This document shows, one piece after another, positions 1-64,000 of a DNA stretch of 64,000 bases (positions within the stretch are counted from its first letter, which is position 1; each line of letters begins with the position of its first letter). Origin of the DNA: Lepidodermella squamata (Eukaryota > Animalia > Gastrotricha); the NCBI GenBank assembly GCA_047495785.1, contig JBLDXI010000020.1:2232001-2296000 (forward strand), written 5' to 3'. A program made the position numbers and the translations under genes. Under the pieces are notes generated by a model. The model searched no databases. It saw nothing but the letters and a program-made list of their open reading frames with translations, and was not told where the DNA came from.

Positions 1-1920
1 CGCGAATGTGATGTATAAACCATTCATTTTCTTCCAGCGAATATAAAATCTAAATTTGAGATAAAATTCATAAAATTTATTAAAAAAATTTAGAACGAGG
101 ATTCAGTGCGAGTAAAAAATTACGGAGGTTGAATAAGCGGGAGCTGGTTGGATAAAAATGTCAATCCTCGACCGATAAGAAACGGCGGAAGGCTTATTCA
201 TATAGAGAATTTCGATACACGCTAATAAAAATAGATTTTCACGCCAGCCATATTTTTTTTTATTAACTTAGTACCATTATAACAAATGAGAGGCAATTTA
301 TATATCTAAAACTACGAAATTTATCGAGAGTTATTTTGGTGGGAAATGAGCGGCCACTTCACATCTGAACGCCCACGATATTTAATTCGAAAAGAAGAAT
401 GATTTATCAGCGCGTTTTTTATTGTCACAACACCCTAGCGAGTAAACTACGAGGAAACACCTGAGGATTTTTATACTTGGCTACTGGCTTATTTTCTATT
501 ACTGTCGTAGCAAAAATGCGTCATATACATCGGCCGATATTTGAGTCGAGTTGCGCTCATATTTCAATTGCTAGCAACTTGAAACTGAAACCGTAAATTG
601 TGTACGTCACTAACTTGTTTTTTTTTTTAAGATCCCTAATGTAGCGTTTATGCGTCATTGCCCTGCGTGAAGGCGGTTCGTGAACTCCAGGGAATTATTT
701 AAGTGGCTATGTCGATCCTATACTGAAGTTCGAAACGTTTCGCCATAAAAAGTTCGAAAGCCAGCAAAATAATTCCGAGGCCTCACATTTGATCGTGAAA
801 ATTTTAATTTATAGGTGAAGTTTTTAATTAAAAAATATGCTTGTGATTATGTTATGCACATCTGATATTGAGGTTCAAGCAATACATTTTACCGATATCG
901 GATTTTTTCATTTCCTGATCAATTTTATTATTTTTCATTTTTTATCATTTTTTACTCTGCCTGGCACCTCAGGTATATAGAAACCTGTTCAATGATGTCC
1001 AATGTTGCATGCTGCAATTGTTGTTCAATGTTCCAATATTTGCTAATATTGGAAGAATCACCGATTTTTAAAATCGATACCGAAAATCGATATCGGCTCT
1101 GATCGCCGATTAATACACAAAAGTGAGATCTATCGGTTAGACGCGGCAATAAAAAATTGAGGCAGATCTAGTAACTCTAAATTTGTGAACATTTAGACTG
1201 CTGACCTAATTTTAGGGTGTCCACTCGGCGCACCCTAGTAAATTTTCTGAGATCGTGCGTTCACTTGCTCTTTTATTGAGCCGGTTATTTTCCCGCTATA
1301 AATGCACTCGATATTTTAATCGTCAATAAAATCAAATCAAGAGATAAATAAAAACCAAACCACAATAATGGGTATTGAGTGGAGTGAGTATAAACGAAGA
1401 TACTTTATATGGCCACGCCACCGAAAAATTGGAGTGTAATAGAAACGAAGAAGTTGGCCCGTTTTGGGCTAGAAAAAATAAACGTCGGCACGCTTGATTA
1501 CTTCACCATTCACAGATACAAAATGAAGCACATAGAATTTGTTTCGAAGAGCGCGAAGAGGAAATAATCGCATATAAGTTCAACGTCCATGTTAAACGCG
1601 TTACATTTCGCGCTTGTTATTGCAACCGCACCAGTGCCTAAAATCACGTCTACTATTGCTGATCGATTTATACTTCGATGTATAGGAATAATAAAGATAA
1701 CGCCGTGTGAAAATGATTATTTATTTTAACCAGTGCGCGCCAAGAGTTATAATAAGGCGCCAGGGTGCCTAGTTGGTACTGATGAAATCGGCGGGGTTAT
1801 ACACAACACTAATATCTCAACGCGAGATCTTAACACGTTTTTCAAGCTGAATAAAGACTAATAGCAGCTGTAACCCACGCGCAGTTTGTTAAATATGTAA
1901 CAATTTTTCGGAGGAATCAG

Positions 1921-4433
1921 GCAACAAAACTGGCAGCGTTAATTTTCGTAATTTTGTTGCTGGCAAGCTCACCTGTTCTCGCAGACCTCAACGGGAGTGC
2001 TCTTCAGTATAAAAATGTAAAAATTCTCAGATTTTTTTCCATTATTTTTTTTCAATTTGTAGCAATGTGAGGCCGGACGCTATGGTTGGCGGGTTGGTTG
2101 TCGATGCCGGTCCGCGGTATACGGACGAGCAGCGTTTGATTATGAAGCTGTTCAAGGGTTACGATCGGCTATCAAGGCCTGTTCGAAAAACAACTGATTG
2201 CGTCACGGTTAGCATGGGGCTTACAATTACGCAAATTTTCGAACTGGACGAGAAAAACCAGGTGGGGTTAATCATGCGTGTCAAGAGCTTATAATTACCA
2301 CCCAGGCTCTATTTTAGGTACTGATTACCAACGTTTGGCTGGATCAAGAGTGGTATGATGAATATCTTACTTGGAATCCGGCTGACTTCAACGGCCTTGA
2401 AATTGTGTAAGTTTTCGAATAAAATCCGATTTTAACGTTTTTATTTAATTTTAATTTAATTTTTTGAAAAGCCGAGCGCCGAGTTCTCGCTTATGGCTAC
2501 CAGGTAAGAATTAAACAACAAATATTTCGCTCATTCCTAATTTTTAAATTATTTTTTTTCAGATATTGTCTTGTACAACAAGTAAGTTGGCAAATTTACG
2601 ATTTTGTCCTACAAATTTTTTATTTATTTTTTTAAAGTGCTGCTGATTACGCGAATCGAGTTGTTGAAACCAGGGCTGTGATAGCTTACGACGGAATTGT
2701 GTATGAAAAATTTAATTTAATTTTCAAGAATTCCCGATTAATTACTATTAAATTCTTCGCAGATACTGGTCATTACCGACAAAGTAAGGATGGATGCTAC
2801 GGCTCGCTTACATTATTTATGCAAATTTTAATTACCAGGCTATTCAGCTCTTGTAAGATCGATGTCACGTGAGTTGAAAATCCTTAACCTATATTGCCGT
2901 ATTTCAATTAAATATCTCTAGATATTTTCCATTCGATGAACAAAACGTAAGGACACGCGTTCGACTGATGATTCATTTGACATTTTACCCGATTTTTCCT
3001 CCCAAAAAGTGCCGCATGAAATTTGGAAGTTGGACGTACGGTTAGTAGTCGATAGATTATTCTTCGATTCTTGACTAAATTACCCGATTTTCCAAGATGG
3101 TTTCAAGGTTAATCTAGTGAATCGAACTGAAACAGTCGACCTCAGCAACGTAAGTTGAAAATTTGATTTGTCCCTCAATTTAAATTGTAATTTTTTAGTA
3201 CGTTGCGAACGGTGAATGGGAGCTGGTCAGTGCTACGCAGGTTAGTTGAGGAAAATATATTTTTTATCCTAAAATCAATTTTCCGAAATAGGTGCGAAAT
3301 GTTGTTACCTACAGCTGTTGTGAAGAACCTTATCCTGACGTCACATTTTTTGTAATATTTCACCTATAAAATTTAAAAATTCAAGAAATTGTTTATACAG
3401 ATGGCCATCCGTCGTAAAACACTTTACTACGTTCATAACGTGTTTTTCCCATGCTTCATCATGAGCACACTCACCTTGTTAGTCTTCCTTCTACCGCCAG
3501 ATTCTGGCGAAAAATGCGCGGTAAGTTGCGAAAAAATTAAGGATTTTTTCTGCATTTCCCTCTATTTTTCAGCTTGGTATCACCGTTATGCTTGCTTTCG
3601 CTGTGTTCATGCAAGTTTCATCGCCTCAATTATTGAAAAATTTAGCTGAATTTGCGATATTTTAGGCTGAGTGTTATCGAAAAGTTGCCCGAAACATCGG
3701 AGGCTGTGCCGTTAATTTCAATTTATCTAACCGTTGTCATGTCCAGTAAGTTGGCCAGCTTTTCCCCTCTTAATTAATTTTTAATCACTCAAATCGATCA
3801 TAATGATTCGCACCGAAAAAAAATAATATTGTTATACATTTTTAGTGACATCGTTTTCCATCATTCTGACCGTTTGCATTCTGAATTTGCACCACAAAAC
3901 CGCTCGAAGTCTCGAAATGGGCCCGCGCGTTAAATGGCTTCTGAACAAGGTGTCCCTGTGGTGCTGTATTCAAACCGAAGATGCCTACTCCCAAGATCCT
4001 GAGAAGGACATTGAAGAGCTGGCTGATGGCGACCCAGAGGCGGCGGATTATTTGCGCCAAATCGCGGCAGGTGTCACCGAATTCGGCTCGGGATATTTTA
4101 GCGTTCATCAGGCTGTTAATTACCTGTCGGAGGATAAGCAATTAGTCGTTAATTTAGTCCGGCTATTGACGAGACATCGCGAGGAGGAAAAAACGGAAGA
4201 GATCATACGAGATTGGCGAAGACTAGCGTAATTTTGACAGATTTTTCGGGAATTTTTATTTAATTTTTTCTAATTTTTTCAGGCAAGTTATTGACCGATG
4301 TAAGTTTTTTTAATATTATCTTTAATTAATTTAAATTTTATTTTTTTCAGGCATGTTCTGGTTCTTCCTAGTTCTGATCCTGTTTTTCACAATTTTTATT
4401 CTCGTCATCGCCCCAACTTTCAAAGTTCTTTGA
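1921..4433 (+). CDS. Nicotinic acetylcholine receptor alpha-type subunit (nAChR-1), about 19 visible coding exons; start codon not located
   Basis: Hand-spliced product has a signal-like [21 protein letters not shown] and [21 protein letters not shown]. It has Cys-loop [15 protein letters not shown], loop B GSWTY and loop [10 protein letters not shown]1 is followed by [27 protein letters not shown] (M2), M3 and M4, with TGA at 4431-4433. Introns are GT-AG, mostly 49-65 nt, plus one GC-AG intron (3611-3665). Confidence 0.95.
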
Positions 4434-4675
4434 CATTATGTTGCACCCTTTTAGCAGCAATCGAGTCGGATTATTTGATAATAAAAATAGCCTTAGCCGC
4501 GCGATGCGTTATTTATTGTTTGTTTGAGTATCAATAAAATAGCAATAAAACAGCAATCGATCTGCAATAAATTATTATTGCCTCCACCTTAATAAATGCG
4601 CGTAATTGATACCAGATCCCACTCACTTTCCTATCTCTCACGAGCAAAAGAGAAACACTCAAATTATTTTGCTCA

Positions 4676-6955
4676 ATGATTTTCTCGGCAATTTTCGGTC
4701 TTCTTATTTTGCGGGGTCACGTGACCTTTGGCGCCAGTCGAGGCGCCACCCCGCGGCCGTATAAATTTCACATGAATACTTTACACGCGTATGAAATTTC
4801 GAATGACACGTCGAGGATGACGGATGAGCAGAGGATAGTTGATAGTTTGTTCAGACCTGGCCGCTACAACCCAGAAGTTCGGCCGGTTCACAAGTTTGGA
4901 AACAGGATCAACGTTACTATCGGTTTGACGCTGGCGCAACTTTTCGATGTCATCGAACGCGATCAAACTCTTGTTTCCAGCGTATGGCTTGAGTTGGTAG
5001 GCACAAGTCACGTGACTTTTTCCTCGAAGTTTTAGTGGAAAATGATGAATTAGGAGACTTTATATTATAGATTCGAACATTTTTACCAATAAACTTGAAT
5101 TCCAGCGCTAAATTTACGCACTTGCAAAAAATGCTAAGAAATTTAATTATTTTAACTTAGGAATGGGTCGATGATCTCATTGGCTGGAATCCAGCTGATT
5201 ACAGGTAATTTTGACTCCACCTGAATCAACTTCAAAATTATACCATCATTTATTCAAGTGGTCTTACGACGATACGAATACCTGGGTAAAAATCTGTTGA
5301 ATCATTCAAAAAAATAGTTAGTGAAAAAAACATTCTAGGTCGAAAATTTGGACGCCCGATATAATGCTATACAACACGTACGTGAGAAATTCGATTGGGA
5401 AAATCAGTTCAGATGCTCAAAAAATGAATTGAATTCTCAACAGGGCGATTGATTTCAAGAAACCAATCAGCGACTACCGAGCAATGGTTTCTTATGATGG
5501 TGCAATTTTTTACAGCTCACCAGGTTTGAAAAACAAAACCATTTTTAGAATAAAGCTAATTAATCAATTCCTGAAGCAAAACTTTACAGGTAGGATTTGC
5601 AAAACCTTTATCCAAGGTTGACAGTCAATGAATCCTATTGACAGCTTTTGTCATATCGAAAATACATTTTTTCCGAGCGACGAGCAGGTATAATTTCTAT
5701 TTTTTGTTGAATTTCGAATAACTTTTTTCCCATCTTCATTTTGCAGACTTGTTACCTGAAAGTTAACAAATTCATTTCTTTTGCGAAAAAATCAACTCAA
5801 TTTCTCAATTTCTAATCAAGTTTGGATCGTGGACGTACGATAACACCAAACTGGACATTACGAATCGCTCAGCGGAAGTTGACCTACAGTATTATGTACG
5901 TATTTTTGACGCCTACCTATATTAGAAAAAATTACCTGAATTCATAGATTCCGAACGGAGAATGGGATTTATTGCAAACGAACATCGTAAGTCTTGAATG
6001 ATAATTCAAAGAAATATTCAAATAATATTTCGAATTCAGAAGAAAAGCCTGACAAAATATTCCTGCTGTCCGGACTTTTATTCAGACTTGACTTTTGGGG
6101 TTAGTTGCCTACTCGTTTGTACCTCAAATTCTCCCAGTATTAAAACATTTTAATTTGATTTGCAAGATTCGGATCAAAAGGAGAACGCTCTATTTCATCT
6201 ACAGCATTTTCCACCCATGCGTAGCCGTTTCACTGTTTTGCCTCATGGTATTTTGCCTGCCCCCCGAAAGCGGAGAAAAATGCGCGTTCGGCATAACTGT
6301 TATGCTTACAGCTACAGGTAAAATCCTGCTAATTTTTTCGATTAATTTCTAACAATTAATTTTTTCAGTTTTAATCTTCAATATATCTGATAAGCTGCCG
6401 AAAACCTCTGAGAGTGTCCCACTGATCTCGATCTACCTGACATCTCTCTTAGGAACAGCTTCCGCCTCGACCTGTTTCACGGTTATGGTTATGCATTTTC
6501 ACCTGAAGCAACAGGCCCAGCGTAAAATCAAACACCCACCAGCTGTTTTACAGTTTATCCTAGACAAATTGACAACAGTCACCCTGCTAAGCACGATTTG
6601 CTGCTACGGCAAGCAATGTGATGACGACAGCGATGAAGAAAGTGTTGAAAATCAATCGCTGTTCGATCGATATGGACACACGGCTGATGAGGCGATTTAC
6701 GCGGATTTAACGGCTTACTACCGCAATTTGTCTTCGATTGCTGAACACCGGCAGTTGATTGAGATGATACACCGGCTGGTCAGCGCCATGCGGGAGGATG
6801 TCGACCGGCAGGCGAGTGTTGAGAAGTGGCAAATGTTGGCGCAAATGCTGGATAAAATTCTACTGTGGATATTTTCGGGTTGCACGATTGGTCTAGCCAT
6901 CTTCTTGGTCATAGCACCGCCTAAAGGACCGCATGATAACGACGATGATTGGTAG
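4676..6955 (+). CDS. Nicotinic acetylcholine receptor alpha-type subunit (nAChR-2), multi-exon
   Basis: Motifs TDEQRIVDSLF..YNPEVRPV, IWTPDIMLYN, Cys-loop CHIENTFFPSDEQTC, GSWTY, YSCCPDFY and PPESGEKCAFGITVMLTATVLIF. M4 is LDKILLWIFSGCTIGLAIFLVIAP, stop at 6953-6955. Confidence 0.93.
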
Positions 6956-7065
6956 ACTATAGGTATTATAAGCAAATTAATTCTATGAATTGATTAAATC
7001 ATTCAATAAAAAGTGTGTGTATTCGTAGTGGAACTTGACCCAATTTTGGACAACAAATATAATAT

Positions 7066-7545
7066 TACAGCGTGTCCCAGAAGGTGCGCATCCATTTTCA
7101 AATTTTGCAAATTTTTGTAGGAAGTCAAATTATTTTATTTTCAATTAAACCTACCGAGAGAAAATTCCATCTGTTTTCCGCGATTTAACCGACGAAATGA
7201 AAAATTTACCGGAGAAAACCCCGATGGTAACTGGTTCGGTAATTTTCGGTATTATACCCGGTTGAAACAAATTTCTCCGGACTTTTTTATCCCATTAACA
7301 AAAGTGACATACAGCGTGTCCTAAAGGTTGCGCAACTATTTTTCAATTTGGCAACTTTCTGTAGGAAATTGAAATAAATTTATTAAATTTAACCTACCGA
7401 GAGAATATTCCATCTTTTATCCACGATTTAAAACCGAAGAAATGAAAAATTTACGGAGAAAACCCGGAAAATCCCGATGGTAACTGGTTCGGTAATTTTC
7501 GGTATTTTAACCTGTTGGACAAAATTTCTCCGGACGACTTTATTA
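7066..7545. repeat. Two tandem partial copies of a Tc1/mariner-like MITE end
   Basis: Both copies start tacagcgtgtcc (7066, ~7310) and share acctaccgagag and cccgatggtaactggttcggtaattttcggtatt. They match the reverse complement of 13150-13357. Confidence 0.75.
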
Positions 7546-8301
7546 ATCCTTTTAACAACTGGCATACTTGATTACCATTGTCGTAATTTTTTGAATTTTT
7601 CTAAATATTTTCTGGCCGTTAGATGTGAATTGGTCTCTCATTTTAGAGTTTCTGAACCCTTTTCTGTGTATTTTCTTTGCCTGCGTTACTTATGGAATAC
7701 GCTGTACTTATTTGATTCTGAATTGAGTGCGGAACCAAATTTTCCAAAAATGCCCCAATTATCAGAATTTTTATCCAGGAATAACTAAGAAGACTAATTA
7801 AATTAAGAGCCAACTTGAATCATTGGATTCCTTGCTAACTCCGGCCAAGGGCCTTGGCACCTTGACATTGGTTTGGATTTTTCACAATGTTCTGATATTT
7901 AATTAGCAATTATATCATAGAGAACGGAGTGAAAAAATATCCTGAAATTTTTGTCCGCTTCCGCTAAAAGATATTTGGTCTAATTTCATTAAATTTTCAC
8001 TGTTCAGTCTGTTTAGTGTCGTAAAAAATAGCAAAAAATTTGAGGATTTTTTACCTGCTTTTTTACCTGTTTGCTCGTTTTTATTCACAGCCTGGTTCAA
8101 GGCACGCATTTTTGACTGAAACTAGATTCAGACTAGTTGGACATTAATATCGTGTTAATGTTAAACATAGCGAAACCTCAAGGTGTTCAAATATACAACA
8201 TATGTTACTACGACTGTATTCATTCAACAATTTTCGCTCCTTTGAGCAAGGAAGACTTTCTTTAGTAAAAATTCTCTTGTGATTCATTAGCCGCTTGAAA
8301 G

Positions 8302-9415
8302 ATGCTTAAGTTGATTCGAATTTACAATCTGAACCTGCCGTTAATTCGGAAATTAACAGCAGCGTCTGCAAATTCAAGATTCCTGCCACCCGATTTCGCA
8401 GAAAAATTCAACGAAAAAGGCATTGCAGTTGTTGAAAATTTTCTCAACCGCGAGCAAGTTGAAGAGATGCGGCGTGACGTGGCTCAGGTCGTTGATTCGT
8501 TCGATATCAACTCGCATCGCAGTGTTTTCGATACGTACAGCCAAAACCACGCTAGCAAGGACGATTTTTTCATTAAAAGTGCCGATACTATGCAGTATTT
8601 TCTGGAAAAAGACGCGTTGGATGAGAAGGGAAATTTAAAGGTGGAGAAAGCTCGAGCGATCAACAAAGTTGGACACGGTCTTCATTTACTACGGCCAACT
8701 TTCAAGAACAATACTTTCACGCCAAAAGCCCAGGTAGAAATTTTGTTATTTTTTTTTAATTTAAAAATTTGAAATATAAAATTGAATAAAATTGAATTTT
8801 TTTATTTTTTGAAAATATTAAGGCGGATTTATTTTTTATTTTTAAGGAAATAGGTCGTGCCTTGGGATTTAAGCACCCTGCTGTTGCTCAATCGATGTAC
8901 ATTTTCAAGCAGCCGCTCATCGGCGATGAGGTCGGTCCGCATCAGGACGCTACATTTTTGTACGTGAACCCACCTGATCGACTTTTCGGTATCTGGATAG
9001 CGTTACATGATGCGAATCGAACAAATGGCTGTTTGTGGTACGCGCCGGGTTCGCACAAGCTGGGCCTAATTGATAACACTCGTTTCGTGAGAGAGGTGGA
9101 TCCGGCGACTAATGAGGTCAAGTTGAAGTTCAACGGACCGTGGCCGATGCGTGACATGGATAAAATGCATTTTGAACCGGCTGAAGTCAAAACTGGCAGT
9201 GCGGTTATAATTCACGGATTGGTGATTCATAAAAGGTAGATTAATTTTTCATTTCCTATAAATTTAAATGGAATTTCTCTATTTTCAGTGCGAAAAACTT
9301 GTCGAACAAGCCGCGAAACGCCTATGCGGTTCATATTGTTGAAAGCGATGGCATCGAATGGGACAACAAAAATTGGCTCCAACCAACCTCGGGAAAATTT
9401 GTTACGCTCTATTGA
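8302..9415 (+). CDS. PHYHD1: Phytanoyl-CoA dioxygenase domain-containing protein 1 (PhyH family Fe/2OG dioxygenase), 3 exons
   Basis: Motifs INKVGHGLH, QSMYIFKQPLIGDEVGPHQDATFLY (HxD), GIWIALHDA..NGCLWYAPGSH, HGLVIHKS..N.S..PRNAYAVHIVE and NWLQPT. Exons ~8302-8733, ~8847-9235, ~9289-9415. Confidence 0.93.
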
Positions 9416-9462
9416 GTTCGATTTTTTTATTGAAAGCGAATAAAATAATTTAAAACGAAGTC

Positions 9463-12400
9463 TTATGGTATAGCAATGCTTGTTGCGAAAATGCGCTCAT
9501 TCGGGACAATGACGAGCAGGAACATGGTGTAGAAGGTGAAAATGCCGAGCAGGAGCCAGTAGAGACATCGATCGCAAAATTGAGCCAATCGGCGCCAGTC
9601 GTTGTTGTGTTTCTGGGCAAAAAGAAAATATGATAGAAAACTTCATAAGGGAAACACCCTAAATTTAAGGTTCCAGAACTCGATTAAAGGCTCAGGAACT
9701 AGATTTCCGAATTTCATGTCTTCTTTAAAATATTGATTTTTTTTATAAAATATAAAAAAAAAATTAAAAATTAAATTAATTTCCAAGCTGGCTTTCTAAC
9801 CTGCCGATATCGGAAAAATCATTGATTTGTGAAATCGATAATGAAAATCGATATCGACTTTGGAGGCTGAAGTAGCTCGTAAACTAATACGCTAACTACA
9901 GGATAGAATCTAACCGATAGATTGCCTAACCGATGATGAGCTGCTTCAGCCTTCAAAGTCGATATCGATTTTCATTATCGATTTCACACATCAGTGATTT
10001 TTCCGATATCGGCAGATTAGAAAGCCAGCTTGGAAAATTATTCCACACATCTAAAGTTATTTGTTTGCTAACTAAAAAATATAGGGTGATTAGTGATTAG
10101 GACAAATTTTGAGCAGCGCCACTTAAATTTAGGGCTGGAACCTTTCATGCCCATTTCAAGAACCCTAAGAACCTAAGAACCCTACTCGAAAATGTGCGGA
10201 ATTTTTCATCGGAAAAGACCCCAAAAGCTCAATTGAAACCACAATGGAACAACAAGGTTACTCGAAAATTGGGATACGTAAAAGGTCCTTACATTGCTTT
10301 CCTCAGTCTCCTTTTGCCTGTCCAAAATGCGATTAAGACCCTTAACCACGCGTTGGTATGTTTTATCGAAGTCCGTATTTTTCTTGTTGCCAAAAGCTTG
10401 ACGAGCGCAGTCTAGATCGTCCACCATTTCGTCGCCGAGGCGGCGCATGAATTCACCGATTCGCAAATCAAGCGCCTCGATCGATTTCGGAATAATCGGC
10501 TCGTCATGCACGCAACAAACCGGCGCGATTCGGTTCAAAAATCGGCGCAAGAATCGAGGCACGGGACGGCTTCGGCTGGTTTTGTAATTCAGGCGTAGCA
10601 CGAAGACTGAAATGCAAACTGTTACGGCTGTTGTTGACATGACAGCGGTGAGGTAGAGGCTGATTAAGGGAAAGGATTCGCTGGTATCAGGCAGTTTTTC
10701 GATGACTGATAGCATGAACACGGCGAATGACAGCATAATCGTAATTCCTTTGAAAATTAAACACATCTAAACCAGGAATTTGGGTTAATCCAAGTCGGAA
10801 TTACCAAGTCCTGAAAAAAATAAGAAAATTCATGAAAAAATTCAATTTTTCTCAAATAAATTACCGCATTTTTCGCCAGATTCTGCTGGTAGAAGAAACA
10901 CAAGAATTGTGAGCCCTGAAAATTAAATAAATATAATTTAAAGGTACCAAAATTTCTGAAATAATTTACCTGACATGAGGAAACACGGCAAGAAAACATT
11001 GATCAAATAGTACAGTCCCTTTCTTCGAATATGGATCTGAAAATTCGAGAATAATTTAAGATTTTATTTCTTCAAGAAATTCCTTTACCAAGAACGTGAC
11101 GTCTGGGTAAGGCTCCACTGCAAAAATGGTAAAAGATTTTACAAGCAAATTCTTAAAAAATCAGGAAAAATTACAGCAGCATGTGTAGACTACAACATTT
11201 CTGCGCTGTTCAGCACTGATCAAGTCCCATTCACCGTTTGGGATGTAAAACGCTAAATCGGCCGTAGTTGAGCTGTTGATTAAATCGATTTTGAAACCAT
11301 CATGCTAGAAAAAAGTTGAATTTGTTTGCTGAAAATTGATTAAGGTGGGGAACTTACTGTCCAGCTCCCAAATTTCATCCTATAATATTTTCGAAAAATC
11401 AGCAACATTTAAATAATTAGGAGTATAACTTACTTGCAAATTTGCTCATCGAATGGGAAATACCTGGGTTTGATTATAGGAATATTCAACCTAGAAGCTA
11501 GGAAAAATATAAAAACTCACGTGACATCGATTTTACAACTGCTAGAAAGTTTGGAAGGCACTGACCAAAATACCAAGCCTAAAATGAATCGAAAATGTTG
11601 GTATTAGGAAAATTGAATATCGTCATTTTTTCACCATTCGAAGCGACCATAGCCCGACTGTTGAAGCCTTCATTCGGCGAGAAATCAGCAGCACTTATAA
11701 GGATAATCAAGGTTAATTTGACAAATTTAACAAAAAACTTCTCACTTGTTGTATAGGACAATATCTGGAAAATTAATTATAAAATTAGGTTTGATAGTAA
11801 TGGTAGTTAAATTACCTGGCAACCACATTTTCCACGATACAATTCGAACAACTTCCAAATCTGAGTAGTTTTTCGGTTCCCAGGTCAAATATTCATCGAC
11901 CTATTAAAAATTAGTCAATTTGTCGTAGTTAATTTGAAAAGCTATTTTATACCCATTCGAAATTGACCCAGGCATCGATGATAAGGACTTGATTTTTTTC
12001 GTCCAACTCAAAAATTTGTCGAATCGTTAAACTCATGCTGATAACAACAGGATCGTTGTTATTGAAAACCGGCCGAGAATGGCGGTCGTAGCTTCGAAAC
12101 AGCTTATTCATCAGCCTCTGTTCGTCTGTTAAGCGAACTAAACGTCGCCCCGACTGGCCGGGTCGGAGGGATGACGGCGCCAGGGTGGCCCGGGTGCTGG
12201 GCGCTGGGGTCAGACTGACAACAGTCGTCTCATTTTCATAGCCAAAACTTGACGCCAACGTTGACTCGGCCTCAATTTTCGACACCGATATCGGCGTGAT
12301 TTCCTCAGTTTGAGTGAAGTAAGTCTCAGCCTTGGAAGATGCTAGAAGGCGTGACTTCGACATCAAAGCATCGCCAGGTGATGAGCGCGTAAATTCAGGG

Positions 12401-12597
12401 CTGATTTCAGTCGGAACTTGGCTGCCGAAACTCACAGCCTGTGTTGCAATCGATGAATCAAAACTTGCGACATTATGGCCAGTTTTATTCCGCTGACTCG
12501 TTACATTCCTCCAACCTGTTGCCGACACGCTGATAACAGCGGAAGATGGGCTGAATAAGGTGGTTAAAATAGCTAATAATATGGTTAGCGATTTCAT
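9463..12597 (-). CDS. Nicotinic acetylcholine receptor alpha-type subunit (nAChR-3) with long Ser/Thr-rich N-terminal extension
   Basis: Signal peptide MKSLTILLAILTTLFSPSSA, ~135 aa S/T-rich linker, then TDEQRLMNKLFRSYDRHSRPV. Contains [55 protein letters not shown] and M4 DRCLYWLLLGIFTFYTMFLLVIVP. TAA at 9465-9463. Confidence 0.95.
9777..10040. mobile_element. Palindromic MITE/foldback in the last intron of nAChR-3
   Basis: ~100-bp near-perfect inverted arms, ttccaagctggctttctaacctgccgatatcggaaaaatca... and ...tgatttttccgatatcggcagattagaaagccagcttggaa. The core motif recurs at ~29880, ~36015 and ~39500. Confidence 0.8.
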
Positions 12598-12987
12598 GTT
12601 TTATTGCGCGCGCGCGAAAAAAAATATCGAAATGCGCGCAGTTGTAATTAAAATTTCCGACGATTGCGCCGGAATAATTAGTTGACGCTAACATTGTTTG
12701 TCAGGCGCAGTATGTCGCCGAGTTGTTTATTTGCGGTATTTATTAGTTGGCGGAATTTACTTGAGTAAACATGCAAATATTTCAACACATTTCAAGGACT
12801 CTTTGCGTGACAATCGATTTCGATGAGAATTCATAATTTTACAAACGAATAGCCTTCAGATTGATAGCAACGATGACTTATACTTTGGTCTTAGTTCGGA
12901 CGAAAACGTGTGGTTTGGCTTCTTTATTCAAGGTGAATGAATTATGAATTTAAACCCGATTGAAAATATAAAAATGGGCTGGTGCAC

Positions 12988-13357
12988 GCACCGCTTGTCC
13001 CACAAGTAACGCAAGCAAAGAAAATACACGGAAAAGGGTTCAGAAAGTCTAAAATGAGATGCAACCTTTTACCACGTAGCCAGAAATTTTTTAGAAAAAC
13101 TCAAAAAATCCCGAGAACAGTAATCAAGAATGTCACTTGTTTTAATGTGATGAAAAAAGTCCGAAGAAATTTCTGGTCCAACCGGGTAAAATACCGAAAA
13201 TTACCGAACGAGATACCATCGGGGTTTTCCGGGTTAATTTTTCATTTCTTCGGTTAATTCGCTGATAAAAGATGGAATATTCTTAATAAAATTAGTTGAA
13301 TTTCCTACTAATAGTTGCAAAATTGAAAAAAGTTGCGCAACTTCTGGGACACGCTGT
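12988..13357. mobile_element. Tc1/mariner-like MITE (degenerate TIRs)
   Basis: Ends caccgcttgtcccacaagt and aacttctgggacacgctgtg are inverted. Related ends occur at 7066, 7310 and 53310. Confidence 0.65.
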
Positions 13358-13495
13358 GTTCTTGGGAATTTGGCTATTTTCAGAAAAAGTAACTGGGGTA
13401 CTGTAATTTCAGAATGTTCAGTGTTAATAATAGGGCCAAGTTCGCATAAGGGTGATATATAACTTATTTATAAATTAATTGGGGCGAACCCGCTA

Positions 13496-13845
13496 GAAGT
13501 TGGCGGTCCACTTTTCTTTTTTTATTAGCGGCCACCCCTTAACTTGATCCGATATACATTGCCAATGAGTATTTTGATGAGCTCACTTGGCAGTTTCATT
13601 TTTTTCATGACTCGAGGCCATATCTGTCAATCGAAGGCCGCTAACTTCTAAAAATACCCTACAAATAGAAGATGGCGGCCCACTTGTCAGGGGCCCACCT
13701 TGCCAATACACTCATCGATTTGCGATGACGTGACCATCCCAAATCTACTTTTATTTTGTAATTAAGACCTTGGTAACTGGTTGTATACGTTAGTAAAGTT
13801 GAAAGCAAACACGCATTCATTGCACAAAAACAAATGGAATTGTTT
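13496..13845. repeat. Left arm of a long inverted repeat (partner at 19328-19537)
   Basis: gaagttggcggtccacttttctttttttattagcggccaccccttaacttgatccgatatacattgccaat and acactcatcgatttgcgatgacgtgacc...gttagtaaagttgaaag are the reverse complement of 19328-19537. This arm has an extra ~135 bp between two ttgccaat copies (13559-13566, 13700-13707). Confidence 0.85.
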
Positions 13846-13861
13846 ATTGGCTGAGGAGTGG

Positions 13862-14180
13862 CAGAGTTGTCCACGGGCCGGGTTTAGCACGGGCCGGGCT
13901 GACTTCTAAGAGCCGTCGCCAGTGGTGCGGAACCTATAGGTAACTAGATGCCACTGCTACACGTCCGTTTTCATCACATCAAATGGCAGTATTCAATGAT
14001 ATAACAATCTAACTTTTATTGCTTAGTGTTTGGCGCTTTTTCCAGTACCAATTTAGTTGAAAAATTCAACTTCTCACAGGTTAAAATACAGCTAATTGTG
14101 ACTACGGGCCGGGTCGGGTTTTCACATTCGTTCTTACGGGCCGGGCCGGGTTCCGAAAATTCGGCCCGTGGACAACTCTG
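13862..14180. mobile_element. hAT-family MITE (319 bp)
   Basis: 19-bp TIRs cagagttgtccacgggccg / cggcccgtggacaactctg. Perfect 8-bp TSD aggagtgg (13854-13861, 14181-14188). Subterminal cgggccggg repeats. Confidence 0.92.
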
Positions 14181-14492
14181 AGGAGTGGTATTTCTGGTTT
14201 AAGCATCAATTCGATGTACCCGTTTGCGGTTTGAATACGTGGTTCGGCCATAAATTTGAAGGCCAACCAAGCTCCCGATTGATTCAGTGGTTTTCCATAT
14301 ACAAAAGTGTTTATTCTGTTGTCTGTTGTTAATGCTTCATTATAGACAAAGTTTCTGTTAGACCACGATCATAGTATTCATATGCTATCTGCCAAATTTA
14401 TGAAATTACGAATCAGAAATAAATAATACTAAAGTTATCCAAATGATCAAGAAAAAACGCATCCGTTACTACTGTGTAATAGAGTATTTGCA

Positions 14493-15773
14493 CTATTCAA
14501 AAATCGCCGGCAAAACTCCAACTTTGAAGTGAGGTGAGCGTTGTAATCGGTTACGTTCTTGATCTTCGAACGATAAGTCAAAATTGTAGCTTGTCCTCTT
14601 CTTGCCAGGTTGATATGGAACAGTATTTTTTGGCAAACCCAGTTGTTCACATATCGTATTGCAACGATGCCCTTTCATCACCATTTCCATACCTGCGATG
14701 CCCAGATCCGCTTCACAACGTCGATATAACTGTTCAACCGAGTGAACCATTGGATCGGTTAGTAAATACTTGTCCTTGGTTTTCACACCTGAATGCGACA
14801 AATAATAGGCAATGAAACTACTAATCTACTATCCATGAGACGTATTATAGGACGCCGCGGCTTGCTGAGAATCAGAAAAAGAGTGATATTTTTAATGAGG
14901 TCCAATGAATCATCTCAAACCTCTTTTTTTGCTTAAGATCAACGAGATCAGCACATCTTAACACAGCATCTCGCCGATCTTTTGCTGTAAATTAATTCTC
15001 AGCAGTTTTTAATTATTGACATTTAAAAAATTAAAATTTTGTTAATTTCGAAATTACTGGACTAAAAATTAAATCATATGCACGGGATAATTATGCACAA
15101 CGGGTGGCAACCGAGGGGTCATGTAATGGGAGCTTCGAAGCCGCGTACGTCCCATGCCCTGATCTACTAACTAACAAATTATTTTATTGTTGCACCTACC
15201 CTGAAGATCGCAAATCATAAAAGTGTGTTGGCTTTCTTCGAACGTCCAATGGGTAAATGCTGGCATTAACTTTGAAACATCTTCCGAAACTTCATAACCT
15301 CCATTGCTGTTGAACTTTTGATATTCACCTTCCAGAAACGGCTCTACTGCAACGTATTCTCCGATCTTAACATAGGTATCATCGCCACCAAATGTCCATA
15401 GAAAGTAAAATCCACCAACCCACTTCTCCATTTTACAAATGTATGGGTTAACCACTTCAATAGAACGCTTTGGTTCACTCCTCAACTTAGGCAAAGCAGT
15501 TTCATTGAAATGCTTAGCAAACTTTTCGGCTTTTTCCGTTACTTTCAAGTCTGGAATCCAGGCGTCGAAAACTTTTGGAGAATTCCTCTTGAAAGCCTTC
15601 ACAACACAGGGATGTCCATTGCGCCTCCCGCCACGACTTTTGAAAGTTCCTTTGAATGCATAGCGGAATGTTCCTTGGGCGAACACATTATTGTCGAAAG
15701 TGGCATAATAGCTGTCTCCATTGCTATCTTTATTTTGTGAATACAAAGTTTCGTGAGAGTATGTTCCACCCAT
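14493..15773 (-). CDS. Stand-alone alpha-kinase (eEF2K/MHCK/TRPM7-type atypical kinase), 2 exons
   Basis: Motifs FAQGTFRYAFKG, CVVKAFK, VAVEPFLEGEYQKFNSNGG and AFTHWTFEES..FMICDLQG. After the intron come VKTKDKYLLTDPMVHS, DLGIAGM and the zinc motif HRCNTIC. Intron ~15200-14788. Confidence 0.92.
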
Positions 15774-16118
15774 AATTAAAACACTGTATGAAGTACGAAA
15801 TTCTATTACCTCAATGCAAATTAAAACAAAATAAATACGTTAACTTGCTTGTTTCTTATCAATTTGCAAAGTTGCTTCTCAAGTAACTTATCTTTTACTC
15901 AACTACCCGAATTGTTTTACTTTTGCATGAGTTGTTATTTACACCGATAAGCGAACACAAGAGAAAAGTGTAGGCATGCTTATACGATATTATATTGGCA
16001 TATTTCTGATCTTATTTTACTACCATCGCCTGTTACGCGGCGCTCTGGGCGCGATTACACAGCCTCATAGACTTATAAATTTATGATGCAATCAACAATG
16101 TAAAAAGGCGATATAAAA

Positions 16119-17400
16119 TTAACGGTAGAAAAGATAATATGCCGTTTCTCTAAAAAGAGTGCTGGTTATAAAACGACTTGTAGCAAGTCCCGTGGGTCGT
16201 GTGTCGTGTGAGAGGCTCAGCTGGCTAGGTTTTGAAACTTCGCGTAAATGCCAAGCTGGGCACTTATCGGCAAGTACATTGCGAGCGTCTTCTGACGTTG
16301 GGCGAATACCGCAGACGTAGTTGACGTAGTCCGCCATATCGAGACCTGCTGCTAAGCAGCGTTCGCCATAGCGTTTGAAGGCATCAAGGAAGACATGCTC
16401 AATGGAGTCTACTCCGGCGTAAGCGATTACGTCAATTACTTCCGTTTCGAAGGGCAGATCAAACAAGGCTCGAAGGCAGTGGGCTTGGATTTCCAACAGT
16501 TTTCCAACCGAGGTGGGCGCAAGGCAACGAAGGGCAGGGGCTCCATAGGCAACCAAGGACTCCAGGACTGTTTTATAAAAGAGCACACAAAGGTTTTTAG
16601 GCAAAACGTGCCGCTTGGCCAGGGCGTAGAGGGCGCCAAGGCGAGGCTTCAGTTTTGAGGCAATTATTTCAAGATGGTAATTCCAACTTAGCTGAGGTGT
16701 GAGGTAGATCCCGAGGTAGCGTGCGCGGTTGACCTGAGGCAGGGGCTGGCCATATAGCTCAAAGCGTACTTCAGGAGGCGAGTTGCCATATCTACCGAAG
16801 ACGATCACTTCACACTTTCCCGCGCTTAAGCGAAGCCGCCATTTGTTGCACCACACTTCGATTGAGCGTATAGGCGCTTTCTTAGCCTCGCGACGCTGGC
16901 TGCAATCGAGTAGCCAAAGGCCCAGCTTAGGGAGTCGTCAGCAAATGTGCCTTTTGCGACAGATCTGGTGGCGTCTTGCGGCGAGGAACCTTTTGGCTGA
17001 ATGTCCATGGCATAAAAGATAAAAAGTAGAGGTGATAAAGGCGACCCCTGCGGTAAGCCGCAAAAAATATCTCTGCTTGCACTTAGACTGCTGCCAACCA
17101 TTACTTGAAACGAGCGTTCTCTTAAGAAGTCCGAAATCCATCTTACGAATGGAATCGGCAAACCTGATTGTTTTAGTTTTAGCCGCAAGCCGTTATGCCA
17201 TATAACATCAAACGCAGCCTTGAAATTCAAGAGAATAGCGACCAGCTTTCTTTGTCGTTTTGATATGGCTAGACCGATGTCGCTGATGAACCGGAACACA
17301 GGGTCGATGGTTGACCTAAGAGACCAACCATACTGGTGGGATGGAAGCAATTTGTTTATTTCGAGAAAACGATAGAGAAATTTCGCTACGATTACTTTGA
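16119..17400 (-). mobile_element. Degenerate non-LTR retrotransposon (LINE) ORF2 reverse transcriptase, frameshifted
   Basis: Motifs LPSHQYGW..RSTID, LLNFKAAFDVIWHNGL, GLPQGSPLSPLLFIFY and FADDS. After a frameshift (~16860) come WCNKWRLRLSAGKCEVIVF and ARYLGIYLTPQLSWNYHL. GC-richer sequence up to ~19280 may be further remnant. Confidence 0.9.
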
Positions 17401-19327
17401 GACATTGTCATGACCAGGGGCCTTCCATTTCAGCTACCTGAGCATTTGCCTTACCGCCCATTTCGGGACCTGTAGACTGATTTCGGGGCACGTCGGGAAA
17501 GGTTTCATCGTTTCATCACTGGCCATTGCATTGTGAATGAAATTTGATGATACATTTGGAAATTATTTTGGAATATATTATGAAAGAATTTCTTTTTTAA
17601 ATGATGTAAGAATTTATTAAAATGAGGAGCTCCACCACCAAATTTAGCTGATTTGCGCGCTTCACTCTGCCTCTTATCTTTTCGATTTCACGCGTTAAAG
17701 TTTGAGCTTCAGTTTTCCGACTACCAGGTAATGATCGCCTCGGAAAACTCGAGCATCTTACAGTAATCGTCGCCTTCTGCCGTTGACGATGATGCGGTCA
17801 ATCTGTCCAGCAGGAAACTGGGGTTGCTGGGGTGTCGCGACACCCCAGCTCCGGGGCTCCAACCAGAGGAAGGCTGAAAAAACCACGGGGGGGACCCTTT
17901 GGTTTCTTCGGCTGGGTTTAGCAAACAAGTAAAAAACACCTCAGCTCCCCGATCCTACTTCGCACACTGCTGCCTAGCCAGGCGACCCCCAGGTGCCCTT
18001 GTGGATGCCTTTGTGACAGATGGCTAAAAGACCCGACTTTATTAATTTGGGCCTGAAGTATCCAATATCGCGCCACATTTACCGTGGATTTTGCCCAGCC
18101 ATCACGAATATCACGAATCACGCGGACGCTGGTGTCAGGGAAACATCAAGACTTGGCCAGGCACTACTCTATACTACTTTATTGAGAATGAATCGAACAT
18201 TGATCGTTGGATTTCACGGCCTTAAATATTAGCGATACAAATCTTATAGTCGATCACGCGGTCACTTCCTAATTAGCTATCACATGAGAATCACAATATT
18301 GTTCTTAGTCATTGCGTAGATGCCGGCCGCCACCGGCACATCGTTACAGCTGGATGTACAAGCTTAGGCCTCGCCTTTATCGCTAATACCAATCGTAGTG
18401 ATCACTGGGACCAACGACAGTTTCAATTTCCGCCTTTTCGATGTGATCCAAGCGTTTGCCTGAAGCGGGTCGAGTACAGGTCGAGTAGGTCGAGTGTAAT
18501 GATGTTGGAGTAGATTAGTTGCAGACCAAAGTCATCTTAGGCCAGATTTGCCGAGTCAAAGTCCAACTACTGTTGCTTGGATGGGCGATATCATCACAGC
18601 AGCAGGCGATTCAGCAGCAGGCACTTGTTTAGCATGGTTAACGTCTTTCAAGCCATCAGAAACCTCCGGGTTTAACAAATTTCAGTTGAAATCTCCTGAG
18701 ATCATATAGTACTGGTCTTGCGTTGACATTCAATCTGTTAGAAAATGTTCCACGCAAAACAGATTGCGCACCCACTCGCCGGATCTAGTACGAAGAACGA
18801 GCTTCACTGTCCCAGAGTGATCAAAACGCTCCAAAACAGCATCAGTTCATCCCGATGTATAAGTGGAACAGCATGTACGAGCATAAACTCGGAACCTTTC
18901 GGGCCAAACCAACCAAGCAGCAGGCGAGGTGCACATTCGAACCTACAAGCGCGGCTTAGTCGGCACGAGAGTAGGTCGCCTAACTTTATTGGCTGTCTTG
19001 CGTGATATTAACGTATCTGTGAAAAAGAGTCTGGAAAGACTGGGCAAATGGACGAAAGTGGAAAATAAGGCTATCAAGGCAATAAAAAAAGTCGTCAAGT
19101 CCTCAAAAGTGCGTCGAAAGTCCTCAAGAAAGCAAAGCAGTTTCAAATCGACAGTGGAAGGTAAGTTGCGAGATTCAAGGGTGGCAAATCGCTTCGTCCA
19201 CTGCATATCACCCGAAGCTTAGTAAAGCTTCTTATGAGAGCCGAAGCGAATTCGAGCGCGTTGAGAGAGAATCGAGAGCTATACATTTCTTAATGGCCGG
19301 AAACATTATGACAGCCAGCGCAAACTT

Positions 19328-19537
19328 TGAACAATTTCTTTTGTTTTTGTGCAAATAATACGTGTTTTCTTTCAACTTTACTAACGTATACAACCAGTTA
19401 CCAAGGTCTTAATTACAAAATAAAAGTAGATTTGTGATGGTCACGTCATCGCAAATCGATGAGTGTATTGGCAATGTATATCGGATCAAGTTAAGGGGTG
19501 GCCGCGGATAAAAAAAGAAAAGTTAACCGCCAACTTC
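19328..19537. repeat. Right arm of the long inverted repeat (partner at 13496-13845)
   Basis: ttcaactttactaacgtatacaaccagttaccaaggtcttaattac...aaggggtggccgc...ccgccaacttc is the reverse complement of the left arm. Confidence 0.85.
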
Positions 19538-19976
19538 AGCCAGATGCGAAAATTTTAAATAAAAACCTTGGGATTCCAAAAACTTGAATATTGACTAGCA
19601 CCTCGACAAATTCTTTTAATTTTGACGCTGCCCGAAGCCCGAAGGCACCTTTTCTTCTCCAAAATTTGCTTTCAGAGGAAATATGAACCAGTTAAAATGG
19701 TTTTGAACATACCTGCTTAACCATATTTGATGCGCTCTTTCTTTTTCGCTTCTTATTGGCACAACACCCCGCCGCAGAAAAATGTTGGAAATTTGGGACG
19801 ATGGAACCCATTTGCGAAGACTGACCACTGACCCGTCCATGTTTCAGTTCGAAACCGAAAATTGCCGACATTAACAATTCAAAATAAGACCACATTACAG
19901 TAACCAAATGTTCACATTTATTTACATATAGCTGAAAATTCGAAAATTGAGGTAGTGCTTATAGTTTTATTTGCTG

Positions 19977-22790
19977 TTATTTTTTAGCATTTTGCGTTGA
20001 AACTGGTCCATCGAAAGTAGGCGTCAAATCCGGTTGCATGTTGCGAGGACCAAACGTCAGGAAAATCGTGACCATAATCTAAAATATTCGAAAATTTCAA
20101 ATAAGAAATTGTGAAATTTCTCACAATTTTCCTACCGTGATTAACATGTACAAAATGAATAGGATCCTATCGACGATGAGCGCCAAGTGTTGCCATTCAA
20201 TTAGAATCTAATTAAAATTTAAAAAATGTTCATTAATTCGAAAAAAATTAATTTTGCTTACTCTCTCCGTTTGTTGTTCTCTAGCGTGAATTTTTGCGAT
20301 TTTCTCCAATGATTTAACCACTTTAGCCAACTCCTGCTGGTGTCTCAACTCGGCCAGATCTGGCTCTTCGCCAATAAGACTCGCATTCCGCTTGCTATTA
20401 ATTATCGCACGCTCCAACTCGCCGATAATGAACGGATCATCAGCACTGCCGCTGTGATCGCTGCTACTCGACGGCGACCATGAATCATCGTAATGGTTCT
20501 GCATTGAAGATGAGGAAGAAGTCGTGGATGCGGATGAAGTTAACGACGGGGTTCCACTGTTACGATGGATTTCGATGTTGTGCTGGTTCCTCAGACCCCT
20601 CGGATGTTTTTCACTCTTCGAACCTGCTCGACCTCGAAGAAACGCTTCGGTTGCCGCAGCCGCTTTCCTACGATAGAAAATATATATTAAAAATTTAGAA
20701 AATTAAAAAAAATTAAATTTTAAAAATTAAAAATTAATTTAATTTAAATTAATTAAAAATTAAAATTGAAAATACAGCCAATTTTTTAATTTTTTTAGAT
20801 ATCAGTTTTTAACATCAATAAAAACGGTTTTGTGGCGAAAATAGTTACTTACCATTTTTGTTCAGTTTTCAACAAATTCGAAACTGATAGCGGGTTATCG
20901 TCATCGTTGAGATTCAAAATGCTCTGCGATTTCTTTAAAATGGAATAATTTATCAACATTAATTAAAAAATCTCGCCGATTTTCTCAATTACCTCTCTTT
21001 TCTTGAGTTTAGGCCCAGGTTGCGCGCTAGGCCTTACCATTAACGCTCCCTTCAACGTCTCGGCCATTTTGAGCAGTGAAATCGGCGCCGAGAACGTTTT
21101 CGGCTCTCGAACACAAATGGCATGGCCGATTTTGTAGAAGAATATCTCCTTAAGTCGCGGCGGTATCGGCTTTAACTTTGTCAGTGATCGATAGTGGATC
21201 GATAGAATGATGACGGTGTTTAAAATTGACAATGAAGTCGAAGACAATACGCCGGCTAAGTACAAATTGATTAGCGGCATGTACTCGCTGGTTTCGGGTA
21301 ACTTTTGCACGACCGATAGCGTGAATACAGAATAAGATAGGAGAGTTGTTATGCCAAGGTTAACTTTTTGATGCGAATCGGACGGCAGCAAAAATACCAA
21401 AACTACAAAATAAAAAATAACCCACCTTAAAAATAATTTTTAGAAAATAAAAAATTACCTGTCATAGCCGTCATTGTCGAGGAAGGAATAAATACGTTCA
21501 TTATGTAACTGAAATTATTCAGAAAATTAAAACAAAATTAAAGAAAATTCGAGAAAATTACTAAAGAGATTTCCGACGAAGGTGAATAAAAAAGGTCACA
21601 TCGCTGTATCTAAAAGAAATTTAGAAAAAATAAAAAAAAATTCTGAAATTAAGGATTTTCCGTACGGTTCAACACAGCAGGAATAGAAGACAAGGTTCCT
21701 ATGTTGATAAGCTCCGATAACGTCCCATTCTCCGTTTTGAATGTAGTTGGACATATCGACGCCTTCGGTTCGATTTGTAATGTCGACTTTCCACCCGTTG
21801 TAGGTCCAACTACCGTATTTCAGCCGGCAAAGTTGCTCATCAAATGGGAAGTAGGTGACATCAATTTGACACTTTCGAATAAAAGAATTGCCAAGTAAAT
21901 AGGGAGTTATTTTTTTGGAAAAATGAACTCACAGAGCTGAAAATTTTAGTTGGCAGGGGCAGGAAAATATTGCCGTCAAAAGCAACCATAGCTCGACCGA
22001 TGACTTTGTTAACTTTGTACTCATCCGCGCTGCAAGATTAAAAAAATGAAAAATATCGTAAAATTAACGAGCCAATTCCTTACTTGTTGTAGAGCACAAT
22101 ATCAGGCTGCCATATAAGGTTCGACGGTATCCGAACGACCTCTAAATTGCCGTATTCCTTAGGATCCCAGCTAAATGAAAAAATCAAAGTTACCAACTTC
22201 GTTTTTCAGTAACAAAGGTGCATACCGAATAAGCTCGTCGTTCCATTCCTTTTAAAATTTTCAAAATTTAATAAAAAAATCAAAATTAAAATCTTATCGT
22301 CTAACCTGATCTATCCAGCAGTTGGCGACTAGAACTTGGCTGTAACAATTAAAACGTTAAAATGAGGTATGTATTTACCTTCTAAATTTTCTATTACTTT
22401 TTCTCATCCAAGTCGAAAATCTGAATCAAGTTGAGGCCGATATGAACAACAATAGGACTATCGGTGTGACGAACTGGTCTCAAGTCTCGGCTGTATGATG
22501 AGAACAACTTCGTAATAAGCCGCTGCTCGTCTGGAATCCTTATTGAAGTTCCTTTTAAATTCCCAAAATTGATAGTAATAATCAGAATAGGTAAAAAATT
22601 TACGATTGTATAATGCTAAAGCCGAGTCGTAATCCATATAAGGCGGGGGAGGTGGCGATGGGCGGCTAGTGACCGGTAAAATGCTGTTCGGCGTCCCAGG
22701 CAAAAACGCATAATCACTTTCATAACCATCCGCGATAATTAGGCAAGGTAGCAAGGTAAGATGAAAGATGAATGCTACTAATGACCTCAT
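19977..22790 (-). CDS. Nicotinic acetylcholine receptor alpha-type subunit (nAChR-4) with atypical M2 rings
   Basis: Signal peptide MRSLVAFIFHLTLLPCLIIA, Pro-rich extension, then PDEQRLITKLFSSYSRDLRPV. Contains CQIDVTYFPFDEQLC, GSWTY, YSCCVEPY and PSDSHQKVNLGITTLLSYSVFTLSVVQ. Long intracellular loop, TAA at 19979-19977. Confidence 0.93.
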
Positions 22791-23320
22791 TTTAGCTACC
22801 TAAAAATTTGAAAAAAAAATATTTTTCATTTTTGCACCTAATAAATAAGTGGCCGAACAAAAGGCGGGCATGAAAATTCTATTAGCCGATCATCATCATA
22901 AGTCGAGGATGAATAGGCGATGAAAAAGGCGAACATGAGCGATGAAAAATTGTGGTAAATTATAGCGGATAAAATCGGCGCGCCTTGGGAGATGCGCGCG
23001 CTCTCGCAACATTTTGACTTTTATATAATATGTACATTTTCTTGAGCGAGCGCGCACATTGCGCCTAATCAAGAAATAATAGACGCGCAAATGTTATTAT
23101 TACGCGCAATAATAGCAATATCGATAATGATAATGAAATGCTATATATTTAGATGCGCATATTAGCGAAAAAAAAACCTAACATCATATTTCCAGCATTT
23201 CACGCGGAATGAATTAAGTTATATAGTAGACAAAATGACAACTCGTTTGTAATTTTTCGAAAAATATTGCTTTATTACTATATAGTCGTCAGGCGTGAAA
23301 AAATTTGCATATAAAATATT

Positions 23321-23734
23321 TCACATAATTTTTGTTACATTAGCATGATGCCCATTGGCTAGTAGATCATAGGATAATCGGTTCTTTCCTTTGCTGATAC
23401 CGCCGATGATGTAAAACGTGTCGCCTTTGTAAACGATTCGCATCTCGATGCCTGTGTCATTTTTCGCCAAAACTTTGCCCTCGACTCGCATCGAATTAAT
23501 CGAGACTTCAAGCGTGTCGCGGTTGAATTGAATTATCACCTGGCCATTCAAAGGGCTCTTGTATTGCCACGCCTTAACGGGTGATATAGTAATATTTTTG
23601 TTCGGCTCGCTAAAATAAATAAAATGCTGTGACCTATTGAGGCAATTAATAGTTTAATTTGCTTACCTTTTCGTGCGACGCACAGAATTGTGTTCCGACT
23701 TAATATTATCAGCGTCACTGCCTTCAGTCGCCAT
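23321..23734 (-). CDS. Small FAIM C-terminal-domain-like protein, paralog A (2 exons)
   Basis: Spliced product MATEGSDADNIKSEHNSVRRTKSEPNKNITISPVKAWQYKSPLNGQVIIQFNRDTLEVSINSMRVEGKVLAKNDTGIEMRIVYKGDTFYIIGGISKGKNRLSYDLLANGHHANVTKIM. By eye it follows the FAIM1 CTD pattern (W..RVVLEKDTMDVWCNG..GTETHF..YI..HTLIVDN). Confidence 0.7.
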
Positions 23735-25211
23735 TGTAAAATTGGAACGAAATACCAACGTCGCTAGACACCAGGGTCGGTTCGACAATAAGGTGGCAAA
23801 TACATTTACCATAAAAGTAATTTGGCGATTTTATCGAGCGCAAGGCAAGCGTGTTCGATAGACATCGTCAAGTTGCGTCCAAGTTTCGGGCTGTTAAATT
23901 ATTCAACAGCCATCGGTCTTATTATATACGAGCCACGCCGCCTCTTTAGCTTATAGTCTAACACCTTTTCGAGAAAATTGAATTGTTCTTATAATATAAA
24001 ATTCATAATGTAATGAAGGTGGTGTCGACAATATTTCATGCTTAAGCATGGCATGGCAGTCCAATTACGCAGATTTCCAACAATTATCCATTTCTTAATT
24101 AACCAGGCCTCAAAAATATAGCATACATAATTATAAATTCGAATTCTAGGATATTTTGATAAAAAGGAAGAAAACTAGTTTTGATATAGGTAATTTCGGA
24201 AATTCCAATCCTTGTACCACTCTGATGCAAGATGCAAGAGTTCCCAAAACTATGTTTTAAATTTGATGGACCCGCCGATTTAATCGGACCTAATCCAACT
24301 GTTAAGTACTTGCAGTGAAAGCCGTCTGCACATTTTTTGTTTTAGTTGCTGTTATGGCTGCCTGCCGTTACTACCAGGTAATGAAATCGGGTCCGCGATT
24401 CACGCCGAAAATTTTATAGATGTCACTTCCAGGAGAGGAGGAATGAACTAGACATTTTGAGTGGACCTAATTTGGGATGCAGCATAGACATGATATCAAT
24501 ATAAATTGGGCGGGAAATTTGCAGATGGTCTGCTCAGTATGGGATATAGTTAGGAGGTATTTCGGACGCCAACCGGACCTGCGAACTGTTAAACTCCAAA
24601 TAATGTCTATCTATCGCTTTTAGAACTGATGTCTCGAAACCGAATAATGGTAAATGTAGGTTTTATTCTTATTCCTATCGCTAATTACAAATTACAATAA
24701 AAAATATGAGTCAGCCTCCCGACTTGCGTCGCTACGGCTCAGGATCAACTAGTTAAACATAGGTACATTTTCAGTGTCTTATTTGTGCAGGTTAGAACGT
24801 CGAATTTCCCAGCAAGACGGGGAAAGGGCCGGCGCCGAAGTCGCCACATCGGGTGCCGCAACCAGCACGGTTTCGCGGATAGCGAGCATTTCAACGTTTA
24901 GGCCAATAATTTCGACCACCTTGCCGGCAAACGCCGGCCATGCAGGTGCTTTGGTGCAACATTCAACATGCAGAGTGCGTGAAAAGGCCTCGGAACAGGA
25001 CAGTTCGACTGGATTGCCGAATTGATTTTCCGGATCCGTGCTGGCAGCGGTCCCACGACGGCAACAACTGGACACCATAGCCGATCCCCGCAGCTCAGAT
25101 TGACGTGCTAGCCTGCCTAAATTTACAAAAACAAAGGGAATTAAATCATTGCTTTTCGAATTGATGCTATTATTGTGCAGTGTAACATGATAAAGTAGGT
25201 ATTAAGCAGGA

Positions 25212-25490
25212 CTAAATTAATTGCATCCAATCTTCTTCCGAGGTAGTCTCGGTCACGACAAACGGCGGCACGAGATTCCTCAGTCTCCACGCAGGACAGT
25301 GTTCATCGAGGTATTTTCGGCTTTTCTTGTCGAACTTGCTGCCGCAGACCGTGACGTGGTTGATGTATTCAATCATGAGCTGGTTGCCTTCAAAGCATCG
25401 TTTGACGTAATTATTCGCCATTTTTTGGAAGGTCTCTGTGATACATGGTACGCCAGATATCGCAATTGTACCCGCATCGAAACCGAATAA
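25212..25490 (-). mobile_element. 3' remnant of a LINE related to the one at 16119-17400
   Basis: YINHVTVCG...LDEHCPAWRLRNL aligns with YVNYVCG...LADKCPAWHLRE at the C-terminus of the first LINE ORF2. Confidence 0.65.
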
Positions 25491-26761
25491 TAAAAAATAG
25501 CGAAATAAGGGAATACTCTATGGCAAACCATAGAGAAATAATGAATTCAAGGATCCGATCAGATTTAATAAAAGCTTGTAATCCTCAGAGATCCGCCACC
25601 TTTCGCTCAGGTTCAGTAAAATAGTCCGGATGGGAGCCGTAAACGGTCACGCCACTCCCAAACGCTTGATAAAATGCTTTATCGAGTACCGCAAGTAGCT
25701 CAGAAAAATGACTTGGGGTGTGATATTTAATCCGGTCGGGGAGAAGTTCAGTTGGTTCGACTCTTTTTGAAGCGGTCTAAAAGCCTTGCTAAAAGCGCCA
25801 TGTGCTGCACGTGCCGTGGAAAGGGTGAATACCAAGAAGAGCGTATCTAGTGAAAGAGGGTGGCTATAGTTCAAATAAAATTATCTCAGAAATATTCACA
25901 AATTACCACAAATTACTAAAGCAGTTTACTTCTAGAACTTTTTGGCATAATTTGGGATATTTTCAGGTGTTTTTAATTGAATTTTGCTAAGATTTCGATT
26001 GAACTTGCCACTCCATTTCACTTGAGAGGATAGCAATACGGTCTTCTTGGTCTTCAGTCTTCACCCTTTCCACGGCACGTGCAGAACATGGTGTTTCCAG
26101 ACCGTTCGAAAAAGAGTCGCGATGGCGCCTAAAATTCCTCACCGCATTTTCAGCGTTGGATGACCCTTCAACGAAGCAACACTGGTTTGGTACAGCAATT
26201 ACCAACGACTGATTTGAACAGGAATAGACGTTAAGCTTTATTGACCGACAAGATTTGGCATTTAGCTTGGGTTACATGCGGGTGGAATTGAGCTACTCAG
26301 GGTCATAATTCTACGACGCTGGGTTCCGCGCGTTTTACGAGAAATACAACAACGGGAGAAGATTTCGGACTTCCGAAAATATCAAAATACCAAGAAGGGT
26401 TGGTCGGTTATGTACCCTATATAAATGACTCCGTTAGGCCGTTTAAACGGAAATGGAGATAGTCATTGATTGGCGTCGAGTGCTTTTTTTACTGAAATCT
26501 GAAATCACTGGCAGCCCAATTGTAATAGCGTGGAAAGGCTCGAGAATCTACGAGAAAACGACTGGACCTTTGGGCGTTCGAAACTTTCTTGAAAGTTCGA
26601 ACTATAAAACAGGAGTTTTATTTCAAACCATGATTATTGAACAGAGCATTTCATAAAATGAAATACGGCTGCGCCACTGTCATTTTAATCGCTAAAGATC
26701 GCCCAACCTGGCGGAGGAAAAAGCGCAGAAAATGGAAAAAATCCAGGAATAAAATATGGGC

Positions 26762-27170
26762 TTACTCTACTACTCCAGACGTTGATCCGTTTACAGTCAT
26801 CGAAAACGTCATAGTTTTGCCATTCGGCCTCCGCTTTTTCCCTGTGATGCAAAACTGATCCTGGCCAACTTCAAAATGTATCTCAACACGATCAGATGAT
26901 GAAGACAACTAGAAAAAACAAGTGAAATTCCCAAATTACACTCAAACGGATTTTACCTTTGTGGTAACCTTGCTCCCGTTTACGTTAACAGCAAATGATG
27001 AAGGGTGCAATTTAACGCTGACCTTTTGACCACTCATCGCTTTCCACGTCCATTTTGTCGCTTCTTTCGGCTCGCTGAAATACAATTTTATTGAACCCGC
27101 CAAAATTTCACACCAATTTGACCTGATACCTGGTAGGTTTTTGATTATGCCGCTCGTCATCCTTCGCCAT
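26762..27170 (-). CDS. Small FAIM C-terminal-domain-like protein, paralog B (3 exons)
   Basis: Spliced product MAKDDERHNQKPTSEPKEATKWTWKAMSGQKVSVKLHPSSFAVNVNGSKVTTKLSSSSDRVEIHFEVGQDQFCITGKKRRPNGKTMTFSMTVNGSTSGVVE. It shares the phase-2 first intron (S|EP) with paralog A. Confidence 0.68.
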
Positions 27171-27588
27171 GCTGAACAAGAAGGACATTTTTCTGGTTTA
27201 ATAAGTTAATTATAGCGCGATTTTCCCGGCTTAAAATGATCACAACGATGTTATATGGGATCTTGCTTTTTTTATAACGAACATCCACCTCAATCGCATA
27301 CGTAATGAGCGAGAGTCAATAGACAAAAGAAAGCGGTTCCTTTTATATATCTTGACAAAAGGTGCTATTAATCGATGGCAAATGTGAGAAAATTTTCCGT
27401 TCTTTTATTTAATCGATAAAAACACCTTGAAATAAAACCATCGATATTCCGATCAACAGAGTTTATTGCGCGAAATTTAGTTATAGAAATGAACTGAAAA
27501 AATCAGCCGCTATATTCATCAAAATTCATAATTCGTGAGAAAAAATTGTTAGGTCATCGAATTTTATATAGAGGCAGATTATTTTATA

Positions 27589-27951
27589 TCACGGACCAGC
27601 GTGGCTAACGTGTTGGCCATTCGCGACTAGTTCGAAAAACCACTGCTTGTACTCTTCTGGAAATAGGCCATTGATGACCAGCTGATCAGAACCGTGGCTA
27701 AATTCGATTTTGATCGTATCATCAGACCGCTCAGTCGCTGACGGAGCCACCAAAACATCGTTTATCTTGATCTCATTCGTCAACTCGTTGAACTCAACTA
27801 GAGTTGATCCAGAGCCAGCTGAATCGTACTCCCATAGGTGAAGTTTACTTTTAACCTGCGAATTTTGGCCAGCTTTTCGCCTGAAAGTAACATAAATTAT
27901 TTTAAAATTTTACTAGTAAAGAAATGCGTACTCAGTCCTAAGATGAGGCAT
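27589..27951 (-). CDS. Small FAIM C-terminal-domain-like protein, paralog C (2 exons)
   Basis: Spliced product MPHLRTERKAGQNSQVKSKLHLWEYDSAGSGSTLVEFNELTNEIKINDVLVAPSATERSDDTIKIEFSHGSDQLVINGLFPEEYKQWFFELVANGQHVSHAGP. Phase-2 first intron, with the W...N...LVANG pattern shared with paralogs A and B. Confidence 0.68.
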
Positions 27952-28554
27952 CGTGTATCTGTTTTTTGTTCTATAGAAAAAGTGAAAAAATTATATAACT
28001 GCCACCGGACTGGGTGGAACCTGGTGAAATAGTGTAGATTTGCGTCATTCGTTGCCGTTGCCACGTGGCGCGCTGGTTGTTTACGTAGAAAAAATATAAT
28101 TAAATTATCGAATCAACCCTAGACGAGCCGGTATCGCAAAATCTCAGGTTTCCTGTCTATCATGAAGCCCGAATAAATTGTACCATCAATAATTCAAAGA
28201 AAAAGTCCTGGACGTAGCCTTGCCTTATTGCGTGGGGAAACTTTGGACGAAGCCATTTTTCTAAGATTAAATTTCATTCTTCATGCAGAAAATTCGAATA
28301 TTTTGGACCAAGCGGGAACGATAATTTCTGGTATTTTTTTTATTTTTTATTATTTTTCCTGATTTTTCTCAAAGCCCCTACATAACCTAACAACGATAAC
28401 GCAAGTTACGGTATCAATCAACTAAATTTGCGAAATTCCAATTTATTTACAACTAAAATACCGACGAAAATTGACAGAAAATTCGTTGTGACAAAAATTG
28501 CAAAAAATTATTAAAAAATAAATGCTAAATTAATTTTTCAATAATCGACGATAG

Positions 28555-31500
28555 TCAGGATTGATTACTAGTATGAGCGTTAACATCTTGATCTACTAAG
28601 AAATAAGTTTTCACAGGGCCAATTCCGTGTATGTTGACCAAATCCGGCCGCTCGTCCAAGTGATAGCCACCCAACACGTCGAGTATCGCCTTCGCCTCGG
28701 CTGAGACGTGAATTTTCATCGGCACGCCGGAGCTTTCAATGTACGACGTGTACGTAACAGCGGCACCGAAAAGGCAGTAGCGCGGCATTTTGAGGCCGAC
28801 CACGCCGGCCATCGCCGCGCCCGAGTGAATGCCGCAGCGGATGCGCAGTGGCGTGTTGGGTTTGTGGCGAATTTTGAAATTGGCGACGCATGTCATGATG
28901 TTGAGCGCGACGCCGGCTATTTCGCCGGCGTGGCGCAGACCGTTCCGCATCGGAAGGCCGGACGCGACCATGTACGCGTCGCCGATTGTTTCGACTTTGT
29001 AAACATCGTAGGAAGAGATTATGTTGTCAAATTGGCTATAAATTAAGACAAAAATTGACCAAAAATTAAGAAAAATATTCAGAAAAATCAAAGCTTGGGT
29101 ACCTGTAAAGGTCGTTGAGAAGGTCGACGATTTGCAGCGGTGTTGAATCCTGATAAATGCATTCAGTTAATCATTATATAGCCCTTATGTTGAACGAATT
29201 TAGCTAGCAATGAGAGTATTTTAACAGGGTATTTTGCTATGGAATTTATGGAAAAATCGAGTCAGTATAAATTTAGGGCAGTCTTGGAAACAGGTAAGGT
29301 ATTACAGACACAAGGGTTACAGGGCTACATCTAAAGCTTCAGCATTAGAATTTATCTAATGGGTCCTCCTCTTACTGAAACTACCTTCCCGGTGAGTGGA
29401 AAATACTTTGCTGTAGCAGAACCAGATATGCTTAAGCGGAATTTTCAATGGGCCTAAAACCTTGCCCAAAACCACTTTCGGAACTTTCAAGGTTGCCATG
29501 ATGGTTGACCAATATAATTCTAAATTTATAGTCATTGAATTTTACGTAAGACGTTGAGATCAATTCTGAAATCATGCTTTGCCTCAAATTCCTATTCGAT
29601 TTAATTAGGAGTTTTAAGAAGATTCTAGAATTTCAAGCATTCTTTCGCCAATGGAACTCCTAAATTTGTAGCGGTGTAGGTTCCGCTCACCGTAAGTTTG
29701 GTTCCGGTAAAAGATATTCCCCTTTATCTAAATATGGTGTTTCGAATTTCACATCTCTTCCTGGAATCTGAATTTTTTGTTATCATACCTAATCGATAGA
29801 TCCCACTATAAATTATGCGTATTTTGCGCTATATGAGCAGTCGCATAGTTACGCCTCAGCCTACGGAGCCATTATCGATTTGAAGTATCGATTTTACAAA
29901 TCAGTGATTTTTCCGAAATCAGCCGCCTAAATTAAATTAAATTAGTGTTGGAACCAAAATTTGGTGTTGCAAACCCTAATTAGTGTCTCGCATGCTATAT
30001 TGTAGGTCATTAACTACTTAAAGTGGGCCGCCGGGTTGGTTACCTAAAGGAAACCAGGTTTCAAGGTATCCTCAGCTGATCAAGTTAAAAGATTTTGAAT
30101 AGTTTTCACGAGATAATTTCTTTTAATATTTGATAGCTTAGTGTGCTGATTTTGATTTGATTTGGTATTTTTTTCAGAATAAATGAAGCCAGCGAAAGAC
30201 ACGTAAAATTGGTTGAATCATAGCAACTGTTAATTTCGCTTTTTGATTCTATTCAATTTGAATATTGATTCTTATCAATTCAATTCGACTTTCATCGACT
30301 TTGTCCCAAATTTTTTCACTCACGGAAGAAAGCGCAGTGAAGCCGACAATGTCGGAGAAGTAAATAGTGACACAGTCGTAAAACTCGGGATGAACCGTCC
30401 GCCCGGCCTTCAACTCTTCGAAAACCGATTGAGGTAGCAGTTTCGACAGCAAGTCTTCCGTGCGGTGCTTTTCAGCACTCAGCTCAGCCGTTCGCTTGTT
30501 CACAATTTCCTCCAACTTCTCAGCGTGCTTCTCCATAATTCGCACCATTTCATCGATTAGATTTGTCTCCCTGAAAGCATGCGAAAAAAACACATAAATA
30601 GGCACGAATAGCGACAAAATAATCAATAAAAATTCTTGTACACGAGGTAATTAAGCGTAATGATGCATCGGCACGACTTACTTTCCCTTGTTCATTTTGC
30701 GCAGCATCTTAGAAATAGCTGGAAAGTCTGGTCGGAAACTTGCGACTTCGTCCCAGCAAATTCTTGCGTAGTTAAAAAAATCAATATTTTGACATTTTTT
30801 CACTCGAAATCGTAAACAACTCACCTTGCGAGCTGGGCTAAATCTGTCATTTGTCCGTCGGCTTCGAAAAGATCTGGCCTAAAGGGTGGATACGTTCCAC
30901 TTTTCACCTTTTCGATAACAGCTGAAAAAAGAGAAATTTTGGAACTTGACTAAGAAAACTTGCAACTACTCACAGGTCTCTGGCAATAGATAGGATTCGT
31001 AAGGTTTTGATCGAGTGATAATTTCGTAAATGATGACACCAAATGAGTAAATGTCCGCCTTTTGACTGCCTCGTATTGGAGCTTTGTTCATTCTTAGAAG
31101 TTCAGGAGCAGTCCATAGCATCGCTAAAAAATTTATAAGTCGGTATATTCGCACTTGAATAAGAACGCGTTTTGCCTATCCGTACTTGGAATCGTACTTA
31201 GAAAGGGTTCCAGCAGCGGATAATTGAAAGTTTTTTGCTCAAAATGCTCTAGCTTGAAATGCTCATACTTCAACTGGTTGGAAAAAGAGATTCCAGTGGA
31301 CGAAATTTTAGGTGATGAAGGTAGGGGAAAACTTTCAGAAAGGTCAGGAAACTCAAGATTCAGTTCTATTGATAAAATCAAACAAAAATATGGTGAGGCT
31401 GGAACCTTTTTTTCAACCAGATGAAGTTCGAGCCTTACTTAGTTTCAAGCCTAGAGCATTTTGAGCAAAAGGATTTTCAATTATCCGCTGCTGGAACCTT

Positions 31501-34500
31501 TTGTAAGTACGATTCCAAGTACGCTCCAATCTCGGAAAAATAAAAAAACCCTCCTTAAAATAAAATTTAAATTTTTTTCCTACCATGAGCCGATGAAGCG
31601 CTGTGACCGAACCGTGAATCGGCCATTTCGTTGTGATGCCCGCCATCGTCGAGATGGAAGCGCTTTTCAATGGCCTGCAAAACAGCTGGCGCCACGTGAT
31701 TGCCAGTCGGCGTGGAGGATTCCTCGAACACCGGCATTGGCATGTTGGCAATGCGGCAGAACCACCGCGAGTCGACTAGAACGTTGTGCGAACTTAGTCG
31801 ACCATGCGATTTTATCGACGACTGGTGTAGAAACGTCATACCAGCGGCGATGTCGCAGGCGAAGGAGAGTTTGAACAGCCGGTCGAGTTGGATGCCGCGT
31901 TTGCGCAGTACGTGGGCTAGCGTGCCTTTTGAACAAAAGGCTTGGATGACGCAAAGCCGGCTCGGGTTTGTTGTTACAGCGATGAATGGGTTGACGTTAA
32001 CGTGACGTAAACTTCGCATTTCTTGCAACTCGGCGATGAGCGCTTGATCGAGGACGCATGTTGATTTTTTGAGGAGGCTTGAGTTCACGAAGTTCAGAAA
32101 TGGGCAAATTAAATATTATTATTAGGTGAAAAGGACACAAATCGATAAAGTGAAGGAGAGGAAAGAAAAGACTTCTCACATGGGTAAAATTCCAGAATTC
32201 AGCTTTCAGCACTCATCCCCGAATATTATTATTTTTTACCAAATTTTACTTGCGAAAATCTTTTATAGAATTTGTTTTGAAGTACAATAGTACCTAAATC
32301 TTCAATATTTCCTGATACGGGGAAAATGCAGGGGCTGAAAATAATTCTTGCAAATTAAGATTTTAAATTTTTGATGGATGCATTGTGGTTCCCAAGCCCC
32401 ACCCGACCAATATAAATAATTCCTGTACAGAACATTTTTTAAATAATTTTCGGAGCTTTGATGGTTTTAGGTTCAAATTGTAGGTTCAAATATTCTGTTT
32501 TAGATAGCTTTTAACTGAAAAGATTAAATTAAAATACTGCTGGAATCCTATTTAACAAGTGAACAGTGATGTTAGCGAATTTTCCAGAATTTTCAGAAAA
32601 TCGCCAACAGTAAGCTGGCTTGGAAAAGAAATATTCCCGGCTTTCATTTATTCTATTCCCCTAAAGATTTTTCAATTTCCAAGTTTTAAATAGATTTGAA
32701 CTTCGAACTTTGAACTTTGAACTTCGAAGTCTATTGTCTCAGCAGCCCTCGATTGAAATCTGAAGACTTATCAAAATCTCTTAATGTCAAAAATTTCGTT
32801 AAACCCCACCTTTCACTTGCCATTTGAAATCAGAATAATCAAGCTAATTTTGCAAAATTTTCCTTTTATAATTACCTGACGTATACTGTTTCACCGCGGA
32901 AGGTAGCCCGGACGAGATTGACGGAATCAGCACCGCCCGCCAATGATCCGTCTTGCCGTGAAGTACCGCCACTCGTTTGATTAGTTGACGTATCACTATC
33001 GTAATTCGTACCAGCCGCTGGGCCTGTTGCCGAACTTGCAATATCGCTGACTTTAGCCACGGCTGAACCTCCTAATAAAGCCGCCACCGGGACCTGAGAC
33101 GCGGCCTTACTCCTGCCTAATCGACTCGCCTCGTTATCCTGATTATACGCGAACTCAATCTCCTGAAAATCAGCTACAACCTCGGCAATCATCGCATTCG
33201 CCTGCTTTTTCATCTGCCGAATTTTCGCTCGAATCGTGAAGAATGAAATAATAATAACTAAGGATAACCCGACAAAACCGCCAATTGCAGCCCCGCTAAC
33301 TAGCCCGGCGTCGACAGGGGGCGGCGGGCAGTTGGACCCTTCAAGTTTGCAAAAATCTTCAACCGGAACTGCCTCGCCACTTCCGGGCCATGTTATCTTG
33401 CTGAGCTGGACAAACGAACCATTCGGTGCTAGTCTCAAAACTCGAATCATCTGATTAACGGGCGACGCTCCGTTGGTGCTAACGGCTTGAACGCTGGATA
33501 TTTCCAGGTCTTTTACAAAACGATCGCAAACATCGTCGTAGATCATTGACGCATTTGAGTCGAAAACTAAAATTCAGAAAAATTCAGAAAAAATTCAGGA
33601 AATTTTCAATAATTTACAGTGAAACGTGCTGTTGCAAAAGAATTCGCCGATTGCCAGCCCGGTTTGTTCAGACAACTGGAGGGCTTTTAGGGAGACGCGT
33701 AATTTATGATAAACAAGTGAATAAAAATCAATATCAGCATTGAAGGTTGACTTTTCTTGAATTTTCACCTGGAAGAAATCGGAAATTATTGAATAAAATT
33801 GAATTTTTCAAACAAATACCGGGAAAATTTGCTCGAAGGGTAGTGGTAAGCTTCGGGCGATCATCAGGCCCTCTCGCCCTGTCTTCACCAAAGCATCATA
33901 GGACCTCGCGACTAAATTGGACGATCTCAGCACCAGATAGACCTTGCCATTAACGTAATCAGCCTGTTTATCCGCCAGATCGGACAATTGCTTGATGAAG
34001 GTCAACATATCAGTCTGGCGGTCGAGCATGATGAAAATCACTGTGCCGTGACGGAGGGCTTCAACAGCCGCTGATTCACTGGCGCATAGCGATCCGCTTT
34101 GGAAGTAACCGGTGCAAAACAGGGTTCGGGTCAGGGTGACTTTAGTCCCGAATTCCTCCCAAATCGTCGCGTTTACGTCTTGAAAAATGTCCTCAAATTC
34201 AGCCCATATCGGCGTGGTTACAAAATGGTACCGCCTCCAGTTGTAAGTTCGCGTGAAGCCTTCGATAATTCGAACAACCGACCTAGCGCCTAGGCCGTCG
34301 AAAATCATCTGCCGCCCGCCGACCGGGTTGATGCCCCGCAGATACGCGAAATTAGGCGCCGAGTGGCGTTGGTAGCAACAGTTTGATAGGATCATTAAAT
34401 CCGGAAATTCCTCGAGTAATCCGTTAATTTCCGTACAGACATCAGCGTTGCATGACAACATGTCGACGAGCATGCGAACTGGAATGTCGCTTTGGTCACC

Positions 34501-34882
34501 CTCCATCAGGCCTTTCTTAAGGGTGCTGCTCGAGCCATTCAGCATGAACTGAGCTCGAATGTCTGGTAAAGGTTGCGAGACGTTGTAACCGTAACGGCGG
34601 TCGTTGAACGTCACCCTCGTTAAAGCTGTAGCATTTAGAGCGGCTCGAAAAATTGTATTAGCCTTAAAAAAAAATTAAATTAATTTTAAATTGAAAAATA
34701 TGTATTGCTATACTTACCAAATTTTGATCCATTGTCGTCGGAAAATCTGGCGGTAATTTTTCTGTTAAAATGGCGACTCGAACCGCCCGAGACGTTTGAG
34801 CCGTTGAAAGTCGCGGAAATGCCAATAAAAACGCAATTAAAACCACACCCGTGTGGCGAAAATTCAGTAGCCTTAATAACAT
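28555..34882 (-). CDS. Receptor (transmembrane) guanylyl cyclase GC-1 with degenerate catalytic Asn/Arg
   Basis: Signal peptide [22 protein letters not shown], divergent ANF-receptor-like ectodomain ([10 protein letters not shown]) and [21 protein letters not shown]. Kinase-homology domain [20 protein letters not shown] and LWTAPELLR, then a coiled coil. Cyclase domain [47 protein letters not shown]. Confidence 0.93.
29710..29925. repeat. Dispersed repeat (second copy ~35855-36055)
   Basis: Both loci share ctggaatct...ttgttatca..cctaa..atagatc..attatgcgtattttgc..agcagtc...gtatcgattttacaaatcagtgattttt. Confidence 0.7.
31181..31522. mobile_element. Foldback/MITE in a GC-1 intron
   Basis: cgtacttggaatcgtactta..ggttccagcagcggataattgaaa..tttgctcaaaatgctctag (31181-31250) is inverted at 31452-31522. 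Confidence 0.75.
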
Positions 34883-36920
34883 TTCATCCGCGAGATTTGT
34901 CAACTCCCTAAAAAAACACAAAAAATTGGAATATAAATTGTGATGGTTTTTCGTCCAAGTCTGCGATGAGTTCACAGTGTCTTAATTTGCGATGACAAGA
35001 CGGATGATGGTGAACATCTGCGTAAAGTGTATAATATAGGCATCTATTAGGAATAATAATTGCGCGATGGTCATGTTCGATTTTTTTTTTCTTCTTGACG
35101 GTGCGCGCCGTTGAAATTTGACGCCCTAGGTACGAACCTATAAGATATGACTTGCTTGTATTATAGCCTTTTTTCGCGCTTCGCTCGTCTAGTAGCCGTC
35201 TCTGGTGAACGTGACGCTCGGTGCATGAATCGTACCAGGCTTGTTGAAGACGAAAAATCTCGCTTTTCCTGTTGCGAATTCTGAAACGTGTATTACTCAC
35301 TCTAATTATTATCACCTGCCCAAAACGCGTAGAGAAGTTGCTGGAAAATCGATCGTGTTATCAAAGCTTTTTCAATTCCAATGAAACGAGAGAGCGCGTC
35401 GTCGAGGCATTCAGCATATCCTGCCAGCTTGTGGGCATATGAATAAATTCCACTTCCTTGAGTATATTTCAGATGTTCACATTTGGACGCCGTGGGCTAA
35501 TCATGCAAAACTATAAAAGCTTGGAAATAACCTAATTTCATTGTCTAACGTCAATAGGCTGGACACTGAGTCATGTTTTTGTGCGATAAATGATGTCTGG
35601 GAATAAAATGCCAGCTAACGAATAAAATCGAGGCATCCCTTTGTCATTATCTCGCACTTCAAAAACACGTCAGTTGGGCAGACGACAATACCGCAAAAAC
35701 TAAATTGCCTGATACAAAATGTTCCCGGTTCTTTGCGATTTCAGGTTTTTCGTTTGTTGATGGATACTGAAGAGCTCCCTGAACCTGGGATTTTTCATTA
35801 GGGTGCGCACTCTAAATTAGGGGTTCCAGCACTAAATTTGAGACTCCATAGCACTAGATTTCCCGAAAATATGTTTTTTCGAGTTTCAAAGTTTTCTCTG
35901 GAATCTCAATTTGTTTGTTATCAAGCCTAACCAATAGATCTTCATATTATGCGTATTTTGCAACTATAAGCAGTCAGTTTATATTTCAGCTTGCAGAGAC
36001 GATATCGAATCCAAGTATCGATTTTACAAATCAGTGATTTTTCCGATATCAGCCGTCGTGGAACCCCACATCGATAGTTTTCCTACGTAGCTTAGGGCGC
36101 CAGGTAGCTAAAATAAAAAATCCTAGGTTCAGGGAATTTCGATCGCAACCCGAGAAAACGCCGAATTCGCAAAGAATATGAAAAATTTCGGGCCAGGGCG
36201 CTTAAATTTAGAGCATACCTTTATATCATATCGCCAATCGTCTGTTATCTGTTCTTTGAGGTATTTGAAAGTTAGCTTCAAGTCCGACTTTAGAATGGTG
36301 CCGATTAGTTTGAGATCATTCCAAAGCGGTGAAAGCAATTCCGAAGGGCGAACAAAATTGCTCTTCAAAAACGTCCACTTTAGCCTCAATTTACCTGGAA
36401 TTGTGCCATTTAAAGTTATCCCCTCCACCTGGACAATTGATAGCTTTACGTTACCTTCCTTTTCATGTACAAATTTTGCCAAGATTCCGCTTGGGTGAGG
36501 AGATTCCCGGAGATTCCCCCAGGTGCAGAGGGGTGATTTTGGCTTTCTGGAACTTCTGATTCCAAAGATCACCAATCGATACTAGATTCGAATTCGGAAG
36601 ACCAAAATCGATAGTCTGTAGTCCCTTAGGTGACGAGTGATTTCCTAAGTTTTGTCTTCAAAAATGATGAAAATTCTCCAAAAAAGACCGAAGAAGCTAT
36701 GCCTCAACGAGGCTTTTCGGGTACGCCAATTCGACAACAAGCACAGTTTATTTAATTCCAGTGTCACTTTTTAGGTTTTTCCAACGAGTTGAGGATGGAA
36801 AGAAAGTAGAGTTTCGGGTTTTAGCACAAAAATAAGCCGGATAATTTACTCCAAATAATATTGAAAATAGTAGGCACAACAAATGAGTTAGAACCCTACT
36901 TCAATTGTGTATCGTCCTTA

Positions 36921-39900
36921 TTATTTGAACTCGTGTTCTTCGATTGAAGCAGCGAGTCGCAGATCCGGCATCGGCTTGTTGAACCCATCCTTTCCCAACA
37001 AATAATATGTCAGCACCTGACCTTTACCCTTCATCGACACCATCCCACGTTCAGTCAGATGATAACCACCCAAAATATCCAGGATTCGTTTACTCTCAGG
37101 ACTGACGTGAATTCGAAGCGCCAGGCAGCTACTCTCCATACGACTTGCGTAGTTGACAGTATCGCCGAATAAGCAGTATCGAGGCATTTTCAGTCCGATA
37201 ATGCCGGCAACAACCGGGCCGGAATGAACACCGCATCGAAGCTGCAGCTGCATGCCAGGTCGATGGCGGATTCGGAAAGTCGCGGCGCAACTCATGATGT
37301 CCAGGGCCATGGTTGCGATTTCACCAGCGTGACGGTTATGACTACGCTTGGGTAAACCGGAGGCTACCATGTACGAGTCGCCGATAGTTTCGACCTTGTA
37401 AACGTCGTAGCCATCGATTATCGTATCGAAAGCGCTAAATTTATAAAATCACAATTTATTTTAATTTTTCTAAAATTTAAAATTGTCAGCATTTTCAAGT
37501 CGAAATTTAAATTTAAAATTTAAAATTAAATTTTTTAAATAAATAAATTTGAAAATTAAATTCTTAAATTTTTTTGAAAAATTTGAAAAATTTAAAAAAT
37601 TAAGGTCCCTACTTACGTGTACATGTCGTTGAGAAATTCGACAATATCGATAGGTGCCGAAGCCGATGCCATTTTAGTGAAACCAACAACGTCCAAAAAG
37701 CTGACAGTGACAGATTCGTAGGACTCGGGATTGACACTTCGGCCGTTTTTCAGTTCTTCCAGTACGGATTTAGGCAGCATTTTTGACAGTAATTCCTCCG
37801 ATCGTTTCTTCTCCTCATTCAACTGTGACGTTCTTTGAGCCACCATTTGCTCGAGGGATGACGCGTAAAGCTCCATAGTTTGAACCATGCAGTCGACTAA
37901 ATTTGTGTCCCTTTAAAAAAATTGTTGAATTTTTGCGAATTTTTTTAAAATGAAACTAACTTTCCATTATTGATTTTTCGAAGCATGGTAACTATCGCGG
38001 AAGCATCCGGGCGAAACGCTGCCACCTCATCGATACACATTCGGGACAGTTCAACCAGGTCATTAAGGTCAGGGGCACATACAATTTGGGGCCGGAAAGG
38101 TGGATAAACCCCCTCGGCAACTCTGCGCAGAATCACTGAAAAATCGGGGAATTTTTTTTGAAAAAAACTGAAAAATTCAAATAAACCATTAAGTGGCAAG
38201 TTGTAGGACTGAAATGCCTTTTTTCTCGTGATGATTTCGCACAAAATAATTCCGAACGAGTAGATGTCGGATTTCTTACACCCGCGCGCCGGTGGGTCGG
38301 AGAGGCGCAGAAGTTCGGGCGCTGTAGTCACCTTAAAATCAAACTTGGCAATTGCGCTGTCTACATTTTCCGGATTTTCGGGCGTCGCGCTGTCGCTTTC
38401 AGCCACGTCATCTTCAGCCTCTTGCAACGTGATGTTGTATTGAGGTAGAGCGGGTGTTGGCGACAAAACAGCCGGTTCGAACCCGTAGCCGCTTTTTTCG
38501 AACCTCGGAAGCGGTAAATTTGCGATTCGGCAGAACCAACGTGAATCGACCATAATATCATCGGCCGATAATCGACCATGTGATCCGACGCTTGATGTGT
38601 GGAGAAACGCCAACCCAGCAGCGATGTCACAGGCAAATGACAGTTTGAAGGTTCGATCGAGCTGAACCTTCCGTTCGAACAAAACCTAGGAGTAAATTTG
38701 ATAAGTCTTTATTTTTTAAACATTGTGAAAAATAAAAAAATTGGATTTTCTAAAATTAAAATTTGAATTTTTAAAGGCAGACCGTCATAACAGCAAATAC
38801 CCAAAACAGCAGACGCGACAAAACAGCAAATTTTTCAGCGAGCGACATAACAGCAGAAACACGATGCATCTTTTACATAGCAAGTTTTCGCTGTTTTGTC
38901 GCGAAATAAAAAATTTGCTGTTTTGTCGCATTCGCTGTTTCGCGAAGTTGCTGTTTTGTCGCCGTACCTTTTTGAAGTGAATATTCAAATTTTTAAATTA
39001 AAAAAATTATAATTTGCCTGTGCCAATGTGCCTTTCGAACAATACGGCTGTATGGTGCAAATTCGATTTTTGTCATTCGTGACAGCAATTAGCGGGTTGA
39101 TATTGACGTGAAGTAGGTCATGAGCTTCGATGAGTTCTTGCAGCACAGCGTCATCGATTGCGCAGTCGATTTTGCGCAGTTGTTTGACGTAGACTTTTTC
39201 GGAGCGGAAAAAAGCGGCAGCAAGTCGCGTTTCGAAAACGTCGCCAAACGCACCGCCGATGCCTGTTACTAGAACATTTTAATTCAGTTGAAATGTTGAG
39301 ATTCGAACGAGTCGATAAAGATTGAGCTTGGAATTGAGTGGCTTAATCTCTTGAATGTAGGGTTCTAGGATTTTTCAAAAATAATTTGAAATTTTTTTAA
39401 ATATGGTTTTCGATTCTTTTACGTCTTCCCCCAAGTCTCTAATGTTTAGACCAATAGACCTCAATATTACGCTATAAGCTAACGAGCCGATATCGATTCC
39501 AAGTATCGATTTTAAAAATAAGTGATTTTTCCGATATCGGCAATTTGAGAAGCTAATATTGAGAATAATTGTACCTATAGCTGAAGTAGGGTAAATAGAT
39601 CGCAAAATTCATGGAATTGAAAAAAACCGAAATTTCATAAATGGGAAAATTGCAGAGAGGTATAACCACAATTGAATGATAGTGAATTGAATGTGATTTG
39701 GGAATTACCTGATGTAGCAGCTTGAGAGTTCGAATCCCCATTCGGGTGAACTTGATGATGGCCAGCGCTCGAAGATCTACCAAGAGGAGTCGCTCGATCG
39801 GCTATCTTCGGAGTATTCGCGGGTTTCCCGTTTTCATTCGCGTGATTATGTCCCAAATACTGATTTTCATCCTCCTCAAAAAAATTCAACTCGTTGTACC

Positions 39901-41666
39901 TAGAATATTTTTTTTAACAATTTCCAGAATTTTGTTTCTTGAAAATACCTTGCGATAACTTGGTCTTTAATCGTTTGCTGCCGCTGGCCTTTTTGGCGGA
40001 AATGCCGGATGACAACAGTTAGGATTAGTACCAAGAGGATACTGCCGGCGGATCCAGCTCCAGATGCGATTCCAATCATTCGCTTGTCAACCGGCGCCGG
40101 TCGAATGCAGACGCCATTAACCGACTCGCAAATATTTTCCCGAGGCGGCGCCCATTTCGACCCAGGCCAAAGCGGTTGATTTACGGTTTCGACGACCATA
40201 TGACTGAACGAGAGATTTCTCGGAATCCCACGCGATGTTCGAAATTCGAAGACCTTCGGAGCTTTGTAGACCTGCTCAGAGCTGGACCATTTGAGGTTTA
40301 GAACTTCAAAATTGTTGGTACGTCGATCGCATGATTCATCGAAACTGATGGTATGATCAATGTCCAAGACTGGAAAAAAATTATTAAAAAATTATTTTTA
40401 CGAAAAATTTGGGACTAACATTGATAAGTCCTATTACAAAACATCCTATGTAGGAATCTCAGTTGGCCATATGGGTTGTGTTGGACAGCAGCAGATACGA
40501 GGCGAATTTCTTCGTAAATCATAGTCCTCAAATTCCGATCAAACGGATTGAGAGCCCGGAATAGATCACCCTGAACATTCGGTAGACCCTGTTTACGGCG
40601 GAAAATCATCAATCCATCTAATGTAGGATCGCCCAAATTGTCGGTGGCATAGTCGAAGAGTTGGCTCGGCATTCTTAGAGCAGCAGCGCTCCATTCAACC
40701 AAGAAATAGGCCTTGCCATTGTGAATTATGCTGTCGTCAACCTGGCCGATTTGCCAGATGATTTCAGCCAAATCTTCATCTTCGTCCAATATCAAGAAAA
40801 ACGCCGTTATATCGCGGCCTAGCAGCGACTTGACCACATCCCATTGCATCGAATATCGTTGAATTAATTTCGTTGAATAAAACAATTTTATCAAAGAAAT
40901 TGAGAATAAAGTCGAATCGTCGTCTTCGAAATCGGTGTTGGTTAAATTCGCCCGAATCGCTCGATTTTTAGCGGCTACAACGCGCTGAACTGACTCGTTA
41001 ACAGCGGAGAAAAACGTACTCGCCCCATAAATTTGGGGTGAAATTAAAAATCCAAAGTGATACCAGTTGTACTTCTCGCTGAGGGCTAGGATGAAATTAG
41101 CCATTTCCTCCGGATTTATTACGTTAAAAACGACGTTGTTGTTCTTTAACGATTGCTGCCTTGTAGTTCCGTGATCTCTCCAGCAACAGTTTGTAATGGC
41201 GCTGATACTTGGAACCTCGTTCGCCAGCTCACGGAACTCGTCACAGTCCATTGGCCCACGGGTCGAGCAGTTCGTAGCTTCGATGACGACTTTCGTGCCT
41301 ATACTCAGGCTGGTTTCGCCCGGGAATAATTTGTAAAAATCACTGAAGGTCAAATAGATGGGTTCAACTGAGATCGAACTGTCATTTGACGTCCAACGAA
41401 GCACTCGGTTCGTGTTCTGCTCAATGACCCGTGTCGAATTTCGATTTGTAGCAAAACTGGCGAGCGATACTACGGCATTTGCCTTGAAGGTAAATCCGAA
41501 ATTTTTCAATTTTTTCAAAATTTTAAAATCAAACCGTTGTCTCGTTTAGAGAAAAATCAAGGTCGGTCTTTGTTAGTTGATCTACAACAATTGCGACCTT
41601 TATCGAAGCACTTTGCCCGCGATAAGCGAGGAACAATAAAATAGGTAAAAATATACAGGCTTTCAT
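36921..41666 (-). CDS. Receptor guanylyl cyclase GC-2 with complete catalytic site
   Basis: Signal peptide [20 protein letters not shown], ectodomain ([10 protein letters not shown]) and [25 protein letters not shown]. Kinase-homology domain [20 protein letters not shown]. Cyclase domain [45 protein letters not shown], ending EEHEFK. Confidence 0.95.
38778..38968. mobile_element. Short MITE built of aaacagca modules (inverted copy at ~50284-50648)
   Basis: gtcataacagcaaatacccaaaacagc...aacacgatgcatctttt matches the reverse complement of 50531-50643. The end gctgttttgtcgccgtacc matches the reverse complement of 50284-50302. Confidence 0.75.
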
Positions 41667-43098
41667 TCGATTGTAACCTTTCTAATGCTAGTTTCGGCTC
41701 TTTAATTAGTTTTTTTCAACGTTAAAAACTGCGATAACGCGTTCTCGTCAGACAACTCCTCTCCACCATCGATTAAGGTGTCCAATTTCAGGGATATCCT
41801 GGCTTCAACTTGTCGCTTCTTCAAAGGCAGCTCTATTCTTCAGCAAATCATCATCGATATTTTTTGTCAATTCACGGGGGAATGATGTGTATTAAAATAA
41901 CACTCAGGTGCAAAAGTTTTTGCGCTTAATTGATATTGATTTTTTTATTCAAAATTTTGCAATCGATAATCCACCCATGCGAGACATTTGCCACATAAAA
42001 AAACAGAATCTGGTGATTTAGCCTGTTTACAGCTAATTTGATTAGTCCTTAGCACTTTAAAATCGATGAAATTCCTATCAAATTTGTTTTTTTTTTGAAT
42101 AAAATGATAAGTTTCCGCCGGCGTAGTTGTTTTCAGGACGCAGTCATTCGAAACATATCCTCGAAATTATAATGTAATTTTATGAGATTTTGGCAACCTC
42201 ATGTGCCATCTCAACAACAGATCACTGCCTTATCTGACATAAATTATTCCCAGTCCAGTGGAGCCGGCCATGACCCTGGATGCATATAAGAAAAAATCTG
42301 TACACACATAAATCCAAAATAAAATTTTCAAATAATTTTTTATCGTTCTACTAAAATGCATCATTTTTGCGGTAAAAAATTGCGGAAGTGGGCGTGTTTC
42401 TTTGGAAACGTATTTTGCAATAGTAGCCAGCAGAAAATGGCGAATTTTCAGCTCTTTTATAATAGTAAACACAATTTGATCGCGCCGCAATGTCGCAATG
42501 AAAGCCGAGAATTATTTTGTTCACGTTTTTCGCGAGATTTTTACAAATGACTGCTATATAAACTATATTTTGTTATATTGCAGCTAGCCGCAATCGATAT
42601 GCTAATCACACCACAAGCCATGAGCTGATCCATTACGCCCGTGCTTCGTCTCTATATATCTTTATTCGGCTTCTAATTTGAATAATAAGAGAGGAAGACC
42701 CTCTACAAAAAAATACAACAAAAAAGCGCTGTGTTTTTATGCGCAGATAACAATCTGCGCGTAAAAATTTTCATGGGGCCGCATCATTATTAATCTTATC
42801 GTATATATAAATGATTCGATGATTCGGTAATTTTTTTGCTCTGAAGCGAATGGGTTTTTTTTTACATTGAGAGGCAGCTCATTTTTATTCACCTTTTATT
42901 TACTTTTTATCAATTGAGGTGATAAATGCGTAGTTTTTTCCTGGGACTGTTTACTTTCTACTTTTTTCTGTATCACGGTAATTATCAATTGGCGTTAAAA
43001 AATGATCATGGAAGCGTGAAAATGTATTATTACATTATACTATTATTTATAGATTATATATCTATATGGCTTTGATAGCTTAGAGTATTTCTTAATCG

Positions 43099-45512
43099 AT
43101 GCTACTTTCGAACAGCAATCAGCAACAATCACCAGCTGCTACTACGTCTAAGCTTATTAAGCCGATTGTAGCAAAAGGTTTCAACCCCCTCAACCCCTCA
43201 GCTACTAGGCTGAATAACAACACTGATAACTCACCGCCTAGTTTCGAACAAATCGCTGCTGATGTTAACGCGCCTATGGCTAGTCGGCGAAATAACAATA
43301 ATAACGGCGCACCACCGCCACCACCACCGCCGAATAAGCGCGAATCAGCAACGGCTAATAATCATCGCCCAGGTAAAAAGCGCGCGCAAGTCGAATTTTT
43401 TTAAGGCGCATTATATAAAGCGCTTAAATAAGCATTTGGTATAGAAGCTTTTGTTTACGCAATACTAGGTATTAATCAGCGCAACTGTTGCGCTTTATTT
43501 TGAAATGTAGCCAAAATCCTTAGTTCGAACACCTTATATAATAGTAATGAAGCAATGTTTGGATATATCAGAATTTTTCTCCGAGATCGAAATTATCCCC
43601 AGGTTTTATCTGAGCATAATATTCTCAAAGCAATACTTTTAAGGTGCAATCGTTCATATTTTGCTGGAATTTACAGTTTTTTTCTATTTTTTTTCATTTA
43701 ATTCGAACTGGAAACGTAAAGAAAATGTCTCCGGACTAGTTTTCGGTTTTTAAAAACAAAAAACGGGGTCCCGAAAACTTGGCTAATTTTTTCCGCTTGA
43801 AAAATTTATTGGTGAAGTGCGAGGGCCCTAAAATCAAAGGGATATAGTGAATTCAGTACCAAACATCCAAGCTTTTGTCCAATCAGTTCCAAGTCCCCAA
43901 TTTTAAGACCCAGCCTCTAATCCTAACCTTGGAGCTTTGGAAAAACTAGAAAATTGACTTGAAGCTAACCCTAACCTTAACCCTGAACCCTAACTAAGCC
44001 CTGACCCGAACCCGAACCCTAATCCCCAACGCTTATCCCTGACTCCTAATCATCGTTTTGTTGAAAAACACAATTTTATAAAAAAAAATATGAATGAAAG
44101 GTGATTTTATCATAAATAGATATGTCTGAAAGAACACTTTTCGTATTTTCAACGCCTATGAAAAATCTAGAATTACTATATAAATTCCGTTAATGCCTGG
44201 GGCCATTATAGTAAAACGTCGGTTAAAGCTTTTGATCCTCATATAAATGCTTCAATTGACGTATCTCACTCCTGATGTAGTGGTTGAATTTGTCAGCTTT
44301 CAGCTTTCATTGCGAGCCTTTTTTACTAATGAAATTCAAAATTGAACTGATTTTTCCGGAAGAGGTAAGAATTTTAATCAGCGACGGTCTCTCTGATACC
44401 GCAGCCTGTTTTCATAGTCTGAATTCATATCGCCACCCTAGAAAAAACCTTAATTTGCCACGACAAGCGTCACGCAACTTTATAAATTTGCCGGCTAATC
44501 ACGGTGTAAGTAATAGATCAAAGCAATCACATTTTAATTATTCGCCGGATTTCTGCGCATATATATAAAAAACCGCTCAGCAGGGTGTCTGCAATCGATA
44601 AATCTATGTCATAACTTCTTTTCATTTTTTTATTATTTAGAAGAAATTGTTTCTTCCGACGATATGACATTTTCTTCATCGGCATCGTCGGGCATGGACG
44701 ACGACGCCGCCGCAGCGACTGATAAGCAACAACAACAACACCGGATAGCGGGGCAAAACAACAAAAAGATGAAGAAAACATCTTCATCATTACAAAAAAC
44801 TGCAGCTAACCATCACTCGTTTCTATCTGTTGGCAATAACGCGACAACCGACGATCTAGGCAGCGCCGGCGATTATTTCGAGGACAATTTTCCGACTCTT
44901 AAACATGCCATTTCCCGGCTTTCAACCGCCGCCTCGCTCGGCTCAGATTCCGACTCGATGCGGGACGACGATTTCGACGATGAAGATCTCGAAAGTAACG
45001 ACATTTCCGCCGCGGCGGCGAATCAGCTCGATGACAATAACGAGATTAGTAAAGCGAGTCGTTGCTTAATCGATGAAATGACAAACATGCATGTCAACGC
45101 CTACGAACGGCGCATGATAATGACACCTGAACCAGCCGGCTACGGCCAGGCGAAGCGAGGCTCGTTAGTAGGTTCACTCAGCCATCGCCAGAAATGCATG
45201 TCTGTATCGAATGTGTCAACGATGGAGCAGCAAATCGCGTTCGCTGGCGAGGCGGCCTCATCACCCGTCGGATCGTTTGACCCAGGTGAATTGAGCGCGT
45301 TAATGGCGCCGCGCAAATCAGCGATAGACGTGTGTTACGGCCGCGACGATATTGGTTTGAGATCAGCGTCATGCCAGCCGGCTCTAATCGATGATTTGGA
45401 TCACCCTATTACAGCGCCAGCATCGGACGGCGCGAAATTGCCATCTCGCCCTGAACGGACTAAAGCTTACACCGCGACGCAATTATCGGTGCCTAAAATT
45501 CTATTTTCCTAG
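43099..45512 (+). CDS. Uncharacterised low-complexity/disordered protein (~381 aa, 2 exons)
   Basis: Exon 43099-43372 (G|gtaaaa) joins in frame to the acceptor ttatttag|44641 and runs into the 282-aa ORF. N/P/Q/D/S-rich, no recognisable domain. Confidence 0.6.
43966..44050. repeat. Degenerate (CCCTAA)n telomere-like hexamer run
   Basis: Sequence reads taaccctaaccttaaccctgaaccctaactaagccctgacccgaacccgaaccctaatccccaac. Confidence 0.6.
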
Positions 45513-46245
45513 AGGAATTAATTTAATTTAATCGTTTATTGTACTTACATCACCTCAAATAACACGATTGCCTGTGGGATATATACCTTGTTATATCGAT
45601 CCTTTTTCTTGGGCCTTAAAAACTTGGTGATAGAAGCTTTCATTCTAGATCTATTATAAGCCAAATTGCTGACTTAAGTCATGGCTGATTTTCTGAAATC
45701 GGCCCGAACTGTGCGTGACCTTCAACATTTTGCTTTTCGTTAAATTACGCACTGAATATTTTTTAAGAATACATTTATTTTTTTGCCATCTTCTGTCTCG
45801 TCTCGTTTATTCGAGCATCAATTGTTTTTTTTTTTCATTTCCCTGGGCGAAAAATGTCTTGAGTAAGGCTGAGGTTGTCCCTAACGTGGCACGCAAAATT
45901 TTTGCCTGCAAGTAAAAAAAAACAGGTGAGGGCGCGCCGCCATATGCCTATAATCCCTTGGCACTGAAGCGGGGGTCGTAACGATCGCTGAATTTTTTTT
46001 CCTAAGAAAAAAGATTAAAACACACCTTCACGTAATGAAATTCTTATATAGAGCCTAATCTTATAGGCCATGTATTCTCTTAAAATAAATTCGTCTATAG
46101 ATTCCGCAGACGGAAAAGTTGTCTCAAATATCTAATATTTTTTTCTGATTGTTAAAAAAAATGTGTACAGAAAGATAAATAAACAGTGAAGATCGATTTT
46201 GCACCTTTGGTTAAACTTTATTTTTTTTTCTATAAAAAAATTAAA

Positions 46246-46749
46246 TCAATAATATCTCGGCTGGCAATACGGGCAGTAACTTGACGGGTAAGGATAGACC
46301 ATGGAAGATTGAGGGTGTTTCGGGTAATGTGGGTGACTGCCGTGGCCATGGCTGTGACCTAGCTCAGGTGAGTCGATCCTATTGTGATGAGCGTTCGATG
46401 GGCCCCAGCAGCACGTACAAGTACACGGGCCTCTCCTATCCGGCGGCCGCGTGTCTCGGCAATTACCGCACCAGCAGCATAATAAAACGCCGAGGGTTGT
46501 GAAAAATAGGACTGCCATAACACCTCCAACTGTACAAACTGCAATGAATTCAGCGCCTAAAAAATGTAACTTTAATTATTTTTTAATTTTTAAAATATTT
46601 TAAATACCCTGCCAGTAGGGCGTAGTAGTTCCGTAGTAGACACCGGTATTGACGGTTGTTGTGCCATTAACGTAATATACGACGCCGTTAATTACAGTTG
46701 AAACAAAGCCTGGTGGTACTGTCGGAGGTAAGTTAGTCGGGGTGGACAT
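46246..46749 (-). CDS. Small single-pass membrane protein with Cys-rich juxtamembrane and His/Pro/Tyr-rich tail (paralog 1), 2 exons
   Basis: Spliced product MSTPTNLPPTVPPGF...PYWQGAEFIAVCTVGGVMAVLFFTTLGVLLCCWCGNC...CTCTCC...HSHGHGSHPHYP..MVYPYPSSYCPYCQPRYY. In-frame phase-1 intron ~46607-46557. Confidence 0.7.
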
Positions 46750-47796
46750 TTCGGTTGAATTTCCGAGAATTCCGTTCCGGAATTTCGGGAATCTCTCGGT
46801 GATAGATGCGCCGCAGCTCGGCAGAAATCAGGTACTCATATGATGTAATAAACTGTTTACATAGACATCTCAGCACTGCCTTTCAATTCAGGATTTGCGT
46901 TGCCAAGCAACTTGGATTCTTGTGAAAAGACATCGCACCGTCAAATAATGCAGTGACACATTACATGAAATAATGCTTTCAATCAAATGAGGATAAATTT
47001 GATTCAAGTCCTGATTTCGACTATCCTCAAACCTTCTCGGATCCTCGGATCTTAAGGAGGAGTCGATTATTAGCGGAAAAAGTCCATATCCGGATTCGTT
47101 ATCTATCTACTCATCACGCTCTACAATTATGTGAAAAGCTGGTTTCGAAAAATCAAAAGAGCTATGTCCACTGGGGTCATTTTTCGACTGGGCCAAGTCC
47201 ACAGCATAGAGCTAAGTCCACGCTAAAAATGAATGCATCATAAACATTATTTGCGACCATTTTTTGAAATAGCTCATATCAATATTCACAAGTGAATGAT
47301 CCGCATGGCTATAATACACTCATTAAGCGCAAATTTGCCCACTTAGTAAACGGCCTTGTCACGTTACGAATAAGCTCAAAATTTGCAAATTGGTTTATCA
47401 GGCTCCCTAATGATAAAATAAAAAATAAAAATTGAAAATCGGAGCATTAAAAATGTGGCAGCCGCAGCGAATCGAACCCGAGACGCCCGCAATAACCTAA
47501 AGTCATGTCCTTTTTACCTATTTTAACGCAAAAAGTACGAATTCTAGAAGGAAAAGGGTCGCGCCATTCGAAAGATCAGGGTCGATTATACCCCACCTGT
47601 GAATCCTTGACATTTCAAGCTGGAAATTTCGATGGTGCGAACTCAATGTTCTCGAAGTTGGAAAAATAGGTTATTTCGATTAATCTCAAGAATTCGTTTT
47701 GTGGACGACGATTTATTATTGAAATAATAATAATACATTGAAAAATATTGCGATGATGAATAATGGTTTTAATATCATTAGAAGATGAGCTACATA

Positions 47797-48252
47797 TTAG
47801 CTTCTGTTACTTGATAACTGGCTGGATAAGTACCAGGCGGGGATGGTTTAATGAAAACTGGATTCGCTCTAGGATACATTACAGCCGTTCCACCGTGATT
47901 GTGCTGCATCGCCGATTCGAAAAATCCGTCCTATGAGACAAAAGGTCAGGTAAAATGTTGTATTATAGAGGAAAAGGTTCCCAACCCCAACACCACGTTT
48001 CGGCCACTGGCGGCAGCAAATTTTGCTTGAACAAACTTGCGGGCAGTAAAGCAGCGTCATTAATATCGCAAAAGTTGCGATGAAAGCTGATCCGAGCAAA
48101 ATAGTAGCCACCATCAACCCAATCGTCTGATCGCCTGGAAATTTTAAAAATTAAGTTTGCTTCCCCAGCGAGCGCTAAGACTTACTCAATGGCGTCGTGT
48201 TTGATAGGGTTGTGGTTGTAAACGGAGGCAAGGTGAACGGCGTAGACGACAT
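47797..48252 (-). CDS. Small single-pass membrane protein, Cys-rich juxtamembrane (paralog 2), 3 exons
   Basis: Spliced product MSSTPFTLPPFTTTTLSNTTPLSDQTIGLMVATILLGSAFIATFAILMTLLYCPQVCSSKICCRQWPKRG...DGFFESAMQHNHGGTAVMYPRANPVFIKPSPPGTYPAQLSSNRS. The second intron donor is ambiguous. Confidence 0.6.
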
Positions 48253-50283
48253 CCTGATTTCTGTTATTGTTTATTTTTCGAAATGAAGCTGTTTAAAATG
48301 TCAACAAGTCATTCTCATGCATACTGCACTTGTACTACGTCTCGGACGAAGTACGGTTCTTTCAGTTTTTTGCCGCAATGAAAGGTGGTAATCGTTTCTC
48401 TCAGCGCTACTTGGCAACGCAAAAATGGCATCGCATCTACATTGATAAACTCTGCAACATGAATATATCATGCATAGGGGCGGGTACGATTAACAATCCA
48501 ACCCCGGATTGCTTTAGATCCGAAAGAGTCTAAAGCAATATAACTCACATTGTTATACCTATTCCAAAACATCGATAATGTGCATTCCTACAGACTTACT
48601 GAAAAGCAAAATAAATGTTTGACCCCGTGAGATTTTGATGCCACTTTCAAGATCAATGAAGGAGGTGTCGAACGATTTCCAAAAGAGGTTGATAGTCATC
48701 ACGGTTGCTGAGAAAATGAGCTTCAAAGTTTACGGGTGGAAATTGCTTTTAATTTTGAAAAATGCGCGCTCAATTTTTTTCATTGCATCAATAAATAAAT
48801 CGTTGCGCAATAAATTCTGATGCTATTTTCTTATGCGTTGTCGACATTTTTTTGGGGTAATCTGAGGTGAAGAATCTAGCTATTATTCCCCGCTATTGGC
48901 TTCAAATTGAGATGCCAGATTACAAAGAAACACAAGCAGTATTCTCATGATGAATAACCAGGTTGAAACAGGTTTTCAAAATACAGCTAAAGAAAAGTTG
49001 CGCTGATATGTTAACCTTTCAAACCACTGTTTTATGTGAGCCCTCTGGGCTTTCTTTATTTGTCTGTTGCGCTATTATACACGGTCCGTAGTAACTCAAA
49101 TTTTATATCAGTCGAGCTTCAGCAACCTTAAGCTCTGAGCTTTGATTAGATCGAGTCAAAGTTGAGTTATACCATGGGCATTAAGAAAGTTATGCACAAC
49201 AAAATCGCCATTTTGATAGGGTTATAGTTGAAGATCGTCGGACTCTTATTTGAGATAGCCGGTATGCAAAAACTCGTATAGCAGCAATGGTAATCTGCAA
49301 ATGATAGTAAAGTGAGTTGCATAAATGAAAAAACTGCTTCAAAAATCTCATTCGCGATGGTAATTTAATAATGCTCCTGGGTTGGTTAAATTCTAAAGAA
49401 CTGACCGTATCTCGCAAAATCGCCTTCAACTCTACTTGGACAAGCTCCGCCAAGTTTGTCAGGACTGCAGCCTCTAATAATGAACTTCGCCCCACCTTCC
49501 ACCGCAATCATAGTCTGTAATATTAAAAAGCGGTAAGTAGCCAATAATACCAATAAAACGCCAAATTCTTACCATGCACTTGTAGTTACATGCAAACGTA
49601 TCAACCATGTTTGTTTTGTAACAAATAATCGCCTCCGACGCTGAGGAGTAGCAAACTTTAAGACAAGAAACCAGAAAAAGAGCCTATATACCTCGGATTA
49701 ACGTAGTTACAGTTACAAATAAGAAAATAGCAAAATTTAGGCTACCTTCCATTCTTCTTTAAAAAGTTACTTTTTGCCAGTATTTAACCATTTGCCTCTT
49801 CATTGTTTCCCGATCCATTAGTCCTTGTTTGGTGACGGTTGACGGAAAAGCGCGCGCATGTTGTGCTTTTTGCTATTTTGCGCTTTGTGCGTCGTATCTC
49901 GCATCGCTTATATTCTCGTAACTGGGATAATCTGATGAATCTTGCTAGATATTCAACAATTTTGATGGAATCAAGCTAGTGCTTCCACATCAACCTAAAC
50001 CGATAAGCCTTTTCGGCGACGTTTTCGGCTCTCCCGTCTTTTGAGATGGATGGGAGCTTCCTAGACAATGATGTGTGACACCACTTGAGCGTTCTAATTT
50101 AAAGTGATTTTTCCAAAATCGTTTTATGATGGATTCTTACTAATATTGATACGGCCGATCGAATATTGGCTTCCGTTTTTTCAAAATTCGCTTCGGAAAT
50201 CAAAGGTGCCAATTGCAAATTTCATCCGAATTACAAACTGTTTACCCCAAAATGATCATATTAGTCATCTGAGTCGATGTGCG

Positions 50284-50648
50284 GGTACGGCGACAAAACA
50301 GCAACTTCGCAGAACAGCAAATTATTTATTTATTTATATATCGTTAGCGGCGCGCCGAAACAACCACTTAGATGAGTCCATTCGATCGTACTTTAAGTCG
50401 TCGAGCGTAATATGATGAAGTACGATAGGCCATTTGAGCACTGATTTTTTCTTCTCTCGATCGTACTATCAATATAAAATCTATAAGTAAATAGTGAAGT
50501 GGTTGTTTTGGCGCGGCGCTAACGATATACAAAACAGCGAAAACTTGCTATTTAAAAGATGCATCGTGTTTCTGCTGTTATGTCGCTCGCTGAAAAATTT
50601 GCTGTTTTGTCGCATTGGCTGTTTTGGGTATTTGCTGTTATGACGATG
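50284..50648. mobile_element. Copy of the aaacagca MITE with a nested inverted-repeat insertion (~50337-50529)
   Basis: Outer parts match 38778-38968. The inner atatcgttagcggcgcgccgaaacaaccactt and aagtggttgttttggcgcggcgctaacgatat are inverted. Confidence 0.65.
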
Positions 50649-51248
50649 TGCGTAAACATTCATAAAATGCGGACATCGAATTAGACTGCTTGGACCTGAT
50701 ATTTTGCTACTTTTGTATTCGGTATGACATCATGGCCCAAAGCTCGACGCTGTAACCGGTAATCGAAACGCTGGTGCCAGCGATTTATGTGATCGATCGA
50801 TTTGTAATTAGTTCAGATTTTTACTCCAGGGCAATGAGCAAATCGCCTGCCCTATGGCCCCCATTGCGTTTCATGTTTTACATGGCGAGTGAGCACTCTA
50901 TTAGCTCTATGATGAAAAGCAAGAACTCCATAGATAACATTCGTTGTTTTATTTTTCCAACTTTTTCAAGACACAGATTTTTGACAAAAATCGGATGTCG
51001 CATTGATGGCGAGCAAATCATAACAAACTAAAGCGAAAAAACAAGCAGTGTATCTTCAAAGAGCTCGCGTTTATAATCGAATTCACAGCCATGGTTTTCG
51101 TAGTAATTGCAAATATTTTTTAAATTATCCAGCACGGCGATTTGTTGTAATATTTCAATTTGAAAGCTCGAAGATCATCAACAGAAATACTGAAATTAAA
51201 TTCGTAATTAAAATTAATTGATTTTTTATTCAAAGCTATGACGGATTA

Positions 51249-54200
51249 TTATTTTCCGGTAATAATGTGATCGACCGTGACGAGGCCAATAGCAACCACT
51301 GCCCAGGCGCAGACAAGAATCAGCCATACGATGTGGCCGAAGGGTGACTTATGCGGGTTTTTCGCGGCGACATTCGCTGCGCTGGGCAGAACTTTGACCA
51401 GCTCCGCCAGTCGTTTCCGGCCGAAATACACCAAAGCAGCTGGTATCAGGTATTGAACAAACGCGCCGGCATATGAGCCGGTTATGCCGACTAGCAGCGA
51501 CACATTGTCGGTGATCAGGGCCAGGGCGACCGGGGGCAACAGAGCGACGAGGGGCAGGATGATTCGCTCGACGTAGAATGGCAACTTGTGGCGATCTGGT
51601 GGGCGCAGAGTTGGCGGGGGCAGATCGGCGGGGCTTGCCAAGGCATCAGTGGCCTGAAATGTCATTAAAAATCAAAATAATTAGTAAAGAACGGCTAACG
51701 GTAATGTCTTTGAATTACCAATTCGGAGAAATTCCCAGGATAATTTTAAAATTTTAACTTTTAACGCAAAAATTCATCCTCTGCATCCCTAAACGAAAAT
51801 TCGAAGGTGTAAACGTGTTTACAAATAATTTTGATGATCGCAGAAATCACTAGCATGTGACATAAAAAATCTGGCTTGGCGAAATGCTCAGGTGTTGGTT
51901 ACGAAATTCGAAAAATTCGAAGTTGGCACTAATTGACGTTAAAATGGGTCACACGACTAAAACTCATCAAATTTACTAATGTTTTCCTGTGGCGAAAGAA
52001 TAATTAATTTTCAGATGTCAAAATAAGCCATAAAATAAGCTCAGATACACACTGCTAATTTCAAGTAAAATTAAAAAATTAATAAATTAATTATTGTCCA
52101 GGACAAATGATTGCGATTTATTCGACTTTCAGAGCAAAACCTGTTTCGGTTTTTTCTGCCTTTCAACCCCCGCCGACTTCCAGTCCTGTTTAATCGTTGC
52201 ATCTTCGAATTCTTCTCGTCGAAACGCGCCTATCGTTCTATACATTTATTAGGACTGAAGGTTGGCTGTGCCCCTTATAATTGCTCGAAGTCTAGAAAAA
52301 TGCGATTTGAATAGCGTTTCCAGCCACTTTTAGGAATTTTTTGGACCAAACTACCGACGATACATTTATACGCAGCAAATCCCTAGCAACTTTCTAGCAA
52401 TATTAGTTTCATAAAATGTTGCTCCGTAGGGAGATATTAGCCTATAACCGACCCTAAAATATCAAACCGAAAGGTAATTTTTTTACTTTTTCAATCGAGG
52501 AAATCAAATCTCAGCAATTTTTTCTGCTACTAGATCTGACTTAACAGCCATGTCCCATCGACTACCTCTTTCGTTTTTATGACTTCTATGCTAGCGCGAT
52601 TTATATTTTCCGCATGGAATCAGAACCTGATGCGAACTATGCGCCCACTTGTTTAGCGCACGGGTGTCGAATTTCCGAAATTCGAAAATCGATTTTTGGC
52701 TTGACTGGAAAAATTCGGCCGTGAAAGGGTTAAGGCAAAAAATCAAAATTTCGATATAATATGTAAGGGTAAAGTAAAAAAGAAGCCATCACTTACCCCA
52801 GTTCCATAATCAGCGTGTTCGATAAGCAACGAGCCTTCGCCGCGGTTTCTCCGCCTTCGAAATGTTGAGATCAACGCGAGCACAAACGCGTGAATATTGT
52901 TTCGCAGCGTGATAGCAATAATCGGGAAACTAGCACTGATTGTGAAGACCGGAAACAGGGCGATAAAATATTGCAGCGGAACAAGGGCAGTGGCGGGCGC
53001 GGGGTTCGGGCCGCTGTCGCAGAAGCCAGGCCGGAAGTTGAGCGTATACAAACTTTCGATGTGGTCGAAGGCGAAAATGCCGGTTATAGCCAGGAGTAAG
53101 TAGAACAGCAGCACGACGATGAAATCTCCGGCCAGAAGCATGTTCACCTGGCGCTTCTGACGGATAGGCGTGATAAGAGACGGCAAGCTGTGGTGACACA
53201 TGAACGCGTAGACGGCTGAACCAAACAGCTGTGGCACCCCGCCAATTTCTCCTAAAATAACGAAAAAAATTAGATTATCGGCTCAAAAACTAGCAAAATA
53301 TTGGTTTACACAGCGTGTCCATATGTAACGCAAGCAAAGAAAATACACGCCGAACGAAAGTACGGGTGTTGCACTAAACATTTTGTACAGAATTTCCCTA
53401 ATCTCATTTCTATTTCAGCTGAGCTTTCCAACGATATTATGTCACCTGGATGTATGGCTCATAAATAAATAAAATAAAATAAATAAATAAACAAATAATT
53501 ACGGTTTCTACCTTCTTAACGGTTTATACATTACATTTCACATTACATCATCTTATATGTGTCGTACCGTTTTAAGCCATCCTCCCAAAAGGCAATTGGG
53601 ATAACCCATGAGGCAATATGCCCAAGATGGAGATATAAGATATCGCTAAGGACAATAATTGACAGTATCTAGAAACTCCGAATATTTTTTCTTGTAGCCT
53701 AAAAAGGTTGCTCACTGATTAAATTCCCAACTCACTGGGTTGATAGAGATATAGTGAAGCTTTCCCGAAGTTCAAGCGCCAAAAACCGACAAATAGATCA
53801 TAGTTGGCAGCTGAAACTTTTGCTGAACCTTCCAGGTTCAAGATAATGATCTTAGTTCCGACTGATTAATTTCGCCATCTGAAGCAATTGATCAGTCTAA
53901 AAAGTAAACCCAACCCCCTAGTTCACATAAATCGGATTTCATGGAGGTTGAAAGAGTCTCTAAGATCAACTTCTTTGGAAAAAAGGAATCCGAAATGTCA
54001 AGCTAGGTGAACCACATACTAGAACTGGGGAACCGGAATTGAGACTGCTAGGGTTGACATCCTTTAGGAAAATATAAATTTGAGTATTATTAGAAATTTC
54101 CAGCCATTAATGCCGAAAAATGATAATAAGTAGAGAATAAATTGAAAATACCAGGATTATCGGTCATCGATGTATCGTTTTGGGAAATAATTATTTTGGG

Positions 54201-57200
54201 AATTATTAATTTGCTTAAAAAGTGGATTTTTAGAGCAATTTCTCTTTAGGGTAACCCAATTGCCAATTGGGGCGGATTGCTCATAACGGTACGACATATG
54301 CATTGAACGTCGGCATATAACTTCACCTCATGATACCTAGGCGAGGCTCGCTGTTAGCCTCGCGCGTAAGTGTTGAGGGAGGACCGCGCTCACATGGCGC
54401 TATCCTGGGTCACTCGACGCACCTACAGATCCCTACACCCCTTCTAGAGCGTACAGCATACCCATGTATAATGTACCCTATCGTACCTCGAGCGTCAAGG
54501 GCCTCGAGCAACGGTTTCATATTGTCTACTCGAGTAGCATTTTTTTGTCTCACCAGTGGATTGCTAAACCACCGTCGGGCGTCAGCGGGCGTTGAACCCA
54601 CGACCTTATGCACATATAAGCTAGCTTCCTTATCCACTAGGCTAGTGCTCCCTAAATTGGTTGAGTAATCCACAAACACTTAATCGCATGAAGCTCAGTA
54701 TGATGAGAGCTTTCTCAACATACACCGATGGACTACGTGACGAAGAAGACCATCGAGTGGCTCTGCTGCTCAAGAAATGGTCTACGACAATCTCTTGGGA
54801 ATTCCATCCTGCCACAAAGAGCGAACGTGTGTCAAAGATGGGCTCAGTTAACGCTGTTGCCGTAATGCTCCTGCACCGATGCAAGTCTGCAGCCGGGGTA
54901 GAGCCGATGATCAGGTCAGGAATTCTGCCGGAATTTGCTCGCACCCCAAGGGACGTTGTCAACCATCACACTTGGGCGGATTTCGACCCGACTGACCGGA
55001 TTACTATTGATTGACGAGCTTAAAGACTAAGTAGGTTAATTGCTCTGCCGAGACTGAGGCAATCGATTTAAAATTCGTCAACCCGATCTACTAGTTGATT
55101 TAAAAAAATAACGGTTTATAAATCCTATTTATTCATTCCCCACTTTGGGAGAAAATATCTTTCTTTTAATCTCGTCGAACGTTGCTGCCGGTTCATCTCA
55201 ACATGAGCGGTTTATTCCTGCTGAAAGTCTCGTCTCGGTAGGGTGGACGAACAAAAGCTCGTTTTTGTCGATTTTCGCACTTAGTGAGGCTGAGTTAGCC
55301 GATCTCAACAACCGTTTGAGCGCCATTAAGGTCGATGCCGAATTCAATGCATCCGTAACCAGGATTTCTTGGAACTACAAGATTTCTACTATGGCGTTAC
55401 TTTCTTACGTCCAATCGCCGGCGATCCTGGGCCAATTCGTGCCATGCTGCTACTTTTATGTAACCACCGAACGATTCCTCGCCATCTGCTCTATTTTAAT
55501 CGAGGCAGCTGCGTATATATCAGCCGCTTTTACCTGCATCATTTCCCAAGATTTCAGCTTACCTGCGGTCGCTGCTACTCTGGCTTCCTCATCTTTTAAT
55601 CGTGTTCGCATTACCGTTGCGAACATTTGCAAATGACTTTTATCGACAGGGGCAGTGCCAAAGATAATCGATTTCTGAATTAGGACTGATTTCTAATCCT
55701 CGAAAAACAAGGCTTCGTCCAAAACTACTCTCCCCTACGGTACGACCGGACCCCTACGGTGCATGCATTTTTTGGGTGGACTTATATCAGCCTAAGCCGT
55801 AAACCCTGCTACTGGATCTCTTGACCTGCAATTACCCTGTTCTGCTTGAAACCCTTGATTACCGCGCGTAAATGGCTCGTATTTTTGTTGCTCTTCCAGG
55901 TTTATCCAGCTTTGCCTTTCTGCCGGCTGAGCCTTGATCTGCCTTGACACCGTCCCGGTGCACCGATTCAACGATAACACGAAGTTGCCGACAAACAATA
56001 CAAATTGTTATACCTAATCTACAAAACCGAAAAATCCCGTAAGGCAAGAAAAAATCGTCCTAACTCAGGGCCTCTCGAACTGGGGGTCGCAAGTCCGTTT
56101 TCTGATTTTTATATAACTTGAAAATTGCACAGATTTTGTTTATTTCGAGTCACTCTTCCAGTAGAAATCTTCATTAAAGCGTCTGCTAAAGCTCGCGTCT
56201 AATTCAACTGGACTGAAAGCCGATTGAAAATGCCAGTTCACGGATATAGGCTGAAAAATATAGCCAACATTTATTGTAAATTGGGTGCTATTTTATAGTT
56301 TGGATGCAGAATTTCGGAATTTTGAGCATTTTTTCTCACACCGAAAAGCGATAAAAAATAGAAATAAAAAATAGCCTGGTACAAATTTAGATTGTGGGGT
56401 CGCCAAGGTTTAGGCGTTGGGAAGTCCTGTCCTAGCTGGTTAAGTTTGGAGCCCTCGATAGCATGGATATCGCGCATTTTTCACTGTAAGAAAATGACAA
56501 AAATTACCTGCAACCGGCTTTCCGTGACCACCTCCCGGTGAAGTGAGAACCAAACAGGCTAATGAGATCATTGCCAGAAGGGACGCCCATCTCAGCACAG
56601 TCGTAGCGATTTGAATCAACATAGTCTTCTGAACATTGAAAAACGCAAATGGCCCGAGGCATAGCGTGAAGGCCGCAACATAGATGCGATACACGTCGAA
56701 CCGGCTCAAATAGACACCCTCCCAACACGGGTCGCTCATTGTCAGGTTGGCATCGGCCGAACTCGTTGAGCAGTTGCCAGATGAAGACGAATTGTCACCA
56801 GTCCACGAGCAAGTCACCCTGAGCAGAGACGTAGGTACAGCAGTCGCATAAATCGCTAAATCTCCGTATAAATAAACAGCCATCGATAGGTAGAAAAGCG
56901 CCTGGCCAACGCGGCCGAAGAAAATGGTCGATAACCGTCCGAGTTCGACTCGACTGCGAATTTCAAATGGGGTCCATGCGCTGGCCGGATCTTCCAAGGG
57001 GCGCGGGTCACTAACCGCCGAGGAAGTTCGCCGCATCGGGCTTCGCTCGTCGACCAGCTCCGGGTCGCTTTCATCACCCGCCTTAACGCCGGTGCCGCCG
57101 TCTTCTCGAGCGGCCTCCTCGCGACGCTTTCGCAGATAGATCACCGCATTTCCGATCGCCATTGCTTCGACGACGTAAGTTGCGGTGACGTATGCGATCA

Positions 57201-59382
57201 GAGCGATTAGGCATAGCATAATTGCGCTGATTACGTAGCCAGCTTCCTTAAAAGCATACGGGAGCGCCAAAGCACCTAATAAAGATGAAAAATTAGTAAA
57301 CTAGTTTACGGAGAAGGAAATTAGAATGAGCATTTGATTTGTTTGTTTTAGCCACGGCGGGCTCGCAATCCTGTCTAGCGTACCAAAGAGCCACCCACTA
57401 CCGTAAAATCCAAACACATTTTAAATCCCTCAATCACTAATATCTCGCCCTTTGAGGATTAAAGCTCACGAAGACAAGGAAATCAGCTCAGTGGTTGTTT
57501 TGGGCTCGAATTTGGAAAACATCAATAAGAACTTCTAAACCAGCGAAACCAGTCATTGGCCGTAATACCGCCTAGTCCGATAGAAGCAATTCGAATGGCT
57601 ATTTTGTAAGGTAATCAGTTGGCGGCTAGCAACAAAACAGCAAATATACGCCATGAAATTTCTCTCGCTTTGACTGCCAAAACTATTCTGTGAGATCCGA
57701 TATTTGAACCCAAATCTTGGAGCTGTCAAAGTGTATGTATAGTATGTGCGCGAAAATTGCTGCTCAATTCCGGGCCCATCGTAGTTCCGTCCGGCGCGCG
57801 CGCGTCGGTTGCGCAATTGGAGGGTAAAAGTGGACTTGGCGCAAAACGCTAAGTCGAAATTTTCATCAAATCCAGAGCCGCGCGCGCTAATGTCAAAAGA
57901 CTAGTTTAGATTTTTTGGGCGGTTTTTACACCAAAATGAAGAGGAGGCAATTCTCTGTCAAATGATATCTGCTTCTAGCGTGATAAAATTAAAGAAAATA
58001 ATTGTTACGTGTATCTCAAGTTTTGAGAAGCGAGTATGCGCGCTCATAAACTGGCGCGCAAAATCTAAGGTGCGCGTAAAACTTTTTTAGTTTAATTTTT
58101 TCGCGCGAGAACTCCATATTCAATCGCTAGAGAATTGTTTGAATTATTTTTTGGTAAAAAAAACCGACGTGAAATTTGAAAGTAACCCTTTAGCATCTTC
58201 GCGCGCGGTGAATAATTTGTTAAAAATCAGAACTTGGCTCACGCGCATCAGTTTCATTGATTTTTAACATGTTTAATACCGCGTGCGCTGATGTCAAAAG
58301 GCTACTTTTGAATATCTCGGCGGTTTTTATACCAAAAAATAATTCAAACAATTCTCTATCGATTGAATATGGAGTTCTCGCGCGAAAAAAATAAACTAAA
58401 AAAGTTTTACGCGCACCTTAAATTTAGCGCGCCAGTTTATGAGCGCGCGCACTCGCTTCTCAAAAGTAAAGACGCGCGGAAACCTTCTTTATTTTAGTTT
58501 TTCGCGCGAGAAACCATTTTCAATCGATAGAATATTATTTGAATTATTTTTTGGTATAAAAACCGCCGAGATATTCAAAAGTAGCCCTTTGACATCAGCG
58601 CACGCGACGTTGAAATTCATCAAAATTTCGACTTAGCGTTTTGCGCCAAGTCCACTTTTACCCTCCAATTGCGCAACCGACGCGCGCGCGCCGGACGGAA
58701 CTACGATGGGCCCGGAATTGAGCAAAATTGCTATTCGTCAAAATGAAATTTCTAAAATCAATTATTTTCTCCGATCAGTCTAATTTTTTGCGTGCCCCGA
58801 GAACTTTGAATTTTCGATTGTTTCGCCACAATCTGGGTTCGATTTCTGGCTCTAATCCAAATTTTTCACAGTTTTTTTTAAATTGATTCCTGTGCAATCC
58901 ATGATTTTTCGAGCCATGAATTTGGTGCCACTTTCGCCAATGCCCAATTTCTCGCCCGCAGCGAATTAAGGCACGCTCGAGGTGTGGCATTTTCATCATT
59001 TTAGGCATAAATATGTACGAGAACGATCCGAAATGCCACAAAATGAAGGTTAACCGAAATCGCGGAATTTTCGCTCAAAATTTTCAACGAGAATTAAAAA
59101 ATCCGGAGAAATAACGTTCAACCAAGTAAAATGCTGATAATTTTGTCCGAGGATCAGCAGCTAATACCGAGGCCTGTTGCTCAAACCTTTCTACCTATTC
59201 CTAATCTTGTAATCTTGCGAGTTGTGGCGCAATAAACATTTCAACGTTTATTGAAGAAAAGGCGCGTCCCTTTCATTGAAAAATCATAACAAACCTGTTC
59301 CAATGATGAGGTTGAACACCATAATAAGGCCGACCCCAGCATGGTAGGTCGACCCCGTCTCCGTCAGTGTGTCCTGCGGCAT
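51249..59382 (-). CDS. TMEM104: Transmembrane protein 104 (SLC38/amino-acid transporter family), 4 coding exons
   Basis: MPQDTLTETGSTYHAGVGLIMVFNLIIGTG|ALALPYAF..VEAMAIGNA, YLYGDLAIYA, GPFAFFNVQKT, VYAFMCHHSLPSLITPI, LFPVFTISASFPIIAITLRNN and GITGSYAGAFVQYLIPA match TMEM104 motifs. Exons ~59382-59295, 57275-56508, 53251-52797, 51653-51249. Confidence 0.92.
53557..54298. mobile_element. Degenerate TIR element in a TMEM104 intron
   Basis: atgtgtcgtaccgttttaagccatcctcccaaaaggcaattgggataaccc is an imperfect inverse of gggtaacccaattgccaattggggcggattgctcataacggtacgacatat. Confidence 0.65.
54577..54651 (-). pseudogene. tRNA-like sequence (pseudo-tRNA or tRNA-derived SINE head)
   Basis: The minus strand has A-box-like TAGCCTAGTGGATAAGG and B-box-like GGTCGTGGGTTCAACGCCC at tRNA spacing. 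Acceptor and anticodon stems pair poorly. Confidence 0.45.
57762..58723. mobile_element. Non-autonomous Mutator-like (MULE/foldback) element, 962 bp, in TMEM104 intron 1
   Basis: ~100-bp near-perfect TIRs (gctcaattccgggcccatcgtagttccgtccggcgcgcgcgcg...) and internal inverted modules. Perfect 9-bp TSD aaaattgct (57753-57761, 58724-58732). Confidence 0.92.
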
Positions 59383-59507
59383 TACTTCAGCTTGCTAAAC
59401 TATCACATCAAAACTCCTAAAAAAACAGGCAACAAATAAATCGCATGAAATCGGTATTTTCAAAGCTAAAAGAAACCAGGCTGAGTTCAATTAAAAGACA
59501 AAATTCT

Positions 59508-60570
59508 TCACCACGAAGATGTGTTTTGGCGAATTACAATCATGAGCAACTTATTCAGATCATTATCGGCGACGAGTTGTTGCGGCAAACACGAAACGTC
59601 ACGCACACATTTCGCCAGCGTTAACAAATACGAATCCGATAATCGAGAAATTTGCGACGAGGAAACGAAATTCTGCAGAATCGAACGAAGTTCCAACGCG
59701 ATTAGGCCATTCAAATTCTCCGACTTGTCACGCGACCCCGCATGCATTCCAGCAGCAACCACCGTGGTCAACATCCGGCTCAATAAATCAACCCCATCTT
59801 CCGGCTGTGATTTATGCAACTCATAAAGCCGGACAGCCATATTCAAAAACGGCAAATTTGATGACGACGGAATTGAGGTGGAGAGTAGACCGGTGCTAGC
59901 TGAATAAATCGACTCCCAAATTTGGGCACATTTCGGCTCGAACAAATGTTTACAATTCGGCCCGCTCAACAGTTCGCAAACGATTGAATCAGCTGCCTCT
60001 CGAGCTGATGGTACATCACTAGGCCGGGATGCCCAGGACAAGGCTGAAATTAGCAGCCACTCCCTCCGACAACCCTGCATGTCATAGTCGTTTTGTTTGA
60101 TTGTCTTGGCCAATGCGAAGACTCGATTCGACTCGGCAATGCAAAGCTCTGCGTAGCTTTCCGGTAGATTAAGGCGGTTGCACAGATCTAGCGCTCGGTC
60201 TAGACTTTCTGGGAAGCGATTAACGGCCCGTCGAATGAGGTATGACGCCAGTTCGGGTCCACTTGGGTTACTCGATCGTTTGTTGCCGTAATTATCGCCT
60301 GTAATTATCACAGGATTCGTTTCGGATAGATAACCGGCTGAAATCGGCCATAAATCGCAGTCATTCGCCAGCGAAAGTGCGTATTCGAGAACGGCGAAAT
60401 TTCGCATCTCTGACAACATGTGAAAGGTCAGTTGCTGCTGAACGGGTGCTTTCGAGGCGGATAGAGTGACTGTGCTAGAGACGATCCAGCCGCCTTGTTC
60501 TAATACGGAACCGGATAAGTAGAGTAAATCCATCAGATGAGCCAATAACCACCAATTACTGAAGTTTTCA
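59508..60570 (-). CDS. NUP85: Nuclear pore complex protein Nup85, last exon (5' exons not found in the window)
   Basis: NFSNWWLLAHLMDLL...SEMRNFAVLEYALSLANDCDLWPISAGYL resembles Nup85 SNWWFVAHLTDLL...[28 protein letters not shown]. Acceptor ataatttcag lies just upstream of 60570. Confidence 0.8.
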
Positions 60571-60664
60571 CTGAAATTATCGAAAAAAACAACATTTAGA
60601 CTTGAGGATATTTTTACATTAATCAAAGCTCAAATAAATCCGACTTTTATTTCATCGATGAAAA

Positions 60665-63232
60665 GAAGGTAGGGTAGTTCCGCACAGGTAGTTCCGCACA
60701 GTAAAAAATCATATCATTAGTGTGTAATTTATTGGTTAATTGCGCACAAAGCGAGACTGGTAAGTTCCGCACAAGACTTTTCCGCACACAAAAACTTCCG
60801 CTCATAGAGATTAGAAAGCCGAAAAGAAGTGAATTGACGCGCGTCCAAGCACTTGAGACAAAAAGAGGGATGAACTGAATAAATAAACTGATGCTAAACG
60901 TGGCTAACAATCCAGATAGACCGCCCTCGGGAAATAAGATCCGCACAATTGAAGTTGTTGAAATCGTAACCAGAATAGCAGTCTATCATATTCTACGTCA
61001 TCTAATTAACCATGTCGCGCTCATTGTGATCCAACAAACAGATTAAAGATTTTGACGCTCTACCCCCAAGAACACGTCGAGCAAAACAGAAGGCTGATGT
61101 GGCAGTGCTAGCAGTCGCAGATGTACCCCCACCACCGCTTGAACTCGCGGACCAACCACCGTCTGTGCTCGTTGATTTGAACGTCGTGCTCGACATTCCG
61201 GGCCTTGCCGAAAAAGAATTGTTCCCACCTCCACCTGCTCCCGCGCGGCAGTTGCAGTCGAAGCCCCTGGTATTGTTGCAGAGAATAATGCTGTCTTGAC
61301 TCAGCTCGAAAATCAGCCGCCGATGGCCGAGGGTGACGACGAGCGTCTCGCATCGCCTCCACCATGGGCACCACAACCGAGAGAAGAGCCTAACCCTTTT
61401 GTGCCCCAACCGCCGCCGCTGGAGCCGCAGGAACAACCTCAGCAGCTAGCCCAGTCTACAATGTCTACCTCCAGTTCAACCACAGGCGCAACTTCAAGAA
61501 CAACAGCCTCAACAGCACGCGCTTATGATGATGATGATGCAGTTTTTTGCACAGGTGAAATTTAAAATTAAATCTAAAAATTCTGCGAACTTTATACGAA
61601 CGACGAATCCACCTCAAATTTTCATTATTTTTATTTTCGAATATTTACCCACAATTTTGACAAACGCACATCCTTAATTTGAGACTAAAACGCTAGATTT
61701 CCCCAAAATATTTGAAACAAAAGAAAAAATTCGAAATTTAGACAAATTATTAAAAAGAATTCGAAAAATTGAAATGAAAGCAAAATTTTCTCTGAATGAT
61801 GACGTCGAAGAGCAATAAAAATATAATTAAAAATAAAATGTTAATCTAATTTGAAAAGGCATTTCCTCAGCAGCAACTGCCGATGGCACCTCAGGAACCG
61901 CTTCAACCTCAACTTCAACCACAGGCTCCTCAACCGCAGGCACCCATCCCGCCGCCGGAACCCATCCCACCGCCGGAACCCGAAGGAGAAAGGGTTCTTT
62001 GCCACTACCTGAACACTAAACGGACTGAGTTGCCGTTAGCGATGGTCATTGCTACCGAAAGTACCGCTCGCTGCGATGATTTCGACCATTGGGAAACGAT
62101 TTCTGCGATCGATGATGATGCTTTCATTTGAGTTTTTTCATGTTTTCGCAACCGATTCTGATCTTTTCCGACTAGCGGAGTCAGATCGGTGGTTCCTAGA
62201 CGGCACTTTTAAGGTGGTTCTTAATAAACTCGGGTTTTATCAATTATTTACGATTCACGTCATTTTCTCAAGAAGGAGATTCGCGACCTGGTTAACCGCT
62301 GAGAGTTGCTAAGATCACCTGCGATTTTGAAACCGGCCTTCTTGCAGCTATCAGAGCCAAATTCGTGGACGTCGCGATAAAAGGCTGTTTATTTCACTTC
62401 AAACAGTGCTTGCTTCGATGGGTAAACAACCACGGCTTGAAGACAGAGTATGGGGTAAATGGCTCTTTAGTTCGGCGAGTTGTTAGGCGCACTATGTGTC
62501 TCGCCTTGCTTCCCCAGAACTTGTTCCGGCTTTTGAGCAGATCAAGTTGATGGTTCCTGCCAATGCTGATCCGAACCTGAAACTGTTTCTAAGGTATTTT
62601 GAAGACTTCTGGATTGAGAAAATTTGCATCGCTGTCTGGAACGTTCATCGGGAAGATATTCGAACGAATAACTTCGTCGAAGGTACAAGATTTTTTTGCT
62701 ACATTTTCGCCTACTAATTTGAAAATTCCCAAGGTTGGAACTACCGTATTCAGAAGCTGGCTAATGGCATTCACCTCGGCATTTGGCGCCTATCAGAACT
62801 CCTCATTCGTGAGGAGCAAATCACCCGAGCGAACCTATCCAAACCGCCGAAAGTCCGTCGCCGCCTAGCTTACATTCGTGTTCACGACCGCCTTAACAGC
62901 TTATTCGATCAACTAGATTCGGGCGAATTAGGCTTCATGGCCTTTCTCGATTCTACGAGCTACAGCATGGCCGACATCAAGGAGGTCCTACCCGACTCGG
63001 AAGAAGATTGGGACATCGCCGCTGCTCGGGTGCAGGCTGCAATGGCCGATGATGGCTGGGTTGAGGCGATCGAAGAAGTCGAAGCCGCTTTTGCTGCTAA
63101 TTAACCATATTTTACATATTAGTTGACTAATTAGTAATTAATCACTGATACATTTCAAGGTAATAGCGATGGCAATAAAAATGTGCGGAACTTGGGTTGT
63201 GCGGAAGTACCTGTGCGGAAGTACCTTGACAC
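60665..63232 (+). mobile_element. Mutator (MULE) DNA transposon with decayed transposase, apparently inside a NUP85 intron
   Basis: TIRs built of ggtagttccgcaca / tgtgcggaagtacc, flanked by the 9-10 bp duplication cgatgaaaa(g) (60656, 63233). Transposase motifs WFLDGTFK, CDFETGLLAAI, GCLFHFKQC and WNVHREDIRTNNFVEG lie in broken frames (62130-63100). Confidence 0.9.
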
Positions 63233-63445
63233 CGATGAAAAGTAAAAAGTGGATTTTGGCAAATTTTCTGAATTTTCCGTAATCTCGAAATCTCGATCGA
63301 TGCTTAGCCATTCCCATTTGCCGAAAAATTGTCAAGTAAATTTTTATTTCCAAGCCTTATAGGCTCAAATGATCTTCCTTAAAGACAGAAAACGTCTTGC
63401 CACTTTTGGTAAGATGTGGGACAGTTCCATCGAAATTTTTGAATA

Positions 63446-63884
63446 CCGTAATTCTCAGTATAAAGGCCGCGGCGAGTAATTTTCCTGTTTTTCGAGAAAT
63501 GGGTCAAAATTGCGGCGATTAATCGGGTGCGGTCTTTATTCGAGTGCGGCCCTTATTTTTTCCAAGTTTTGATTTTAATAAGCAGCATGGTATTTCCCCT
63601 AAAACTTAGCTTGCAGGCGTATGCATTAAACAAGGATCACATGATATTTGGTCACTTTCCGACTCATCTAAGGTGAATTTAATCTGTTCGCATACTTGAG
63701 GGTGTCTGGAGTCTATAAAGGATGTCAGCGGGCCGCTTAAGATCACTGAGAGCTAATCGCTTGAACCGTGCGGTGATTAAACATCCATTTATTAACATCC
63801 AAAGTTGGTTTTAAGGGTGATTTTGCGGCGATTATTCAGGTGCGGCCTTTATTCGGGTAGCGGCCTTTATACTGAAAATTACGG
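63446..63884. mobile_element. Tc1/mariner(pogo)-type MITE
   Basis: TIRs ccgtaattctcagtataaaggccgc / gcggcctttatactgaaaattacgg with TA on both sides. Internal gtgcggcc(t)ttatt repeats. Confidence 0.85.
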
Positions 63885-64000
63885 TATATAATGAGATTGC
63901 CCCAAAAATCGAATAAAAATTGGGGGAGAATATAAATAAAGAGGCCTCTTGGACCCAGGGTGACGTCACGGTTCTTGTAAGTGTTCTGCAACAGCCATTC

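What the first reader, a model, noticed from the sequence alone, without database searches (positions are those of the whole stretch)
28555..41666. Tandem receptor guanylyl cyclase pair with sGC-like alpha/beta asymmetry: candidate heterodimeric receptor GC
Seen: two adjacent same-strand receptor GC paralogs sharing ectodomain NCC and YNW motifs and the kinase-homology motif [13 protein letters not shown]-2 has the full motif [19 protein letters not shown]-1 (~28730-28785) reads [17 protein letters not shown], so the transition-state Asn is Thr and the Arg is Tyr. GC-1 still keeps both metal-binding Asp (FSDIVGF, IGDAY) and shows no stops or frameshifts in the exons read. Known: class III cyclases make the active site at a dimer interface, with the Asp pair from one chain and Asn/Arg from the other. 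The soluble GC alpha subunit (FGNNVTLANKFES) has this same half-site, including Thr at the Asn position, whereas receptor GCs are usually described as homodimers. Inference: GC-1 is inactive alone but can complete one site with GC-2, giving a receptor GC with two different ectodomains, or it acts as a tuned inhibitor.
Basis: partly seen in the sequence, partly recalled or inferred. Interest (0 to 1): 0.85.

Follow-up and report, generated by a model that had tools for sequence, protein, structure and literature searches.

The report
Half-site receptor guanylyl cyclase beside complete paralogue
Two neighbouring receptor guanylyl cyclase genes of an unidentified small-intron animal are both intact; one has lost the three active-site residues that a partner chain normally supplies, yet it is transcribed and strongly conserved, so it probably works only when paired with a complete cyclase, as is already known for nematode ODR-1/DAF-11 and for soluble guanylyl cyclase.

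Summary
Both genes lie on the minus strand. GC-2 (41666-36921) has 9 exons and 1179 aa. GC-1 (34882-28555) has 11 exons and 1148 aa. Both are intact: signal peptide, ectodomain, one membrane helix, kinase-homology domain, coiled coil and class III cyclase.

GC-2 has all eight canonical catalytic residues. GC-1 keeps both metal Asp, the phosphate Arg and the Glu/Cys base pair. It has lost ribose Asn (Thr), phosphate Arg (Tyr) and phosphate Lys (His). This is the sGC-alpha / AC-C1 pattern.

GC-1 is not decaying:
- An independent run covers only its exons and carries a 52-nt GT..AG joint at a predicted intron.
- Exonic variants are 20 synonymous to 1 nonsynonymous, and all 7 listed indels are intronic.
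- A syntenic orthologue in a distant relative is 83% identical over coiled coil plus cyclase and shares the Arg and Lys losses, but keeps Asn.

The heterodimer reading is therefore well motivated. The partner is untested: GC-2 is complete on its own, and the two genes are not adjacent in the relative. Obligate heterodimeric receptor GCs are already known in C. elegans, so this is a new, independently evolved member of a known kind. The scan has also noted half-site cyclases of other families (NIT-type) elsewhere in this genome.

The parts
28555..34882 (-). GC-1 gene, 11 exons, 1148 aa. Exons: 34882-34718, 34662-33820, 33768-33618, 33566-32876, 32077-31584 (donor may instead be 31608), 31123-30974, 30921-30825, 30762-30682, 30570-30324, 29149-29103, 29035-28555 (includes the stop).
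   Evidence: Every junction is GT-AG and in frame. Pfam finds PK_Tyr_Ser-Thr, HNOBA-type linker and Guanylate_cyc on the exons. Contigs of run X1 cover exons only.
36921..41666 (-). GC-2 gene, 9 exons, 1179 aa. Exons: 41666-41535, 41482-40420, 40369-39949, 39899-39709, 39268-39018, 38685-38187, 38135-37961, 37910-37617, 37434-36921 (includes the stop).
   Evidence: Junction enumeration and alignment to GC-1; Pfam. Its expression was not tested.
28732..28782 (-). GC-1 degenerate motif [17 protein letters not shown]. Cys1076 (base) is kept. Asn is replaced by Thr1083 and Arg by Tyr1087. Also Asp to Ala, Thr to Ala, Ala to Thr and Met to Ile.
   Evidence: The columns are 94-98% conserved in 150 receptor GCs.
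28612..28635 (-). GC-1 reads NIHGIGPV where canonical cyclases have (M)KGKG. The phosphate-binding Lys is His1125 and the second Lys is Ile1127.
   Evidence: Residue role from PMC6005667 Table 1.
30339..30359 (-). GC-1 FSDIVGF: the first metal-binding Asp is retained.
28972..28992 (-). GC-1 ETIGDAY: the base-specifying Glu and the second metal-binding Asp are retained.
28819..28842 (-). GC-1 IRCGIHSG: the alpha-type phosphate Arg (equivalent of sGC alpha Arg574) is retained.
   Evidence: The position was mapped by motif onto PMC6005667 Table 1, so this is an inference.
37131..37181 (-). GC-2 canonical motif [17 protein letters not shown] (Cys, Asn and Arg present).
37014..37034 (-). GC-2 MKGKGQV: the phosphate Lys is present.
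37679..37699 (-). GC-2 FLDVVGF: the first metal Asp is present. The second is in ETIGDSY at 37391-37371.
30922..30973 (-). GC-1 intron 6 (52 nt, GT..AG), seen spliced out in run X1.
   Evidence: A joint 30921/30974 in an X1 contig is identical to the only junction allowed by the gene model.
33226..33309 (-). GC-1 transmembrane helix (about aa 473-500). It holds the only nonsynonymous variant seen, G478A.
   Evidence: Hydropathy; variant table.
40005..40079 (-). GC-2 transmembrane helix (about aa 496-520).
   Evidence: Hydropathy.
38686..39017 (-). GC-2 intron 5, the only GC-AG intron (CAG|GCAAAT). It holds a palindromic MITE-like element. The integrity of GC-2 depends on this intron being spliced.

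Best explanation
GC-1 is a functional receptor guanylyl cyclase subunit of the alpha / C1 type. Class III cyclases build each active site across the dimer interface. One chain gives the two metal-binding Asp and one phosphate Arg. The other chain gives the base-recognising Glu/Cys, the ribose Asn, a phosphate Arg and a phosphate Lys. GC-1 keeps the first set, and also Glu/Cys as sGC alpha does, but has lost Asn, Arg and Lys. A GC-1 homodimer would therefore have two crippled sites. A dimer of GC-1 with a complete receptor GC would have one fully competent site (GC-1 Asp pair plus the partner's Glu/Cys/Asn/Arg/Lys) and one degenerate pseudo-symmetric site, as in sGC and membrane adenylyl cyclases. 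Shown here: the residue pattern, gene integrity, transcription and splicing, purifying selection, conservation of the pattern in an orthologue, and a burst of change followed by stasis. Inferred: heterodimerisation itself. GC-2 is the adjacent, closest complete paralogue and so the first candidate partner, but only a candidate. I put about 0.3 on that specific pairing. If it is right, the receptor would carry two ectodomains that are only about 20% identical.
For: Residue roles come from PMC6005667 Table 1. GC-1 keeps roles 1-5 and loses 6-8, while GC-2 keeps all eight. Among alignment columns at least 85% conserved in 150 receptor GCs, GC-1 or its orthologue differs at only 11, and 9 of these lie in the two motifs FGDTVNxASRM and GxxxxKGKG. 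The loss is therefore targeted, not general decay. Transcription: X1 contigs cover exons and have zero depth in every non-repeat bin that is wholly intronic, and one carries the predicted 52-nt GT..AG joint. Selection: 20 synonymous against 1 nonsynonymous exonic variants, pN/pS about 0.015, binomial P about 4e-12 (2e-10 with a transition bias of 4); all 7 listed indels are intronic. Orthologue P0163/L001 has a FAIM-like gene downstream as in the window, is 83% identical over coiled coil plus cyclase, and reads FGAAVNYTSHIES and LHGIG. Tree: the GC-1 clade has 100/100 support, a stem of 0.59 and tips of 0.12 and 0.16; it sits within a 97/95 clade whose other members (GC-2, L005 gene, P0101) and outgroups are canonical. 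dN for GC-1 against its orthologue is 0.147, against 0.253 for GC-2 against the L005 gene; dS is saturated. All five alpha-type residues are retained in both species, which a non-catalytic domain would not need. Precedent: ODR-1/DAF-11 (PMC5225109, PMC8045692).
Against: There is no direct evidence of any heterodimer. GC-2 is complete and could act alone, so nothing forces the pairing. In the only relative available, the GC-1 orthologue has a GH17-like gene upstream, and the GC-2-like genes sit on other contigs. GC-2 expression and co-expression were not tested. The orthologue keeps Asn, so the degree of catalytic loss differs between lineages. Conservation of the Asp/Glu/Cys residues could also reflect nucleotide or metal binding without turnover. 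The variant counts come from assembled contigs, not reads, and 3 of 43 variant rows were not shown.
Confidence: 0.55

Rival explanations
1. GC-1 is a non-catalytic pseudo-cyclase receptor. It binds ligand and perhaps nucleotide, and signals or regulates without making cGMP. It could act as a scaffold, as a decoy or clearance receptor, or as a tuning subunit that lowers the output of whatever receptor GC it dimerises with.
For: Three catalytic residues are lost, while the whole protein including the cyclase domain is conserved. Other notes of this scan report many half-site or dead cyclase domains in this genome (unchecked).
Against: All five alpha-type residues (two Asp, Arg, Glu, Cys) are retained in both species across a divergence at which dS is saturated. 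A dimer with a complete partner would still have one competent site, so a pure inhibitor role does not follow from the chemistry.
Confidence: 0.25
2. GC-1 homodimers retain low or altered cyclase activity. Thr, Tyr/His and His would partly replace Asn, Arg and Lys, so the gene encodes a low-gain or differently regulated homodimeric receptor GC.
For: The orthologue keeps Asn and has His at both the Arg and Lys positions. His can carry a positive charge. Sporadic receptor GCs with conservative changes at these sites exist elsewhere.
Against: The three positions are 96-98% invariant in 150 receptor GCs. Established mutagenesis of the equivalent adenylyl cyclase residues is recalled to lower kcat strongly; this rests on my own knowledge and was not checked here. 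Tyr in this lineage is neither basic nor similar to His, so there is no selection for a specific substitute.
Confidence: 0.14
3. GC-1 is a decaying duplicate (an expressed pseudogene), or the motif is an assembly error.
For: Catalytic residues are lost. There is a long, repeat-bearing intron inside the cyclase domain.
Against: The reading frame of 1148 aa is intact, with 10 clean GT-AG introns. Variants are 20 synonymous to 1 nonsynonymous and all listed indels are intronic. The gene is spliced. The orthologue is 83% identical with shared changes. The motif is present in contigs of two other runs.
Confidence: 0.02

Closest known systems
C. elegans ODR-1/DAF-11 and other GCYs predicted to be obligate heterodimers (Morton 2004, as cited in PMC5225109 and PMC8045692)
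   Same: These are single-pass receptor GCs with a kinase-homology domain. Individual chains lack some catalytic residues, so a complete site needs two different chains. The genes arose by lineage-specific duplication.
   Different: The origin is independent. GC-1 nests in a clade of complete receptor GCs whose nearest named relatives are molluscan. In the worm pair each monomer is said to supply essential residues; here only GC-1 is deficient and GC-2 is complete. The worm pair has functional evidence (chimera rescue); this pair has none.
Soluble guanylyl cyclase alpha subunit (human alpha-1, PDB 6jt0_A; alpha-3, 4ni2_A)
   Same: The half-site pattern is the same: both Asp, Arg, Glu and Cys are kept, and Asn, Arg and Lys are absent (PMC6005667 Table 1). 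The motif even has Thr at the Asn position: FGNNVTLANKFES against [13 protein letters not shown].
   Different: GC-1 is a membrane receptor with an ectodomain and a kinase-homology domain, not an H-NOX/PAS protein. It is much closer in sequence to receptor GCs (GC-A E=1e-48 against sGC alpha about 1e-25). The resemblance is convergent. The sGC beta partner is itself deficient in one Asp; GC-2 is not.
Membrane adenylyl cyclase C1/C2 pseudo-heterodimer
   Same: There is one catalytic and one degenerate site. C1 supplies the Asp pair and Arg; C2 supplies base, ribose and phosphate contacts.
   Different: The two halves are fused in one polypeptide and specify ATP. Here they are separate genes with Glu/Cys (GTP) specificity.
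Mammalian homodimeric receptor GCs (GC-A/NPR1, PDB 9bcv and others; GC-C, 8fx4)
   Same: These are the best solved-structure matches to both cyclase domains. They share the domain order and the juxtamembrane WPG...C...C motif. GC-2 has the full catalytic set, as they do.
   Different: The ectodomains here give no Pfam ANF_receptor hit; only language-model features point to that fold. GC-1 lacks three catalytic residues.

Membership tests
Receptor (particulate) guanylyl cyclase | Class III cyclase catalytic domain (PF00211) at the C-terminus | tested here: met
   GC-1 E=5.7e-42 and GC-2 E=1.4e-37 on the last exons. GC-A structures match at E=1.4e-48.
Receptor (particulate) guanylyl cyclase | Kinase-homology domain between the membrane helix and the cyclase | tested here: met
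   PF07714 gives E=4e-18 for GC-1 and 1e-9 for GC-2.
Receptor (particulate) guanylyl cyclase | Coiled-coil / signalling-helix linker before the cyclase | tested here: met
   The C-terminal part of PF07701 matches at E=8e-4 and 2e-4, below the gathering score. The region is 93% identical between GC-1 and its orthologue.
Receptor (particulate) guanylyl cyclase | Signal peptide and a single transmembrane helix | tested here: met
   Each protein has a hydrophobic N-terminus and one hydropathy peak (aa 473-500 and 496-520). This is a simple hydropathy scan, not a dedicated predictor.
Receptor (particulate) guanylyl cyclase | ANF_receptor / periplasmic-binding-protein type ectodomain | tested here: inconclusive
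   No Pfam or PDB profile hit. hhalign gives only a 24-column match at the YNW strand. The AF2 model failed, pLDDT 43. Language-model features put all ten best named clusters in PF01094, score 0.92.
Receptor (particulate) guanylyl cyclase | GTP-specifying Glu and Cys | tested here: met
   VETIGD and RYCLFG are present in both genes.
Catalytically self-sufficient (homodimeric) cyclase | All eight catalytic residues in one chain (Asp, Glu, Asp, Arg, Cys, Asn, Arg, Lys) | tested here: not met
   GC-1 has Thr, Tyr and His at positions 6-8. GC-2 meets the feature.
Alpha / C1-type half-site cyclase subunit (works like sGC alpha) | Keeps both metal Asp and the alpha-type Arg; lacks Asn, Arg and Lys | tested here: met
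   The orthologue lacks Arg and Lys but keeps Asn.
Alpha / C1-type half-site cyclase subunit (works like sGC alpha) | Forms a heterodimer with a chain that supplies the missing residues | not testable with these tools
   No multimer modelling, interaction data or co-expression data were available.
Alpha / C1-type half-site cyclase subunit (works like sGC alpha) | Partner carries the complementary defect (obligate on both sides, as in sGC beta) | tested here: not met
   GC-2 has all eight residues.
Orthologue of nematode DAF-11 or ODR-1 | Groups with those genes in a tree | not tested
   The worm sequences could not be fetched. Indirectly unlikely: GC-1 sits with 97/95 support among complete paralogues of its own lineage, next to molluscan sequences.

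The most novel reading that the evidence does not exclude
GC-1 and GC-2 form a receptor with two unrelated-looking ectodomains and a single catalytic site, that is, a two-input (coincidence or ratio) sensor. More broadly, this animal may run a combinatorial system in which many alpha-like half-site subunits from several cyclase families (receptor-GC type here; NIT-type and H-NOX-type noted elsewhere in the genome) share a few complete partners.
Probability: 0.12. Interest if true: 0.7.

Novelty: new member of a known kind. Interest (0 to 1): 0.42.

Why it matters
This is a clean natural example of a homodimeric receptor enzyme evolving into an asymmetric one outside nematodes. After a duplication, one copy lost exactly the residues that the partner chain can supply, in a short burst, and was then frozen by selection. 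It converged on the sGC-alpha motif down to the Thr. The case offers a testable pair for asking whether receptor GCs can integrate two different ectodomains through one catalytic site. Together with the other half-site cyclases noted in this genome, it suggests that asymmetry in cyclase signalling is used widely in this poorly sampled lineage. It does not change the known principle.

Tried and rejected
- Pseudogene or assembly error: rejected.
- Exhaustive representative search with the GC-1 cyclase exon: none of the best 150 hits shares the Thr/Tyr state, and the best is 64% identical.
- Search of the 90% clusters: one orthologue only, P0163 at 77%.
- JGI metagenome scan with the GC-1-specific C-terminal alignment: best hit 58%, no further orthologue.
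- dN/dS between species: dS is saturated, so only dN could be compared.
- Synteny of the intronless GC-2-like gene P0101 (contig L008) with the window through Neur_chan and Aa_trans neighbours: not supported; only weak hits at 21.7-21.9 kb.
- Ectodomain fold: AF2 on a 5-row alignment gave pLDDT 43, so no fold search was run on it. Pfam, a PDB profile and hhalign gave nothing usable.
- The 'opposite strands' joints of X1 contigs could not be interpreted and were ignored.
- Organism identity: the Nup85 fragment has one database relative at 49%, so the lineage remains unnamed.
Full report
**What is there.** The region holds two genes on the minus strand. They are the only receptor guanylyl cyclase (rGC) genes in the window (tblastn). 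I enumerated in-frame GT-AG junctions between the coding segments and checked them against the paralogue and against database homologues.
- GC-2 has 9 exons (41666-36921) and encodes 1179 aa.
- GC-1 has 11 exons (34882-28555) and encodes 1148 aa. Neither has an internal stop.
- Each protein has a hydrophobic signal peptide, an ectodomain of about 450 aa, one membrane helix, a kinase-homology domain (PF07714), a coiled-coil linker (weak PF07701 matches) and a class III cyclase domain (PF00211, E=1e-37 to 1e-42).
- The two proteins are 40% identical overall, about 20% in the ectodomain and 60% over coiled coil plus cyclase.
- Two junctions are uncertain in detail: the GC-1 exon 5 donor (31584 or 31608) and the exon 2 donor (33820 or 33814).
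- GC-2 needs one GC-AG intron (39017-38686) to stay in frame.

- GC-1 reads [17 protein letters not shown] at 28782-28732. GC-2 reads [17 protein letters not shown] at 37181-37131.
- Both carry [11 protein letters not shown] and the ectodomain NCC and YNW motifs.
- The alignment to the solved GC-A structures is gap-free across the motif.
- The eight catalytic residues of class III guanylyl cyclases are tabulated in PMC6005667, Table 1: metal Asp, base Glu, metal Asp, phosphate Arg, base Cys, ribose Asn, phosphate Arg, phosphate Lys.
- GC-2 has all eight.
- GC-1 has the first five: [22 protein letters not shown] (placed by motif) and RYC. It has Thr1083, Tyr1087 and His1125 at the last three.
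- In sGC and adenylyl cyclase the first group is supplied by the alpha/C1 chain and the last three by the beta/C2 chain. GC-1 therefore has exactly the alpha pattern.

**The loss is targeted.** I aligned coiled coil plus cyclase of GC-1, its orthologue and 150 other rGCs.
- GC-1 or its orthologue departs from columns that are at least 85% conserved at only 11 positions.
- Nine of these lie in the two motifs FGDTVNxASRM and GxxxxKGKG.
- The other two are in the coiled coil and the linker.
- Everything else that is conserved in rGC cyclase domains is kept.

**GC-1 is expressed and constrained.** Contigs of run X1 (a 2015 study) lie only on GC-1 exons.
- Every non-repeat bin that is wholly intronic has zero depth.
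- One contig skips 30922-30973, a 52-nt stretch with GT..AG ends on the minus strand. This is the single junction my gene model allowed there.
- X1 is recorded only as 'RNA?'. The exon-only cover plus the spliced joint is what makes it RNA.
- Its contigs cover 28626-28927, including the motif, with at most one difference each.
- Across X1 and the DNA run X2, 21 of the listed single-base differences fall in GC-1 exons: 20 synonymous and 1 nonsynonymous (G478A in the membrane helix).
- All 7 listed indels fall in introns.
- With 2342 nonsynonymous and 715 synonymous sites, pN/pS is about 0.015. The chance of at most one nonsynonymous change in 21 is about 4e-12, or 2e-10 with a transition bias of 4.
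- Caveats: these are differences between assembled contigs, not read counts, and 3 of 43 rows were not shown.

**An orthologue exists and shares most of the loss.**
- A search of the 90%-identity clusters with the last GC-1 exon found one close relative, P0163 (77%). Everything else is at most 63%.
- P0163 lies on four contigs of ENA metagenome assemblies (L001-L004). The gene there matches GC-1 better than GC-2 in every domain.
- It is followed by a FAIM-like gene that matches the genes just downstream of GC-1 in the window. I take it as a positional orthologue.
- It reads FGAAVNYTSHIES and LHGIG. Asp to Ala, Thr to Ala, Ala to Thr, Met to Ile, loss of the Arg (His) and loss of both Lys (His, Ile) are shared. 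The Asn is still present.
- The Arg and Lys losses therefore predate the split of the two species. Asn to Thr is a later change on the window's lineage.
- Synonymous sites between the species are saturated. Even so, coiled coil plus cyclase is 83% identical (dN 0.147), against 70% (dN 0.253) for GC-2 and its best counterpart, the L005 gene.

**Tree.**
- With LG+C20, GC-1 and its orthologue form a 100/100 clade on a long stem (0.59 changes per site) with short tips (0.12 and 0.16).
- This clade sits in a 97/95 group with GC-2, the L005 gene and P0101. All three are canonical, and the order within the group is unresolved.
- The nearest named sequences are molluscan 'atrial natriuretic peptide receptor-like' proteins.
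- The half-site state therefore arose within this lineage after a duplication. It is independent of sGC alpha and, as far as the tree can show, of the nematode cases.
- A burst of change followed by stasis is the pattern of a copy that took on a new, constrained role.

**How it most likely works.** A GC-1 homodimer would have two sites lacking the ribose and phosphate contacts. A dimer with a complete rGC would have one intact site, made of the GC-1 Asp pair and the partner's Glu, Cys, Asn, Arg and Lys, plus one degenerate site. This is the geometry of sGC and of C1/C2 adenylyl cyclases.
- Both species retain all five alpha-type residues while the beta-type contacts decay. That is the main argument that GC-1 still takes part in catalysis and is not a pure pseudo-enzyme.
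- This step is inference (confidence 0.55).
- GC-2 is the adjacent and closest complete paralogue, so it is the first candidate partner. I put that specific pairing at about 0.3 for three reasons. GC-2 has no complementary defect. In the relative, the GC-1 orthologue has a GH17-like gene upstream, and the GC-2-like genes lie on other contigs without a GC-1-like neighbour. GC-2 expression was not examined.
- Rivals: a non-catalytic or purely modulatory receptor (0.25), residual homodimer activity (0.14), and decay or artefact (0.02).

**Comparison with what is known.**
- C. elegans ODR-1/DAF-11 are described as an obligate heterodimeric rGC in which each monomer supplies essential catalytic residues. 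Several other GCYs are predicted to be the same on sequence grounds. Chimera rescue experiments give support (PMC5225109, PMC8045692).
- The present pair is a further, independently evolved instance, with a one-sided defect. I could not fetch the worm sequences, so orthology to them is untested, though unlikely from the tree.
- Degenerate Asn/Arg states also occur sporadically in other animals' rGCs and in 5 of 78 metagenomic cyclase loci.
- Other notes of this scan report half-site cyclases of NIT and H-NOX type elsewhere in this genome. I did not check those notes.

**Ectodomains.**
- Neither ectodomain gives a Pfam hit, and a 5-row profile finds nothing in the PDB.
- hhalign against a canonical ANF_receptor ectodomain aligns only 24 columns around the YNW strand.
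- An AlphaFold model was unusable, with pLDDT 43.
- Language-model features place the GC-2 ectodomain among ANF_receptor clusters (score 0.92, all ten best).
- Both proteins keep a juxtamembrane WPG...C...C motif, which I recall as typical of rGCs.
- A strongly diverged ANF-receptor fold is likely but not shown.

**Verdict.** The heterodimer interpretation is well motivated but untested, and the partner is open. The principle is already known, so this is a new member of a known kind, of moderate interest.

Noticed in passing
window 38686-39017 (minus strand) and about 50250-50650: GC-2 intron 5 is the only GC-AG intron of either gene. It holds a palindromic MITE-like element (about 38783-38965, arms GCGACAAAACAGCAA). 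A longer copy lies at about 50.25-50.65 kb. GC-1 has no intron at this site.
   Followed up: partly
window 29450-30050: There is a very high-copy repeat inside GC-1 intron 9. Contig depth in the DNA run X2 rises to about 41,000 against a baseline of about 70, and many loose ends flank it.
   Followed up: no
L001-L008 (ENA metagenome contigs): The only database relative of this lineage has rGC genes with few or no introns (P0101 is a single 1122-aa ORF), against 9-11 exons here. Intron density therefore differs greatly between the relatives.
   Followed up: partly
L001:5232-6209: A secreted glycoside-hydrolase-family-17-like ORF (my reading of its motifs, not scanned) lies directly upstream of the GC-1 orthologue. 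It has no counterpart in the window.
   Followed up: no
window 23336-23584 and 27610-27876; L001:10746-11255: The FAIM-like mini-genes downstream of GC-1 have a counterpart (47% identity) directly downstream of the GC-1 orthologue, so this microsynteny is conserved.
   Followed up: partly
window 28450-34440: The DNA run X2 shows half-depth alternative contigs (about 43 of 90), clustered in short bubbles. This suggests two fairly divergent haplotypes or very recent copies. The listed single-base differences are about as dense in exons as in introns but almost all are synonymous, so synonymous sites look more variable than introns.
   Followed up: partly
window 59508-60626: A Nup85 fragment has a single database relative, 49% identical, from an ENA metagenome. 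The organism belongs to a poorly sampled lineage.
   Followed up: partly
window 10206-12597, 15171-15773, 52743-57270: Other genes in the window are a Cys-loop ligand-gated channel (Neur_chan LBD and membrane parts), an alpha-kinase domain and an Aa_trans amino-acid transporter.
   Followed up: no
window 28700-28731; PDB 4ni2_A: After the degenerate motif, GC-1 and its orthologue read SSGVPM(K/R)IHVS. This resembles sGC alpha (SCSVPRKINVS) more than canonical rGCs (NGEALKIHLS in GC-A). It may be a second convergent feature or chance.
   Followed up: no
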